Assembly (NCBI GenBank): GCA_037131575.1
Contig: JBAXQV010000001.1
Location: 1 to 47,104 of the forward strand
Direction: 5' to 3'
From: Actinomycetota bacterium
GTDB lineage: Bacteria > Actinomycetota > Acidimicrobiia > Acidimicrobiales > Ilumatobacteraceae
DNA length: 47,104 nucleotides
Shown piece after piece: positions 1 through 47,104 of this stretch. Below the pieces are notes generated by a model. The model saw only the letters and a list, made by a program, of their open reading frames with translations, made no database searches and was not told where the DNA came from. The number at the start of each line of letters is the position of its first letter. Position 1 is the stretch's first letter. The position numbers and the translations under genes were made by a program.

Positions 1-77
1 GCTCGGTTCCGGGCGTTCCGGTCAGCTCCGGAAGCTGACAGTGCGCTTCAGGTGCTGACCAGAACGACGGGCGTGGG

Positions 78-1202
78 GTGGGGCGGCGAACAGAGTCGGG
101 GAGTCGGTCGGTCGGTCGGTGTCGGTCGGCCATGGTGGGTCGTGGTCGGCCGTGGTGGGTCGAGGGAGGCTGGTTGGGGTACCGTCACAGCGTGGATATC
201 ACCACTGTTGCCGACGACCTGATCGTGGCCCACGACGGCCTCGATGTGTACCAACTCGATGGGCTCAGCCCCGATAGCGAGTACGAGATTCGCGGCGTGG
301 GCGTGCGTACCCTCGCCCGCCCGGCGGGTGAACTGCTGTGCCGGTTCGGCACGGTGAACGATGTGCATTTCGGTGAGAAGGAATGCGGTCGCATCGACGA
401 CAACCCTGAAGGACCCATCCAGCGTGTGGGGCCCGACGAAACCCCCTACCCGGTCACGATGAACCAGGGTGCGGTGGCCGAGATGCTCGCCGCCGACTTG
501 GCTGCCGTGTTCGTGAAGGGCGATCTCTCCGGCGATGGTCGGCCCGACGAATGGGCGGCGTTCGAGGCCTGCTACCGCGACCCGTTCGGCGACCGGTTGC
601 ACGTGGTGCGTGGCAACCACGACTCGTATCAACTGCAGACCGAATACGCTGGCGACACCTGGGTCGAACTTTCCGGCGTTGCCGTGGCGCTGATGGACAC
701 GGCCATCCCCGGGCAGACCACCGGCATGCTCGAGGCCGATCAACTCGAGTGGCTCGACGCCCACGCGGCTGCCTCCACTGTGCCGGTGATCGTGATGGGG
801 CATCACCAGCAGTGGACCCCGGGCCCCGACCCCACCGGCCATCGAAGTGAGGGGTACTTCGGGTTACATCCCGATGCCAGCGATGCACTCACCGAGGTGA
901 TGAACCGCCGCCGCTCGATCGTTGCCTACACAGCGGGGCACACCCATCGCCACCGGGTGCGCACGCTGCCGAATGGTGTGCCCACCGTGGAGATCGGCTG
1001 CGTGAAGGACTTTCCCGGCACCTGGGCCGAGTACCGGGTGTACGAGGGCGGCATCATGCAGGTGGTGCATCGCATCAGCTCCGCCGCCGCGCTCGAGTGG
1101 AGCGAACGGTGTCGGCATCTGTACAGCGATTTCGGTGTCGATTACGAGACCTACGCGCTCGGCCAACTGAGCGACCGGTGTTTCACGATCGCCCTGCGGT
1201 AA
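78..1202 (+). CDS. Calcineurin-like metallophosphoesterase
   Basis: 374-aa ORF with the metallophosphoesterase motif series 'NDVHFGE', 'KGDLSGDG', 'VRGNHDS', 'VMGHHQ', 'AGHTHRH'. Start uncertain (GTG/ATG at 78, in-frame ATG at 132). Confidence 0.75.
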   Translation: MGRRTESGSRSVGRCRSAMVGRGRPWWVEGGWLGYRHSVDITTVADDLIVAHDGLDVYQLDGLSPDSEYEIRGVGVRTLARPAGELLCRFGTVNDVHFGEKECGRIDDNPEGPIQRVGPDETPYPVTMNQGAVAEMLAADLAAVFVKGDLSGDGRPDEWAAFEACYRDPFGDRLHVVRGNHDSYQLQTEYAGDTWVELSGVAVALMDTAIPGQTTGMLEADQLEWLDAHAAASTVPVIVMGHHQQWTPGPDPTGHRSEGYFGLHPDASDALTEVMNRRRSIVAYTAGHTHRHRVRTLPNGVPTVEIGCVKDFPGTWAEYRVYEGGIMQVVHRISSAAALEWSERCRHLYSDFGVDYETYALGQLSDRCFTIALR

Positions 1203-1207
1203 GCACG

Positions 1208-2332
1208 GTGCCCACCGGAACGCCACCGCTCGCCGACCTGCGCGTGCTCGACCTCTCAACCGTGCTCGCGGGCCCGAACTGCGCTCGCTATCTCGCCGAT
1301 TTCGGTGCCGATGTGATCAAGATCGAGCGACCCGACACCGGCGACAGCCTGCGCAACATGGCCTGGCGCGACCCACGCGACGGTGAAGGCCTGTGGTGGA
1401 AGGTGGTGAATCGCAACAAGCGCACGGTGGCCCTCGACCTGAAACTCGAGGCCGATCTCGACGTGTTCTGGCGGCTCATCGCCGATGCCGACGTACTGGT
1501 CGAGAACTTCCGCCCCGGCACGCTCGAACGCCTCGGCCTCGGCCCCGACCAACTGCATGCCCGCAACCCGCATCTGGTGGTCACCCGTGTCACCGGGTTC
1601 GGGCAGACCGGGCCATACTCGGGGCGAGCAGGGTTCGCCACCATCGCCGAATCGATGTCGGGGCTCAGCGCCATCAGCGGCGAGCCCGATGGCCAACCAC
1701 TGCTGCCGCCCATTGCGCTCACCGATGAGGTGACCGGCCTCGTGGCCGCGTTGGCAACCATGGTGGCGTTGCACAGCGGGGTGGGGCAGGTGGTCGATGT
1801 GAGCTTGCTCGAGAGCCTGTTCCAGATCATGGGCCCGCTCATCTCGCTCTACGAACTCACCGGCGAGCAGCAACCGCGTCTCGGTGCCGGCCTGCCCTAC
1901 ACCGTGCCCCGCGGCACCTATCGCTGCAGCGACGGCAAGTGGGTGGGTGTGAGCACCAGTGCCGACAGTGTTGCGGCGCGGGTGACCGCCCTGCTGGGCG
2001 TGGGCGACGACCCCCGCTTCACCACGTTCGCCGGACGCATGGCCAACCGTGCCGCCCTCGAAGCGATCATGGTGGCGTGGTGTGCTGAGCGCACCCAGGT
2101 CGACGTGCTCGAGGCGTTCACCACCGCCGAGGCTGCCATCGGCCCGGTGATGGACATGGCCGATATCGCCGTCGACCCGCACTACGCGGCGCGTGATGCC
2201 ATCGTGGCGCTCGACGGCACTCCGATGCAGGGACTCATCGCCAAACTCAGTGCCACACCGGGCGTGCTGCGTTGGCAGGGCCGAGCGCTCGACGCCGATG
2301 GCGACGAGATCAGACGCAACGGCTGGGGCTGA
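1208..2332 (+). CDS. Family III CoA-transferase (CaiB/BaiF-like)
   Basis: N-terminus '[35 protein letters not shown]' is the typical family III CoA-transferase signature. In-frame GTG at 1208 lies 6 nt after the upstream stop (1200-1202). The longer ORF from 1097 would overlap the previous gene. Confidence 0.8.
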
Positions 2333-2365
2333 CCGGCCGCGTCGGGCCAGGCTGGGTGCAGCGGT

Positions 2366-3013
<648 letters not shown>

Positions 3014-3047
3014 GCACTCAGGCTAGGCCTGTCTACAGTCGTGTGTC

Positions 3048-3533
3048 GTGCTGATCCGCGACACTCTTCCCACCGATCTCGATGCTGCGCTGGCGCTCAA
3101 CAACGCCAATGTGCCAGCGGTGAACGAACTCGACCGGGCCGAGATCGAACGGTTGGTGGGCATCAGCCACGTATCGCTCACTGCCGAGGTGGAGGGAGCC
3201 TTCGCCGGGTTCTGCATCGTGTTCGCTCCGGGCGTCGACTACGCCAGCCTCAACTACCAGTGGTTCAGCCGCAACTACATGGAGTTCGCCTACCTCGATC
3301 GCATCGCCGTCGACTCGACCTTCCGCCGATACGGCATCGGCCGCGGTTTCTACGCCACCCTGGTCGATCGGCTCACCGGCCAGTTTCCGGTGCTGTGCTG
3401 CGAGGTGAACATCAGGCCGCGCAACGACGCCTCGCTCGAGTTCCACGAGTCGATCGGGTTCCGCGAAGTAGGCCAACAAGACACCGACGGCGGCCGCAAG
3501 ACGGTGAGCCTGCTCGAACTCCCCCTGCGGTAG
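3048..3533 (+). CDS. GNAT family N-acetyltransferase
   Basis: 161-aa ORF (GTG start). Acetyl-CoA binding-type motif '[10 protein letters not shown]' in the expected position and a typical GNAT length. Confidence 0.7.
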
Positions 3534-3540
3534 AGGGCGT

Positions 3541-4344
3541 TCAGCGGCGGTCGGGAAGGAAGCGGAAGCGGTCGCGCACGGCGGCCACATGCGCGGCCGA
3601 GATATCGGCCAGCAGGATGCTCTCGGTGTGTGACGCAGTGGCGAGCAACTCGCCGAGCGGGTCGACGATGCGACTGTCGCCGCTGTAGGCGAGCCCGTTG
3701 CCGTTGCCCACCCGGTTGCAGCCCACTACATACGCCTGGTTCTCGATGGCACGGGCCTGCAACAGGGCCATCCAGTGTGTGCGCCGAGCCTCGGGCCAGT
3801 TGGCGGGTACGAGATACACGTCGGTGGTGGTGGCGAGTTGCCAGAACTCGTCGGCGAAGCGCAGGTCGTAACACACGAACAGGGTGAAGCGAAGGCCGTC
3901 GATGGTGACCTGCACGAACTGATCGCCCGCTCGGAAGTGCTTGTCTTCGCCGCCGTAGGTGAAGGGGTGGATCTTGCGGTAGCGGTGCAGTTCGCCATCG
4001 GGTCCGGCCAGCACGAAGCTGTTGTGCGGGCGTTGGTCGTGGGCGGGTGCATCGGGGGCGACTTCGGGGCACGAACCGCCCACCCACACACCGTGCTCGC
4101 GGGCCAGGGCGGCGAGGAACTGTGCCGACGGGCCACCGGTGGGTTCACCGAGGTCGTCGCGATCGGTGGCGAAGCCGGTGGAGAACGTTTCGCTGAGCAA
4201 CACCAACCGGGCACCGCTGGCCACCGCACCGGCGATGAGCGGGGCGAGGTGGGCGAAGTTGGCCTCGCGATCGCACCAGGCGATGTCGTGCTGGATGGCG
4301 GCAATGCGCATCGAACCGGAGGCGGCGCCTGGACCCGCGCTCAT
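3541..4344 (-). CDS. Carbon-nitrogen hydrolase (nitrilase superfamily, omega-amidase-like)
   Basis: Glu-Lys-Cys triad contexts 'LLSETF', 'YRKIHPF', 'FVCYDLRF'. ATG at 4344 overlaps the upstream stop as ATGA (4341-4344). The 527-aa track ORF is an out-of-frame read-through of the neighbouring gene. Alternative start at 4311 (MRIAAIQ). Confidence 0.8.
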
Positions 4345-5543
4345 GGTGCCATTCCGGTCAACCGCTCGGCGGCCTCGTCGAGCACCTCGAACCGCTTGCA
4401 GAAGGCGAAGCGCACCAGGTGCCTGCCCTCGCGCTTGTTCGCGTAGAACACCTCGTTGGGAATGGCCACCACCCCGCATCGATAGGGCAGGTCGCGACAG
4501 AACGCCATGCCATCGCCGTCGGCGCGCAACGGGCGGATGTCGACGGTGACGAAGTACGTGCCGCGAGTGGGGTACACCGTGAAACCGGCAGCGGTGAGGC
4601 CGGGCAGCAGGCGGTCGCGCTTGGCCTGCATATCGGCCGACAGCCCGGTGAAGAACTCGGTGGGCAGGCTGAGGCCGGCGGCGATGCCAGGTTGGAATGG
4701 TCCGCCGTTCACATAGGTGAGGAACTGCTTGGCCGTCTTCGCCACGGTGACGAGATGCGCCGGGCCGCACAGCCAGCCGATCTTCCACCCGGTGGTGTTG
4801 AAGGTCTTGCCACCGCTCGAGATGCTGATGGTGCGGTCGCGCATACCCGGCAACGTGGCCATGGCGATGTGCTGCGCGTCGTCGAACACCAGGTGCTCGT
4901 ACACCTCGTCGGTGATGACGATGAGGTCGTACTCGAGGGCGAGGTCGGCGATGGCTTGCATCTCGGCACGATCGAGCACCTTGCCGGTGGGGTTGTGCGG
5001 AGTGTTGACGAGTAGCGCCTTGGTTTTCGGCGTGATGGCGGCGCGCAGTTCGTCGAGATCGAACCCGTAGCTCGGAGGTCGCAGTGTGACTGGCTTGGCG
5101 GTGGCGCCGGCGAGCGCGATACACGCCTGATAGCTGTCGTACATCGGCTCGAACAGCACCACTTCGTCGCCGGTGTCGAGTAGGCCGAGCAAGATGCCGG
5201 CCAACGCCTCAGTGGCCCCGGCGGTGACCAGTACCTCGGTGTCGGGGTCGTAAGCGAGGCCGTAGAAACGCTGCTGGTGTTCGGCGATGGCAGCACGCAG
5301 CACGGGCATGCCCAGCCCCGGTGGGTACTGGTTGAGGCCACCGTTGATGGCGGCGATGGCGGCGTCGAGCACCTCTCGCGGCCCGTCGGTGTCGGGGAAG
5401 CCCTGGCCGAGGTTGATACTGCCGGTGGCGGCAGCCAACGAAGTCATCTCGGCGAAGATGGTGGTGCCGAAACCCTGCAGCTTCGCGGTGAGATGAGGTA
5501 CTCGTGCGCTCGTCACCTCACCAGCGTAGGCGTGTGTGCGCAT
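4341..5543 (-). CDS. Class I/II PLP-dependent aminotransferase (MtnE/YbdL/DapC-like)
   Basis: 400-aa ORF with 'NTPHNPTGKV' and the PLP-lysine motif 'SSGGKTFNTTGWKIGW'. Fold-type I aminotransferase length. Confidence 0.85.
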   Translation of the reverse strand: MRTHAYAGEVTSARVPHLTAKLQGFGTTIFAEMTSLAAATGSINLGQGFPDTDGPREVLDAAIAAINGGLNQYPPGLGMPVLRAAIAEHQQRFYGLAYDPDTEVLVTAGATEALAGILLGLLDTGDEVVLFEPMYDSYQACIALAGATAKPVTLRPPSYGFDLDELRAAITPKTKALLVNTPHNPTGKVLDRAEMQAIADLALEYDLIVITDEVYEHLVFDDAQHIAMATLPGMRDRTISISSGGKTFNTTGWKIGWLCGPAHLVTVAKTAKQFLTYVNGGPFQPGIAAGLSLPTEFFTGLSADMQAKRDRLLPGLTAAGFTVYPTRGTYFVTVDIRPLRADGDGMAFCRDLPYRCGVVAIPNEVFYANKREGRHLVRFAFCKRFEVLDEAAERLTGMAP

Positions 5544-5563
5544 CGCCGCATCAGCGACGATCG

Positions 5564-5974
5564 TCAGTTCACCGCGATGGTGCCGTGCATCGACGAGTGA
5601 ATCTTGCAGTGGATCTTGTACGAACCGGCCTTGGCGATGGTGAGCGTGGCCGTGCCCCCGGCGGCCACCTTCACGTCGAACGATCCTGCATCGTCAGTAA
5701 CGGTATGGGCGGCCGAATCCTTGTTCACGATGGTGATCTGTTGCCCTGCGGTGGCGGTGAGCGGACCGAAGGCAAAGCCCGCGATGGTGAGCGTTGCACC
5801 CGTCGCAGGCGTGCTCGTTGCCGGGCTGCTGGCAGCAGTGGTGGTGGCGGGGCTGGTGGCAGAGGTGGTGGCGGGGCTGGTGGCGGTGGCAGTGGAGCTT
5901 GACGAGCACCCAACGATTGCCAACGGCGCGAGAGCCACCACGACTGCGCCGACGCGAATGAACGAACGGTTCAT
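5564..5974 (-). CDS. Cupredoxin-like (type-1 copper) lipoprotein
   Basis: 136 aa from ATG 5974. Signal peptide plus lipobox 'LAIVGC', Ser/Thr/Pro/Ala linker, C-terminal ligand pattern 'AAHTV...' and 'HCKIHSSMHG' (C-x2-H-x2-M). Confidence 0.7.
   Translation of the reverse strand: MNRSFIRVGAVVVALAPLAIVGCSSSSTATATSPATTSATSPATTTAASSPATSTPATGATLTIAGFAFGPLTATAGQQITIVNKDSAAHTVTDDAGSFDVKVAAGGTATLTIAKAGSYKIHCKIHSSMHGTIAVN
5840..5887. repeat. 2 x 24-bp tandem repeat inside the cupredoxin linker
   Basis: GGTGGTGGCGGGGCTGGTGGC(AGA/GGT) occurs twice back to back. It encodes ATSPATT(S/T) on the minus strand. Confidence 0.8.
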
Positions 5975-5984
5975 GACTCTCCGA

Positions 5985-6398
5985 TCAACTGACGAAGCCC
6001 TCGAGATTGTCGGGGCCGAACGAGTAGGGCAAGAGCTGATCGAGGGTGAGTGTGAGCCGAATGCCATCTGGTCCGCAGGTGTGGATGGGTGTATCGAGCG
6101 CAGCGAACTCGCGGATGCGCTGTCGGCAGCCACCGCAGCACGACGCCAACCGGTCGCCGTCGGCGACGACCAGCACCTCCACGATCTGGTGCTCACCGGC
6201 CCCCACCATGGCGCTGATGGCGCTGGCCTCGGCACAGCACCCTTGAGGGTACGCAGCGTTCTCGACGTTGCAGCCCGAATAGATGGCCCCACTGGCGGTG
6301 CGCAACGCGGCTCCCACCTTGTAGTGCGAGTACGGCGCGTGTGCCCGTTGCTGAATGGCGCGGGCGGCATCGAACAATTCCTGCTGATCGGGAGTCAT
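5985..6398 (-). CDS. cdd: Cytidine deaminase
   Basis: 137 aa from ATG 6398. Zinc-ligand motifs 'CAEASAI' and 'CGGCRQ'. The longer 286-aa track ORF has an implausible N-terminal extension. Confidence 0.85.
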   Translation of the reverse strand: MTPDQQELFDAARAIQQRAHAPYSHYKVGAALRTASGAIYSGCNVENAAYPQGCCAEASAISAMVGAGEHQIVEVLVVADGDRLASCCGGCRQRIREFAALDTPIHTCGPDGIRLTLTLDQLLPYSFGPDNLEGFVS

Positions 6399-6464
6399 GT
6401 GGCGACTGTACCTGTGGCCGTTTGCAAGTCGCGCCAAGAGCGGTCGACATGACACGATGGGTGA

Positions 6465-7298
6465 ATGGCCGACGCCGAACCATCGACCCCCGCCGCTACC
6501 GCCGAGTCGTTCAGCGGCAGCGCGGCCCGCAAACCCACGTGGCGTCACCGCTTCCTCGGTAACCCCGTGGCGCGAACGATCTTGTCGATCTGGGCGTGGT
6601 TCATCCTCGGCCTGGTGGTGTTCATCTGGACCCCACTGGTGGCCATCACGCTGGTGGTGACGTACCCGTTCGATCGTGGTCGGTACGCGCCCGGCTATCT
6701 CTTCCGCAAGCTGGCGGTGGCGCATCAGATTTTGAACCCACTGTGGACCTTCCGCACCTCGGGCACCATGCTCGCCGACCCGCGGCGGCCATATGTGGTG
6801 GTGGCCAACCATCAGAGCTTCGTCGACATCTTGCTCATCTCGCATCTGCCGTGGGAGATGAAGTGGATGTCGAAAGAGTCGCTGATGCGCATTCCGTTCG
6901 TCGGCTGGATGATGCGCATGTCGGGCGACATCCGCGTGGTGCGTGGCCAGAAGGACAGCATCATCAAGGCCATGGCCGCGTGTCGCGATCGCCTCGACAA
7001 GAAGGTGAGCGTGATGATCTATCCCGAGGGCACACGCTCGAAGACCGGTGAGGTGGGGCCGTTCAAAGATGGTGCGTTCCGTCTGGCCATCGAGACCGGT
7101 TGCCCCATCGTGCCGATGGCGGTGAACGGTGCATATACGGCGTTGGTGAAGGGCGACTGGCGTTTCGGCGTGAGCGATGCCGAGGTGCGTGTGCTCGAAC
7201 CCATCAGCACCGAGGGCCTCACCCTGGCCGACGTGCCGGTGCTGCGCGAACGAGTGCGCGACATCATCATCGCCGAAGTGAACACGATGCGCGCATGA
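6465..7298 (+). CDS. 1-acyl-sn-glycerol-3-phosphate acyltransferase family protein
   Basis: Acyltransferase motifs 'NHQSFVD' (H-x4-D) and 'YPEGTRS', with an N-terminal hydrophobic anchor. Confidence 0.8.
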   Translation: MADAEPSTPAATAESFSGSAARKPTWRHRFLGNPVARTILSIWAWFILGLVVFIWTPLVAITLVVTYPFDRGRYAPGYLFRKLAVAHQILNPLWTFRTSGTMLADPRRPYVVVANHQSFVDILLISHLPWEMKWMSKESLMRIPFVGWMMRMSGDIRVVRGQKDSIIKAMAACRDRLDKKVSVMIYPEGTRSKTGEVGPFKDGAFRLAIETGCPIVPMAVNGAYTALVKGDWRFGVSDAEVRVLEPISTEGLTLADVPVLRERVRDIIIAEVNTMRA

Positions 7299-8221
7299 GT
7301 GCGTCGGCAGCCGTTGCGGTGAACCCCGAGGTGGCCGATGCGCTGGCGTCGGGTGCTGCGGTGGTGGCGCTCGAAAGCACCATCATCAGCCATGGTATGC
7401 CGTACCCCACCAACGTGGAGATGGCTCGCGAGGTGGAGGGCATCGTTCGCGCCAACGGCGCTGTGCCTGCAACCATCGCCGTGCTCGACGGTCGTTGCCA
7501 GGTGGGCCTCGACGCAGCCCAACTCGAACAGCTCGCCACACAACCCGACGTGTTCAAGGCCACCACCCGCGACCTGCCGTGGCTCATGGCCGCCGGCCGT
7601 ACCGGAGCCACCACGGTGGCCGCCACCATGCGGCTTGCTGCACTGGCGGGTATCCGGGTGTTTGCCACGGGTGGCATTGGCGGTGTGCACCGCGGCGCAG
7701 CAGCCAGCATGGACATCTCGGCCGATCTCACCGAGCTCGGCATCACCCCGGTGTGCGTGGTGTCGGCGGGCGTGAAGAGCATCCTCGACATCGGGCTCAC
7801 CCTCGAACGGCTCGAGACGCTCGGCGTGCCCACCATCGTGCACGGCAGCGACGAGTTCCCCTCGTTCTATTCGCGTAGCAGCGGGTTCGCCGCGCCGCGT
7901 CGACTCGACAGCCCTGCCCTCATCGCCGCCCACCTGAACGCTACGTGGAATGTGCTCGGGCTCACCACAGGTGTGAGCGTTGCCAACCCCATTCCCGTTG
8001 CCGACGAGATTCCGGCGCACGAGATCGCTCGGGCCATCGATGCCGCGCTCGCCGAACTCGACGCCCTGGGCGTGACCGGCCAAGACGTCACACCCTTCCT
8101 GTTGGCCAAGGTGGTCGAGCGCACCGAGGGCCGCAGCCTCACGGCGAACCTTGCCCTGGTGCGCAACAATGCTGCGGTGGCAGCACAGATCGCCGTCGAA
8201 TACGGCATCTTGCAACGCTGA
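7295..8221 (+). CDS. psuG: Pseudouridine-5'-phosphate glycosidase
   Basis: 'AVVALESTIISHGMPYPTN' and overall IndA/PsuG-like sequence. ATG 7295 overlaps the upstream stop as ATGA (7295-7298). Confidence 0.85.
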   Translation: MSASAAVAVNPEVADALASGAAVVALESTIISHGMPYPTNVEMAREVEGIVRANGAVPATIAVLDGRCQVGLDAAQLEQLATQPDVFKATTRDLPWLMAAGRTGATTVAATMRLAALAGIRVFATGGIGGVHRGAAASMDISADLTELGITPVCVVSAGVKSILDIGLTLERLETLGVPTIVHGSDEFPSFYSRSSGFAAPRRLDSPALIAAHLNATWNVLGLTTGVSVANPIPVADEIPAHEIARAIDAALAELDALGVTGQDVTPFLLAKVVERTEGRSLTANLALVRNNAAVAAQIAVEYGILQR

Positions 8222-8228
8222 GCTGGCC

Positions 8229-8972
8229 TCAGTGGTGGCCGGTGCTTCCGAAGCTGGCGCGCAGGTGCTCGTCGGTGAGCACATCGGCGGGCTTTCCTGA
8301 GGCGACGATGCGCCCGGCGAGCAGCAGCACGTGGTCGGCGGTGTCGGCATCGTCGATGTCGTGTGTGCTCATCACCACAGCGCACCCCCGCGCTCGCTCT
8401 TCGGCAATGGCTCGTGCGATCGTTTCACGACCCTCGATGTCGAGGCCGGCGGTGGGTTCGTCGAGCAGCAGCAGGTCGGCTCGCCGTGCCAACGCCTGGG
8501 CGAGATGAGTGCGCTGGCGTTGCCCACCCGACAACTCCATCAGGGGTCGGTTGACGAACGTTCCCACACCCATGCGGTCGATCGCTTCGGCGCACAGTGT
8601 GTGGTCGATGGGGCGCATGCGGCGCACGAGGCCGAGGTCGGCGAAGCGGCCCATCGCCACCACATCGGCGGCGCGCAACGGCAGTGTGAACGAGCGCGCC
8701 GGATGTTGCGAGAGGTACGCCACGCGGGCGGGGAGCGCACCCGGCCGCTGTCCGAGTACCCGAATGCTGCCGTCCACCGGAGCAAGCAGCCCGGCAATGG
8801 TTTTCAGCAGCGTCGATTTGCCTGAACCATTGGTGCCGATGAGACACAGCAATCCACCCGGTTGCAGGGTGAGGTCGACATGCTCGATCACGGCGTGGTC
8901 GTTGTAGCCCACGGCAAGGTGCTCGGCCTCGAGCGCCATGGCACCGGAGCCCGACTCAGTGGTGATGCCCAT
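8229..8972 (-). CDS. Metal ABC transporter ATP-binding protein (ZnuC/MntA-like)
   Basis: Walker A 'GTNGSGKST', signature 'LSGGQRQR', Walker B 'LLLLDEP'. ATG 8972 has a GGGAGG SD 6-7 nt upstream. Longer (9026) and shorter (8939) starts are possible. Confidence 0.85.
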   Translation of the reverse strand: MGITTESGSGAMALEAEHLAVGYNDHAVIEHVDLTLQPGGLLCLIGTNGSGKSTLLKTIAGLLAPVDGSIRVLGQRPGALPARVAYLSQHPARSFTLPLRAADVVAMGRFADLGLVRRMRPIDHTLCAEAIDRMGVGTFVNRPLMELSGGQRQRTHLAQALARRADLLLLDEPTAGLDIEGRETIARAIAEERARGCAVVMSTHDIDDADTADHVLLLAGRIVASGKPADVLTDEHLRASFGSTGHH

Positions 8973-9864
8973 GGTCACCTCCCTGGTCGTGGTCATGGTC
9001 ATGGTCGTGTTCGTGGCCGCGCTCATGGTTGCGATGGGTGATTCGAGCCCGGCGTACCTCGGTGGCGGTGAAGGTGACCATGAAGATGGCCACGCTCACC
9101 GCAACGATGCTGGCCCCCGCAGCGAGATCGGCGTGATAGCTCAACGACAGGCCGGCATACACCGACACCACGCCGAGCACTGCGGCGATGGCGGTCATCG
9201 CACCCACACGGCGCGTGACCAGGGCCGCTGTGGACGCCGGCGCCACCAACATGCCAAACACCAACAGCGTGCCCACCACCTGGAACGAACTGATGATGGC
9301 TACTGCCACGATGAGCAGCAGCACGTTCTCGTAGCGACGCACGCGGAACCCCGAGGTGGTGGCGAGTTCGGGGTCGAGGCACAGCAACAGGAACGGCCGC
9401 CGGCACACCCACGCCACGGCCACCACGAACACCACGGCCAGGGCTTGCCACAGCAGTGCCGCGGGGTCGACCCCGAGGATGTCGCCGATGAAGATGCGGG
9501 TGAGGTCGCCGGTGAAACTGTGCGACTTCGACGTGATCATCACGCCCACGGCCAGCATGCCGGCGAACAACAGGCCGATGGCCGTATCGCCCGACAGACG
9601 CGAGCGCCGGGTGATGACCGAGACACCGCCCATCATCACGACCGTGCCAGCCGCGGCGCCGATGGTGACAGGGAAGCCGACCAGCAACGCGATGGCGATA
9701 CCCGGCAACACACCGTGGGCCAGTGCGTCGGCCACGAACGCCAACCCGCGCAGCACTACGAACGTGCCCACCACGGCACATGCCAGCGCCACCAGCACCC
9801 CGGCGGTGAGTGCTCGAGCGAGGAACGCGTTGTCGACGAACGGGGCGATGAAGAACTGGTACAT
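8956..9864 (-). CDS. Metal ABC transporter permease (ABC-3/ZnuB family) with His-rich C-terminal tail
   Basis: 302 aa from ATG 9864. Polytopic hydrophobic protein typical of ZnuB/MntB/TroC. Tail 'HRNHERGHEHDHDHDHDQGGDHGHHH'. Confidence 0.85.
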   Translation of the reverse strand: MYQFFIAPFVDNAFLARALTAGVLVALACAVVGTFVVLRGLAFVADALAHGVLPGIAIALLVGFPVTIGAAAGTVVMMGGVSVITRRSRLSGDTAIGLLFAGMLAVGVMITSKSHSFTGDLTRIFIGDILGVDPAALLWQALAVVFVVAVAWVCRRPFLLLCLDPELATTSGFRVRRYENVLLLIVAVAIISSFQVVGTLLVFGMLVAPASTAALVTRRVGAMTAIAAVLGVVSVYAGLSLSYHADLAAGASIVAVSVAIFMVTFTATEVRRARITHRNHERGHEHDHDHDHDQGGDHGHHH

Positions 9865-9872
9865 CGCCGCTA

Positions 9873-10844
9873 CTACGCCGCCCCGGTGAGGCCGTCGGCG
9901 ATACCGGTGGCGAGGGCGATGATGAACGCCGGGTAGCCGCCGCTGGTGGGCAGCCGGTGCGTGGGGAGCTCGACCAGTGGTACGCCCACGGTTCGCGCCA
10001 CCTGTTCGGCCACCTGCGCAGGTGTGCCCACCTCGGTGAAGATGGCCTTCACGCCCGCCGCGCGCGCCTGGGCGGCGAGTTGGGCGAGTTGTTGGGCCGA
10101 TGCTTCGGCGGTCGACGACAGGCTGGGAATGACGGCGCCCACGATCTGGCAGCCGTACCGGGCCGCGAAGTAGCCGAGCGATTCGTGCCCCGTGACCAAC
10201 GTGCACCCACCCGCGGGGATGCGGCCCACGATGGTGCGCACCTGCGCGTCGAGCGCGGCCAGGGTGCTCTGCACCGCCGCCAGGTTCGCGTCTAGGTCGA
10301 CGTGCAGTGTGGTCTGCAGCGCCGCAGCGAGGTCGGGGAGCATCTGCGCCATCGTCTGCGGGTCGGTCCACAGGTGCGGGTCGCTGCCACTGGGTGCATG
10401 GCCGCCGGCGGTGGGGGCCGTGGTGGTGCCGTCGAGTGCACGCACCGTCACATGGTCGGCCACGGTGAACACCGCCACCCCATCGGCACTGGCCCGTTCG
10501 AGCGAGCGGGTGAGGCCTTCTTCGAGCCCGAGCCCGTTGGCCACCACCAGGGCAGCGTGATTCATCGTCTCGATGTCGCGGGCCGATGCGCTGTAATCGT
10601 GAGGGTCGAGCCCATCGGGGATGATCACCTGCACAGCCGCGGTATCGCCCACCAGCCTGCTCACCACATCACCCAAGATCGAGTAGGTCACCACCACGGT
10701 TGGCCTGCCCCCCGTCGGTGTGCCGCTGGACGTTGAGCTACCGCAGGCACCCACGACGGTCACCGCCAGCGCGCCTCCAGCCAGCACCGCACTGATGCGG
10801 CGCCGACGGGCAGCGAAGGGTGAGTGGGGGCGGGGAATGGGCAT
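9873..10844 (-). CDS. Metal ABC transporter substrate-binding lipoprotein (TroA/ZnuA family)
   Basis: Signal peptide plus lipobox 'VVGACGSS'. TroA-like blocks 'DPHDY', 'DPHLWTDP', 'GHESLGYF'. First gene of the SBP-permease-ATPase operon. Confidence 0.85.
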   Translation of the reverse strand: MPIPRPHSPFAARRRRISAVLAGGALAVTVVGACGSSTSSGTPTGGRPTVVVTYSILGDVVSRLVGDTAAVQVIIPDGLDPHDYSASARDIETMNHAALVVANGLGLEEGLTRSLERASADGVAVFTVADHVTVRALDGTTTAPTAGGHAPSGSDPHLWTDPQTMAQMLPDLAAALQTTLHVDLDANLAAVQSTLAALDAQVRTIVGRIPAGGCTLVTGHESLGYFAARYGCQIVGAVIPSLSSTAEASAQQLAQLAAQARAAGVKAIFTEVGTPAQVAEQVARTVGVPLVELPTHRLPTSGGYPAFIIALATGIADGLTGAA

Positions 10845-10853
10845 TCTCAGTAG

Positions 10854-10888
10854 CCAGACTTATTGAGAATCTGTCTCAATAAGTCTGG
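10854..10888. promoter_or_regulatory. Perfect 15-5-15 palindrome, candidate metalloregulator operator
   Basis: CCAGACTTATTGAGA-ATCTG-TCTCAATAAGTCTGG. It lies 10 nt upstream of the SBP start, in the divergent intergenic region, and is locally AT-rich. Confidence 0.5.
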
Positions 10889-10904
10889 CTGATCCCCGAC
10901 ACCG

Positions 10905-11345
10905 ATGCAACCGACCAGGCTGGATACAGTGCGCAGCGTGACTGACACCGATTCGACAGCGCAGGTCCCCCTGGTCAACTACCTGGTGCTCGGCGAGCAT
11001 CCGCATCTCGTGGCCAACGAATGCACCGGGTGCGGGGCCCGGTTCTTCGACCGTCGCAATGCCTGTGCCGCATGCTTCGCCACCAGTTTCACCCAGGTGG
11101 CTGTGGCCACGGTGGGCGAGGTCACGTCGTTCACCATCGTCACCCTCGCTGCGCCCGGTGTGCCGGTGCCCTTCGTGGCTGCCGTCATCGACTGCGCAGG
11201 CACCAAGGTGCGCGGCAACGTCATCAACGTCGACCCCGACCCCGAGCACGTGAAGCTCGGTATGCAGGTGCGGCTCACCACCTATTCGTTGGGCACCGAC
11301 GACAACGGCACCGAGGCCATCGGCTTCGGCTTCGAGCCGGTCTGA
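10905..11345 (+). CDS. Zn-ribbon/OB-fold protein (DUF35 family)
   Basis: 'CTGCGARFFDRRNACAAC' zinc ribbon followed by an OB-fold-like C-terminus. Classic partner immediately upstream of a thiolase-like gene. Confidence 0.75.
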   Translation: MQPTRLDTVRSVTDTDSTAQVPLVNYLVLGEHPHLVANECTGCGARFFDRRNACAACFATSFTQVAVATVGEVTSFTIVTLAAPGVPVPFVAAVIDCAGTKVRGNVINVDPDPEHVKLGMQVRLTTYSLGTDDNGTEAIGFGFEPV

Positions 11346-11404
11346 ACCCCGATCCACTTCGCACGAATCACGTACTCACGAACTCACGAACACAGGAGAT
11401 CACC

Positions 11405-12607
11405 ATGGCTGACAACGTCTGGATCCTCGGAATCACGATGACCAAGTTCGGCAAGCACACCGACAAAGACATCGTCGACCTCGCTGCAGAGGCTGCAATG
11501 GGCGCGCTCGCCGATGCGGGCGTCACCATGGGGCAGATGGGCATCCTCGCTGCCGGCAACCTCATGGGTGGCGGTGGTATCGGCCAGCAGATCCAGAAGC
11601 AGGTCGGCCAAACCGGTATTCCCGTGTACAACGTGTCGAATGCCTGTGCCACAGGTGCCACCGCGCTGCGCACGGTCATCATGGCCATCAAGGCGGGCGA
11701 GTGCGACATGGGGCTCGCCGTAGGTGTCGAGAAGTTGGCAGGCGCTGGTCTGCTCGGTGGCGGCGGGCGCGCCAAGACCGACGGCAAGGTGTGGCAGCCC
11801 TCGGGTCGTTACGGCGCTGTGGCCCCCACCGATGGTCGCATCGGCACCGACGCCATGCCTGGCACGTTCGCCCAGGTGGGCATGGAGTACGCCCACAAGT
11901 ACGGCGACGCCACGTTCGAAACCTTCGCCAAGATCAGCGAGAAGAACCACGCTCACTCCACCCTCAACCCGTTGGCGGCCTATTCGAAGCGGTTCACCCT
12001 CGAAGAGATCATGGGCGACATGATGATCGCCTACCCGAATACGCGCCCCATGTGCTCGGCCAACTGCGATGGTGCGGCGGCGGCCGTGGTGGTCAGTGAA
12101 ACCAAGCTGCGCACCCTGTCGCTCGAGCAGCAACGTCGTGCGGTGAAGGTAGCGGCCTCGGTGCTCACAACCGACCCATGGGAAGACGCCTGCCAGATCC
12201 TGCCCAACGTGAACACGCTCACGCGCAATGCCGCCAAACAGGCGTACGAGGCTGCCGGTATCGGCCCCGACGATCTCGACTTGGTGGAACTGCACGACTG
12301 CTTCGCCACCGCCGAACTGGTGCACTACGACAACCTCATGCTGTGCCCCGAAGGCGGTGCGGTCGACTTCTTCGAGTCGGGTGCACCGTGGCGCGATGGC
12401 TCGACGCCGGTGAACGTGAGCGGCGGTCTGCAGAGCAAGGGTCACCCCATCTCGGCCACCGGTATCGCCAACATCTGGGAGATCTGCCATCACCTGCGTG
12501 GTGAGGCCGGCCCGCGCCAGATCGACGGCGCGAAGGTGGGCCTGGCCCATGTCATCGGCCTCGGCTCGGCCTGCGGTATCCACATCCTCGAGGCCTCAGC
12601 CCTCTGA
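11405..12607 (+). CDS. Thiolase-like protein (SCP-x/lipid-transfer thiolase family)
   Basis: 'MADNVWILGITMTKFGKH', 'NACATGA' (active-site Cys context), 'ELHDCFA', C-terminal 'GLGSACGIH'. SD AGGAG upstream of ATG 11405. Confidence 0.85.
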   Translation: MADNVWILGITMTKFGKHTDKDIVDLAAEAAMGALADAGVTMGQMGILAAGNLMGGGGIGQQIQKQVGQTGIPVYNVSNACATGATALRTVIMAIKAGECDMGLAVGVEKLAGAGLLGGGGRAKTDGKVWQPSGRYGAVAPTDGRIGTDAMPGTFAQVGMEYAHKYGDATFETFAKISEKNHAHSTLNPLAAYSKRFTLEEIMGDMMIAYPNTRPMCSANCDGAAAAVVVSETKLRTLSLEQQRRAVKVAASVLTTDPWEDACQILPNVNTLTRNAAKQAYEAAGIGPDDLDLVELHDCFATAELVHYDNLMLCPEGGAVDFFESGAPWRDGSTPVNVSGGLQSKGHPISATGIANIWEICHHLRGEAGPRQIDGAKVGLAHVIGLGSACGIHILEASAL

Positions 12608-12701
12608 CCGCCTGCACCCATCCGAGTCATTTCGTGCACCCTGGGGGCGCCGAAGTACTCGCATACCCCTGAGCGACTCGGATGGCCCTGGTGGACTCGG
12701 A

Positions 12702-13787
12702 TCAGAGGGCGTAGTCGGCGAGGTCGACGATGCGTCGCTCATCGATGGCGCGATGCGCGGCAGCGCCCATCAGCACCGACCACAGGCCATCGTCGACGGT
12801 CACCTCGGCCGGGCGCCCGCTGCGGAGGCAGTCGATGAACCGGCGGTGCTCGACGAACGACGAACCGTGGTGGAACCCCTGGTAGGTGACATCGGCATCG
12901 GCGCTGGCAGGCACCTCGTACGGGCCGCTGCGGTCGCGGGGCCCGACGAACACGCCGTCGCCCGGTACCGTCGCCTCGAGCTTCGCCCGGTCGCCCACCA
13001 CGGTGATCTCCTGCTCGAAGCGGCCGCCCTCGGCGAACATCGACAGGTCGAGCGAACCACGCACACCGTTATCGAACTCGACGATCACGAACGCGTTGTC
13101 CAAGATGTCGGGCACGCGACCGTCGTAGATCTCGTCGAGATGGTTCACGTCGTGCCCGCCCGATGCCATCACCCGCACCGGGTTTGCACCGGCGGCGAGC
13201 CGCATCAGGTCGAAGAAGTGGCAGCACTTCTCCACCAGGGTGCCCCCCGTGTTCTCGGTGAAGCGGTTCCAGTTGCCAACCTTCACGAGGAAGGGGAAGC
13301 GGTGCTCGCGGATCGACACCATCCGGGTGGTGCCGCACACCCCCGTGGCGAGTTGTTCGAGCAGGGCGGCAACGGTGGGCATGAAGCGGTACTCGAGGCC
13401 GACCCAGGTGAGCGCAGCGCGGTCGGCCGCCCGGCTGCGTACGTCGAGGCAGTCGTCGACAGTGGTGCACATCGGCTTTTCCACCATCACCGCCAGGTCG
13501 GTGGCCAACGCGTCGCGCAGCACCGTGGCATGGGTGTGGTTCGGTGATGCGATGACGACGGCGTCGAGGTCGTCACGGGCCAGCAGTTGGCGGTGGTCGG
13601 CGTATGCGGCCACGGGCCCACCCGCAGCGCGACGACCCCAGTCGAGCGACGACTCGACCGGATCGGCGATGGCCACCACCTCGGCCTCGGGCAGATGGAC
13701 GAGGTTGGTGATGTGCTCGCAGCCCATCATGCCGGTGCCGATGATGCCGTAGCGCACCGGTGCGGGCGATGTGGGCAAAGAGGTCAT
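12702..13787 (-). CDS. Gfo/Idh/MocA family oxidoreductase
   Basis: N-terminal Rossmann motif 'VRYGIIGTGMMGCEH' plus 'EKP' motif ('VMVEKPM'). Start taken at ATG 13787. Confidence 0.8.
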   Translation of the reverse strand: MTSLPTSPAPVRYGIIGTGMMGCEHITNLVHLPEAEVVAIADPVESSLDWGRRAAGGPVAAYADHRQLLARDDLDAVVIASPNHTHATVLRDALATDLAVMVEKPMCTTVDDCLDVRSRAADRAALTWVGLEYRFMPTVAALLEQLATGVCGTTRMVSIREHRFPFLVKVGNWNRFTENTGGTLVEKCCHFFDLMRLAAGANPVRVMASGGHDVNHLDEIYDGRVPDILDNAFVIVEFDNGVRGSLDLSMFAEGGRFEQEITVVGDRAKLEATVPGDGVFVGPRDRSGPYEVPASADADVTYQGFHHGSSFVEHRRFIDCLRSGRPAEVTVDDGLWSVLMGAAAHRAIDERRIVDLADYAL

Positions 13788-13821
13788 GGGCGCATTGTGG
13801 CACCCGTAACCCCGCCGAACG

Positions 13822-14457
13822 TCAGACCAGCAGGCCCATCCGCTCGGCCTTGCGCACGGCCGAGGCACGATTGGGCACTTCGAGCTTCTTCAGTAGGTGC
13901 GCCACGTGCGTCTTGATGGTCTCGGTCGACACGTACAGCACACTGGCGATCTCGGCGTTGCTCGAGCCCGAGGCGAGCAGCGACAGCACTTCGAGTTCGC
14001 GCATCGACAGCGAGGGTTGGTCGACGTCTTGCCACGATGTGGCCAACAGGGCGAGTGATTGTTCGTCGAGCACACTGGCACCACTGGCCACCGTGCGCAG
14101 CGAATGTGCCAGCGCGAGTGACGGAGTGTCACTGCAGAGCACACCAACGACACCGGCGTTCACTGCGGCCGACACCATCACCAACTGACGCGAATTCACC
14201 AGCATCACGGCGCGGGCCGAGGTCGACAGGCTGCGCAGCTCGCTCATGAGGGTGCGGCAGGCATCGGGTGAAGCAGGTTCGTCGAGCAACACCACGGCAT
14301 ATGGGTGGTCGGCGAGTGCGGGTGCGGCGTCACCGACGGTGGCCACAGCGGCGATCACATCGAAGTCGGTTTCGGCGGCCAGACGCAGGTGCAATGCCTC
14401 ACGCAGCACACTGTGCTGCTGCACGACCACCAGCGTGATCCGGTCAGTGGGGTTCAT
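13822..14457 (-). CDS. LuxR/NarL-family response regulator with atypical receiver domain
   Basis: C-terminal LuxR HTH 'LSMRELEVLSLLASGSSNAEIASVLYVSTETIKTHVAHLLKKL'. N-terminal receiver-like fold with 'VVVQQH' in place of the acidic DD pair. Confidence 0.8.
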   Translation of the reverse strand: MNPTDRITLVVVQQHSVLREALHLRLAAETDFDVIAAVATVGDAAPALADHPYAVVLLDEPASPDACRTLMSELRSLSTSARAVMLVNSRQLVMVSAAVNAGVVGVLCSDTPSLALAHSLRTVASGASVLDEQSLALLATSWQDVDQPSLSMRELEVLSLLASGSSNAEIASVLYVSTETIKTHVAHLLKKLEVPNRASAVRKAERMGLLV

Positions 14458-14752
14458 GGCAGTAACTGTCCCCGGATGTGCGAAGTGAGCAACCATTCCC
14501 AGAGAATCTCACTTTGAGTGGTGGAGGAATCTCCCCGTGTAGTGGATTGCCCACACCAGTATCCCCGAAACAGGGGATAATCGAAGGGTGTACCTGGGGT
14601 CGGTGCAAATGACTCACCCGGAACTTCCCCCGGGGGATTCGAACGACGAAGCTGACTATGTCGACGGCGCATGCCTGAGACCGAGCAGCACAAGTGTCCT
14701 CCGCTGGGGGACACACCAAGAGCCCTGGCGGGGCGCGGAGCAGGAGCACACA

Positions 14753-15640
14753 ATGATGGCGGTCACAGAAGTCACCACGCCTCGGGCGGCAGAGGATTAC
14801 GTCGACGGGAACTCCGAACTGTTCCAGCGTCGCCGCCAGTTGCAAGAGCAGCTGGCCGAGCTCGAGCAGAACCAGGGCGATGCCCGGGTGATCAATCGGG
14901 CGAAGCGTTCGCTCGATGATGTGACTGCCGAAATCGTGCGGTTCAACCTCGGCCTGGTGCGCTCGTACTGCAAGCGTTTCACCTCGAACTCGACCCGTGA
15001 AGATTCGGCCGACTTCGAAGCAGCCGGCCTGCTCGGCCTGATGCGGGCCATCGACAGCTTCGACCCGACGCAGGGCCGCTTCGGCCAGTGGGCCTTCAAG
15101 CCCATCCAGCGTGAAGTGCTGCGTGCGGTGCGCGACGCCGATCACCCCAACGTGAACCTCGGCGACTTCGAGCGCCGCCCGGAGATTTTGCGGGCGTTCC
15201 GTCACCTCCAGGGCGACGACACCCGCTACACCCCCTCGTACGCCGAAGTGGCGGCAGTGGTGGGCGCCACCGTCGACCAGGTGCGTCGTGTCATCACCCC
15301 GCCCCGCCTCGAGTCGGTCGACCAGTCCACGTCCGATGATTCTGATGGCACGCTCGGCGACACCATCGAAAGCGCCACCCCTGGCCCCGAGGCCGTGGTG
15401 GTGTCGGGCATGATGCTGTCGGCCCTGCGCACCTACGGGCTCGCAGCGCTCGACCCCCGTGAGCTGTTCGTCATCGTGCGTCGCTTCGGCCTCGACGGTG
15501 AGCCGGCCGAGAAGCTCGCCGGTATCGGCGAAACCCTCGCCCTGTCGCGTGAAGCGATCCGCCAGATCGAAGCCAAGGCCATCGCCAAGATCCAGCACCC
15601 GATGGTGCTGCGCAAGATCCACACCCACGGTCGTCCCTGA
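14753..15640 (+). CDS. RNA polymerase sigma-70 family factor, group 3 (FliA/WhiG/SigB-like)
   Basis: Region 2 'LVRSYCKRF...DFEAAGLLGLMRAIDSFDPTQGRFGQWAFKPIQREV'. Region 4 HTH 'LAGIGETLALSREAIRQIEAKAIAKI'. ATG 14753 is preceded by GGAGCAGGAG. Confidence 0.85.
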   Translation: MMAVTEVTTPRAAEDYVDGNSELFQRRRQLQEQLAELEQNQGDARVINRAKRSLDDVTAEIVRFNLGLVRSYCKRFTSNSTREDSADFEAAGLLGLMRAIDSFDPTQGRFGQWAFKPIQREVLRAVRDADHPNVNLGDFERRPEILRAFRHLQGDDTRYTPSYAEVAAVVGATVDQVRRVITPPRLESVDQSTSDDSDGTLGDTIESATPGPEAVVVSGMMLSALRTYGLAALDPRELFVIVRRFGLDGEPAEKLAGIGETLALSREAIRQIEAKAIAKIQHPMVLRKIHTHGRP

Positions 15641-15678
15641 CCGACTCTGCTGCTCCACGTTCGTTCGCACGAATGTGT

Positions 15679-15716
15679 CAATGGCCGCCGGTTCGCCGGC
15701 GGCCATTGCTCGTTTT
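15679..15716 (+). terminator. Intrinsic terminator of the sigma-factor gene
   Basis: Perfect 13-bp stem CAATGGCCGCCGG/CCGGCGGCCATTG with TTCG loop, followed by CTCGTTTT. Confidence 0.8.
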
Positions 15717-15892
15717 GGTGAGTGGTCGATACGGCCAGCACCGGCCGTGGCACAGCATTTGCCCAGCGTGCACGAGTTTCAGGCGTGATATCCGGGCGAT
15801 CTCCCCGTCACCCGGTTCCCGTCCAGTTCACTCGCCAATCCCCCGTGAAATGGCATCACCAGATCGGCTCTTCCGGACTGTTGATCACGTGA

Positions 15893-15908
15893 GTTCCAAG
15901 GATGGAAC
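15893..15908 (+). promoter_or_regulatory. Leader hairpin presenting AGGA in the loop (candidate CsrA site)
   Basis: GTTCCA-AGGA-TGGAAC. The RNA core CAAGGAUG equals the CARGGAUG core of the CsrA SELEX consensus. It lies 27 nt upstream of ATG 15936, whose SD is GGAGGA. Confidence 0.35.
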
Positions 15909-15935
15909 ACACGGCACACACATCACGGAGGAACC

Positions 15936-16679
15936 ATGGCCCCCCGGTCATTAGAAGCGCCTCCCGAGCCGGTGAGACATTCATCGCTCGGGACATCACC
16001 GCCGCCTACCAAGGCGAAAGGTCAGCCGAAACGGCTGGCCGAGATCTGCAGCCCTTGGGCCGGCAGGCAGTCACCAGCAACATGCCACGAAGAGGCTGCG
16101 CTCATCGAAGAGCTCACCGCACTCGTGGGAGACGACGACACGAACGAGTTTGAACGTCGTGACGTGACTGTGTTGATCACCGCACTGCGCAGCGGTCTCT
16201 CACTTCCTGAAATTCGCGTGCAGGCACCAGGGGTCACCCCGGCCCGTCTGCTTGCGGCTCATCGGGAACTCGAGCGTCGTCGCGCCATCGCCGAAGAGGC
16301 GTGGCGTGTGGTGGAAGCCGAGCCGGGCCGTGAGGCAGTGGTCGACTACGGCATCCTGGCAGGCAAGTTGCTGCCCGCGGTGCTCACTCAGTTGCAGATG
16401 CACATCGACGACGACGAGCGGTTGACCTTCGAGATCGGTCGTGCTGCCGATCAGATCGCCCGTACGTCGCGGCGTGTGCTGATGCTCGAAGACCGAGTCG
16501 CCGACTCGGCCGACGACCCCGAGCGGGCACGTGAACTGGGAACCTTGCTGTACGACGTGTACGGCCACGGTGCCTGGAGCCTCGAGACCTTCCTTCCCCC
16601 TCGGGTAGGAACCCTCGTACCCCTCCGCCTGGCTGCATTGCTGGGCGAAGACCTGACGGCGGTTCGCCGGGTGAGCTGA
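15936..16679 (+). CDS. Hypothetical protein (no recognisable domain)
   Basis: 247-aa ORF. Strong SD (ACGGAGGAACC-ATG). Coding bias is good from about codon 50 onward. The N-terminal ~50 codons have weaker third-position GC and compete with an overlapping frame (15902..16153). Confidence 0.5.
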   Translation: MAPRSLEAPPEPVRHSSLGTSPPPTKAKGQPKRLAEICSPWAGRQSPATCHEEAALIEELTALVGDDDTNEFERRDVTVLITALRSGLSLPEIRVQAPGVTPARLLAAHRELERRRAIAEEAWRVVEAEPGREAVVDYGILAGKLLPAVLTQLQMHIDDDERLTFEIGRAADQIARTSRRVLMLEDRVADSADDPERARELGTLLYDVYGHGAWSLETFLPPRVGTLVPLRLAALLGEDLTAVRRVS

Positions 16680-16730
16680 ATGCTCATTCGACGCGACCTA
16701 CGATCACGGTATGCGAGCTAGCGATCGTCG

Positions 16731-17609
16731 GTGATGGCGGTGCCTGGGCAAACCGAACATACGGCGTGGCTGTTGTTGCCACCCGCAGAGGTTGTGCTCA
16801 GCGCCGCCATCGCACCGACGCCCGATATTCCGCTCGCGTCACTACGCGATGTCGTGGTTCCCATCCACGACGCCGCCGGTGAACTCATCGATTGGACTCT
16901 GGCTCCTGGCGAGATCCAACGCCATGGGCTGGCGCACGACTACGCGTCGTGGCGCCAGACCTGGCGGCGGACCTGGCAGGTGGGGCCCATCACCAATCTG
17001 GTGTCATTGCGTGCCTATGTACGTGAGCTCGACGCCGACCTGGTGGTCGATCTCGACGACGTGTTGGCCCGCACTCTTGCCGCCCACGACGTGGGCGTGT
17101 GGGTGCCCCTCGACCAGTTGGTTCGGCTACGTGATGAGCTGGCAATCACTCGCTTGGCTCTGTCGGTCGACGACCGTACCGGCGTGGGCATCATCGACGA
17201 CATGGCCGACGCAGGGCGCCGAGCCGGCCTGGCTCGCACCTGGGCGGAACCCACTACCGAGGTCATCTTGGCGGCCACTCCCGAAACGGCGGTGATGGTG
17301 CGCCCCAAGGACGATCTGGTGGTGTTGCACGGCGGCCCCGAGTTCGCTTCGTTCGATCATGTCGTGAGCGTCGACATGCGCAACGACCCGGTGATCATCG
17401 GTGATGCGGCGGGTCAGTCGTTCACCCTCGCTGCCGAACTCGCGCGCCCCCTGGCATGGTTGGTGCCGCAGTCGTTGTACTGGCACGTCCGCGCCATTCC
17501 CATCGCCGCCGTGTGGGCGGCTTGGTTTGCTGCGTGGGATGAAGCCATCGGCGTGGCACACGACCTCGAAATCGGCCTCACGGTGAGCAGCCGGTCGTCG
17601 TTCGAATGA
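16731..17609 (+). CDS. Hypothetical protein (no recognisable domain)
   Basis: 292-aa ORF (GTG 16731 or ATG 16734), same strand, 51 nt after the previous ORF. Trp-rich hydrophobic C-terminal segment 'IPIAAVWAAWFAAW'. Confidence 0.5.
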   Translation: MMAVPGQTEHTAWLLLPPAEVVLSAAIAPTPDIPLASLRDVVVPIHDAAGELIDWTLAPGEIQRHGLAHDYASWRQTWRRTWQVGPITNLVSLRAYVRELDADLVVDLDDVLARTLAAHDVGVWVPLDQLVRLRDELAITRLALSVDDRTGVGIIDDMADAGRRAGLARTWAEPTTEVILAATPETAVMVRPKDDLVVLHGGPEFASFDHVVSVDMRNDPVIIGDAAGQSFTLAAELARPLAWLVPQSLYWHVRAIPIAAVWAAWFAAWDEAIGVAHDLEIGLTVSSRSSFE

Positions 17610-17610
17610 C

Positions 17611-18228
17611 GTGTCGGGGGTCGCGGGTGGTGGCGGAGTCACCGTCAAATCACCCGCGGAAATGCGTGCCGAACATGGCGCCGCCGGAGTGCCGGCAGGA
17701 CAGTCTGTACCTGTGTTCGGAGCAAGAAACCTTCAGATCCGCGAGGCCCTCGGTTGCCTCTACGGAGCAATGGCTGCCGTAGTTCGCGACGATCTCGTCG
17801 GCTTCGAACTCCTGGTGGAGGACCTGCGCTTTTCGTTCGAGAATTTCTACGAACTGCTCACCACCATCTCGTTCGCCACGCTCGATCAACTCGATGCCAC
17901 CATCGACGGTTGGCAGCAGCTCACACCCGATGACGGGCGGAGCCTGGCCACCGATCTGTTGTCGTTGGCGAAGCACTACGACATCGCCAGCACCGACGCC
18001 GTGCAAACCGCTGCGTGGTTGCTCGATGCAGTGCGCCGCGGCGACCACAGCCGGGTCATCGCCGACATCGACGGTGCGCGTCGTGTCAGCAGTGACGACG
18101 ACCTCGTCGCCGGTTCCATCGCGTTGCTCACTGCCACGGTGAGCCTGTGGGCACGCCACACGGGCCGCTCCCCTCGCCGTGCCGCAGCCGAGCTGTGCAT
18201 GGGTGCTGCAGTCGACGCTGTTCGCTGA
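17611..18228 (+). CDS. Hypothetical protein (no recognisable domain)
   Basis: 205-aa ORF. The GTG start lies 1 nt after the upstream TGA (17607-17609), implying translational coupling. Predicted mostly helical. Confidence 0.5.
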   Translation: MSGVAGGGGVTVKSPAEMRAEHGAAGVPAGQSVPVFGARNLQIREALGCLYGAMAAVVRDDLVGFELLVEDLRFSFENFYELLTTISFATLDQLDATIDGWQQLTPDDGRSLATDLLSLAKHYDIASTDAVQTAAWLLDAVRRGDHSRVIADIDGARRVSSDDDLVAGSIALLTATVSLWARHTGRSPRRAAAELCMGAAVDAVR

Positions 18229-18297
18229 ATTTTCTGGTTGCCAACCCAGTCGGGTTCCGGACAGTTCCCTGTGTCTACACACCACGGAGGAACACTC

Positions 18298-18633
18298 ATG
18301 GCACCTGGCCGCTCACTCGACGAACTCATCGATCGCACTCCCGATCTTCCCTGGCTCACCAAGGCTGCGTGCGGCGACCTCGAGCTCGATCAGCTCGACC
18401 TGTTCTTCGTGGAAGCCGGCCGCACGATCGCATCGTCGACCGTTGCGCTGTGCCAGAAGTGCCCGGTGCGCCGCGAGTGCCTCGACCACGCCTACCGGCA
18501 CGAGATCATGAGCGGTTACTTCGGTGGTATGTCGCCCGGTCGCCGTCGCGTGCTCAGCCACGAAACGGCCGTAGCCGAGATCGAGCGCGAGATCGCGCTC
18601 AGGTCAGGACACCGAGACGCAGCGCGCGGCTGA
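18298..18633 (+). CDS. WhiB-like (Wbl) iron-sulfur transcription factor
   Basis: Four-Cys pattern 'AACGD...ALCQKCPVRRECL' followed by 'GYFGGMSPGRRR' (G[VI]WGG-like turn plus basic tail). ATG 18298 is preceded by ACGGAGGAAC. Confidence 0.85.
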   Translation: MAPGRSLDELIDRTPDLPWLTKAACGDLELDQLDLFFVEAGRTIASSTVALCQKCPVRRECLDHAYRHEIMSGYFGGMSPGRRRVLSHETAVAEIEREIALRSGHRDAARG

Positions 18634-19297
18634 CAGCGTGAGTTCGGTCGCGGGCATGGAGTTTCTCTTGCACATGAGTGAGATGGGTCTTCACCGTCTC
18701 GGCGCCGATGCCGAGCTGTTCGCCGATCTCGGCGTTGGTGAAGCCTTCGGCAGCGAGGCCGAGCACAGAGAGCTCGCGGGCACTGAGCGGGCGCAGGCTG
18801 CGTCGCTGCTCGCTGGCCTGACGAGTTTGCAGCATCGCGGTGATGGCGCGTGGGTGCATGAACCGCTCTCGGGCGGCCACGGTGCGCACGGCGTTGCCCA
18901 ACGCGTCGACCGAGCACGTCTTCGGCACCACACCCAAGCAACCGTGCTCCACCGATGCCGCCACCGTGGTTGGCGACAGGTCGGATGTGAACACCAGCAC
19001 CGCAGCATCGGGGTGCCCGCCCAACAGGCCGAGCACTTCAGCGAAGGCTGTGCCGCGTCCGCCCATGGTGATCTCGATCATCACTACATCGGGAAGGTGC
19101 TGTTGGTAGGCACGAACCAGACGACGTGGGTCGGTGACGGTGCCACACACGTCGATTCCGAGCGCAGCGAGATACTCGGCCGCCCCACGGGCCGCCACCA
19201 CCTGATCGTCGGCCAGCAGCACCCGCAGCCGAACATCGGGATCAGCCACGAACGAAAGTATAGAGGCACCGTCGCGGTGCTTCCCGATGCCTCCCAC
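18599..19297 (-). CDS. LuxR/NarL-family response regulator with Glu at the phospho-acceptor position
   Basis: Receiver 'RVLLADDQ', 'DVVMIEITMGG', 'VLVFTSD', 'GVVPKT'. C-terminal LuxR HTH 'LSARELSVLGLAAEGFTNAEIGEQLGIGAETVKTHLTHVQEKL'. Alternative GTG start at 19249. Confidence 0.8.
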   Translation of the reverse strand: MGGIGKHRDGASILSFVADPDVRLRVLLADDQVVAARGAAEYLAALGIDVCGTVTDPRRLVRAYQQHLPDVVMIEITMGGRGTAFAEVLGLLGGHPDAAVLVFTSDLSPTTVAASVEHGCLGVVPKTCSVDALGNAVRTVAARERFMHPRAITAMLQTRQASEQRRSLRPLSARELSVLGLAAEGFTNAEIGEQLGIGAETVKTHLTHVQEKLHARDRTHAVSRALRLGVLT

Positions 19298-19326
19298 CAG
19301 GGTCTCGAAACGTCGGGGAGAGCCTC

Positions 19327-20586
19327 GTGACCGGTACGATGGACAACGTGGCGTCGAACATATACCTCGGTCGGCAGCCCATTCTCGATCGTCGCGGCCG
19401 AACCTATGCGTTCGAACTGCTCTATCGCGATGGCGACCAGAACCAGGCGTTCTTCGCCAACCCCGACGACGCCACTCGACGAGTCATCGAGGCCGCCATC
19501 ATCGAATGGGGCTTCGATCGGCTCATCGGCGATCGGCTCGGTTTCATCAACGCAGCCGGCGGCTTGTTGCACACCGGCCTGCTGTCGATCCTTCCGGTCG
19601 ATCGCACCATCGTCGAAGTGCTCGAGCACGTGTTGCTCGATGCCGAGATGGTGCAGGTCATCAGAGACGCGTACGCCACCGGGTTGCGGTTCGCACTCGA
19701 CGACGTAGTCGATCTCGATCGGCCAGGCCTCACCGACATCGCTCCGCTCATCGATGTGGTGAAACTCGATGTGCTGGCCATCCCCACCGACGACCTGGCG
19801 GGCATGGTGGCTCGCAGCCGCGAGATGTTCCCCAAGGCCCTTCTCTTGGCCGAGAAGGTGGAAGACCCCGCCAAGTACGCGGCGTGCATGCACTTGGGGT
19901 TCGACCTGTTTCAGGGCTACTTCTTCGCCAAACCCGAACTGCTCGAGCGCTCGGGCCGGCCCAACAACGTGTCGACAGCCATTTTGCTGTTGGCCGAAGT
20001 GAGCCGGGCCGATGTGGAGATCGACCGTGTCGAGTCGCTCATCTCGGCCGATCCCAGCCTGGCCTACGCCATCTTGCGCCTCGTGAACTCGAGTTCATTC
20101 GGTTTGAACGTGCGGGTCCAGTCGATCAGGCACGCCATCGTGATGGTGGGCTTCGTGCAGGTACGCCAACTCGCCGTACTGCTCACCATGGCCAAGAACA
20201 ATCGGGCCATCAGCGATGAGGTCATCGTGCTGGCCGCAGCACGGGCCCAGATGGCGTCGAAGTTCGCTGCACAGCCCGATGGCGGCGTCGCGGCCGACCC
20301 GGCAGGTGCATTCACCACCGGCCTGCTGTCGGTCATCGACACTGTGTTCGGTGCGCCCATGGACGAGCTACTCACTGGTCTTCCGCTTCCCGCCGATGTG
20401 CGCTCGGCACTGCTCGAGCAGAGCGGTCCGCTGGGCAAGGTGATGGATGCCGTGTATGCGTTCGAACAGGCCGATACGGACACGCTCGAACAGCTCATGC
20501 CCGGCCAGGGCGAATTCATCCGCGAGGTGTACGCCGCCAGCGTTGCGTGGGCCGAGAGCGTGAGGCGCGAGCTCCTCACCACCTGA
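19327..20586 (+). CDS. EAL-HDOD domain signalling protein (COG3434-like)
   Basis: 'YLGRQPILDRRGRTYAFELLYR' and 'AEKVEDP...GFDLFQGYFFAKP' (EAL fold). C-terminal HDOD block 'ILRLVNSSSFGLNVRVQSIRHAIVMVGFVQVRQLA'. Alternative ATG at 19339. Confidence 0.85.
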   Translation: MTGTMDNVASNIYLGRQPILDRRGRTYAFELLYRDGDQNQAFFANPDDATRRVIEAAIIEWGFDRLIGDRLGFINAAGGLLHTGLLSILPVDRTIVEVLEHVLLDAEMVQVIRDAYATGLRFALDDVVDLDRPGLTDIAPLIDVVKLDVLAIPTDDLAGMVARSREMFPKALLLAEKVEDPAKYAACMHLGFDLFQGYFFAKPELLERSGRPNNVSTAILLLAEVSRADVEIDRVESLISADPSLAYAILRLVNSSSFGLNVRVQSIRHAIVMVGFVQVRQLAVLLTMAKNNRAISDEVIVLAAARAQMASKFAAQPDGGVAADPAGAFTTGLLSVIDTVFGAPMDELLTGLPLPADVRSALLEQSGPLGKVMDAVYAFEQADTDTLEQLMPGQGEFIREVYAASVAWAESVRRELLTT

Positions 20587-20624
20587 CCGGTGGCCGCTAC
20601 GCGCTCACCGGTACCCGCGAGCGG

Positions 20625-21155
20625 TTACTGCATCACGAATTCGACGAAGAACACTCCGTACACCTCTTCGGGGTATTCCTCGCTCAGCCGCTCGACGAGC
20701 AGCTTTCGGGCCTCTTCACGGCCCTCTGCTGTGGCGAGCGTGCTCATCGAACTCCCCGACAGCGTCGACACGATGATGTCTTTGGCAGGAGCCTTCTGGA
20801 ACGGCTCGGCACCGGCACCTTCAGCTGCGCCCGCAGCGGCGATCACTACATCGGGGCAGAGGTTCAGCGACACGGCCACGCTGAGGTAGTGACCGTCCGC
20901 GAGGTTGAGGTTCATCTTCTCGAGGTCGAGCACATTCGGCTCTGCCGTGGTGGCGTCGGTGCCCTCTTTGCAGCCGACCAACTGCACGATGGTGGTGGTG
21001 GTGGCCGTACCTGCAGCGGCGGAACCGCCGCCTCCGAGCTTGTAGCCGGCGCCGGCGAGTATCACGCACAGCACCACGACCATGATCAGCTTCTTCTTCG
21101 ACTTTTTGCCTTCGCCTTCGCCTTCAGCGGCGGGAGCTTCTTTTTTCTTGCCCAT
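20625..21155 (-). CDS. fliL: Flagellar basal body-associated protein FliL
   Basis: Lys-rich N-terminus, single TM 'LIMVVVLCVILAGAGY', FliL-type C-terminal domain ('NLNLADGHYLSVAVSL...FVEFVMQ'). Follows motB. Confidence 0.8.
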   Translation of the reverse strand: MGKKKEAPAAEGEGEGKKSKKKLIMVVVLCVILAGAGYKLGGGGSAAAGTATTTTIVQLVGCKEGTDATTAEPNVLDLEKMNLNLADGHYLSVAVSLNLCPDVVIAAAGAAEGAGAEPFQKAPAKDIIVSTLSGSSMSTLATAEGREEARKLLVERLSEEYPEEVYGVFFVEFVMQ

Positions 21156-21177
21156 GGTGATGATCCGTCATGTCGAG

Positions 21178-21197
21178 TCTCTCCGTCCCTGGAGAGA
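21178..21197 (-). promoter_or_regulatory. fliL leader hairpin presenting AGGGAC in the loop (candidate CsrA site)
   Basis: On the minus strand UCUCUCC-AGGGAC-GGAGAGA (7-bp stem). CAGGGA fits CARGGA. It lies 22 nt upstream of the fliL ATG, whose SD region is ACGGAU. Confidence 0.3.
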
Positions 21198-21290
21198 GTG
21201 GTGAGAAGAACTGTCCGGTGTGAGAGGGCGCCGCGCAAGAAACCTCGACGTCGAACTGACCTCGCCTGCACGAGATTTCTCGGCGGGTGG

Positions 21291-22202
21291 TCAGGCCCCG
21301 CTGCCCACGTTCGCCGCGGCATTGATGACCGGTTGCAACGAAATGTCGGTGAGCACCACGATCTCGACGCGTCGGTTCTTGGCGCGGCCTTCGGGCGTGT
21401 TGTTGTCGCCCACCGGGCGGTTCTCGCCGTAGCCAGCCACCGCCAGACGGGTGGGCTCGATGCCCCCGTCCTGGAAGAACTTACGCACCGAGTTGGCGCG
21501 CTCCGACGACAGGCTCCAGTTCGACGAATACCTCGACGTCAAGATCGGCTGCGAGTCGGTGTACCCCTCGACCGAGATGTTGTTGGGGATGTTCTTCAAC
21601 GCGTCGCCAATGGGTTTCAGCACCATCCAACTGTTGGTCTCGAGGGTTGCCGAACCAGGCGCGAAGAGTACGGCATCGCTCAGCACCGTCACCACCAAGC
21701 CGCGGCCTTCGATCTTGAAGTCGAGGCCCTGCCCGAGGCCGGCGATGTTCGAGTTGGTCTTCAGCGTTTCCTCGAACTCCTGGAGCTTCTTGATCTCGTC
21801 CTGGGCGGCCTTCAGATCGTGCTGCTGACGCGCCTGCTCGATCTGCATGTCGGTGGGTTTCGTCGGTGCCGGCGGCTTCTCCGCGTTGAAGATGCCGTCA
21901 CCACCCTGCATCGGCGTGCTGCCGCTGCTGCCCTGGTTGATCTGCACCACCTGCGCCGATGAGCCGCCGCCGAATTCGTGGCGCATGCTCTCGGCAAGCT
22001 TCTTCAGCTTCTCCATGTCGACGCGGCCGGTGGCGAAGAGCGCCAAAAACATCACCATGAGCAGCGTCAACATGTCGGCGTAGGGAATCACCCACGCCTC
22101 ATGGTTCACGTGCTCTTCGTGTTCTTCGTGTTCCTCATGCTTCTTGTGACCGCCGCCGTGGCCTCCGCCGCCGTGGCCGCCGCCACCGCCGCCACTAGCC
22201 AC
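21291..22202 (-). CDS. motB: Flagellar stator protein MotB (OmpA-like)
   Basis: 'AWVIPYADMLTLLMVMFLALFA' plug/TM segment with the conserved Asp. C-terminal OmpA-like 'VEGYTDS...NWSLSSERANSV...NRRVEIVV'. The GTG start overlaps the motA stop by 8 nt. Confidence 0.9.
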   Translation of the reverse strand: MASGGGGGGHGGGGHGGGHKKHEEHEEHEEHVNHEAWVIPYADMLTLLMVMFLALFATGRVDMEKLKKLAESMRHEFGGGSSAQVVQINQGSSGSTPMQGGDGIFNAEKPPAPTKPTDMQIEQARQQHDLKAAQDEIKKLQEFEETLKTNSNIAGLGQGLDFKIEGRGLVVTVLSDAVLFAPGSATLETNSWMVLKPIGDALKNIPNNISVEGYTDSQPILTSRYSSNWSLSSERANSVRKFFQDGGIEPTRLAVAGYGENRPVGDNNTPEGRAKNRRVEIVVLTDISLQPVINAAANVGSGA

Positions 22203-22977
22203 CGTTGGCCTCGCGAATCGTCGCTGCTTCCTTCGGTGACAGGTACGACAACAACGTCTCTTCGATCACACGAGGGTTCTGACCACCTTGGATGGCGAGT
22301 ACCCCCTCCATCACCATTTCTCGGCTGGCCGCTTCCTGAGTGGAAAGGCGCTTCAAACGGTTCGACAGTGGCAGCATCACGCCGTTGGCCAGGTACACAC
22401 CCAAAAATGTGGCGCAGAACGCGCCAGAAATGCCCTCGCCCAGTTTGGCCGGGTTGTCGAGTTCGGCCATCGTGGCGATGAGGCCGATCACGGCACCGAT
22501 GATGCCGAACGTCGGGGCGAAGATGCCGAGGGTCATACACCAGTCGGCGGCCACCTTGTGGCGTGCCTTCATGGCCTTGATGTCGGTCTTCATCACCTGG
22601 GCAACGGCCTCGGGGTCGCTACCGTCGATGGCCAGTTGCAGGCCGCGCTTCATGAAGACGTCTTCGAGCGTGCCCACCTCCGACTCCAGCGCCAGCAGAC
22701 CTTCATGGCGAGCCTTGCGAGCGAACTCCACCAGCTTGCTGATGGTGGCGGTGGGTGTTCCACCGGTTTTGGGGAACATTGCAATCATGATCGCCTTGAA
22801 GACGCCAGTGGTTGCCGGCAGCTCGAACGACGCCATGGTGGCGCCGAGCGCGCCGAGGAACACGATCAGCAACGCCGTGACATTCGATACGAGGAAGACC
22901 GGGCTCACGCCGTGGGTGACGGCACCCACGAACACACCGACCATCGCAACGATCAGCCCTACGAGTGTTGCCGGCAT
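22195..22977 (-). CDS. motA: Flagellar stator protein MotA
   Basis: 260-aa, 4-TM MotA/TolQ/ExbB-type protein with the characteristic cytoplasmic loop. Directly upstream of motB. Confidence 0.9.
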   Translation of the reverse strand: MPATLVGLIVAMVGVFVGAVTHGVSPVFLVSNVTALLIVFLGALGATMASFELPATTGVFKAIMIAMFPKTGGTPTATISKLVEFARKARHEGLLALESEVGTLEDVFMKRGLQLAIDGSDPEAVAQVMKTDIKAMKARHKVAADWCMTLGIFAPTFGIIGAVIGLIATMAELDNPAKLGEGISGAFCATFLGVYLANGVMLPLSNRLKRLSTQEAASREMVMEGVLAIQGGQNPRVIEETLLSYLSPKEAATIREANGG

Positions 22978-22980
22978 GGC

Positions 22981-23274
22981 TTACAGCTCCTCGATGGTGG
23001 GGATGCCCGGTGACGCAGCAGCCGCCTGCACATCGGCCAACGTTGCGACCTCGCTCGAGACGTTCTGCTCGGTCACCATCCGGGCAGCCATGGCGATGAC
23101 GCTGGCTCGCAGCCGGGTGACCTGCTCGAGGATTTCCTCGGGCGACTCGATGACGATGTATTCCGTGCCGTTGAGCAGGTGCACGACCGTTTCGTGATGA
23201 CGATCGAGTCGCTCGATGTGGTCGGGGTTGATGTACAACGGGTCGGTTTGGCGGAGCCGCGTCAGGCGGATCAT
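22981..23274 (-). CDS. flbD: Flagellar protein FlbD
   Basis: 97 aa from ATG 23274 (SD GAGGAG). 'MIRLTRL...PLYINPDHIERL...LLNGTEYIVIESPEEILEQV' matches the FlbD family pattern. Immediately upstream of motA. Confidence 0.8.
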   Translation of the reverse strand: MIRLTRLRQTDPLYINPDHIERLDRHHETVVHLLNGTEYIVIESPEEILEQVTRLRASVIAMAARMVTEQNVSSEVATLADVQAAAASPGIPTIEEL

Positions 23275-23474
23275 GGGGGTACTCCTCGATCGCATGCGGA
23301 CCGGTAGTGACGGTCGCTTGTCACCGATAGTGCCGAGTCGAACACTTCGCGCAACCATGTGATCCCCTGAGGCATCCCTCACACCCATCGCTCGGGCCAT
23401 CACCCCACCATCGCCCGGTCGATCACCCGAGCTTCTGTGGTGTTGGCTGCGCACCATCTCCAGACAGCGAGAAT

Positions 23475-24023
23475 GTGAGGCCGTATCGGGCGGGGCTACC
23501 TGCGGTTTCGACGCGACTCCGGACTGTCAATGTCGTGGAGCCGGCTGAAGACCTGTCGCAACAACTCTGGACAATGCGCGAGTTACTCGAGCAGATGGTC
23601 TACAAGCTCGAAATGCAGGGCTTGCTTCTGGCTGCCGGGCGTACCCGCTGGATGCCAACGCTCAACGGCGAGATCGAGACGTTGATGGAGGCAGTGAACG
23701 CCGTCGATGCTGCTCGTGGCCAGGCGTCTGCTCGGTTGGCACGGAAGTACGGCTTGCCCCCCACCGTGAGCCTCACCGACCTGCTCCAGTACGTCGAGCA
23801 CCCGTGGGGCCAGTTGTTGGCGCAACACCGGTTGCAACTCCGTTCGCTGCAGAGCGAGATCGAAGACGTGTCGAGCGCCAACCAGGAACTCGCACGCCGT
23901 GGCCTGATGCGCTCGCGTGAAATCATCGCCAGCCTCGGCGACCACAGTGTCGACGTCTACAACCCGCGTGGGTACACCGCGCCGCTCACCGTTTCGGCGT
24001 TGCGCCTGGATCGGACGGTCTGA
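23475..24023 (+). CDS. flgN: FlgN-like flagellar export chaperone
   Basis: Helical protein with a FlgN-like pattern ('MRELLEQMVYKLEMQGLLLAAG...NQELARRGL'), located directly upstream of flgK-flgL. Start uncertain (GTG 23475, GTG 23535 or ATG 23574). Confidence 0.55.
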   Translation: MRPYRAGLPAVSTRLRTVNVVEPAEDLSQQLWTMRELLEQMVYKLEMQGLLLAAGRTRWMPTLNGEIETLMEAVNAVDAARGQASARLARKYGLPPTVSLTDLLQYVEHPWGQLLAQHRLQLRSLQSEIEDVSSANQELARRGLMRSREIIASLGDHSVDVYNPRGYTAPLTVSALRLDRTV

Positions 24024-24025
24024 TC

Positions 24026-25372
24026 GTGACCAGCATTTCGTCGTTCAATACGCCTCTCAGCGCACTGCGCGCCCAACAGCGCGTCCTCGACGTCTCTGCT
24101 CACAACATCGCCAACGCAACCACCCCTGGCTATCGCCGCCAGAGCGTGCTCCTCGCACCTGCGGGTTCGGGGCCCGTGAGCGCCCTCGGGCAGCGCAACG
24201 GGGTCGACGTCGTATCGGTCACCCGCAACACCGATGACCTCACCGTGCTGCGTGCTTCGCGCGAAGAGGCCGGTCGTGCCGCAGCCGACGCCAGCAAGGC
24301 AGCCCTCGCCTCCGTCGAGCAGGTGTTCCCCGAGCCCACCGATATGGGCATGGCGAACCAGCTGCACGATTACTGGGCATCGTGGACCACCCTGAGCAGC
24401 GACCCGGCCAACCCTGCCGCTCGTTCGGCAGTGCTCGCCAAGGGTGATCTGCTGGTGTCGGCCATGCACCGCAGCGCCGCTTCACTCACCAACATCTCCG
24501 ACTCGGCCAAGGAACGCTTGACCAGCCTGGCGAGTGAGGCGAACAGCCTGCTCGCCCAGGTGGTGAGCTTCAACCAGCAGGTGCTGTCGTCGGCCACGCC
24601 CGAGCAACTCGACCAGCGCGACCAGGTGGTGGCGCAACTCACCAAGCTCACGGGTGCTGTCACCCAGGGCACCGCCAATGGCCAGTTGAACGTGTTCATC
24701 GGTGGGCGCCAAGTGGTGGCCGGCGAGTTCAAGGAAACACTCGAGGCCCCCACGGGGGTGCTGCGCTTCGCGAGCGACTCGCAGGCCGTATTGATGACCT
24801 CGGGCGAGGGAGCATCGGTGGCGGCCACCATCAACGATCTCGTGCCGCGCTACACGGCTGCACTCGACAATGTCGCAGCCACCTTGGTGTCGTCGGTGAA
24901 CACGCTGCACGCGGCGGGTTACACACAGGCCGGTGTGACCGGCTTGAACTTCTTCGATCCCGTCGGTGTGACTGCATCGACCATTGCCTTGTCGACTGAT
25001 GTGGCCGGTCTTCCGGCCAACATCGCCGCAGGTGCACCAAAGCTGCCCGGCCCCGTGGCACCCGGTCCGCTCGACGGTAACCAAGCCCGTGCACTGGCCG
25101 CCCTGGCCGACTCGGCAACGGGCGCCGATTCGGTGTACCAGACGATGATCGGTGGCCTCGGTGTCGAGTCGCAATCGGCGCAGCAGCGTTCGAACGTGCA
25201 GGCCACCATCGCCGACGCCGCAACCCGCGATGCCGACGCCGTGGGGGCCGTGAGCCTCGACGAGGAAATGACCACCATCATGCAGGCCCAGCGTGCCTTC
25301 CAGGCCGCCAGCAAGGTACTCACCACGATCGACGAACTCGTGGGCTACCTCATCGATCGGGTCGGCCACTGA
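24026..25372 (+). CDS. flgK: Flagellar hook-associated protein 1 (FlgK)
   Basis: N-terminus 'LSALRAQQRVLDVSAHNIANATTPGYRRQ' and C-terminus 'VSLDEEMTTIMQAQRAFQAASKVLTTIDEL' are typical of axial proteins. Size and position match FlgK. Confidence 0.9.
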   Translation: MTSISSFNTPLSALRAQQRVLDVSAHNIANATTPGYRRQSVLLAPAGSGPVSALGQRNGVDVVSVTRNTDDLTVLRASREEAGRAAADASKAALASVEQVFPEPTDMGMANQLHDYWASWTTLSSDPANPAARSAVLAKGDLLVSAMHRSAASLTNISDSAKERLTSLASEANSLLAQVVSFNQQVLSSATPEQLDQRDQVVAQLTKLTGAVTQGTANGQLNVFIGGRQVVAGEFKETLEAPTGVLRFASDSQAVLMTSGEGASVAATINDLVPRYTAALDNVAATLVSSVNTLHAAGYTQAGVTGLNFFDPVGVTASTIALSTDVAGLPANIAAGAPKLPGPVAPGPLDGNQARALAALADSATGADSVYQTMIGGLGVESQSAQQRSNVQATIADAATRDADAVGAVSLDEEMTTIMQAQRAFQAASKVLTTIDELVGYLIDRVGH

Positions 25373-25427
25373 TGAGCATCCATGCTGATCGAGTGAGGAC
25401 TGACGTGTTGAAGAACGAGGGTTTCGT

Positions 25428-26327
25428 ATGCGAGTGACCAACTCGATGATGATGAAGTCGACCTTGCGCGATGTGGGCCAGAACCTGGCGCGCCTGCAAG
25501 ACACCCAGAACAAGCTCAGCTCTGGCAAGCAGATCGGTCGTCCTTCCGACGACCCGTCGGGCACCACGTCAGCGATGAGTATTCGTCGTGAACTTCGCCA
25601 GTTCGACCGGCAGTCGAGTTCGCTCGTCGACGCTCAAGGCTGGGTGGGCACTGCCGATGCGCAACTCACCAGCGGGCTCGACCAACTCGTTCGTGCCAAA
25701 GATCTGGTGGTGCGCGCCGGGAACGGTGCGACGCAGATGACGCCATCGGCCCGCGCTGCGCTCGCCACCGAACTTCGCTCGGTGAGCAGCGACCTGTTGA
25801 GCATCGCCAACTCCAACTATGCGGGGCGGCCCGTCTTCGCCGGCACCGCTGCTGGGGTGCCCTACGACCTCACCGGCGCCTACGCCGGTAACGACGACGC
25901 TGTGGTGCGCGATGTCGACCAGAACACGTCGATGACGGTGAATGTGACGGGGAGCCAGGTGTTCGGCACCTTCGACGCCACCGGCACCGGTACTGGCAAC
26001 ATGTTCCAGGTGCTCGATCGGTTGGCCACCGCCATTCAGAACGGCGACAACGCCGCAATGGCCACCGAACACGCCAACCTCGATGCCGCCGCAGACACCA
26101 TGCGGGCCGCAGCGGCCCTCGTGGGAAGTCGCTCGTCGTCGCTCGAGCAGTTGAAGAGCCGCCTCGACGACCGCAAGATCACGCTGCAATCGAACCTCTC
26201 GCAGGTGGAGGATGTCGATGTGGTGGAGGCACTGGTGAGGGCCAAAGCGCAGGAAACCACCTATCAGGCCTCTGTGCAGACGGCGGCAAAGATCTTGCCG
26301 GTGTCGTTGCTCGACTATTTGCACTGA
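25428..26327 (+). CDS. flgL: Flagellar hook-associated protein 3 (FlgL)
   Basis: Flagellin-family N-terminus 'MRVTNSMM...LARLQDTQNKLSSGKQIGRPSDDP' and C-terminus 'VDVVEALVRAKAQETTYQASVQTAAKILPVSLLDYL'. Follows flgK. Confidence 0.85.
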   Translation: MRVTNSMMMKSTLRDVGQNLARLQDTQNKLSSGKQIGRPSDDPSGTTSAMSIRRELRQFDRQSSSLVDAQGWVGTADAQLTSGLDQLVRAKDLVVRAGNGATQMTPSARAALATELRSVSSDLLSIANSNYAGRPVFAGTAAGVPYDLTGAYAGNDDAVVRDVDQNTSMTVNVTGSQVFGTFDATGTGTGNMFQVLDRLATAIQNGDNAAMATEHANLDAAADTMRAAAALVGSRSSSLEQLKSRLDDRKITLQSNLSQVEDVDVVEALVRAKAQETTYQASVQTAAKILPVSLLDYLH

Positions 26328-26352
26328 TTTCTGGCTGCACTGATTTCTGGCT
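26321..26352. repeat. 2 x 16-bp perfect tandem duplication spanning the flgL stop codon
   Basis: GCACTGATTTCTGGCT occurs at 26321-26336 and 26337-26352. The first copy carries the flgL TGA (26325-26327). Confidence 0.9.
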
Positions 26353-26379
26353 GTAGAGCACAGGCCCTGAACAACGAAG

Positions 26380-26406
26380 AAGGCCCACGGCAATGCCGTG
26401 GGCCTT
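26380..26406. terminator. Bidirectional hairpin terminator between convergent flgL and the small membrane gene
   Basis: AAGGCCCACGG-CAATG-CCGTGGGCCTT (11-13 bp GC-rich stem). The minus-strand side has a T-rich tail (CTTCTTCGTTGTT). The plus-strand tail is weak. Confidence 0.6.
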
Positions 26407-26429
26407 TCTCCATTCCAGAACGCAGCGGG

Positions 26430-26711
26430 TCAGCGGTGGTCTTCGCCGGTCACTTCGGCCACGATCGCCCGCATCGTGGCGGTGACGAGCACCTTGTTGA
26501 TGATGCCGAGGGCGATCCACACGATGAAGGCCACGCCGAACGAGCGGATGAGGGCGAAGTCGACGCCCACACTCGACGACACGGCGTCGATGAGCTTCGA
26601 ACCCGTGAGCAGCGCCGAGACAGCGACCACGATGGCCAGCCGCCATGGGGCGAGTGGCCCGGGAAGGCGTTCGGCTTTGGCGGCCTTCTTGCTCACGCCT
26701 GAGCCTCCCAT
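26430..26711 (-). CDS. Small membrane protein, last gene of the flhA operon
   Basis: 93 aa with two hydrophobic segments ('WRLAIVVAVSALL', 'FGVAFIVWIALGII'). ATG 26711 has a GAGG SD. The alternative GTG 26696 overlaps the upstream stop as GTGA. Confidence 0.5.
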   Translation of the reverse strand: MGGSGVSKKAAKAERLPGPLAPWRLAIVVAVSALLTGSKLIDAVSSSVGVDFALIRSFGVAFIVWIALGIINKVLVTATMRAIVAEVTGEDHR

Positions 26712-27853
26712 TCGGCTTCTGCCTCGACCTCTTGCTGGTCAGCGGTACGCAGCACCACTCGCACCGATACGCGGCGCACACCGTCTTCACGGGTGAGCGA
26801 CTCGATGAGCTGGTCGGTGGCGGCAACGGCGAGTTCCACCTGGCGTTGGGCCAGCGCCGATGTTTCGGTTGCAGTGGGGCTCACGATGGTGTCGATGAGT
26901 TCGACCGTCCGTGCGGCTGCCTCGGTTGCAGGGGTTTGCGAGAACGTCATGATTCGCGAGCCGACGGCGGGAAGCGAGGCCGTGCCGGGTTCGCTGGTGG
27001 CAGTGTCGCCGGTGGCCAGTTCGGTCGTGGCCAGTTCGGTAATGGCCAGTTCGGTCGTGTCGGTGACCGCCTCCGACATGCGTGCGGCCTCAGCGTCGGC
27101 GTCGGCACGGCGCTGCTTGATGGTCGACAACACGCGCGGTGAGGCAGTGAGTGCCTGCAGTTCCTCGATGATGCTCTCCACGCGCAACAGGCTCGGCGAC
27201 GCTTCCACCGCGGGTTGTGCCGGTTCGACGTCGACGATCGGTGTCGCCGACGCACGCGAACCCACGGTATGAGCTGTTGCCCGGTCGACCCGCTCGAATG
27301 TGGCGGGTTGCACCGAGCGGCGCAGTTCATCGGTGAGTTGTTGACGGCGCACTTCCACCGATTCGCGTTGTTCGATGGGAACGTAGGCGTCGATCGCCAT
27401 GTTGGGACTTCCCACCAGGTCGTAGTCGCTCGGCGGCTCGTACCACGATGCCGGTTCCTGGCGCAGTTGCGCCCGGCTCTCGGTGCGTGAGGCAGCACCC
27501 GACATTGCCATGCGCTGGCTGGTGAGCTGGCTGGTGTCGACTGCCGCGTCGTCGAGGCCGAGTCGTGCCCGCGCCTCGTCGCGATCGGCTTCCCACTGGG
27601 CCCGCTCGTCGGTGCCCGACGAGTTGATCAGCCGTTCGAGCGCGTCTTCGATGGTCTCGCTTTCAAGCGTCACCTCCACTTCGATGCCGAGGTCGGCGGC
27701 GAAAAAGCCGCCGATGCCACCGCGGCGGATGCGGTGGGCGGCGATCACCTTCACGCGCGAGCCGAGCGACTGCTCGGCCAGGGCGACGGCATCTTCAAGG
27801 GTGGGGCCGCGGAACTTCATCGTGTCGGAACGGTCAGTTGTTTGCGTACGCAT
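26693..27853 (-). CDS. FlhF N-terminal-domain-like protein lacking an SRP-type GTPase domain
   Basis: 'MKFRGPTLEDAVALAEQSLGSRVKVIAAHRIRRGGIGGFF...IEVEV' resembles the FlhF N-terminal region, and the gene sits directly after flhA. No Walker A/G1-G4 motif anywhere in the 386 aa. ATG 27853 has a GAGGAG SD inside the flhA 3' end. Confidence 0.5.
   Translation of the reverse strand: MRTQTTDRSDTMKFRGPTLEDAVALAEQSLGSRVKVIAAHRIRRGGIGGFFAADLGIEVEVTLESETIEDALERLINSSGTDERAQWEADRDEARARLGLDDAAVDTSQLTSQRMAMSGAASRTESRAQLRQEPASWYEPPSDYDLVGSPNMAIDAYVPIEQRESVEVRRQQLTDELRRSVQPATFERVDRATAHTVGSRASATPIVDVEPAQPAVEASPSLLRVESIIEELQALTASPRVLSTIKQRRADADAEAARMSEAVTDTTELAITELATTELATGDTATSEPGTASLPAVGSRIMTFSQTPATEAAARTVELIDTIVSPTATETSALAQRQVELAVAATDQLIESLTREDGVRRVSVRVVLRTADQQEVEAEAEWEAQA
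27013..27057. repeat. 3 x 15-bp tandem repeat inside the FlhF-like gene
   Basis: TGGCCAGTTCGGT(CG/AA) x3. It encodes (T/I)TELA x3 on the minus strand. Confidence 0.85.
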
Positions 27854-29993
27854 GGCGGTACTCCTCAGGGAAGTCGGTGGTGGTGGTGTTGTCGAGATCG
27901 ATGTTGGCGATGACGTCGATGTTCAGGTGGTCGCCGAGTTCGGCGTACGACACCACCATCACCGACGGCACATTCGGTTTCAGCAGACGGCTCAGGGCCG
28001 GCCGCAGCGGGCCCGAGCACACGAGCACGGGGGTGGTGCCGCGGTGTGCCGACCGGGCAACGAGTTCGTTGAGATCGTTCACCAGCACGTCGGCCTGCTC
28101 GGGGCGAAGTTCGAGCTGCGTCTGGCCGTCCACCAACCGCAGTCCGGCGAGCATGCGATTCTCGGTGGAGGGCACCAGCGTGACCACGGTGAGCGTGCCC
28201 TCCACAGCCTGAGCGGTGGTGATGGCGGGCCCCAACTCCACGCGGGCCGCCTCGACCAGCGCTTCGAGCGTGCGCACCGTACGGGCACGATCGCTGATCG
28301 CTTCGAGAATGCGCACGAGGTCGCGGATGGGGATGCCGTCGTCGAGCAAGGCACCCAGGACACGCTGCACTTCGCCGGTGGTGACGCCGATGGCCACGAG
28401 GTCGTCGACGACCTGTGGGTCGTGGGCGCGTACACCGTCGAGCAGTGCCTTCACATCGCTGCGGCTGAGCAGGCGACCGGCGCGGCGTCGCACCACTTCG
28501 GCCAGATGGGTCACGATGAGCGTCGACCGATCGACCACGGTGTTGCCCATGATCTCGGCCTGCACCTGGAACTCGGCCGGCACCCAGCGGGCGGCGAGAC
28601 CGAACACTGGCTCGCGTACATCGTCACCGGGCAAGCCGTCGAGCACATCGCCGATGGCCAGCACTCGGCCAGCAGGCGCGGTGCCACGGCCCACTTCCAC
28701 GCCATGCACGCGAATCACGTAGGTGCTGGTGGGCAGTTCGCCCGAGTCGCGGGTACGGATCGACGGCATCACGAAACCGAGTTCGGCAGCGATCTTGCGG
28801 CGCAAGGCCGATACGCGGTCGAGCAGGTCGCCGCCGCTGCCGGTGTCGACCAGCGAGATCAGGTCGAAGGCAATGCTCAGCTCGAGTGGTTCCATCCGGT
28901 TGTCGGTGGCCATCTGCTGCGGCGACGGCGGTGCTTGCTCTTCCTCCATCTGAGGCATCGCCACAGGTACATCCAGTTCGTCGTCCTTGGGCAGGCGGTT
29001 CGCCACCATCACCAGGGTGATGCCCACCAGTAGGAACGGAATCTTCGGCATGCCGGGGATGATCGACATCACCAACACCACCACGCCTGCTGCGCGGAGC
29101 GCGGTGCGCTGCCGACGGAACTGGGCGAACACATCGGAACCGAGGTCGGCGCCGCCTGCTGCGCGGGTGACGATGAGGCCAGCCGAGATCGACACCAGCA
29201 GCGCGGGAATCTGCGACACCAAGCCGTCGCCGATGGTGAGCAGCGAGAACTTCTGAATGGCCTCACCCACCGACATGTGCATCTGCACGACACCCATGAG
29301 GAATCCGCCGATGAGGTTCACGGCGGTGATGACGAGGCCGGCGATGGCGTCGCCCTTCACGAACTTCGAGGCACCGTCCATCGCGCCGTAGAAGTCGGCT
29401 TCATCGGCCACTTCCTTACGACGCTTGCGAGCTTCGTCGTCGCCGATCACACCCGCGCTGAGGTCGGCGTCGATGGCCATCTGCTTGCCGGGCATGGCGT
29501 CGAGGGTGAAGCGGGCGGTCACTTCAGCCACGCGGCCCGAACCGTTCGAGATGACGACGAACTGCACGAGCGTGAGGATGAGGAAGATCACGAGGCCCAC
29601 GATGAGGCTGCCACCCACCACGATGGAGCCGAAGGTCTTGATCACATCACCGGCATGTCCGTTGGTGAGCACGGCGCGAGCGGTGGCCACGTTGAGGCCC
29701 AGGCGGAAGAGGGTGACCACCAGCAGCAGCGATGGGAACGAACTGAAGTCGAGGGCCCGCTTCACGTTCATCGACACGAGCAGGATGATGATGGCCGTCG
29801 AGAGGTTGGCGACGATGAGTACGTCGAGCACAGCCGCCGGAAGCGGGAGAATCATGACTGCAACCACCAGCACTACGGCTGCTGGGAGCATGATTTGGCC
29901 CATGCGGCTCCGCTCCACGCGGTCTCCATTCGGTCGGTCGGTTGGTATTTCTCTCGGGCGTCCGAAAGTCACTTGCGCACTTGGCGATGTCAC
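27834..29993 (-). CDS. flhA: Flagellar export gate protein FlhA
   Basis: 719 aa. 'FPSLLLVVTLFRLGLNVATAR', 'FVKGDAIAG' and a large cytoplasmic C-terminal domain, all typical of FlhA/SctV. GTG start 29993 (alternative ATG 29903). Confidence 0.95.
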   Translation of the reverse strand: MTSPSAQVTFGRPREIPTDRPNGDRVERSRMGQIMLPAAVVLVVAVMILPLPAAVLDVLIVANLSTAIIILLVSMNVKRALDFSSFPSLLLVVTLFRLGLNVATARAVLTNGHAGDVIKTFGSIVVGGSLIVGLVIFLILTLVQFVVISNGSGRVAEVTARFTLDAMPGKQMAIDADLSAGVIGDDEARKRRKEVADEADFYGAMDGASKFVKGDAIAGLVITAVNLIGGFLMGVVQMHMSVGEAIQKFSLLTIGDGLVSQIPALLVSISAGLIVTRAAGGADLGSDVFAQFRRQRTALRAAGVVVLVMSIIPGMPKIPFLLVGITLVMVANRLPKDDELDVPVAMPQMEEEQAPPSPQQMATDNRMEPLELSIAFDLISLVDTGSGGDLLDRVSALRRKIAAELGFVMPSIRTRDSGELPTSTYVIRVHGVEVGRGTAPAGRVLAIGDVLDGLPGDDVREPVFGLAARWVPAEFQVQAEIMGNTVVDRSTLIVTHLAEVVRRRAGRLLSRSDVKALLDGVRAHDPQVVDDLVAIGVTTGEVQRVLGALLDDGIPIRDLVRILEAISDRARTVRTLEALVEAARVELGPAITTAQAVEGTLTVVTLVPSTENRMLAGLRLVDGQTQLELRPEQADVLVNDLNELVARSAHRGTTPVLVCSGPLRPALSRLLKPNVPSVMVVSYAELGDHLNIDVIANIDLDNTTTTDFPEEYRHAYANN

Positions 29994-30085
29994 GGACGAT
30001 CACAACTGTTCGCAGCAAGCGTCGATTGTCGTGAAGGTGTCTCTCGATCCACGAGGGCGTTCGGCGCAGCAGACAGGAGGTCACC

Positions 30086-30553
30086 ATGCTGCTAGAAACC
30101 ACAAGATTCGGTGTCGTCGAGGTCGACGAGGCCGAGGTGTACGCGGTGCCGGGAGGTATTCCCGGTTTCCCCGAGATGAAGCGAGTTGCTCTGCTCGGTG
30201 CAGGCAACGTGCCCGGTCATCCGCCGCTCGAGAATCAGCATTCGTTGTACTGGATGCACGATCTCGACGATGAGAACCTGGCATTCATGTGCGTCGTGCC
30301 GTGGGTTGCATTCCCCGAGTACGACTTCGACATCGACGACGAAACCCTCGGTGTCGAGGATCTCGCCGATGTGCGTGTGCTCACCCTTGTGAGCGTGCGT
30401 CGTGAGGACGGTGTGGGGCAACTCACCACCAACCTGCGGGCGCCCATCGTGGTCGACACACGCAAACAGCGGCTCCAGCAGATCATCCTCAACGATTCGC
30501 GTTGGCCCATCCGGGCGCTGGTGACCGTCCTCGTGTCCACCGAGGTGCGGTGA
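30086..30553 (+). CDS. fliW: Flagellar assembly factor FliW
   Basis: '[23 protein letters not shown]...[19 protein letters not shown]...[20 protein letters not shown]' matches the FliW family. SD AGGAGG. Followed by csrA. Confidence 0.9.
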
Positions 30554-30807
30554 TGTTGGTCTTGGCTCGCCGCGTCGGCGAGAACATCCGTATCGGAGAC
30601 GACATCATCGTGACCGTCCTCGAATTGAGCCGCGACCAGGTGCGCATCGGTATCCGCGCCCCCCGGTCGGTGACCGTGCACCGCGAAGAGGTGTACGAGG
30701 AGATCATGGCTGCCAACCGTGAAGCCGCCGGCCCATCAGCCGACGACTTGGTAGGCGTGGCCGGAGTGATCATGCCGGTCATCGGCGGACTGCCAACTCG
30801 CAAGTAG
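30553..30807 (+). CDS. csrA: Carbon storage regulator CsrA (RNA-binding translational regulator)
   Basis: '[51 protein letters not shown]' is the canonical CsrA fold sequence. The ATG overlaps the fliW stop (TGATG). About 30-aa C-terminal extension. Confidence 0.9.
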
Positions 30808-30818
30808 TTCGAACTGCC

Positions 30819-30855
30819 AACGCCCCCGCTCGACCTGGTGTCGGGCGGGGGCGTT
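30819..30855. terminator. Strong hairpin between convergent csrA and flhB
   Basis: 16-bp stem AACGCCCCCGCTCGAC/GTCGGGCGGGGGCGTT (one G-U pair) with CTGGT loop. No clear U-tract on either side. Confidence 0.55.
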
Positions 30856-30900
30856 GTCGCGTCTGGGCCCGTCAGGCCAGAAGTGTCGGGGCCAGCGATG

Positions 30901-32049
30901 TCAGGCCGGCAGGCGGCGGCGACGGTTGCCCTGGATCGCGTCGAGCAACGATTGCTCCACGTGATACGTGCGCGGCAGTGGCATCGGCGACGCAGGTACC
31001 AGGGTGCCGCGCAGACGACGCACGAAGGCGAGCACTTTGGCGACCGCTTCGTACAGCACTGCGGGCACTTCATCGCCAACATCGCACGACCGATACAGGG
31101 CACGAGCGAGGGGCTTGGCCTCCACGATCGGTACACCGGCATCGATGGCTCGTTCACGGATCTTTGCTGCCAACGCGCCCACACCGCAGGCGACCACCTT
31201 GGGCGCGCCACCCTGCTGGGGGTCGTACAGCAGTGCCACGGCCACGTGGGTGGGGTTGGTCACCACCACCGATGCGCTTGGCACGGCCGCCATCATGCGG
31301 TTGCGGCTCATCGACATCTGCAATGAGCGGATACGGCCCTTCATCTGCGCGTCACCCTCGGAGTTACGCATTTCATCGCGCACCTCCTGTTTCGTCATCT
31401 TCAGATCGAGGATGGTGTTGCGCCGCTGGTAGGCGTAGTCGACGATCGCCAACACCAGAATGGCCCAGCAGATGGTGCGGGTCATGGCCAGCGATTCGGA
31501 GGCGATGAGCGACAAGCCCGACATGAGGGGTACTCGCCCACGGCTGAGGAGCTGGTTGAACACGGCGGTCATGTGTGGCCACGCCAGCCACGCCACCAGA
31601 CCGCTCTTGGCGAGCTGTTTGGCGAGATCCCACAACGAGTTGGGCGACACCATCTTCTTCAACCCCTTGAGCGGGTTGACGCGGTTGAAGTCGGGTTTGA
31701 GCGGATGGAACGAGACGAGAGCCTTGGTCTGCGCCAGATTCACCAGCAAGCCCATACCTGCGATGGCGATGAGGAAGGGTACGACGGCGAAGATCGCTGC
31801 CTGCATGGCGGTACCGAGCACCTTGGTGGCCTCGCCCGCGGTGGCTTCTCTGCTGAGACTCTTCACCATCGTCATGGTCGAGGTGATGGCCCGGCCCGTA
31901 CTGCTCATCACCCAGGGGATGAGGTAGGTGGCCACCAGCAGCATCAGCCATGGGGCAAGGTCTTGTGAGCGCGTCACGGTGCCCTTCTTGCGCGCGTCCT
32001 TCTTCTTCTTCTGTGTGGGTGCCTCGGTTTTTCCTTCGCGCTTACCCAT
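30901..32049 (-). CDS. flhB: Flagellar export switch protein FlhB
   Basis: 'KTEAPTQKKKKDARKKG' N-terminus, 4 TM, autocleavage motif 'NPTH' ('VVTNPTHVAVAL'). Confidence 0.95.
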   Translation of the reverse strand: MGKREGKTEAPTQKKKKDARKKGTVTRSQDLAPWLMLLVATYLIPWVMSSTGRAITSTMTMVKSLSREATAGEATKVLGTAMQAAIFAVVPFLIAIAGMGLLVNLAQTKALVSFHPLKPDFNRVNPLKGLKKMVSPNSLWDLAKQLAKSGLVAWLAWPHMTAVFNQLLSRGRVPLMSGLSLIASESLAMTRTICWAILVLAIVDYAYQRRNTILDLKMTKQEVRDEMRNSEGDAQMKGRIRSLQMSMSRNRMMAAVPSASVVVTNPTHVAVALLYDPQQGGAPKVVACGVGALAAKIRERAIDAGVPIVEAKPLARALYRSCDVGDEVPAVLYEAVAKVLAFVRRLRGTLVPASPMPLPRTYHVEQSLLDAIQGNRRRRLPA

Positions 32050-32052
32050 GGC

Positions 32053-32814
32053 TCACCCCCTGAACACCGATAACGCGGTGCGGATACCCTGACCCACGAG
32101 CGAATCGACCGATTCGGGCAACATTGCGAACATCGTGGCGAGCAATCCGAAGGCGATGAGCGTCTTCACGGCGAAACCGATGACCATGAGGTTCAGCTGC
32201 GGTGCCGCTTTGCCGAGGAACCCGATGGCGAGTTCAGAACAGAACAGAGCGGCCAGGATGGGTAGCGCGATCTCGATGGCGGCACCAACCAACATGCCCA
32301 CGATCTTGGTGAGGGCCGACGCCAGGGCAGCAGTGTTGATGTGGCCCAACGGGGCTACCTGCACCGAACGGAGAAAGGCGCGCACGATGATCACGTGTCC
32401 GTTGATGGCGAACAGCATCGCCAGACCGAGGAGCTGATGGAAACGTCCGATGGGCGTGGAGTTGTTGCCCGACAGGGGGTCGAGCACCGCACCCATGCTG
32501 AAACCCACCTGGAGGTCGATCAACTCGCCGGCGGTTTGAACCACGCTGAACAGGGCGAAGATCACGAAACCGAGCGCAAAGCCGGCGATCATCTGGGTCA
32601 CCAGCGACACGATGAGGCTTGCGGTGGTGAACGATTGCACCTGGGCGCCCATCTGCTTGGCCAGCAGGAAGGCGATGCCCACGGCGAAGCCACCCCGCAC
32701 GCGTAGGGGGATCGCCGGAGCGTTGAATGGTGGGCAGATCATGGTCCACGCGGTGGCGCGCACCAGGACCAGGCAGAAGCCCACCAACACGGCCGGCTCG
32801 ATCGACACGTTCAC
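32053..32814 (-). CDS. fliR: Flagellar export apparatus protein FliR
   Basis: 253-aa polytopic membrane protein between fliQ and flhB. FliR-like pattern. Confidence 0.9.
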   Translation of the reverse strand: MNVSIEPAVLVGFCLVLVRATAWTMICPPFNAPAIPLRVRGGFAVGIAFLLAKQMGAQVQSFTTASLIVSLVTQMIAGFALGFVIFALFSVVQTAGELIDLQVGFSMGAVLDPLSGNNSTPIGRFHQLLGLAMLFAINGHVIIVRAFLRSVQVAPLGHINTAALASALTKIVGMLVGAAIEIALPILAALFCSELAIGFLGKAAPQLNLMVIGFAVKTLIAFGLLATMFAMLPESVDSLVGQGIRTALSVFRG

Positions 32815-32821
32815 GAAACGA

Positions 32822-33094
32822 TCAGCCGTTCAACAACGACGGAAGGCTGGCCATGAGTTGATGGCCGAAGTTCACCAGTGACTCGAGCATCCAGTTACCG
32901 CTCACGGCGATCACCACAGCGGCGCCGATGAGCTTCGGAACGAATGCGAGCGACTGCTCTTGTACCTGTGTCACCGATTGCAGCAAACCCACGGTCACAC
33001 CGACTGCGAGCACCACGATGAGGAACGGGCCGGCCACCTTCGCGGCCTCGATGAGCGTGGCCGTGGCGATGTCGATCACCTGTTGGCTGGTCAT
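32822..33094 (-). CDS. fliQ: Flagellar export apparatus protein FliQ
   Basis: 90 aa. 'GPFLIVVLAVGVTVGLLQSVTQVQEQSLAFVPKL' is the typical FliQ/SctS hairpin. Confidence 0.9.
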   Translation of the reverse strand: MTSQQVIDIATATLIEAAKVAGPFLIVVLAVGVTVGLLQSVTQVQEQSLAFVPKLIGAAVVIAVSGNWMLESLVNFGHQLMASLPSLLNG

Positions 33095-33102
33095 GGAACC
33101 AC

Positions 33103-34125
33103 CTATCCGTACGACTTGAGCAGAGTGCCGACGACGAGCATCCAGCCGTCGAGCATGATGAACAGGAGCAACTTGAACGGCAACGAGATGAACGATGGTG
33201 GAAGCATCATCATGCCCAGGCCCATCAAGACGGCCGATACCACCAGGTCGATGATGAGGAAGGGAATGAAGATCACGAAGCCGATGATGAAGCCACTTTT
33301 CAGCTCCGAGAGCACGAAGGCCGGCACGAGCGCCACCAACGGCACCTTGTCGCGAGCCACTGGGGTCTTGGTCTTCGACGCATCGAGGAACATCTTCAGC
33401 TCGCCCTGGCGGGTGTGCTTCATGAGGAACTCGCGCAGCGGTACCTGAGCCTTCTCATAGGCCTGTGCTGTGGTGATGTCGCCCTTCATCAAGGGGTCGA
33501 GCGCTTCACTCTTCATCTGCGTGAGGGTGGGGCCCATCACGAACAGGGTGAGAAAGATGCTCAGTCCCACGATCACCTGTTGCGGCGGGGCACTGGGTAG
33601 GCCGAGCGCATTTCGGGTGAGCGACAACACGATCACGATGCGGGTGAACGACGTGCACAACACCAGCAGGCTCGGGGCGATCGAGATCACCGTGAGCAGC
33701 AGGATGATGACAACCGAGTTCGACCCCTTCCCTGAGGTGCCGGGGAGATTCAGGCTCACCGACGCGTTCGTGTCGGAGCTATCCGACGAGCTGCTGTCGG
33801 ACGAGCTACCGCTCTTGGAAGTGCTGCTCGAGCCGACGGGAGAGATCGGTGTGATGGGGTTGATCCCGTTGGGGACGGGTGATTGCACCGTTGGGCTGTT
33901 CGGCGTTGGCGTGAGCGGTGGCGTGGGCGCAGTGGGCCCAGCGGCGGCAGCGCTCGCACCGAACAAGAGAGCACCGGCGATACACGCGCCGACGACGGCC
34001 GCGGTCACCCGCAGCCGGCGACGAGCAACATGATGCACCTGGGCTCGATCACGCACGGCGAACGGTGGCCTCTCGCAGGGTCGCCATGAAGTTGCGCCGC
34101 TCGGCGCTGTCGAAGGATGCGCCAT
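33103..34125 (-). CDS. fliP: Flagellar export apparatus protein FliP with long Pro/Ser-rich N-terminal extension
   Basis: Core 'SLLVLCTSFTRIVIVLSLTRNALG...PPQQVIVGLSIFLTLFVMGP...FIIGFVIFIPFLIIDLVVSAVLMGLGMMMLPP' is canonical FliP. Start uncertain (ATG 34125 overlaps fliO by 77 nt; GTG 34038 lies just after the fliO stop). Confidence 0.9.
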   Translation of the reverse strand: MAHPSTAPSGATSWRPCERPPFAVRDRAQVHHVARRRLRVTAAVVGACIAGALLFGASAAAAGPTAPTPPLTPTPNSPTVQSPVPNGINPITPISPVGSSSTSKSGSSSDSSSSDSSDTNASVSLNLPGTSGKGSNSVVIILLLTVISIAPSLLVLCTSFTRIVIVLSLTRNALGLPSAPPQQVIVGLSIFLTLFVMGPTLTQMKSEALDPLMKGDITTAQAYEKAQVPLREFLMKHTRQGELKMFLDASKTKTPVARDKVPLVALVPAFVLSELKSGFIIGFVIFIPFLIIDLVVSAVLMGLGMMMLPPSFISLPFKLLLFIMLDGWMLVVGTLLKSYG

Positions 34126-34600
34126 CGCTCGCTGCAGTACTGGTGACGAGCGGAATGCGCTCCTCTTCGTCGTCGGTTGCAGCAGTGGCTTCGAACCACG
34201 AGTCGGCCTCGAGTTGGCTGAGCACCGTGGGGGCAGCGTGATCGGATGCCGACAGCAAGAACACCTGCTCGCCGAACTGCACGGCCACCAGTTGGCTGGT
34301 GCGGCCGAGTGCGATGCGACCCACCACGCGCAGGGCGCGCTTCGTGTTCGATGCCTTGGTCGACACCCCGGCCGAACGTGATGAACCCTTGTGCCGTGCC
34401 GCGGTGACGCGGCGGGTACCGGTGGCGCGGCCGGAGCCGGCCGAGAACAAACCGGTCGAGCGTTTGGTGCCCTTCACCGTGCCGCTGCTGAAACCCTGTC
34501 GCTTGCGGATGACCCGGTAGGCGATGAACATGAACGCCAGCACCAGGCTGAGCGAGATGATCATCCTCAGGGCCAGCGAACCAAAGCTGGTTTCGGTCAT
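34049..34600 (-). CDS. fliO: Flagellar biosynthesis protein FliO/FliZ-like
   Basis: Single N-terminal TM 'LALRMIISLSLVLAFMFIAY', then 'LRVVGRIALGRTSQLVAVQFGEQVFLLSASD' (FliO-type block). Position between fliN and fliP. ATGA overlap with the fliN stop. Confidence 0.65.
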   Translation of the reverse strand: MTETSFGSLALRMIISLSLVLAFMFIAYRVIRKRQGFSSGTVKGTKRSTGLFSAGSGRATGTRRVTAARHKGSSRSAGVSTKASNTKRALRVVGRIALGRTSQLVAVQFGEQVFLLSASDHAAPTVLSQLEADSWFEATAATDDEEERIPLVTSTAASDGASFDSAERRNFMATLREATVRRA

Positions 34601-35328
34601 CGGGTCATCTCGTCGGGCGGCGTGATCTCGGTGATGCGAATGCCGAACTCCTCGTCGATGACCACCACTTCGCCCACGGCGATACGGCGACCATTCACGA
34701 GCAGGTCGATCGGTGCTCCGGCCATACGGTCGATCTCGACCACCATGCCCGGAGTGAGGCCGAGTAGGTCGCGCACCGGCATGGTGGTGCGACCCAGTTC
34801 GGCGGTGACCGTCATCATCACTTCGTTCAACACCGTCAACGGCGTCGCTTGGCCATAACCCTGGCCGCGGGTGTCGAGCTGTTGGGGCTCGAAGGTACGT
34901 GTCGACGCACCTGAGGTCTCATCGAGGAAGTCGATGTTCAGGGTGACGCCGGCGAGCGCCGTGAGGCGCAGATCGTCGAGGATTTCGGCGACGGCAGTGG
35001 GCCGGGCGGCCGTGCTGCGGTCGACCGAGGTGCCGTTCACCTCGATGCCGAGTTCGCGACCCAGACCACGCAACGCGAGGCGGAAGGCCTCGACCAACGG
35101 GGCCCGGTCGGCCAACAAACGGTCGGCCACTTCATCGTTCACCGCCAGGATGAGCGAGGCACCCGGCTGCTCGGCGATCGCCATGCGCAGCACGGTGTCG
35201 CTCGGGTCGATCGGCCATTGGTCGGTATCTCGGGTGGTGTCACCCAAGCTCAACTGTTGAGCCAGAACGAGGGCTGCTGCCTCGCAGCCTCGAACCAGTG
35301 CTGCCCTTGCTTGCATCGCGTCGATCAC
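34597..35328 (-). CDS. fliN: Flagellar motor switch protein FliN/FliY-type
   Basis: C-terminal SpoA domain 'LLGLTPGMVVEIDRMAGAPIDLLVNGRRIAVGEVVVIDEEFGIRITEI'. About 150-aa N-terminal extension. GTG start. Confidence 0.85.
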   Translation of the reverse strand: MIDAMQARAALVRGCEAAALVLAQQLSLGDTTRDTDQWPIDPSDTVLRMAIAEQPGASLILAVNDEVADRLLADRAPLVEAFRLALRGLGRELGIEVNGTSVDRSTAARPTAVAEILDDLRLTALAGVTLNIDFLDETSGASTRTFEPQQLDTRGQGYGQATPLTVLNEVMMTVTAELGRTTMPVRDLLGLTPGMVVEIDRMAGAPIDLLVNGRRIAVGEVVVIDEEFGIRITEITPPDEMTR

Positions 35329-35410
35329 ATCAACTCCCTTTTCACCCGCAGGTTGTCGTCGATGGAGGCGACTGTGCCGGGAAATGGGGGTTTGTCAGGA
35401 AGGTTGCGAA

Positions 35411-36397
35411 TTACGCCGTGCGGACGTGTTTGTCCTGGTCGGGTGACCAACGGGTGAGCGGCCGGGCTTCGAACGGGTCGACGTTGGATTCCACCAACAC
35501 GGCCATGCGACGGTTGCGCCGACCGATGCGGGCATGGTGTGTGGGCGTACTTCCCACGATGAGCGTGAGCGGTTCGTCGAGTGGGTGACTGAGGGGGAGT
35601 ACATCGCCCACCTTCAGCCCCACGATGTGACGGGCCAACACTTCGACAGGCCGAAACTGAGCCGACACGCTCACAGGCGTAGCACCGATGTGCGACTGAA
35701 TGCGCGCCAGATTGTCGGCCCGGTTGGCGTTCGAGAGGTTGCCGTACAGTGAGTTGGCCGAGAGCGCCTCGAGGAACGGCTGCAGACTCGAGAACGGGAT
35801 GCACAGCGATGCTGTGCCGACCACGCCTTCGATCTTGATCTCGTAGGTGACCACGATGACCATGTCGGTGGGTGCGGCCACCTGGGCGTACTGCGGGTTG
35901 GCTTCCTGGCCCACGATCTTCGGCTCGGTCACCACCACCGGCTCCAACGCGTACCGCAGTTCGGGCAGGGCGTTCTCGACGATCTGGCGCATGAGTAACA
36001 GTTCGAGATCGGTGAGCGGCCGCTCGGGCTGTTGCCCATCGCCGGTACCACCCATCAGCATCTCGACGATGCAGAATGCCACTTCGAGCGGAATCTGGAA
36101 CAGTGCAGCACCCGACAGCGGCGCCAGGCTGAGCATGGTGAGCAGGGTGGGGTTCGGCAGCCAGCGGATGTACTCGTCGTACGAACGCTGTTCGATCGAC
36201 ACGATCGACACCTGGGTGACGCTGCGCAACTGCGAAGCCAGCATCGTGGTGAAACCACGCGCGAACGTCTCCTGCACGATCTGCATCGTGCGCACATGGT
36301 CGCGAGACAGCGTGCTCTGCCGACGGAAGTCGTACAGCTTGGGGTCGCTGCGGCGCTTCTTGATCTGAATCGCTGGTTCTGTCGGAGTGTTCGACAT
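35411..36397 (-). CDS. fliM: Flagellar motor switch protein FliM
   Basis: 'KLYDFRRQSTLSRDHVRTMQIVQETFARGF' aligns with the conserved FliM N-proximal block. Middle CheC-like and C-terminal SpoA domains are present. SD GAGGAA. Confidence 0.9.
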   Translation of the reverse strand: MSNTPTEPAIQIKKRRSDPKLYDFRRQSTLSRDHVRTMQIVQETFARGFTTMLASQLRSVTQVSIVSIEQRSYDEYIRWLPNPTLLTMLSLAPLSGAALFQIPLEVAFCIVEMLMGGTGDGQQPERPLTDLELLLMRQIVENALPELRYALEPVVVTEPKIVGQEANPQYAQVAAPTDMVIVVTYEIKIEGVVGTASLCIPFSSLQPFLEALSANSLYGNLSNANRADNLARIQSHIGATPVSVSAQFRPVEVLARHIVGLKVGDVLPLSHPLDEPLTLIVGSTPTHHARIGRRNRRMAVLVESNVDPFEARPLTRWSPDQDKHVRTA

Positions 36398-36459
36398 GGT
36401 TCCTCAGGGGTCGCGGGTGGAGAGATCAGGTGTCGGAGGCGACGCCACCGACTGTGCGG

Positions 36460-37701
36460 TCAGCGGCCGATACGCACGACTTCTTGCAAGATTTCGTCAG
36501 AGGTGCTGATCACGCGAGCGTTGCCTTGGAAGCCGCGCTGAGCGATGATGAGCTTGCTGAACTCCTCAGCGAGGTCGACGTTCGACATTTCGAGCGTGCC
36601 GGCGCTGATGTTGCCGCGGCCACCCGCCGCTGCCGGGGCGATCTGCGCAATACCCGAGTTACCGGTTTCACGCCACGCTCCGCCCACTCGCTCGAGACCT
36701 TGCTGGTTGGCAAACGTGGCCACGGCCACCTGGCCGAGTTGGAGCGACTTGCCGTTCGAGAACACGCCCATGATGGCGCCACCGTTGCTCACGCTGAACG
36801 ACTGCAAGGTGCCCGACAGCGCCCCGTCTTGGCTCACCACGCCCACCGACGTGGAACTGCCGTACTGCGTGATCCGTGCCGAGGCGCCGGTGGCGCCGAG
36901 GTCGATGGTGACGGCGCCAGGCATACCGGGAATGAGGCCTGCGGCAATCGACATGGTGTGGCCGGTCGGCGTGGTGAGTTCACCGGTGTTCGCATCGAAG
37001 GCGAGGGCGCCGTTGGTGAGCGCAACCGCGGTGGCGGGCGAGCCGTAGCTGGCGGTAGCAGTCCACGAGTTGGCAGCGGCCTTGGTGTACGTGATGTTCA
37101 ACTGCACCGGGGCACCTTGAGCGGTGTACCCGGTGACCGTGGAACTCACCGCATCGCCCACCGCGGCAGAGGCGCTGAGGTTGCCCTTCACGGCGATGCT
37201 TTTGGTCTGTACGGGGGCCATGGCGCTGCCGAGAGGAATCTGCAACTTGCTGGTGGGCCCGTTGGCGTCGATCGTTCCGGTGTTGTCGGCTTGCCAGCCG
37301 ATCACGTATGCGCCGTCGGCGGTAGACAGGTTGCCGGCGACATCGAGTGTGAAGGCCCCGCCGCGGGTGTATTGCTGGGCGGTACCGTTCTGGATGACGA
37401 AGAAGCCGTCACCCTGGATGGCCATGTCGGTGCTGTTGCCGGTGCGCTGCAGCGCGCCCTGTGAGAACGACTGGGTGGTGGCGGCAAGGCGCACACCCAA
37501 ACCCACCTGGGCTGGGTTGGTGCCGGCCACCACGCCACTGGGGTCGCCAGCCGACAGCGTTTGGCTGAGGACGTCGGAGAACACGACGTTCGACGACTTG
37601 AAGCCGGGGGTCGACACGTTGGCGATGTCGTTGCTCACCACATCGAGCATGAGCTGGTGGTTCTTCATACCGGAGATGGCGCTTGACATGGAGCGAATCA
37701 T
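36460..37701 (-). CDS. flgE: Flagellar hook protein FlgE
   Basis: 'SAISGMKNHQLMLDVVSNDIANVSTPGFK' N-terminus and 'LEMSNVDLAEEFSKLIIAQRGFQGNARVISTSDEILQEVV' C-terminus. Confidence 0.9.
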   Translation of the reverse strand: MIRSMSSAISGMKNHQLMLDVVSNDIANVSTPGFKSSNVVFSDVLSQTLSAGDPSGVVAGTNPAQVGLGVRLAATTQSFSQGALQRTGNSTDMAIQGDGFFVIQNGTAQQYTRGGAFTLDVAGNLSTADGAYVIGWQADNTGTIDANGPTSKLQIPLGSAMAPVQTKSIAVKGNLSASAAVGDAVSSTVTGYTAQGAPVQLNITYTKAAANSWTATASYGSPATAVALTNGALAFDANTGELTTPTGHTMSIAAGLIPGMPGAVTIDLGATGASARITQYGSSTSVGVVSQDGALSGTLQSFSVSNGGAIMGVFSNGKSLQLGQVAVATFANQQGLERVGGAWRETGNSGIAQIAPAAAGGRGNISAGTLEMSNVDLAEEFSKLIIAQRGFQGNARVISTSDEILQEVVRIGR

Positions 37702-37769
37702 GGGTGGTTCCTTTGTGCTGGTGAAAGAGAGAGATCGATGGGTTGTTGGAGATGAAGGGTGACGAGCGG

Positions 37770-38291
37770 TCAGCTAGCTGCCGCGCCGCCCGGGGCTGCG
37801 GCGATCGAGCGCACCATTTCGAGGGGCACATCGAAGGTGCCGGCATGAACGACCGTGTTGGTGCCGTCGAAACTCACCGAGGTGGCGATGGCCGACTTCA
37901 GCGTGCCGTCCACATCGGGGAAGGTGATCTGCTTGCCCACCAGCGAGCCGCCGAGCGACAGCCGGTTGGCGGCGCCGCTACTGGTGAGCAGGGTGGAGAT
38001 CTCATTGAGCTTGTCGACCACCGACAGTTGGGCCGATTGCGAGACGAGCTGACTCGAGTCCATCGGCTTGGTGGGATCTTGGTACTTGAGCTGGGCGACC
38101 AGCAGCTTCAGGAACGCATCGCGGTCGAGCAAGCCACCGGGCATGGCCGTGGTGCCGCTGGTCTTCGTACCTGTTGACGAATTGGCCCCGGCAGCGGTCG
38201 ATGTCGACGAACCGGTGCTGGTGGCGGGTGCTGGCGCTGCGACGGTAGAGCCGCCTGATGCGCCTACTGCGGTGATCGGATTGACAGACAT
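37770..38291 (-). CDS. flgD: Flagellar hook cap/assembly protein FlgD
   Basis: 'LDRDAFLKLLVAQLKYQDPTKPMDSSQLVSQSAQLSVVDKL' is the FlgD signature. SD GAGGAG. Confidence 0.9.
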   Translation of the reverse strand: MSVNPITAVGASGGSTVAAPAPATSTGSSTSTAAGANSSTGTKTSGTTAMPGGLLDRDAFLKLLVAQLKYQDPTKPMDSSQLVSQSAQLSVVDKLNEISTLLTSSGAANRLSLGGSLVGKQITFPDVDGTLKSAIATSVSFDGTNTVVHAGTFDVPLEMVRSIAAAPGGAAAS

Positions 38292-38318
38292 GGTGTGTCT
38301 CCTCGGAAGTGTTTCGGT

Positions 38319-39848
38319 TCAGATCCGCACATCGAGTCCGCTCATCGGAGCGGTTCGAGTGGGGGTCGACGGAGTGGATGAGGGCGATGTGCTGCCTCGA
38401 GGGCCGGTGTTGACACCGGGTGCAGCCGATTGCGCAGTGTTGCGCCGCTCGGTGGGCGCATTGCCCCGACGGTCGCCCGCTTGGCCGCTGTTGGGGTTCT
38501 GCGGCTGGTTGATGTCGAGTGAACCCACCTTGGTGCCGGTGGATTCGAGTTCGCGCTGGAGCGCTGCACGGTGGTCGGCGAGCAACCCTCGGGTGGCGGC
38601 CTCGCCGGCGGTGAGGGTGAGATGGAGTTCACCAGCGGCTTGATGTGCTTGCAGGGTGAGTGGGCCGAGGCCTTCGTCGGACAGGTCGATCTTCATCGGG
38701 CCCGTGGCGGAGGCGCCCATGGCCAAACGTTCACGCGAGGCCTCGGGTGCTGCCGGGCGGGGCTGCTGGGTGGTTTCACCACTGCGCACCGAACTGGGCC
38801 GGGCCGCGGCTGCACTGCCGGTAGGCGTCGCGGTCGTTGCGGCCGGGGTGGTCGACGACGCTCCGTCGATGGTGGTTGCCCGACGCGCAGCGGTAGTTGT
38901 GGGTGCAGCCGTGGTTGGCGCCCCCGTGGCAGCGCGCTCACCGTCGCCGTTCGCGGCCATGGTGGCGAATGCAGCCTCAGCAGTGGCCCGCTGGGTGGCG
39001 GTGTCGGCGGCGGGTCCGTCGGTGCGAGCGGTCGGTACGCGATCGGTGGGTGCCACCGTGGGGGCAGAGCTCGATGAAGCGGTGGTGGTGGTCGCGATAT
39101 CGGCGCCGGTGCCGCTGCCGGGTGCAGCTGACGAGATGCTGGGAGCATCCGGCTCGGCGGCCGCCGCGTCGCGAACCGCAGCAGCGTTCGGGGTGGGGTT
39201 CGCCGGCAGTTCCACGGCGGCCGCGGCCGTGGCGAGCACGTTGGCGGCATCGACGCTCGGTGTGCTGGCGGCAGCCTCATTCGGTACCGGACTGGCCGGC
39301 TGTGCCGACGCCTGCTGCACATCGGTGGCCGGCGTAACGTTGTTCACCCAGGGGTTCAGCGAGGTGGCGTTGGCGGCGGCATCGACGGCAGCGGGCGTCT
39401 CTGCGGTCGCCGTGTTCGCCGTGTTCGCTGCGGTCGCCGTGTTCGCCGCGGCCTCGGGTGCCTGGGCGATGGTGGGGGGTACTACAGCGACCATTGTCAA
39501 TGCATCTACGGGGTCGGCTGCCTCGTTGGCGCCGCCTTGCCCCTGGTTCGCACGAGCGAGGCGTCGTCGCCGTGCGCTCGCCGTATCGGTGGCAGCATCG
39601 GTGCCGGGCTCAGCCCGTGCGTCGTCGTCGATCGATCCGGATGATTGATCGACGTACCCCTCATCGCGACCGGCATCGGTGGCCCGGCGGTCGTTGATGC
39701 GACGGTCGGTCGAATCGAACTGTTCCATGGTCTTCGAGAACAGTTGGTCGAAGCTCACTCCATCGGTCGACGGGCGACGCGACGGCGTCGACCCGGAGGA
39801 CACCGAGGTGGCATCGACGGTTGCGAGCGATCCGGAGATCGTGGTCAT
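38319..39848 (-). CDS. fliK: Flagellar hook-length control protein FliK-like
   Basis: 509 aa from ATG 39848 (ATGA overlap with the upstream stop). Very Ala/Thr/Pro-rich central region. C-terminal Flg_hook-type block 'IDLSDEGLGPLTLQAHQAAGELHLTLTAGEAATRGLLADHRAALQRELESTG'. Confidence 0.7.
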   Translation of the reverse strand: MTTISGSLATVDATSVSSGSTPSRRPSTDGVSFDQLFSKTMEQFDSTDRRINDRRATDAGRDEGYVDQSSGSIDDDARAEPGTDAATDTASARRRRLARANQGQGGANEAADPVDALTMVAVVPPTIAQAPEAAANTATAANTANTATAETPAAVDAAANATSLNPWVNNVTPATDVQQASAQPASPVPNEAAASTPSVDAANVLATAAAAVELPANPTPNAAAVRDAAAAEPDAPSISSAAPGSGTGADIATTTTASSSSAPTVAPTDRVPTARTDGPAADTATQRATAEAAFATMAANGDGERAATGAPTTAAPTTTAARRATTIDGASSTTPAATTATPTGSAAAARPSSVRSGETTQQPRPAAPEASRERLAMGASATGPMKIDLSDEGLGPLTLQAHQAAGELHLTLTAGEAATRGLLADHRAALQRELESTGTKVGSLDINQPQNPNSGQAGDRRGNAPTERRNTAQSAAPGVNTGPRGSTSPSSTPSTPTRTAPMSGLDVRI

Positions 39849-40546
39849 GACATCCTTCCGGCCGCGGCCAGCACGGCGTTGACGTATTTCTCGGCCTGGG
39901 TGCCGGGCACCACACCACCGAGGCGGGCCATGGCACCGGAACCCACGTTGTAGGCACCGATGGCCATGTCGAGTGAACCGAAGCGATCGATACCGCTGCG
40001 CAGGTAGCGCGCCGTGCCGTCGATGGCCGATGCAGGGTCGAGTGGGTTCACGCCCATCGAGGCCGCCGTATCGGGCAGGAACTGCATCATGCCCACCGCG
40101 CCGGCGGAGCTCACCGACGAATTGTCGAAACGGGTTTCCACGTAGCCGATTCCGGCCAGCACCTTCGGTGAGATTCCGTAGCGGGCACCGACTTGGTTGA
40201 ACAGCGAGGCGTAGGGAACCGACGCCGGCACGGTGTCGACACCGCCCGAGGTCGACATGTTCACCTGCTGTGCCACCGCAGCGAAGTGCACACCGGTGGG
40301 CCCGGCGGCATTGCGCTGGGCGGTGGCCGCGGCGGCCGTACCGTTCCACACCGAACCGGGCCGCACGTAGCTGCCCTTCACCCATGCACCCGACGCCGTG
40401 GTACTGGTGGCTCCGATGCCGAGAGTGTTGGTAGGGACGTTCGTCGCACTGGTGCGCGAGGTTGCGGCAGGCGACGTGGCGCCGACCTTCGACCTGATGC
40501 TGCTGATGCGCGCCTCGATGTTGGAGATCGCCGAAAGGCCGGTCAC
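39845..40546 (-). CDS. Lytic transglycosylase (SLT domain), flagellum-associated
   Basis: 'ISPKVLAGIGYVETRF...GAVGMMQFLPDTA...AIGAYNVGSG' is the SLT catalytic-Glu motif series. GTG start overlaps the fliJ stop (GTGA). Confidence 0.8.
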   Translation of the reverse strand: MTGLSAISNIEARISSIRSKVGATSPAATSRTSATNVPTNTLGIGATSTTASGAWVKGSYVRPGSVWNGTAAAATAQRNAAGPTGVHFAAVAQQVNMSTSGGVDTVPASVPYASLFNQVGARYGISPKVLAGIGYVETRFDNSSVSSAGAVGMMQFLPDTAASMGVNPLDPASAIDGTARYLRSGIDRFGSLDMAIGAYNVGSGAMARLGGVVPGTQAEKYVNAVLAAAGRMS

Positions 40547-40986
40547 GAGAACGTCTCCACATCGTCGCCATGGCCGCGCCGTGCCAGCACCAGATCGTCG
40601 ATCTCATTGCTCTGCAAGCGGCTCGACTCTTCGCGTTCGCTCTCGATGAGCCGCTCCGACAGGCGCTCGAGCGCCTCGACGCGTCGCGCCGCGACGGTCC
40701 ATTCTTCGTGGGCAACATCGACTGCAATGAGGGCACGTTCGGTCACGATGTGCTGTGACTGTGCGCTGAGTACGCCAGAGGCAACCATCTGCTGACGACC
40801 ATGCAGATCGGCGGGGGTGAGGGTGCGCCCCTGCACCGCGCCGAATGCCGTGATGTGCTCCCACATTCGTTGCTCAGTAGCCACCGAGGTCTCGTGATCG
40901 CGACGGGTGCGCGCCAGTTCGCCACGTGCGCCGCGCTCTTGGAGTTCACGGATGCGCAGCACAGCGGCGAGTCGCTTCCGGTTCAT
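40543..40986 (-). CDS. fliJ: Flagellar export chaperone/stalk protein FliJ-like
   Basis: 147-aa coiled-coil protein ('LRIRELQERGARGELARTRRDHE...RRVEALERLSERL') directly after fliI, with an ATGA overlap (40983-40986). Confidence 0.65.
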   Translation of the reverse strand: MNRKRLAAVLRIRELQERGARGELARTRRDHETSVATEQRMWEHITAFGAVQGRTLTPADLHGRQQMVASGVLSAQSQHIVTERALIAVDVAHEEWTVAARRVEALERLSERLIESEREESSRLQSNEIDDLVLARRGHGDDVETFS

Positions 40987-42320
40987 TGCGCACCACCGAG
41001 CAACGCTGCGAGTCGTTCGAACGACTGCGCCGAGTTCCACTGCTCGTCGACGAACTGGCAGAGGAACTCGCGAATGGCATCGCGCAGTGCCACGGCACGG
41101 TCGACCACCGGGTTGGTGCCGGGAACATAGGCGCCGATTTCGATGAGATCTTTCGCCTCGGCTTCGGCTGCCAGCAACTGGCGCAACTCGCTGGTGAGGC
41201 GGCGCTGTTCGGGGGTGGTGACCGCCGAGGCAACACGAGACACCGACGCGAGCACGTCGATGGCCGGGTAGTGGTTGGCGTGTGCCAACTTGCGCGAGAG
41301 CACCACGTGACCGTCGAGAATCGAGCGGGCCGCGTCGGAGATCGGTTCGTTGTGATCGTCACCATCGACGAGCACGGTGTACAGCCCGGTGATGGAGCCC
41401 ACCTCTGCGGCGCCGGCGCGCTCGAGCAGGCGGGGCAGCAGCGAGAACACACTGGGCGGGTAGCCGCGGCTGGTGGGGGGTTCGCCGGCCGACAGGCCGA
41501 TCTCGCGTTGGGCCATGCAGAAGCGAGTGAGCGAGTCCATCATCAACATCACGTCGTTGCCCTGGTCGCGGAAGTATTCGGCGATGCGGGTCGCCACGAA
41601 GGCGGCGCGGAAGCGCACGAGGGCGGGCGCATCCGACGTGGCGATCACCAGTACCGAGCGGGCCAACCCCTCGGGGCCGAGGTCGCTCTCCACGAACTCA
41701 CGTACTTCACGGCCACGTTCGCCGATGAGCGCAACCACGTTCACGTCGGCCGCGGTGTTGCGGGCGATCATGCCCATGAGGGTCGACTTACCCACACCTG
41801 AACCGGCGAACACACCCACGCGTTGGCCTCTGCCGGCAGGAATGCAACTGTCCCACGCACGCACCCCCAGCGACATCGGCGTGTCCACTCGAGCACGGCG
41901 TAGCGGGTGGGGCGGAATGCCGTCGAGCTCCACGTCGATGAGCCCTTGAATGGGGCCACGATCGTCGAGCGGTCGCCCGAGAGCATCAATCACTCGGCCC
42001 AGCAACTGTGGGCCCACACCGATCGATGATGGCTTGGTCGACCCACTCACACGGGCGCCCACGCGCAAACCCTTCACCTCACCGAACGGCATGCAGGTCA
42101 CCGAGCCGGCGTTCACCGCAACCACTTCACCCGAGAGATCGACCGCACCGTCGGCCACACGCACGGTGGCACCGATGGGCAGGTCGAGACCCTCCACGTC
42201 GAAGCGGAGGCCGAGCACCTTGCTGATCGAACCCGTGCGCAACGGGGATCCAGCGACTCTGGCGCGGTCGAGTACGCCGGTGAACTCTCGTTTCACCTGG
42301 GCGACGGGTGCAGCGGGCAA
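40983..42320 (-). CDS. fliI: Flagellum-specific ATPase FliI
   Basis: Walker A 'GSGVGKSTL', Walker B 'VMLMMDSLTRF', F1/T3SS ATPase architecture. TTG start with AGGAG SD 7 nt upstream. Confidence 0.95.
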   Translation of the reverse strand: MPAAPVAQVKREFTGVLDRARVAGSPLRTGSISKVLGLRFDVEGLDLPIGATVRVADGAVDLSGEVVAVNAGSVTCMPFGEVKGLRVGARVSGSTKPSSIGVGPQLLGRVIDALGRPLDDRGPIQGLIDVELDGIPPHPLRRARVDTPMSLGVRAWDSCIPAGRGQRVGVFAGSGVGKSTLMGMIARNTAADVNVVALIGERGREVREFVESDLGPEGLARSVLVIATSDAPALVRFRAAFVATRIAEYFRDQGNDVMLMMDSLTRFCMAQREIGLSAGEPPTSRGYPPSVFSLLPRLLERAGAAEVGSITGLYTVLVDGDDHNEPISDAARSILDGHVVLSRKLAHANHYPAIDVLASVSRVASAVTTPEQRRLTSELRQLLAAEAEAKDLIEIGAYVPGTNPVVDRAVALRDAIREFLCQFVDEQWNSAQSFERLAALLGGAQ

Positions 42321-42453
42321 TGGTTCTCCTGGGTCTTGCTCGGTGCTGTCCGTGCACGCTGTGGGCGTCGTCCTGAACGCTCGGCTGCGACCGTGCTGGC
42401 AATCGCGAAATGCGCACGAAGGTGAGGCAGGGGCCGCGTGGCGGCCGGGTACG

Positions 42454-43473
42454 TCAGTTCACGTACTCGTCGGCACCGCGAGTGATGACGATCTGGCCGC
42501 TCTCTTCGAGGGCGCGGATCACTCGCACGATGCCACCCTGCGACTCTTCCACGGTCTTCATCTTCACCGGGCCGAGGAGGGTGATTTCTTCATCGAGGTT
42601 CTGCGCAGCACGTTCCGACATGTTGCGCATGATCTTCTCTTTCACCTCGGGGCGTACACCCTTCAGTGCGGTGGCCAGTTCCTTGGCCTCCACTTGGCGC
42701 AGCACCAGCTGCACAGAGCGGTCGTCGAGTGTGACGATGTCTTCGAACACGAACATGCGCGAGCGCACTTCGTCGGCGAGGTCGCCGTTGTGATCGTCGA
42801 GACCTTCGAAGATCGACCGTTCGGTGGCGCGATCCGATCGGTTGAGGATCTCGATGAGCGTCTGCACACCATCGGCGGCATGATTTTCGCTCTGGTTCTT
42901 CACCGAGGAGGCGAGACGCCGTTCGAGTTGGGCCTCCACCTGGGCGATCACCTCGGGTGAACTGGGCTCGAGTGTGGCAATGCGCACCGAGACGGCGCGT
43001 TGCACATCTTCGGGGAGTCCGCCCACCACTTGTGCAGCGATGTCGGGGTGCGCATGGGCGATCACCAAAGCGATGGTCTGTGGGTGTTCGTTGGAGAGGA
43101 AGTTCAGCACCTGGCGCGGATCGGCATTGCGGAGGAAGTCGAAGGGACCCTTCACCATCGACTGGTGCAGGCCCTCCATGATTGAACTGGCGCGCTCTTT
43201 CCCCAGCGCCGACTCGAGCATGTTTCGAGCGGCTTCCGGGCCACCCGACGCCACATGCACCCCGGCCGTCAGCACGGTGGCGAATTCCTCGAGAGCCGTG
43301 GTCGACTCGTCGCGACTGATCGCGCCCGCCTTCATGATCTCGGCGGTGATCTCGGTCACCTCGACCTCGCCGAGCAGCGACATCACTTTGGCGCTGTACT
43401 CGGGGCCGAGCGACAGCATGAGGATCGCCGCTTTGCGGATCCCCGACATACTGTTGGATGCGGGCTCTGCCAT
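42454..43473 (-). CDS. fliG: Flagellar motor switch protein FliG
   Basis: 'GIRKAAILMLSLGPEYSAKVM', 'FVFEDIVTLDDRSVQLVLR', 'ERAAQNL' charged torque helix region. ATG overlaps the fliF TAA by 1 nt. Confidence 0.95.
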   Translation of the reverse strand: MAEPASNSMSGIRKAAILMLSLGPEYSAKVMSLLGEVEVTEITAEIMKAGAISRDESTTALEEFATVLTAGVHVASGGPEAARNMLESALGKERASSIMEGLHQSMVKGPFDFLRNADPRQVLNFLSNEHPQTIALVIAHAHPDIAAQVVGGLPEDVQRAVSVRIATLEPSSPEVIAQVEAQLERRLASSVKNQSENHAADGVQTLIEILNRSDRATERSIFEGLDDHNGDLADEVRSRMFVFEDIVTLDDRSVQLVLRQVEAKELATALKGVRPEVKEKIMRNMSERAAQNLDEEITLLGPVKMKTVEESQGGIVRVIRALEESGQIVITRGADEYVN

Positions 43474-45119
43474 TAGCGGCGGACCTTCGATTCATTGAGC
43501 CAGGCGCGCAGCACGTTGGCCACTTCCTGCGGGCGCTGGTCGGCGATGACCGACAGTTCGTGCTCGGGGGTAGAGGCCCTCGGAAGCGCTGCCACTGGTG
43601 CGGCGCCGGCCGGTGCTGCCGCCGCGTCGCCACGGTTACCGGCTTCGATGGCCAGCGAGCCGGCCGGTCGAGCCGCTGCCTGCAGTTCGCCGATGTTGAT
43701 GGGAATCGCCGTTTCCCTGCGAGCGCTCTTCGCACTGCGATAGGCGAGGAACAGAGCGATCACGATCACCAGCACGATCACACCGGTGCGGGCCATGCTC
43801 ATCATCTGCGCCTGGCTCGCTGCCGATTCGGCTTCCTTGGCGCTCTTGTCGGCCTCGGTTGCGGTGGTGTTGTCGAACGGCATGCGGGTGATGGTGACGG
43901 CGTCGCCGCGGGCCGAGTCGATACCAGCGGCGGTTGACACCATCTTCTCGATGGCAGCGATCTGGTCGTCTTTCACGGCTGTCTCGTCGATGAGCACGGC
44001 CACGTTGAGGCGGCTGATGGTGCCGGGCACCTTCACGGTTTGCGAGACGGTGCGGTCGAGGGCGTAGGTGCGGTCGACGTCACCCTTCTTGTAGTCGACA
44101 CCGGTACCGGGCACGGTGGAAGCGGTCGCTCCGCCGACGGGCAATGTGGTGGCGGTCACCGGCACGCCGTCGGGCCCGAGCACTCCGGTGGTGGCACCGA
44201 GGGCTGCGTTGCCATAGAGCTCGGTCGAGGTCTTTTCATGCGAGACCTGGCTCGACCCGGGGGTGGTGCCCACCGGTTCGAAGTTCTCGGAAGTCGACTG
44301 CTTCTCGTCGAGGTCGACCTGGGCATTCACCGTGACCGACACCTTGTTCGGCCCGGTCATCTTGCTGAGCATGGCGATGATGCGCGCCGACAGGGTCTTT
44401 TCGATCTCTCCGGCCACCTTGGTACGACTGTTGGTGCCGGTGCCGCCGGTGCTGCCGCCGGCCGAGAGGACGTTGCCATTCGCGTCGACCACGGTCACGT
44501 CCGAGGGCTTCATGTCCTTCACGGCCGATGCCACCAGGTGCACGATTGCCTGCACTTCGTCATCGGGAATCGACCCGTTGGCGCTGCCTGCGATGAGCAC
44601 CGATGCGGTGGGGCTCGAGGGCTGGTCGTTGAACACCGACTGATCGGGCAGGGCGAGGTGCACCGTGGCGCTCTTCACGTCCTTCATGGCCATGAGGGTC
44701 TTGTCGATTTCGCCCTCGAGCGCACGCTGGTAGTCGATGCGTTGACGGAACTCCGACGTGGTGATGCCCTGCTGATCGAGCAATGCATAGCCCTGGTTCG
44801 ACGAGGGCAAGCCCTTACCGGCCATGGTGACACGCAGGTCGTACACATTGGCCTTGGGGACGAGCACGGTGTGGCCTGCATCGGTGAGTTGGTACTGCAC
44901 ACCCTGTGCGCTCAGTGCATCGACCACCGATGAGGTGTCGGCAGAGGCCAGGTCGGTGAAGAGCACACCCATCTCGGTAGAGCCCTTGGTTCGCGACAGC
45001 ACCAGGCTGCCGGCCACCACGGTGAGCACGACAGCGCCGAGGGCCACCTTCTGCAGCGGGGTCATCCGCCCCGCAAGATCCTTCACGCGGATCATCATGT
45101 TCTTGTCGTTCGTTGCCAT
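43473..45119 (-). CDS. fliF: Flagellar MS-ring protein FliF
   Basis: 548 aa. N-terminal TM, YscJ/FliF ring domains, second TM 'GVIVLVIVIALFLAY', C-terminal FliG-binding-type tail 'PQEVANVLRAWL'. Confidence 0.95.
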   Translation of the reverse strand: MATNDKNMMIRVKDLAGRMTPLQKVALGAVVLTVVAGSLVLSRTKGSTEMGVLFTDLASADTSSVVDALSAQGVQYQLTDAGHTVLVPKANVYDLRVTMAGKGLPSSNQGYALLDQQGITTSEFRQRIDYQRALEGEIDKTLMAMKDVKSATVHLALPDQSVFNDQPSSPTASVLIAGSANGSIPDDEVQAIVHLVASAVKDMKPSDVTVVDANGNVLSAGGSTGGTGTNSRTKVAGEIEKTLSARIIAMLSKMTGPNKVSVTVNAQVDLDEKQSTSENFEPVGTTPGSSQVSHEKTSTELYGNAALGATTGVLGPDGVPVTATTLPVGGATASTVPGTGVDYKKGDVDRTYALDRTVSQTVKVPGTISRLNVAVLIDETAVKDDQIAAIEKMVSTAAGIDSARGDAVTITRMPFDNTTATEADKSAKEAESAASQAQMMSMARTGVIVLVIVIALFLAYRSAKSARRETAIPINIGELQAAARPAGSLAIEAGNRGDAAAAPAGAAPVAALPRASTPEHELSVIADQRPQEVANVLRAWLNESKVRR

Positions 45120-45455
45120 TTAGACCTGCATGTGCATGATTTCGTTGAAGGCTTCAACTGCCTTGTTGCGCACCTGCACGGTGAGCTGCGTCATCAGTTG
45201 AGCCTCGGTGGCGGCGATGGTGTAGTCCTGAATCGATTTGAGGTCGCCGGTGGTGGCCTTCACGGCGAGCTGGTCTGCCGTGTTCTGGGCTGCCGATACC
45301 TTGTCGAGTTGGTCGGCGAACACCGATGCGAACGACGAGCCGCCCGTGCTGCCGGCTGCACCACCAGCAGCAGCGGTGGAACCGGTGCCCTGCACGATCG
45401 AGGGCATGATGATCGGCGAGATCCCGCCGATGGGTACGAGTGCCATCAGTGTCAT
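45120..45455 (-). CDS. fliE: Flagellar hook-basal body protein FliE
   Basis: 111 aa. C-terminus 'QLTVQVRNKAVEAFNEIMHMQV' is typical FliE. Position between flgC and fliF. Confidence 0.85.
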   Translation of the reverse strand: MTLMALVPIGGISPIIMPSIVQGTGSTAAAGGAAGSTGGSSFASVFADQLDKVSAAQNTADQLAVKATTGDLKSIQDYTIAATEAQLMTQLTVQVRNKAVEAFNEIMHMQV

Positions 45456-45859
45456 TTCCCGATCGAAAGGATCGCTTCGTAGGCCTGCTTGGCTGCCTGG
45501 AACGAGCTGACGTTTGCCTGGTAGCCGCGTTGGGCGAGTTGCATGTGCACCATCTGCTCGGTCATGTCGACCGACGACTGGCGCACCATGCCCTTGGCAT
45601 CGGCAAGCGGATTATTGGGGTCGGAGATCACACGACCCTGCGGGTCGCCGAAGGTGACCCCCGCGACTCGAACACCGTCACCGATGCCGTCGTCGCCGGT
45701 TGCGGCCTGCACCTGCACGAAGCGTTCTTGGAACGCAGGGTTCGAGGTGCTGGTGATGTTGTCGGCGTTGGCGATGTTGTCGGCAACGGCGTTGAGCCAG
45801 GTCTTGTAGGCGCCCATTCCCGAGGTGGCGACGCTGAGGGCTGAGAACATGTCTGACAT
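45452..45859 (-). CDS. flgC: Flagellar proximal rod protein FlgC
   Basis: 'LSVATSGMGAYKTWLNAVADNIANADN' N-terminus and 'SSVDMTEQMVHMQLAQRGYQANVSSFQAAKQAYEAIL' C-terminus. SD AAGGAGG. Confidence 0.9.
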   Translation of the reverse strand: MSDMFSALSVATSGMGAYKTWLNAVADNIANADNITSTSNPAFQERFVQVQAATGDDGIGDGVRVAGVTFGDPQGRVISDPNNPLADAKGMVRQSSVDMTEQMVHMQLAQRGYQANVSSFQAAKQAYEAILSIGK

Positions 45860-45911
45860 CGAAACCTCCTTCTTGGCCGGTGACTGGTGGCCGGTGGTAC
45901 GTGACTGGTGA

Positions 45912-46268
45912 TTACTGGCCGGTGATGGCTGTGCGCAGGAGCGAGAACTTGTTACCGACGGCCTGTGCCAGGAGGCGCTGACGCAAGAGCGTCTCCTGTT
46001 GCGCCATCAACTCGAAGTCGATGTTCACGTTGTTGCCGTTCATACGGGTGGGGGCGAGCGACTGGTCCACCGACACCTCGGCCCTGGTGGGGTCGCCCGA
46101 GTTCATTGCCGACCGAAGCGAGTCTTCAAAGCTCACCTGCTTGGCGAGATAGCCAGGTGTTTCCACGTTGGCGATGTTGGCGGCGTTGGCCTTCTGCCGA
46201 GCCTCGAGGCTGTTGAGGGCGAACTGCAGGGCGCCGAGTGTGGGGTCGGAGATCGCACCGATACTCAT
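45912..46268 (-). CDS. flgB: Flagellar proximal rod protein FlgB
   Basis: 118 aa from ATG 46268. 'LEARQKANAANIANVETPGYLAKQVSFE' and 'VNIDFELMAQQETLLRQRLLAQ' are typical FlgB. Confidence 0.85.
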   Translation of the reverse strand: MSIGAISDPTLGALQFALNSLEARQKANAANIANVETPGYLAKQVSFEDSLRSAMNSGDPTRAEVSVDQSLAPTRMNGNNVNIDFELMAQQETLLRQRLLAQAVGNKFSLLRTAITGQ

Positions 46269-46365
46269 CGCTGCCGCCAAGTGGTGATCGTCACAGTGAC
46301 AACAGTCCTGAATGTTGCCGATGTGCAAGCAGGTTCTTCGGCGTCACGCTGGAGGACGACGTCGT

Positions 46366-46968
46366 TCACAGCACGCCGAGCGTGTCGCGAATGCGCGCCA
46401 CGGCGGTGCGGATCTGGGCATCCACCAAGAGCGGACCGACCATCGCCACACAGCTGCCTCGCTCGACGCTGCCATCGCCCACCACGGTGATACCTCCCGG
46501 GCGGTCGGAATCCTCGAGCGCCTCGGCCACGAGGGTGCGGTCGGCGGGGTTCACCCGCAACTGGGCCTCACCGCGGTCGGGCGACAGGCTGAGGGCCTTG
46601 CGCGCCGAGGCGATGGAGAGGTCGTCGAAGGCGCGCAGTTCGCAACCGATGATCGACTCGGCCAGTTCCACTGCCAAGGCCACCACCTGTTGTTCGACAT
46701 CTTCGAGCAGTTCCTGGTCGAAGGTGCGCAGTTGCTGGGCGGCCGATACGAGCGTGCGGGCGGCGTGTTCGGCATCGAGCCGAGCGCGACGGTGATGCTC
46801 GACAAGGTTTTCCATCTCGGCCAGTGCCTGCTGACGGCCCTCTTCGCGAGCCTCGTTCAAGGCGCCGACGCCAAGGGTGCCGCGGCTGATGCGGCCGGTG
46901 CCGGCACTGTTCAGCCGGGGTGGCTCGAAACGCATTGGTGCGAGCGGCGTGCGGGCGAGATCGGTCAT
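46366..46968 (-). CDS. fliH: Flagellar export ATPase regulator FliH-like
   Basis: 200 aa. Helical N-half, C-terminal 'LRVNPADRTLV...GGITVVGDGSVERGSCVAMVGPLLVDAQIRTAVARIRDTL' matches the FliH/SctL pattern. ATGA overlap with the upstream ORF. Confidence 0.7.
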   Translation of the reverse strand: MTDLARTPLAPMRFEPPRLNSAGTGRISRGTLGVGALNEAREEGRQQALAEMENLVEHHRRARLDAEHAARTLVSAAQQLRTFDQELLEDVEQQVVALAVELAESIIGCELRAFDDLSIASARKALSLSPDRGEAQLRVNPADRTLVAEALEDSDRPGGITVVGDGSVERGSCVAMVGPLLVDAQIRTAVARIRDTLGVL

Positions 46969-47104
46969 GTGATGTCCTCTTCGTACAGGCGCTCATCGCT
47001 GCGCAGCCACTGATGAATCACATCGGCAACTCGCCCCGGATCCACTTCGGCATAGTGCGCTACCAGGGCCATTGCCTCGTCGAAGGAGCTTGCCTTGGCA
47101 CTGG
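46965..47104 (-). CDS. Partial CDS (3' end only) with FliF-C-terminus-like tail
   Basis: Hand translation of the minus strand gives '...SAKASSFDEAMALVAHYAEVDPGRVADVIHQWLRSDERLYEEDIT*'. The open frame runs to the window edge and the stop overlaps the fliH ATG. 'DPGRVADVIHQWL' resembles the FliG-binding tail of FliF proteins. Confidence 0.4.
   Translation of the reverse strand, partial: SAKASSFDEAMALVAHYAEVDPGRVADVIHQWLRSDERLYEEDIT

Follow-up and report, generated by a model that had tools for sequence, protein, structure and literature searches.

A predicted two-site CsrA operator in the leader of a conserved gene in a flagellar locus of Ilumatobacteraceae

Within the stretch of 47,104 nucleotides analysed here (referred to as the window), which is derived from a member of the family Ilumatobacteraceae, the gene beginning at position 15936 (gene 15936; 15936..16679, + strand) codes for a 247-aa all-helical conserved protein and is predicted to be a new target of CsrA in a freshwater actinobacterium, by a mechanism which in itself is a textbook one. 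The best explanation for the features of its leader, which we hold with somewhat better than even confidence, is that the mRNA for this gene carries a two-site CsrA operator, through which its translation is repressed, and that FliW relieves this repression. According to this proposal, the mRNA would start near 15888, and a 5'-proximal stem-loop would offer A-N-GGA in its loop as a high-affinity site (site 1), whereas the other A-N-GGA (site 2) lies within the Shine-Dalgarno (SD) sequence 27 nt downstream. One CsrA dimer, which would be the product of csrA from the same flagellar locus, is envisaged to bind to the loop and to bridge to the SD, and the CsrA bridged in this manner would bar the 30S subunit, leading to repression of the translation of gene 15936; the genes behind it may also be repressed, either via coupling or via mRNA decay. 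When export of flagellin frees FliW, it would bind to CsrA and the repression would be lifted, and the regulatory cassette would thereby share an assembly checkpoint with flagellin and fliL.

The leader of gene 15936 and related leaders

The 5'-proximal stem-loop extends from 15888 to 15913 (+ strand). Its core, GUUCCA-AGGA-UGGAAC (15893-15908), consists of the arms GTTCCA (15893-15898) and TGGAAC (15903-15908) and the loop AGGA (15899-15902), and CGUG/CACG forms an outer helix around it. It is the A-A-GGA of the loop (15898-15902) that is proposed as the high-affinity site for CsrA, and the sequence CAAGGAUG (15897-15904) agrees with CARGGAUG, bearing out the match to the SELEX core that was claimed in a preliminary description of this DNA. 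The second A-N-GGA site is contained in ACGGAGGA (15925..15932, + strand), where the SD sequence GGAGGA (15927-15932) stands 3 nt before the ATG at 15936, and the spacing from the GGA in the loop to that in the SD is 27 nt. This start codon is backed by the N-terminus M-[SA]-T-R, which is conserved among the homologues. The three elements that were placed ahead of ATG 15936 in the preliminary description, viz. CCGGACTGT, the 6-bp hairpin and the SD sequence GGAGGA, are all found at the coordinates that it gave. A search of the whole window against Rfam 15 matched no family at the gathering score, and no Csr-type sRNA was found.

When the window is considered alone, hairpins of this kind are not in excess, as the count of GGA-loop hairpins with a stem of 5 bp or more was 34, versus 47.4 +/- 6.6 in shuffles, and with G-U pairing permitted such hairpins take in 17% of all GGA sites. 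The z-score for the folding MFE of the leader (-0.74) likewise points to a stability that is ordinary in the window alone, motif counts on the single sequence are at chance level, and the occurrence of GGA within an actinobacterial SD is trivial, being expected whatever the regulation. Due to the single-sequence statistics being at chance level, the case for the proposed hairpin is one which rests on comparison. A strict twin-site rule was also applied, under which a hairpin with a stem of 5 bp or more had to hold A-N-GGA in its loop, another A-N-GGA had to follow at 18-32 nt, and a start codon had to lie 4-16 nt beyond the latter. In 94 kb (both strands) this rule gave 2 matches versus 0.58 +/- 0.74 expected, and both of them are true gene starts in the flagellar locus, viz. 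15936 and fliL (21155).

In the metagenome-assembled genomes of Ilumatobacteraceae and Acidimicrobiaceae, not one of the 25 orthologous leaders lacks the hairpin, whose stem measures 4-9 bp and whose loop measures 3-8 nt. These leaders contain 18 distinct hairpins, in which the sequence of the stem changes and its pairing is kept (e.g. GUUCCA/UGGAAC, UCUCC/GGAGA, GCCAC/GUGGC, ACCAC/GUGGU, CGCA/UGCG and UCCCCA/UGGGGA). The A-N-GGA of the loop is invariant (25/25), reading AAGGA in the window, with ACGGA or AUGGA in its place among the orthologues; the commonest loop in the latter is a 7-nt ACGGAUC, and those in L001-L003 are A-N-GGA-C hexaloops. At the SD, TCA[CT]GGAGGA is invariant in 25/25 orthologues and the spacer surrounding it varies; the SD itself reads A[CU]GGA in every one of them, and the spacing from GGA to GGA is 22-28 nt. 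In a fixed register, changes on both sides of a pair were observed in 14 cells versus 5.0 +/- 1.9 in shuffles, counts which overstate the number of independent events because the orthologues are related by descent; the covariation score was 0.209 versus 0.107 in shuffles, and neither statistic was reached by any of 500 shuffles. The pairing percentage in a fixed register is an underestimate, as minority clades are out of register even after model-based realignment. Because of the conservation of the hairpin with changing stems in 25/25 leaders and the specificity of the twin-site rule, this hairpin stands above chance.

A second copy of the module precedes fliL (21153..21218, - strand), where CCGGACAGT is at 21218-21210, the hairpin UCUCUCC-AGGGAC-GGAGAGA at 21197-21178, ACGGA at 21168-21164 and the ATG at 21155-21153. 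This copy was found by a covariance model (R1) that had been built from the gene 15936 leaders alone. The fliL module is also present, with changed stems, in three relatives (CCUCCC-ACGGAC-GGGAGG in L020, CCCUCC-AAGGAC-GGAGGG in L022 and CCCC-AUGGAC-GGGG in L026), and the fliL loops are exact A-N-GGA-C hexaloops. In 66.5 kb of new sequence, the top matches of model R1 are flagellin leaders, and the hairpin, with the loop ACGGAU[CU], is found at three flagellin genes, two of which belong to the species of the window and the third to another species; in one of these (L035:1036) the loop GGA is 28 nt from the SD GGA. The flagellin genes with the module stand just past the end of the window. The architecture for CsrA repression that was put forward in the preliminary description is therefore upheld in respect of the loop GGA, the SD GGA and their spacing in 25/25 leaders, by the recurrence at fliL and flagellin, and by the presence of fliW-csrA on the contigs of the orthologues; it is not upheld in respect of CCGGACTGT as a leader element.

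Promoter, transcript start and alternative explanations

The sequence CCGGACTGT (block B; 15873..15881, + strand) is probably a -10 promoter element that lies outside the mRNA. The letters of block B that are invariant in the 25 leaders are A, C and T (x-A-C-n-n-T) and not GGA, and the same motif is found upstream of fliL, whiB, flgB, flgN and a response-regulator gene. At flgN (in the window, L020 and L026) and at the response-regulator gene (in the window, L022, L023 and L025) the start codon follows 7-8 nt after it. As this distance fits leaderless mRNAs, and in view of the invariant A, C and T, block B is most likely a -10 element, in which 15877 would be A-11 and 15881 T-7. Matches to SGGACWGTY in the window show a similar placement, five of the six being followed, at 7-70 nt, by a start codon on the same strand. 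If the transcript begins 7-8 nt after T-7, which is the spacing at the flgN and response-regulator starts, then the predicted transcription start is at 15888..15889 (+ strand), and, with CCGGACTGT acting as the -10 element, the mRNA would probably have the hairpin at its 5' end. The evidence from RNA consists of Logan assembled contigs rather than reads, at a depth of 2-7x. The first positions covered by metatranscriptome contigs, 15902 and 15905, fall within the hairpin, which neither proves nor excludes a start upstream; the RNA contigs of L001 begin at 2973-2978, which is 22-27 nt past the equivalent predicted start and just 3' of the hairpin. No RNA contig was found over 15300-15900, gene 15936 downstream of it being covered in 4 runs, and none was found at fliL. 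A sigma-70-type promoter scan of 15500-16100 gave no match, and inspection by eye of the conserved blocks for the FliA/sigma-28 consensus (TAAA-N15-GCCGATAA) revealed no convincing -35/-10 pair.

Farther upstream, a sigma-70-family gene (14588-15640) is followed on its 3' side by a terminator-like hairpin (15679..15708, + strand), whose 13-pair stem leads into the T-run CTCGTTTTGG and which parts this gene from the predicted promoter of gene 15936, in keeping with the lack of RNA contigs over 15300-15900. An alignment of 20 upstream regions also reveals, upstream of the promoter, an array of GGGTGA[CT] / [GA]TCAC(CC) repeats spaced ~10-11 nt apart (15780..15850, + strand). Similar GGGTGA repeats are present upstream of flagellin genes, and the array is probably one to which a transcription factor binds.

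If the hairpin is functional in RNA and its partner is not CsrA, then it could serve as a 5' stabiliser against 5'-end-dependent RNases or bind some other protein, and the SD GGA would merely be an SD. Its predicted location, at the very start of the mRNA, is the classic position for a stabilising stem-loop, and in one flagellin paralogue (L035:4001) the hairpin at the same place has a UUCG loop without A-N-GGA, indicating that a hairpin can occur there without GGA. However, a pure stabiliser needs no set loop, yet A-N-GGA is retained throughout while the stems change; further, the same loop motif recurs on the fliL and flagellin leaders, and the conserved CA[CU] ahead of the SD GGA echoes it. 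No other GGA-loop-specific protein is known to us in the phylum Actinobacteria, and we regard an explanation of this kind as unlikely. The binding of CsrA could also have an outcome other than repression, such as localisation of the mRNA, which is reportedly the case for flaA of C. jejuni, or its protection from decay, which would lead to activation. The E. coli flhDC mRNA is shielded from RNase E by CsrA occupying two sites close to its 5' end (PMC7652899), and the sites described here are also close to the predicted 5' end. However, the second of them overlaps the SD in 25/25 leaders, which is the geometry of repression in glgC, cstA and hag, where a CsrA site lies over the SD (PMC7652899), and CsrA binding without repression is considered quite improbable.

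Two other alternatives concern the DNA and the extent of the transcript. The inverted repeat is located near the predicted start, just past the promoter, and regulator genes are adjacent, so it could be an operator in DNA for a dimeric transcription factor, e.g. a flanking LuxR-type response regulator. However, the pattern expected for an operator is the opposite of that observed, where the arms change completely and the asymmetric centre is invariant, and the stems in some cases keep their pairing by means of G-U (UCUCC/GGAGG in L001, and also L004), which is sensible only in RNA; a DNA operator is thus extremely unlikely. Block B, in turn, could form part of the RNA, either as a third CsrA site or by pairing with the loop (CGGUC/GAUCG) to give either a pseudoknot or an alternative structure. 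Most copies of block B contain GGA, one whiB RNA contig starts upstream of the whiB block B, and RNAalifold, from the raw MAFFT alignment in which it missed the hairpin itself because loop lengths differ among the clades, proposed that block B pairs with the loop. However, the GGA of block B is lost in L017 and L022 (GAAC), in the fliL copy of L020 and in two flagellin copies (GCAC), all of which keep its A..T; the A that occupies -2 in A-N-GGA is missing from it; and it also occurs where there is no leader, ahead of the flgN and response-regulator starts. The pairing with the loop has a single truly compensatory case, the remainder of its covariation following clade membership, and it was rejected. 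A place for block B within the RNA is accordingly held to be very unlikely.

The fliW-csrA pair and the cassette headed by gene 15936

Both of the proteins called for by a FliW-relieved CsrA operator are encoded in the window. The fliW gene (30086..30553, + strand; Pfam FliW, 91.6 bits) codes for the CsrA antagonist, and csrA (30553..30807, + strand; TIGR00202, 87 bits against a cut-off of 70) for a protein of 84 aa with a C-terminal extension, the stop of the former and the start of the latter overlapping in TGATG. They lie 14.1-14.6 kb downstream of the leader, in agreement with the distance of about 14 kb mentioned in the preliminary description. The CsrA sequence aligns without gaps to RsmE (2jpp) and E. 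coli CsrA (1y00), in which MLxLxRR and VHREE are identical, and its RNA-binding residues (L2, L4, R6/R7 and V42-H-R44-E-E) are kept. The pair sits between flhA and flhB in the window and in L029-L032, and in 3/3 other contigs that were checked it is present on the orthologue's own contig. A metagenome scan with FliW led to 2 loci.

Homologues of gene 15936 numbered 69. Its protein matches no Pfam or NCBIfam family and contains no flagellin domain, and its AlphaFold model (pLDDT 76), which is all-helical, had no PDB match at E < 1 in a fold search. Inspection of the protein by eye for the c-di-GMP-binding motif of RsiG did not reveal it, which is to be taken as a lead only. In its conserved order, the cassette consists of gene 15936 at its head, two hypothetical genes and whiB; RNA contigs span the junction between gene 15936 and the next gene (16679/16731). 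Two LuxR-type response regulators flank the cassette, and the sigma-factor gene adjoins it. The latter scored 47 bits against FliA/WhiG, where the cut-off is 190, and it is not a clear member of that group.

Relationship to known CsrA systems and significance

CsrA that is partnered by FliW is known above all for repressing the translation of flagellin, its canonical target, and on the present interpretation gene 15936 would be an additional, non-canonical target of the partner switch among FliW, CsrA and flagellin. A single CsrA dimer is able to bridge sites that are 10-63 nt apart (PMC7652899), and the spacing of 22-28 nt is within this range. The closest parallel is with B. subtilis hag, which also has two GGA sites (BS1 and BS2), one of them over the SD (PMC7652899), as well as a FliW-partnered CsrA with a C-terminal extension and a fliW-csrA pair in a flagellar locus, and the flagellin leaders of the present lineage share the module. 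However, the target differs from hag in being an uncharacterised protein of 247 aa that heads a cassette ending in whiB, with a sigma-factor gene adjoining, in Acidimicrobiia, where it is known from sequence. In E. coli glgC, a short hairpin likewise displays a high-affinity GGA in its loop just upstream of an SD holding GGA, the two being bridged by one CsrA dimer (the spacing here is 27 nt), but that leader has four sites, whereas two are conserved here, and E. coli CsrA is controlled by the sRNAs CsrB and CsrC, whereas FliW is the antagonist encoded here. RUACARGGAUGU, the consensus from SELEX, and the A-N-GGA-N hexaloop to which RsmE binds are among the published high-affinity sites (PMC7652899). 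In comparison with RsmE-hcnA and the SELEX ligands, CAAGGAUG corresponds to CARGGAUG, the loops of fliL and L001-L003 are hexaloops, and the CsrA is gap-free against RsmE; however, most orthologues have the 7-nt ACGGAUC and not a hexaloop, and extra letters in the loop can lower the affinity of CsrA (PMC7652899). In C. jejuni, the FliW-controlled CsrA, with flaA as its main target, is also centred on a flagellin mRNA, and the fliL mRNA that carries the module here is likewise flagellar. The regulon of that species was reportedly defined by co-immunoprecipitation (PMC4894983), whereas the one proposed here is drawn from conserved sequence and includes a non-flagellar regulatory cassette.

A broader interpretation, to which we assign slightly less than an even chance, is that in flagellated Acidimicrobiia the FliW-CsrA regulon extends beyond flagellin, with the hairpin-plus-SD operator gating both fliL and the cassette that ends in whiB, so that completion of the export apparatus would be fed back to transcription. 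Our literature searches found no experimental study of CsrA in Actinobacteria, and if this interpretation is true, it would be, as far as these searches show, the first CsrA regulon described in this phylum. Given a textbook mechanism, the gain would be a new target and a new phylum, and not a new principle. A conserved non-flagellin target at the head of a regulatory cassette suggests that in this lineage the checkpoint also controls regulators, and it would offer a point of entry to the function of four conserved, uncharacterised genes carried by the abundant Acidimicrobiia of fresh waters. Further, the promoter motif GGACnGT, taken together with a hairpin at the 5' end that holds A-N-GGA in its loop and a second A-N-GGA in the SD, constitutes a signature by which the flagellar regulon of uncultured relatives may be read from metagenomes.

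The flagellar locus surrounding gene 15936

The window, which has a G+C content of 65%, comes from a freshwater member of Acidimicrobiia, and its genes are most closely related to those of Ilumatobacteraceae and Acidimicrobiaceae MAGs. All of it to the right of about 13.8 kb is a single flagellar locus, in which a response regulator of the LuxR type (13822-14457, minus strand, ATG at 14457) and a sigma-70-family gene (14588-15640) are followed by gene 15936 (15936-16679, plus strand), two further hypothetical genes, whiB (ATG at about 18298), a second LuxR-type regulator and an EAL/HDOD gene. After these are found fliL-motB-motA-flbD (minus strand), flgN-flgK-flgL, flhA (minus strand) and fliW-csrA, the latter pair lying between flhA and flhB, and then, in this order, flhB, fliR, fliP, fliO, fliN, fliM, flgE, flgD, fliK, fliI, fliG, fliF, flgC, flgB and fliH. 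For the product of gene 15936 (247 aa), 69 homologues with identities as low as 40% were found, and their conserved N-terminus, M-[SA]-T-R, establishes ATG 15936 as the start codon. Searches of Pfam and NCBIfam with this protein gave no match, and its AlphaFold model (pLDDT 76, all-helical) matched nothing in the PDB. The synteny, viz. regulator, sigma, gene 15936 orthologue, two hypotheticals, whiB, regulator, and che or fliL-mot genes, is kept in six further contigs. The cassette at 14588-20586, consisting of the sigma-70-family gene, whiB and, between them, three genes without an assigned function, whose products have 247, 292 and about 170-205 aa, is bracketed by the two LuxR-type response regulators with the EAL/HDOD gene after it, and in all relatives examined it is embedded in a flagellar/chemotaxis locus. 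Its sigma factor is not a clear member of FliA/WhiG (47 bits versus a cut-off of 190). Two genes at 26430-27853 (minus strand), between flgL and flhA, are also conserved in position in four contigs of relatives (L022, L026, L029 and L031), and they showed no family match except a faint one to FlhF (E = 4e-4) for the 386-aa protein.

The leader hairpin of gene 15936 and the probable promoter preceding it

In the preliminary description, the leader of gene 15936 was proposed to have the architecture of a CsrA target, made up of CCGGACTGT (15873-15881, plus strand), a hairpin with GGA in its loop (15893-15908) and a GGA-containing Shine-Dalgarno (SD) sequence, GGAGGA (15927-15932), and all of these elements are present at these positions. 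Based on the window alone, the hairpin and the GGA sites would be a coincidence. The window has 34 hairpins that present GGA in the loop on a stem of 5 bp or longer, versus 47 +/- 7 expected, and such a hairpin can be formed around 17% of all its GGA sites. Folding of 15888-15950 gave a z-score of -0.74, and a GGA within the SD is normal in this phylum. The comparison of 25 orthologous leaders showed that the hairpin occurs at the same place in all of them, with a stem of 4-9 bp, and that the loop is A-N-GGA in 25/25. There are 18 distinct versions of the stem, which is GUUCCA/UGGAAC in the window and in other leaders UCCCCA/UGGGGA, UCUCC/GGAGA, GUCUUUCCA/UGGAGAGAC, CGCA/UGCG, GCCAC/GUGGC, ACCAC/GUGGU or GCCACAU/AUGUGGC, and the pairs extending it vary (A-U, G-C, C-G). 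The SD context TCA[CT]GGAGGA, which provides a second A-N-GGA, is invariant, and 22-28 nt separate the loop GGA from the SD GGA. When covariation was counted in a fixed register, in which the clade differences in loop length cause pairing to be understated, 78.6% of the cells were paired (68.2% in shuffles), 14 cells were changed on both sides (5.0 +/- 1.9 in shuffles) and the covariation score was 0.209 (0.107 in shuffles), with each of these values reached by 0 of 500 shuffles. For two further measures, the counts of pairs and of pair types, the leaders were within the range of the shuffles (91 and 245 of 500), and a one-column shift of the pairing partners lowered pairing to 34-44%. Covariation of the hairpin, suggested earlier as a check, is seen in the orthologous leaders by the first three of these measures.

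An inverted repeat of this kind could also be a DNA operator. However, the signature is wrong for an operator, as the arms vary while the asymmetric centre stays constant, and based on this pattern we interpret the repeat as an RNA hairpin presenting its loop to a reader. The proposal probably does not hold for CCGGACTGT as an element of the leader RNA. The invariant letters of this conserved motif are A, C and T (x-A-C-n-n-T) and its GGA is lost in some copies, viz. GAACAAT in L017 and L022, GCACAGT in the fliL copy of L020 and one flagellin copy, and GCACGAT in another flagellin copy. As promoter-like (C)CGGAC[AT]GT, the motif lies upstream of the response-regulator gene (14464-14472, minus), gene 15936 (15874-15882, plus), whiB (18258-18266, plus), fliL (21209-21217, minus), flgN (23520-23528, plus; GTG at 23535) and flgB (46300-46313, minus), and its variant GGACGAT upstream of fliW (near 30010-30025, plus). 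As this motif precedes by 7-8 nt the start codons of flgN (in the window, L020 and L026) and of the response-regulator gene (in the window, L022, L023 and L025), the mRNAs of these genes look leaderless. Due to its invariant letters, which are not GGA, and this leaderless-type spacing, CCGGACTGT is most likely to be the -10 element in the promoters of this locus, for which the product of the adjacent sigma gene is a candidate sigma factor.

If CCGGACTGT is the -10 element, then the gene 15936 mRNA is predicted to start at about 15888, with the hairpin at its very 5' end, and the first base of an outer helix, CGUG/CACG (15888-15913), would be +1. Lake metatranscriptome contigs have a depth of 2-7x, and transcript ends are lost in their assembly. 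In four runs they span 15902-16938, with no coverage upstream of this, and in three runs the contigs of the L001 orthologue have their first base 1-6 nt downstream of the hairpin. These contigs are compatible with a start at about 15888, although not decisively so, and a start inside the hairpin is possible. In the four lake metatranscriptomes, RNA contigs also cross the junction of gene 15936 and the next gene, and none was found for fliL and motB (20400-21700); due to this, the cassette seems to be expressed above the motor genes in those samples. Further upstream, 15780-15850 has an array of repeats, GGGTGA[CT] and, in reverse complement, [GA]TCACCC, spaced by about 10-11 nt. Such arrays, also found upstream in L005, L009, L010 and L011 and at the L035 and L038 flagellin genes, look like binding sites of a flagellar-regulon regulator.

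Occurrence of the module on other leaders

Under a strict rule, requiring A-N-GGA in the loop of a hairpin with 5 bp or more, then another A-N-GGA located 18-32 nt downstream of it and finally a start codon after 4-16 nt, there were only two matches in the window, both at true gene starts, viz. 15936 and fliL 21155, where 0.58 +/- 0.74 were expected anywhere. The fliL module (21153-21218, minus) consists of a GGACAGT motif, the hairpin UCUCUCC-AGGGAC-GGAGAGA (21197-21178; hexaloop AGGGAC on a 7-bp stem), an ACGGA in the place of the SD, and ATG. In three relatives (L020, L022 and L026), this hairpin is kept on changed stem sequences, always with A-N-GGA-C hexaloops, and the fliL leaders are also found by R1, a covariance model built only from gene 15936 leaders. 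Flagellin lies just past the right end of the window; a contig with an identical fliF reads fliC-fliD-fliS-...-fliH-flgB, and sister contigs carry four tandem flagellin genes (L035:1-5218, L033:2-1171). Two of the tandem genes and one flagellin of another species have a hairpin with the loop ACGGAU[CU], the same as in most gene 15936 orthologues, followed by a GGA-containing SD, viz. CACACGGAGG (L035:1036), CACACGGAAG (L035:2554) and CAACAUGGAGG (L038). The SD of the two tandem genes is of the ACGGAGG type, and in the L035:1036 leader the counted distance from loop GGA to SD GGA is 28 nt. In 66.5 kb of new sequence, these flagellin leaders were the top matches of R1 (E = 0.006, 0.046 and 0.35).

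The flagellin copy adjoining fliD has a hairpin, GUUCCG-UUCG-CGGAAC, without A-N-GGA, and it may therefore escape CsrA control. Some relatives have a GGA-loop hairpin in the whiB leader (GUGCCC-AGGAC-GGGCAC at L023:12415-12490; GGCACCG-AGGAA-CGGUGCC in L025 at about 12190-12289); the whiB leaders of the window, L020, L022 and L026 lack it. A hairpin of the same type, CGCCUC-AUGGAUC-GAGGCG, is present inside the fliO coding region of another contig (L031:9725-9749, minus; R1 match, E = 0.08).

CsrA as the proposed reader of the module

The csrA-fliW pair reported in the window is confirmed at 30086-30807, with csrA passing its equivalog model (87 bits, cut-off 70). The encoded CsrA can be aligned with RsmE (2jpp) and E. 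coli CsrA (1y00) without any gap, retains MLxLxRR and VHREE, and has a C-terminal extension, as is typical of FliW-controlled CsrA. The pair is in the same position on 3/3 other ortholog-bearing contigs long enough for checking, and the overlap of the fliW stop and csrA start (TGATG; 30551-30555), present in every contig seen, including L029-L032, suggests translational coupling. The fliW leader (29994-30085) is conserved, also in L029-L032, and its SD, ACAGGAGG, is a possible autoregulatory CsrA site.

In published work, CsrA has the SELEX consensus RUACARGGAUGU and an A-N-GGA-N hexaloop, one dimer bridges sites 10-63 nt apart, glgC and hag carry hairpin-loop and SD sites, and the established target of FliW-partnered CsrA is flagellin mRNA (PMC7652899). 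The module fits these properties. The proposed CsrA-target architecture is supported for the loop GGA and the SD GGA by the comparison (25/25 leaders, fliL and flagellin), whereas CCGGACTGT probably belongs to the promoter. That CsrA reads the hairpin and SD appears well supported by comparison, the strongest available argument being the recurrence of this module on flagellin mRNA, as this is the established FliW-CsrA target, and repression of gene 15936 translation by CsrA is rather probable. In a phylum without experimental CsrA work, as far as the literature searched shows, gene 15936 is predicted to join fliL and flagellin as a further target of CsrA.

Follow-up and report, generated by a model that had tools for sequence, protein, structure and literature searches.

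Three consecutive genes of no known family, here called ORF1, ORF2 and ORF3, lie among regulatory genes next to a flagellar locus in the 47,104-nucleotide stretch of Ilumatobacteraceae DNA that was analysed (the window). We tentatively read them, at somewhat less than even confidence, as a true operon, confined to flagellated Acidimicrobiia, that belongs to the motility regulon and most likely forms a regulatory module with the adjacent sigma factor, WhiB-like protein and c-di-GMP regulators. An earlier note on this DNA had proposed an undescribed module of the flagellar system, a claim that would have failed if all three proteins had matched well-characterised families unrelated to motility, or if the trio had been neither conserved nor linked to flagellar genes. 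Neither outcome was met, as the proteins match no known family, the trio is conserved and linked, and its promoter class is common to motility genes; its regulatory or accessory role is an inference.

Later-branching Actinomycetota build flagella but lack FlgM, and both the partner that controls their flagellar sigma factor and the late-stage mechanism are stated to be unknown (PMC12871210, PMC10746217). The locus bears on this gap in late flagellar control by combining three conserved unassigned proteins, a motility promoter class, an RpoD-like sigma factor, WhiB, two response regulators and a leader predicted to be gated by CsrA.

Table 1. Features of the ORF1–ORF3 locus and of the related motility genes in the window.
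Feature	Position	Strand	Description
RRa, atypical NarL/LuxR-type orphan response regulator	13822–14457	-	Pfam GerE and weak Response_reg
RRa promoter, -10-like element	14465–14473	-	GGGGACAGT; PWM 19.2; 7 nt before ATG 14457
RpoD-like alternative sigma factor	14588–15640	+	Pfam regions r2, r3 and r4
Intrinsic terminator 3' of sigma gene	15679–15708	+	13-bp stem, 10 GC pairs, then T-run CTCGTTTTGG
Conserved box upstream of ORF1 promoter	15826–15840	+	GTTCACTCGCCAATC; from lined-up upstream regions of 17 loci
ORF1 promoter, -10-like element	15873–15881	+	CCGGACTGT; exact motif, -35 weak
ORF1 5' leader hairpin	15893–15908	+	GTTCCA-AGGA-TGGAAC, GGA in loop; candidate CsrA site 1
ORF1 Shine-Dalgarno region	15924–15933	+	CACGGAGGAA; candidate CsrA site 2, overlaps the Shine-Dalgarno sequence
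ORF1	15936–16679	+	247 aa
ORF2	16731–17609	+	292 aa
ORF3	17611–18228	+	205 aa from GTG 17611 or 188 aa from ATG 17662
whiB promoter	18238–18265	+	TTGCCA (18238–18243), 13 nt, CCGGACAGT (18257–18265)
WhiB-like [4Fe-4S] transcription factor	18298–18633	+	PF02467, E = 7e-14
RRb, atypical NarL/LuxR-type orphan response regulator	18599–19297	-	Pfam Response_reg and GerE
EAL-HDOD protein, c-di-GMP phosphodiesterase type	19327–20586	+	Pfam HDOD and EAL
fliL promoter, -10-like element	21210–21218	-	CCGGACAGT, immediately 5' of fliL; PWM 16.9; conserved in other loci
flgN-flgK-flgL promoter, -10-like element	23519–23527	+	CCGGACTGT; PWM 20.6; 7 nt before GTG 23535
fliW-csrA promoter, -10-like element	29992–30000	+	ACGGACGAT; PWM 16.4; TTGCGC upstream
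fliW and csrA	30086–30807	+	Pfam FliW E = 4e-26, CsrA E = 5e-24

Three coding genes without a known family

The three same-strand ORFs were found where the earlier note had placed them, and the single nucleotide said to separate ORF2 from ORF3 was verified (TGA-c-GTG). The start of ORF3 is uncertain, with a 97%-identical homologue called from the downstream ATG and conservation starting near residue 33 (alignment A3). All three ORFs exhibit the codon-position GC pattern of coding DNA (high at position 1, low at 2, high at 3), and have homologues at 37–72% identity (69, 54 and 14 for ORF1, ORF2 and ORF3, respectively); ORF1 and ORF2 also yield confident AF2 models. Thus, ORF1–3 are real coding genes. 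Third-position GC had been described as moderate at the 5' end of ORF1, and it is indeed low over the first ~40 codons. This does not betray a wrong start: the stretch is poorly conserved, its blocks have a pLDDT of 47–53 and the M-S/A-T-R N-terminus is conserved.

As had been supposed from the letters alone, none of the three proteins can be assigned to a family by Pfam, NCBIfam, PADLOC or PHROGs (nothing at E ≤ 1 in Pfam and NCBIfam), and none matches a PDB sequence. The profile and structure searches that had been recommended found no known family for ORF1–3 and no known fold for the ORF1 and ORF2 models, and searches for anti-sigma, HTH, PilZ and RsiG signatures found none. All three proteins are soluble.

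In ORF1, a poorly conserved N-terminus of ~45 residues, modelled at low confidence, is followed by a helical bundle and then by a C-terminal tail that is highly conserved, with the pattern LYDVYGxGAWS...RVGxxVPLR (AF2; alignment A2). Its model (pLDDT 83) resembles no known fold in a Foldseek search of the PDB (best E = 1), and by the same model the N-terminus is probably disordered. The weak HTH-like stretch once seen in this protein is not borne out. Neither a LuxR/GerE nor a sigma region-4 HTH is matched in Pfam, and hhalign with A2 gives a probability of only 0.09% against GerE regulators and 0.11% against sigma. A FlgN-type chaperone was also rejected (1.4% against FlgN), and a bona fide FlgN is encoded separately in the window. 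Among ORF1–3, only the low-confidence N-terminus of ORF1 would be compatible with type III export.

ORF2, an alpha/beta protein, belongs to an unannotated family in which many Trp and Arg residues are invariant; the motifs WRxxW and GxGxVD...RxGLARxW are conserved, and a search for TM segments found none. An exhaustive HMM search places it at the head of a family of 170 representative clusters, all similar in length. Its fold is predicted confidently (pLDDT 89.6, pTM 0.83) without a known counterpart in Foldseek searches of the PDB (best E = 0.13, with TM 0.16) or BFVD (best E = 0.11). The founding of such a family, with a fold that has no match in either database, is of interest in itself.

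ORF3 is probably all-alpha, as predicted from its sequence. It always lies immediately 3' of ORF2, with a gap or overlap of no more than 25 nt in 10 of 19 loci. A weak PDB match (5tdy_B) that pointed to FliG reaches only E = 0.66 and 0.76, and hhalign of A3 against the window's FliG gives 0.14%. Identity with FliS was likewise rejected (0.4%); a bona fide FliS is separately encoded in locus L026. Nor is any of the three proteins a PilZ c-di-GMP receptor, defined here by the motif pair RxxxR and D/NxSxxG, since D/NxSxxG is absent from all three and Pfam reports no PilZ match.

A conserved regulatory neighbourhood

The gene order RRa–sigma–ORF1–ORF2–ORF3–whiB–RRb is kept in roughly 20 MAG loci of uncultured freshwater Acidimicrobiia (20 genome loci, L021 and a JGI contig). 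All of those with enough flank run on into flagellar (12 loci) or CheA-CheW-MCP (6 loci) genes. The neighbourhood check that had been proposed therefore came out in favour of the trio, which holds its order beside sigma and whiB and is linked to flagellar or chemotaxis genes wherever the flank suffices. The trio had been placed between the sigma gene and two atypical response regulators. Only RRb is downstream, however, whereas RRa lies upstream of the sigma gene, which does have a terminator of its own, as stated.

In a second clade (L024, L026–L040) the ORF2–ORF3 pair is retained, in the order whiB, EAL-HDOD, ORF2-like and ORF3-like, followed by VanY-sigma-flagellin or CheA-CheW-MCP-CheY; the ORF3-like genes directly 3' of ORF2-like genes score E = 1e-5 to 4e-11 by HMM. 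The ORF1 profile finds no match in this clade, and ORF1 is confined to the clade of the window. The ORF2–ORF3 pair is the older core of the module. Locus L024 is an exception to the motility linkage, in that its 8-kb upstream flank is metabolic and its contig ends soon past sigma. Across the loci, the regulators are invariant, and the structural genes beside the module are flagellar in some and chemotactic in others.

Sigma orthologues with 57–86% identity adjoin ORF2 homologues in both clades. The sigma factor is not a FliA/WhiG member, scoring 47.4 bits with NCBIfam FliA_WhiG (TIGR02479; cut-off 189.6) and ~100 bits with RpoD-like models. The gene reported 3' of the trio, with its ATG 69 nt past the ORF3 stop, does encode a WhiB-like protein. 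Its product satisfies the definition of this family, a PF02467 domain with four Cys residues spaced C-Xn-C-X2-C-X5-C, at 52.5 bits (cut-off 23.6) and with C25, C52, C55 and C61. RRa, which is syntenic in all loci, has its acidic DD pocket replaced by QQ (VVQQH), and in RRb the phospho-acceptor Asp is replaced by Glu (VVxIE; alignment A4). Both are phosphorylation-independent response regulators. The EAL-HDOD gene is co-conserved with ORF2–ORF3 in both clades, and its orthologues adjoin ORF2-like genes in L026–L036.

A promoter class common to motility genes

The CCGGACWGT motif reported in the leaders of ORF1 and whiB is present in both and proves to be the -10 element of promoters of the form TTGCGC-N13-CCGGACWGT, a class found 5' of whiB, RRa, fliL, flgN and fliW. 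A PWM trained without the window's own sites detects five sites in the window that score 15 bits or more, where 0.35 would be expected, and all five lie 5' of genes in the correct orientation; the -35 TTGC signal played no part in choosing promoter sites. The top match (22.1 bits) is the whiB promoter, and the form ATTTT-(G/C)TTGCGCA-N12-CCGGACRRT is recognisable 5' of whiB in 17 of the 19 loci with the ORF2-ORF3-whiB order, the scan giving other sites in L011 and L016. At RRa, GGTTGC lies ~16 nt upstream of the -10, the element is conserved in other loci and the mRNA is probably leaderless. The flgN-flgK-flgL promoter is leaderless, with the same geometry in L001–L005 and L011. The same -10 element recurs in the second clade, in which a variant (CCGAACGGT / CGGAACGGT) lies 5' of flagellin.

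The ORF1 promoter is a -10-only copy without a consensus -35, and its PWM score is below 9 bits; at the corresponding position, other loci have GGGGACGGT, TCGGACTGT or CCGGACTGT. The conserved box upstream of it, which in other loci reads GTCACCCGCGAATCAC-N4-AATCAC, is a candidate activator site, proposed from this conservation alone.

A flagellin-like leader upstream of ORF1

CsrA binds GGA within hairpin loops (PMC13443453, PMC4894983). We defined a hag-type CsrA leader as one with at least two GGA, one in a hairpin loop and one over the Shine-Dalgarno sequence, 10–60 nt apart. The ORF1 leader has this layout, and csrA and its antagonist fliW, the presumed trans-acting factors, are both encoded in the window. 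A GGA-loop hairpin is found in all 18 ORF1 leaders, 32–38 nt 5' of the ATG and with at least six distinct stem sequences, and shuffled leaders match such a hairpin at 7% (≥4 bp) or 2% (≥5 bp). RNAalifold returned no structure from the MAFFT alignment; support for the hairpin comes from per-sequence analysis, in which the stems covary through compensatory changes.

TCA.GGAGGA is invariant in the ORF1 leaders (alignment A7), and the near-identical ACGGAGGAAC occurs 5' of whiB. The similarity of the two translation-initiation contexts, noticed earlier, is real: TTCCGGACWGTT and ACGGAGGAAC precede both genes, and a 12-mer that the contexts share is matched three times in the window (expected, 0.23). 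The layout with one GGA in a loop and one in the Shine-Dalgarno sequence is seen at ORF1 in 18 of 18 loci and at just seven other places in 346 kb, both strands included. In the second-clade loci L026 and L027, flagellin and FliS leaders are laid out in the same way; no consistent CsrA-type layout was found in the ORF2-like leaders of that clade. The ORF1 leader is thus predicted to be gated by CsrA, with CsrA binding and ribosome blocking both inferred from the layout. A flagellin-like leader of this kind would be equally apt for a filament-stage structural or chaperone protein.

Regulatory module or late flagellar component

As a regulatory module, ORF1–3 would act as follows. The neighbouring sigma factor would read the promoter class, and CsrA would hold down translation of ORF1, and possibly of all three genes, until flagellin export frees FliW; both steps are inferred. 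Because this repression would last until FliW is freed, the proteins would be made late. They would then modulate sigma/WhiB-dependent, and possibly c-di-GMP-dependent, transcription through interactions that are inferred, and would thereby substitute for the FlgM checkpoint missing in later-branching actinobacteria. Against a regulatory role, there is no direct evidence that ORF1–3 contact sigma, WhiB, EAL-HDOD or the response regulators.

A doubtful but still serious alternative is that ORF1–3 are proteins of the late class that serve the flagellum or chemosensory apparatus as structural, assembly or export accessories, such as a filament-stage chaperone or a placement or motor-associated factor, with no part in transcription control; their production alongside flagellin would reflect a need for them at the filament stage. 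The leader layout common to ORF1, flagellin and FliS fits this proposal, as do the promoter class common to structural genes and the embedding in flagellar or chemotaxis loci in both clades, and accessory proteins, FlhF and FlaG among them, are indeed missing from the flagella of later-branching actinobacteria (PMC10746217). However, it is the regulators (sigma, whiB, the response regulators and EAL-HDOD) that always adjoin the trio while its structural neighbours change, and distant ORF2 homologues adjoin MarR or LuxR regulators without motility genes. The proteins also have no TM segment and are unlike FliG, FliS and FlgN, and separate FliS and FlgN already exist.

Real, conserved genes beside sigma, WhiB and flagellar genes, with a motility promoter type and a flagellin-like CsrA-type leader, make the trio a good candidate for the unidentified actinobacterial flagellar checkpoint. 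In its full form, this regulatory proposal is an unlikely one: ORF1–3 would be the missing assembly checkpoint, a new modulator composed of three proteins and acting as anti-sigma or co-factor on the RpoD-like flagellar sigma and WhiB, gated by FliW-CsrA, that would read out flagellin export as transcription of the TTGCGC-N13-CCGGACWGT regulon and replace FlgM, possibly with c-di-GMP input through EAL-HDOD.

Rather improbable is a third possibility, that ORF2, together with ORF3, forms a generic module for ligand binding or enzymatic activity, perhaps a sensor or enzyme related to redox/c-di-GMP or to a small molecule, that was recruited beside regulators; its link to motility would be indirect, and ORF1 would be an unrelated clade-specific addition. 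The size of the ORF2 family, its conserved WRxxW and GxGxVD...RxGLARxW motifs and the co-conservation of EAL-HDOD are compatible with such a module, and the three distant members that were examined (L022, L023 and L025) all lie outside motility loci, so the ORF2 fold itself is not motility-specific. Yet no known ligand-binding or catalytic fold was found for ORF2 (Foldseek, PDB and BFVD), motility linkage holds in two clades wherever the flank allows judging, except at L024, and the operon's promoter and leader both connect it with the flagellar regulon. Finally, the idea that ORF1–3 are untranslated high-GC artefacts, prompted by a merely moderate GC3 (0.70–0.77) and long overlapping antisense ORFs, is refuted by full-length protein conservation across dozens of genomes in two clades, along with the confident AF2 folds and the conserved Shine-Dalgarno sequence and start codon.

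Relation to known systems

The trio resembles the FlgM/sigma-28 checkpoint of Salmonella and Bacillus in being a sigma-linked module in a flagellar regulon, the output of which would follow the state of assembly. As FlgM anti-sigma-28 proteins, however, ORF1–3 were rejected: they lack the FlgM domain (Pfam PF04316), are two to three times larger (188–292 aa against ~100 aa) and are folded, confidently so for ORF1 and ORF2, whereas FlgM is largely disordered. The sigma factor also differs in being RpoD-like, and sigma-28 promoters read TAAA-N15-GCCGATAA rather than TTGCGC-N13-CCGGACWGT. Furthermore, FlgM couples assembly to transcription by anti-sigma export, whereas coupling by ORF1–3 would be translational, via CsrA. 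Like the Hag-FliW-CsrA partner switch of Bacillus subtilis (PMC6529632), the locus has fliW-csrA and, as in second-clade flagellin leaders, GGA placed in a hairpin loop and in the Shine-Dalgarno sequence. The putative target, for which there are no CsrA binding data, differs in being an operon of three unknown proteins instead of flagellin.

In Actinoplanes missouriensis, an orphan response regulator (TcrA) and alternative sigma factors (FliA1-3) drive all flagellar transcription units (summarised in PMC13083903), but these sigma factors are of the FliA family and no equivalent of ORF1–3 is reported. TrxA and PtxA of that species are unrelated to ORF1–3; PtxA has a RibD_C domain.

The RsiG-WhiG-(c-di-GMP) switch of Streptomyces and relatives (PMC12871210) also involves an actinobacterial sigma factor descended from or linked to motility control. 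ORF1–3 were rejected as RsiG, with no Pfam match and with E(X)3S(X)2R(X)3Q(X)3D absent from all three in a regular-expression search that included a relaxed form, and the window's sigma factor falls below the FliA/WhiG cut-off. The likeness lies in the company: near the flagellar genes, the sigma factor is joined by a WhiB-like protein, by EAL-HDOD as a c-di-GMP enzyme and by NarL-type orphan regulators that are atypical in the manner of BldM and WhiI. This combination resembles the Streptomyces whi/bld circuit. By this analogy, the locus may show that circuit as it was when still controlling motility.

Conserved genes that lack a detectable family

The three genes under study (ORF1–3) and the sigma factor gene with its terminator, the TGA-c-GTG junction between ORF2 and ORF3 and the WhiB gene that follows are all present as an earlier note on this DNA described them. 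The length of 205 aa proposed there for ORF3 is possible if translation begins at GTG 17611, but the start remains uncertain, with ATG 17662 as an alternative. Each ORF carries a coding GC pattern by codon position in a window of roughly 65% GC, and the poor third-position GC at the beginning of ORF1 is attributable to an N-terminal segment of about 40 residues that is variable and modelled at low confidence. The reading of these ORFs as artefacts is excluded.

Homologues number 69 for ORF1 (40–71% identity), 54 for ORF2 (37–65%) and 14 for ORF3 (45–72%), all in MAGs of uncultured Acidimicrobiia (Ilumatobacteraceae and Acidimicrobiaceae), many of lake origin, and none carries a Pfam domain. 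The claim that the proteins cannot be assigned to a known family held against Pfam, NCBIfam, PADLOC and PHROGs, and searches of PDB sequences with ORF1–3, as single sequences or as profiles, likewise gave nothing significant. No domain emerged either in the ORF3 family, all members of which were scanned against Pfam, or in the distant ORF2 members that were scanned. Conservation extends over the full length of ORF2, which has many invariant Trp, Pro and Arg residues, whereas the conserved core of ORF3 begins at about residue 33 and ORF1 follows its variable N terminus with a helical body and a near-invariant C-terminal tail.

AlphaFold2 models ORF2 as an alpha/beta protein (pLDDT 89.6, pTM 0.83) and ORF1 as all-alpha (pLDDT 83). 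Neither model has a Foldseek match: the best E values are 0.13 (PDB) and 0.11 (BFVD) for ORF2 and 1 (PDB) for ORF1, with TM scores of at most 0.27 among the PDB matches listed. No TM-like segment occurs in ORF1, ORF2 or ORF3. The unit is a conserved operon whose three proteins are soluble and could not be linked to any known family; these families are new, as is the fold of ORF2.

Several resemblances were considered and rejected. The HTH-like stretch suspected in ORF1 is unsupported: neither a GerE nor a sigma region-4 HTH could be upheld, and TetR-like PDB matches of ORF1 are noise (TM below 0.22). ORF1 is not a relative of FlgN, ORF3 is neither FliG nor a relative of FliS or of HDOD proteins, and ORF1 and ORF3 are not paralogues of each other. 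RsiG and PilZ motifs are absent from ORF1–3, and the Actinoplanes proteins PtxA and TrxA are unrelated.

Features of the ORF1–3 unit and its surroundings in the window
Feature	Position	Strand	Detail
RRa	13822-14457	-	Upstream of sigma gene
RRa promoter element	14465-14473	-	PWM 19.2
Sigma gene	14588-15640	+	Regions r2, r3, r4; upstream of ORF1
Terminator of sigma gene	15679-15708		Strong
Conserved box upstream of ORF1 promoter	15826-15840		In other loci GTCACCCGCGAATCAC-N4-AATCAC
ORF1-leader stem	15893-15908		GTTCCA/TGGAAC
ORF1	15936-16679	+	247 aa
ORF2	16731-17609	+	292 aa
ORF3	17611-18228	+	205 aa
whiB promoter	18238-18265	+	PWM 22.1
whiB	ATG at 18298	+	PF02467, E=7e-14; 69 nt past ORF3 stop
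RRb	18599-19297	-	Downstream of ORF1–3 unit
EAL-HDOD	19327-20586
fliL promoter element	21210-21218	-	PWM 16.9
Weaker promoter match	23335	-	Ahead of flbD
flgN promoter element	23519-23527	+	PWM 20.6
Weaker promoter match	24011	+	Ahead of flgK
ORF between flgL and flhA	26430-26711	-	93 aa; no Pfam domain
ORF between flgL and flhA	26693-27853	-	386 aa; no Pfam domain
fliW promoter element	29992-30000	+	PWM 16.4
Weaker promoter match	46301-46312	-	Ahead of flgB

Linkage to motility genes

A scan of GTDB species genomes found 20 loci in the window's clade, and tblastn with the window proteins revealed a constant gene order: RRa(-), sigma(+), ORF1, ORF2, ORF3, whiB(+), RRb(-), where RRa and RRb are orphan response regulators of the NarL/LuxR type. 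This order is kept even by the most divergent members (L021 and one JGI contig). Two such regulators had been placed together after the unit; both exist, but only RRb lies downstream. In 10 of 19 loci, ORF2 and ORF3 either overlap or have no more than 25 nt between them. Past RRb, 12 loci (window included) continue with EAL-HDOD, a c-di-GMP phosphodiesterase-type gene, and then fliL-motB-motA-flbD / flgN-flgK, and six continue with CheA-CheW-MCP; in the others the flank is too short for judging. The expected neighbourhood conservation is therefore borne out, as ORF1–3 are syntenic with sigma and whiB and run into flagellar or chemotaxis genes wherever the flank suffices. In the window, a complete flagellar locus that includes fliW-csrA occupies 20.6–47 kb.

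The neighbours have distinctive features of their own. WhiB has four Cys residues (positions 25, 52, 55 and 61). In the receiver of RRa, QQ replaces the acidic DD pocket, and in that of RRb, Glu replaces the phospho-acceptor Asp; judged from these residues, the receivers cannot function conventionally. These non-canonical receivers are kept across loci, and both genes occur only in the ORF1-bearing clade. The EAL domain scores slightly below the Pfam cut-off (29.5 versus 31.3 bits). The residues of the catalytic signature (ELLYR, N, EVLE, DD, KLD, AEKVE, QGY) are retained as judged by eye, and EAL-HDOD may therefore be an active c-di-GMP phosphodiesterase. Eight loci (L008, L010–L012, L016, L017, L019 and L021) have a conserved pair directly upstream of RRa that is missing from the window (for example, L021 5897-6747, minus strand); one member is a CheY-like protein with a receiver as its single domain, and the other is a protein of about 162 aa that has no annotation.

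ORF2-like proteins of a second clade (about 30% identity) were traced in metagenomes. Their neighbourhood reads whiB(+), EAL-HDOD(-), ORF2-like(+), ORF3-like(+), and the ORF3-like gene is recognized by the ORF3 HMM with E values between 1e-5 and 4e-11. The next genes are either VanY(-), a sigma orthologue(-) with 57–61% identity and flagellin, with flhA, fliW, csrA, flhB and fliP nearby in L027, or CheA-CheW-MCP-CheY. Because this clade keeps the pair with whiB, EAL-HDOD and sigma, ORF2 and ORF3 make up an ancient pair that is bound to these genes within motility loci. ORF1, RRa and RRb are absent from second-clade loci, so ORF1 and both response regulators were gained together in the window's clade. 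Linkage of ORF1–3 to sigma, WhiB, EAL-HDOD and, in the window's clade, the two response regulators is obligatory. The VanY-type peptidase gene between the ORF3-like gene and the sigma orthologue (L024 8950-9705(-), L026 2105-2830(-), L027 9864-10601(-)) may encode a flagellar peptidoglycan hydrolase.

When the ORF2 profile was used in an exhaustive HMM search, the family grew to 170 representative clusters, all of 250–350 aa and without fusions. Its distant members at L022 10001-10849 and L023 10001-10831 (E about 1e-6), one of them in Jatrophihabitans, are not in motility loci and adjoin MarR or LuxR regulators, and therefore the ORF2 fold is not flagellum-specific. Transcription factors are again adjacent in both distant loci with annotated neighbours, and no ORF1 or ORF3 relatives lie beside these ORF2 members. 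The small genes upstream were rejected as such relatives; by eye, one looks MarR-like and the other resembles a gene for a small hydrophobic membrane peptide.

A motility promoter class

The motif CCGGACWGT, which the earlier note had noticed, has four copies in the window, all intergenic and correctly oriented, ahead of ORF1, whiB, flgN and fliL, and it recurs at equivalent places in other loci. Alignment of 31 sites uncovered a further signal, TTGC(G)C, which is independent of the motif and lies 13 nt upstream of it. The motif is part of a motility-regulon promoter class, TTGCGC-N13-CCGGACWGT, with a -35 element TTGCGC, a 16-nt spacer and a -10 element GACWGT that follows CCG. A PWM whose training set excluded the sites of the window gives five matches of at least 15 bits in the window versus 0.35 expected. 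The start codons of RRa (14457(-)) and flgN (23535(+)) lie 7 nt after the motif, both here and in other loci, which implies that these mRNAs would be leaderless and fixes the motif as the -10 element. The same leaderless geometry is seen for VanY in L026 and L027, where the promoter is of the motility class, and for ORF3 in L027.

The class is kept in two clades. In the second, the same -10 element precedes whiB, VanY, EAL-HDOD, CheA and fliW, and flagellin has a variant -10 with TTGCAC or TTGCGC 13 nt upstream. ORF1–3 belong to the motility neighbourhood and to its promoter class. The consensus differs from that of sigma-28. The neighbouring sigma is of the RpoD-like kind and not a FliA/WhiG member, as would suit a -35 resembling that of sigma-70 combined with a changed -10. 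We infer that this sigma reads these promoters. No second sigma gene was found in the remaining window (20.6–47 kb), and no site of this class lies upstream of the sigma gene itself.

At ORF1 the -10 element is present, but the -35 is poor and its place is taken by a conserved box that contains AATCAC as a direct repeat. This box suggests that the ORF1 promoter is activator-dependent. It may be an activator binding site, perhaps of RRa or RRb.

A flagellin-type leader

Downstream of the -10 element, every one of the 18 ORF1 leaders contains a hairpin whose loop bears a GGA, 32–38 nt before the ATG. The stems vary while pairing is kept: other loci have GTCTTTCCA/TGGAGAGAC, TCTCC/GGAGG, CGCA/TGCG, GCCACA/TGTGGC, and GCCAC/GTGGC with covarying extensions. 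Only 7% of shuffled leaders give such a hairpin with at least 4 bp, and 2% with at least 5 bp. This per-sequence analysis with shuffles replaces RNAalifold, which predicted no structure on the MAFFT leader alignment because loops of 4–7 nt shift the stems relative to one another. The Shine-Dalgarno is formed by a further invariant motif, CA(C/T)GGAGGA. Neither the window nor the ORF1 leader matched a known RNA family in Rfam.

CsrA recognises GGA where it lies in a hairpin loop, and it blocks the Shine-Dalgarno (PMC13443453, PMC4894983, PMC6529632), and both fliW and csrA are encoded in the window. The flagellin genes in L026 and L027, confirmed by Pfam, serve as a positive control: they have CCCAA-CGGA-TTGGG and then ACACGGAGGT, and the L026 FliS leader is similar. 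A scan for this layout over 346 kb on both strands flagged ORF1 in 18 of 18 loci and only seven other places. The ORF1 leader is of the flagellin type, and its two sites have the layout of CsrA-repressed mRNAs; binding by CsrA is predicted from this arrangement, not shown. In L017 (about 11745), the whiB leader contains GTGCCC-AGGAC-GGGCAC, a hairpin with GGA in the loop, and then a GGAGGA Shine-Dalgarno; whiB may be under CsrA control in some genomes.

Possible roles of the module

Synteny, promoter class and leader structure support the proposal of the earlier note that the unit is a module of the flagellar system. The finding is real, and the biochemical role of ORF1–3, which is directly testable, is not established. 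In the mechanism we favour, the neighbouring sigma would drive the motility regulon, and CsrA would keep ORF1–3 translation off until FliW is freed by flagellin export (PMC6529632). The ORF1–3 proteins would then act on sigma/WhiB-dependent, perhaps c-di-GMP-dependent, transcription, thereby supplying assembly feedback like that of FlgM elsewhere. FlgM-type feedback is reported to be lacking in actinobacteria (PMC12871210, PMC10746217). Taken as a whole, this inferred mechanism is tentative, and we give it somewhat less than an even chance. Its main rival, that ORF1–3 are late structural or assembly accessory proteins, is equally compatible with the flagellin-like leader, and we regard it as unlikely. 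That ORF2-ORF3 form a generic sensor or enzyme appears more doubtful still.

The module is not FlgM, RsiG, FliG, FliS, FlgN, a GerE HTH or PilZ, and it shares a common logic with known systems without homology. Its likeness to FlgM would be that of a sigma-linked checkpoint, and its likeness to Hag is the predicted CsrA/FliW gating. The combination of sigma, WhiB, atypical NarL regulators and c-di-GMP is reminiscent of the Streptomyces whi/bld circuit. In Actinoplanes, an orphan response regulator and a sigma factor control flagella (PMC13083903), an arrangement that the module may share.

Elsewhere in the flagellar locus, a quick gene call gave no clean ORF in the flgE-fliJ interval. The stretch at about 37700-40540 has a strong GC skew (+0.15) and a negative AT skew, and it probably contains low-complexity flgD/fliK-type genes on the minus strand.
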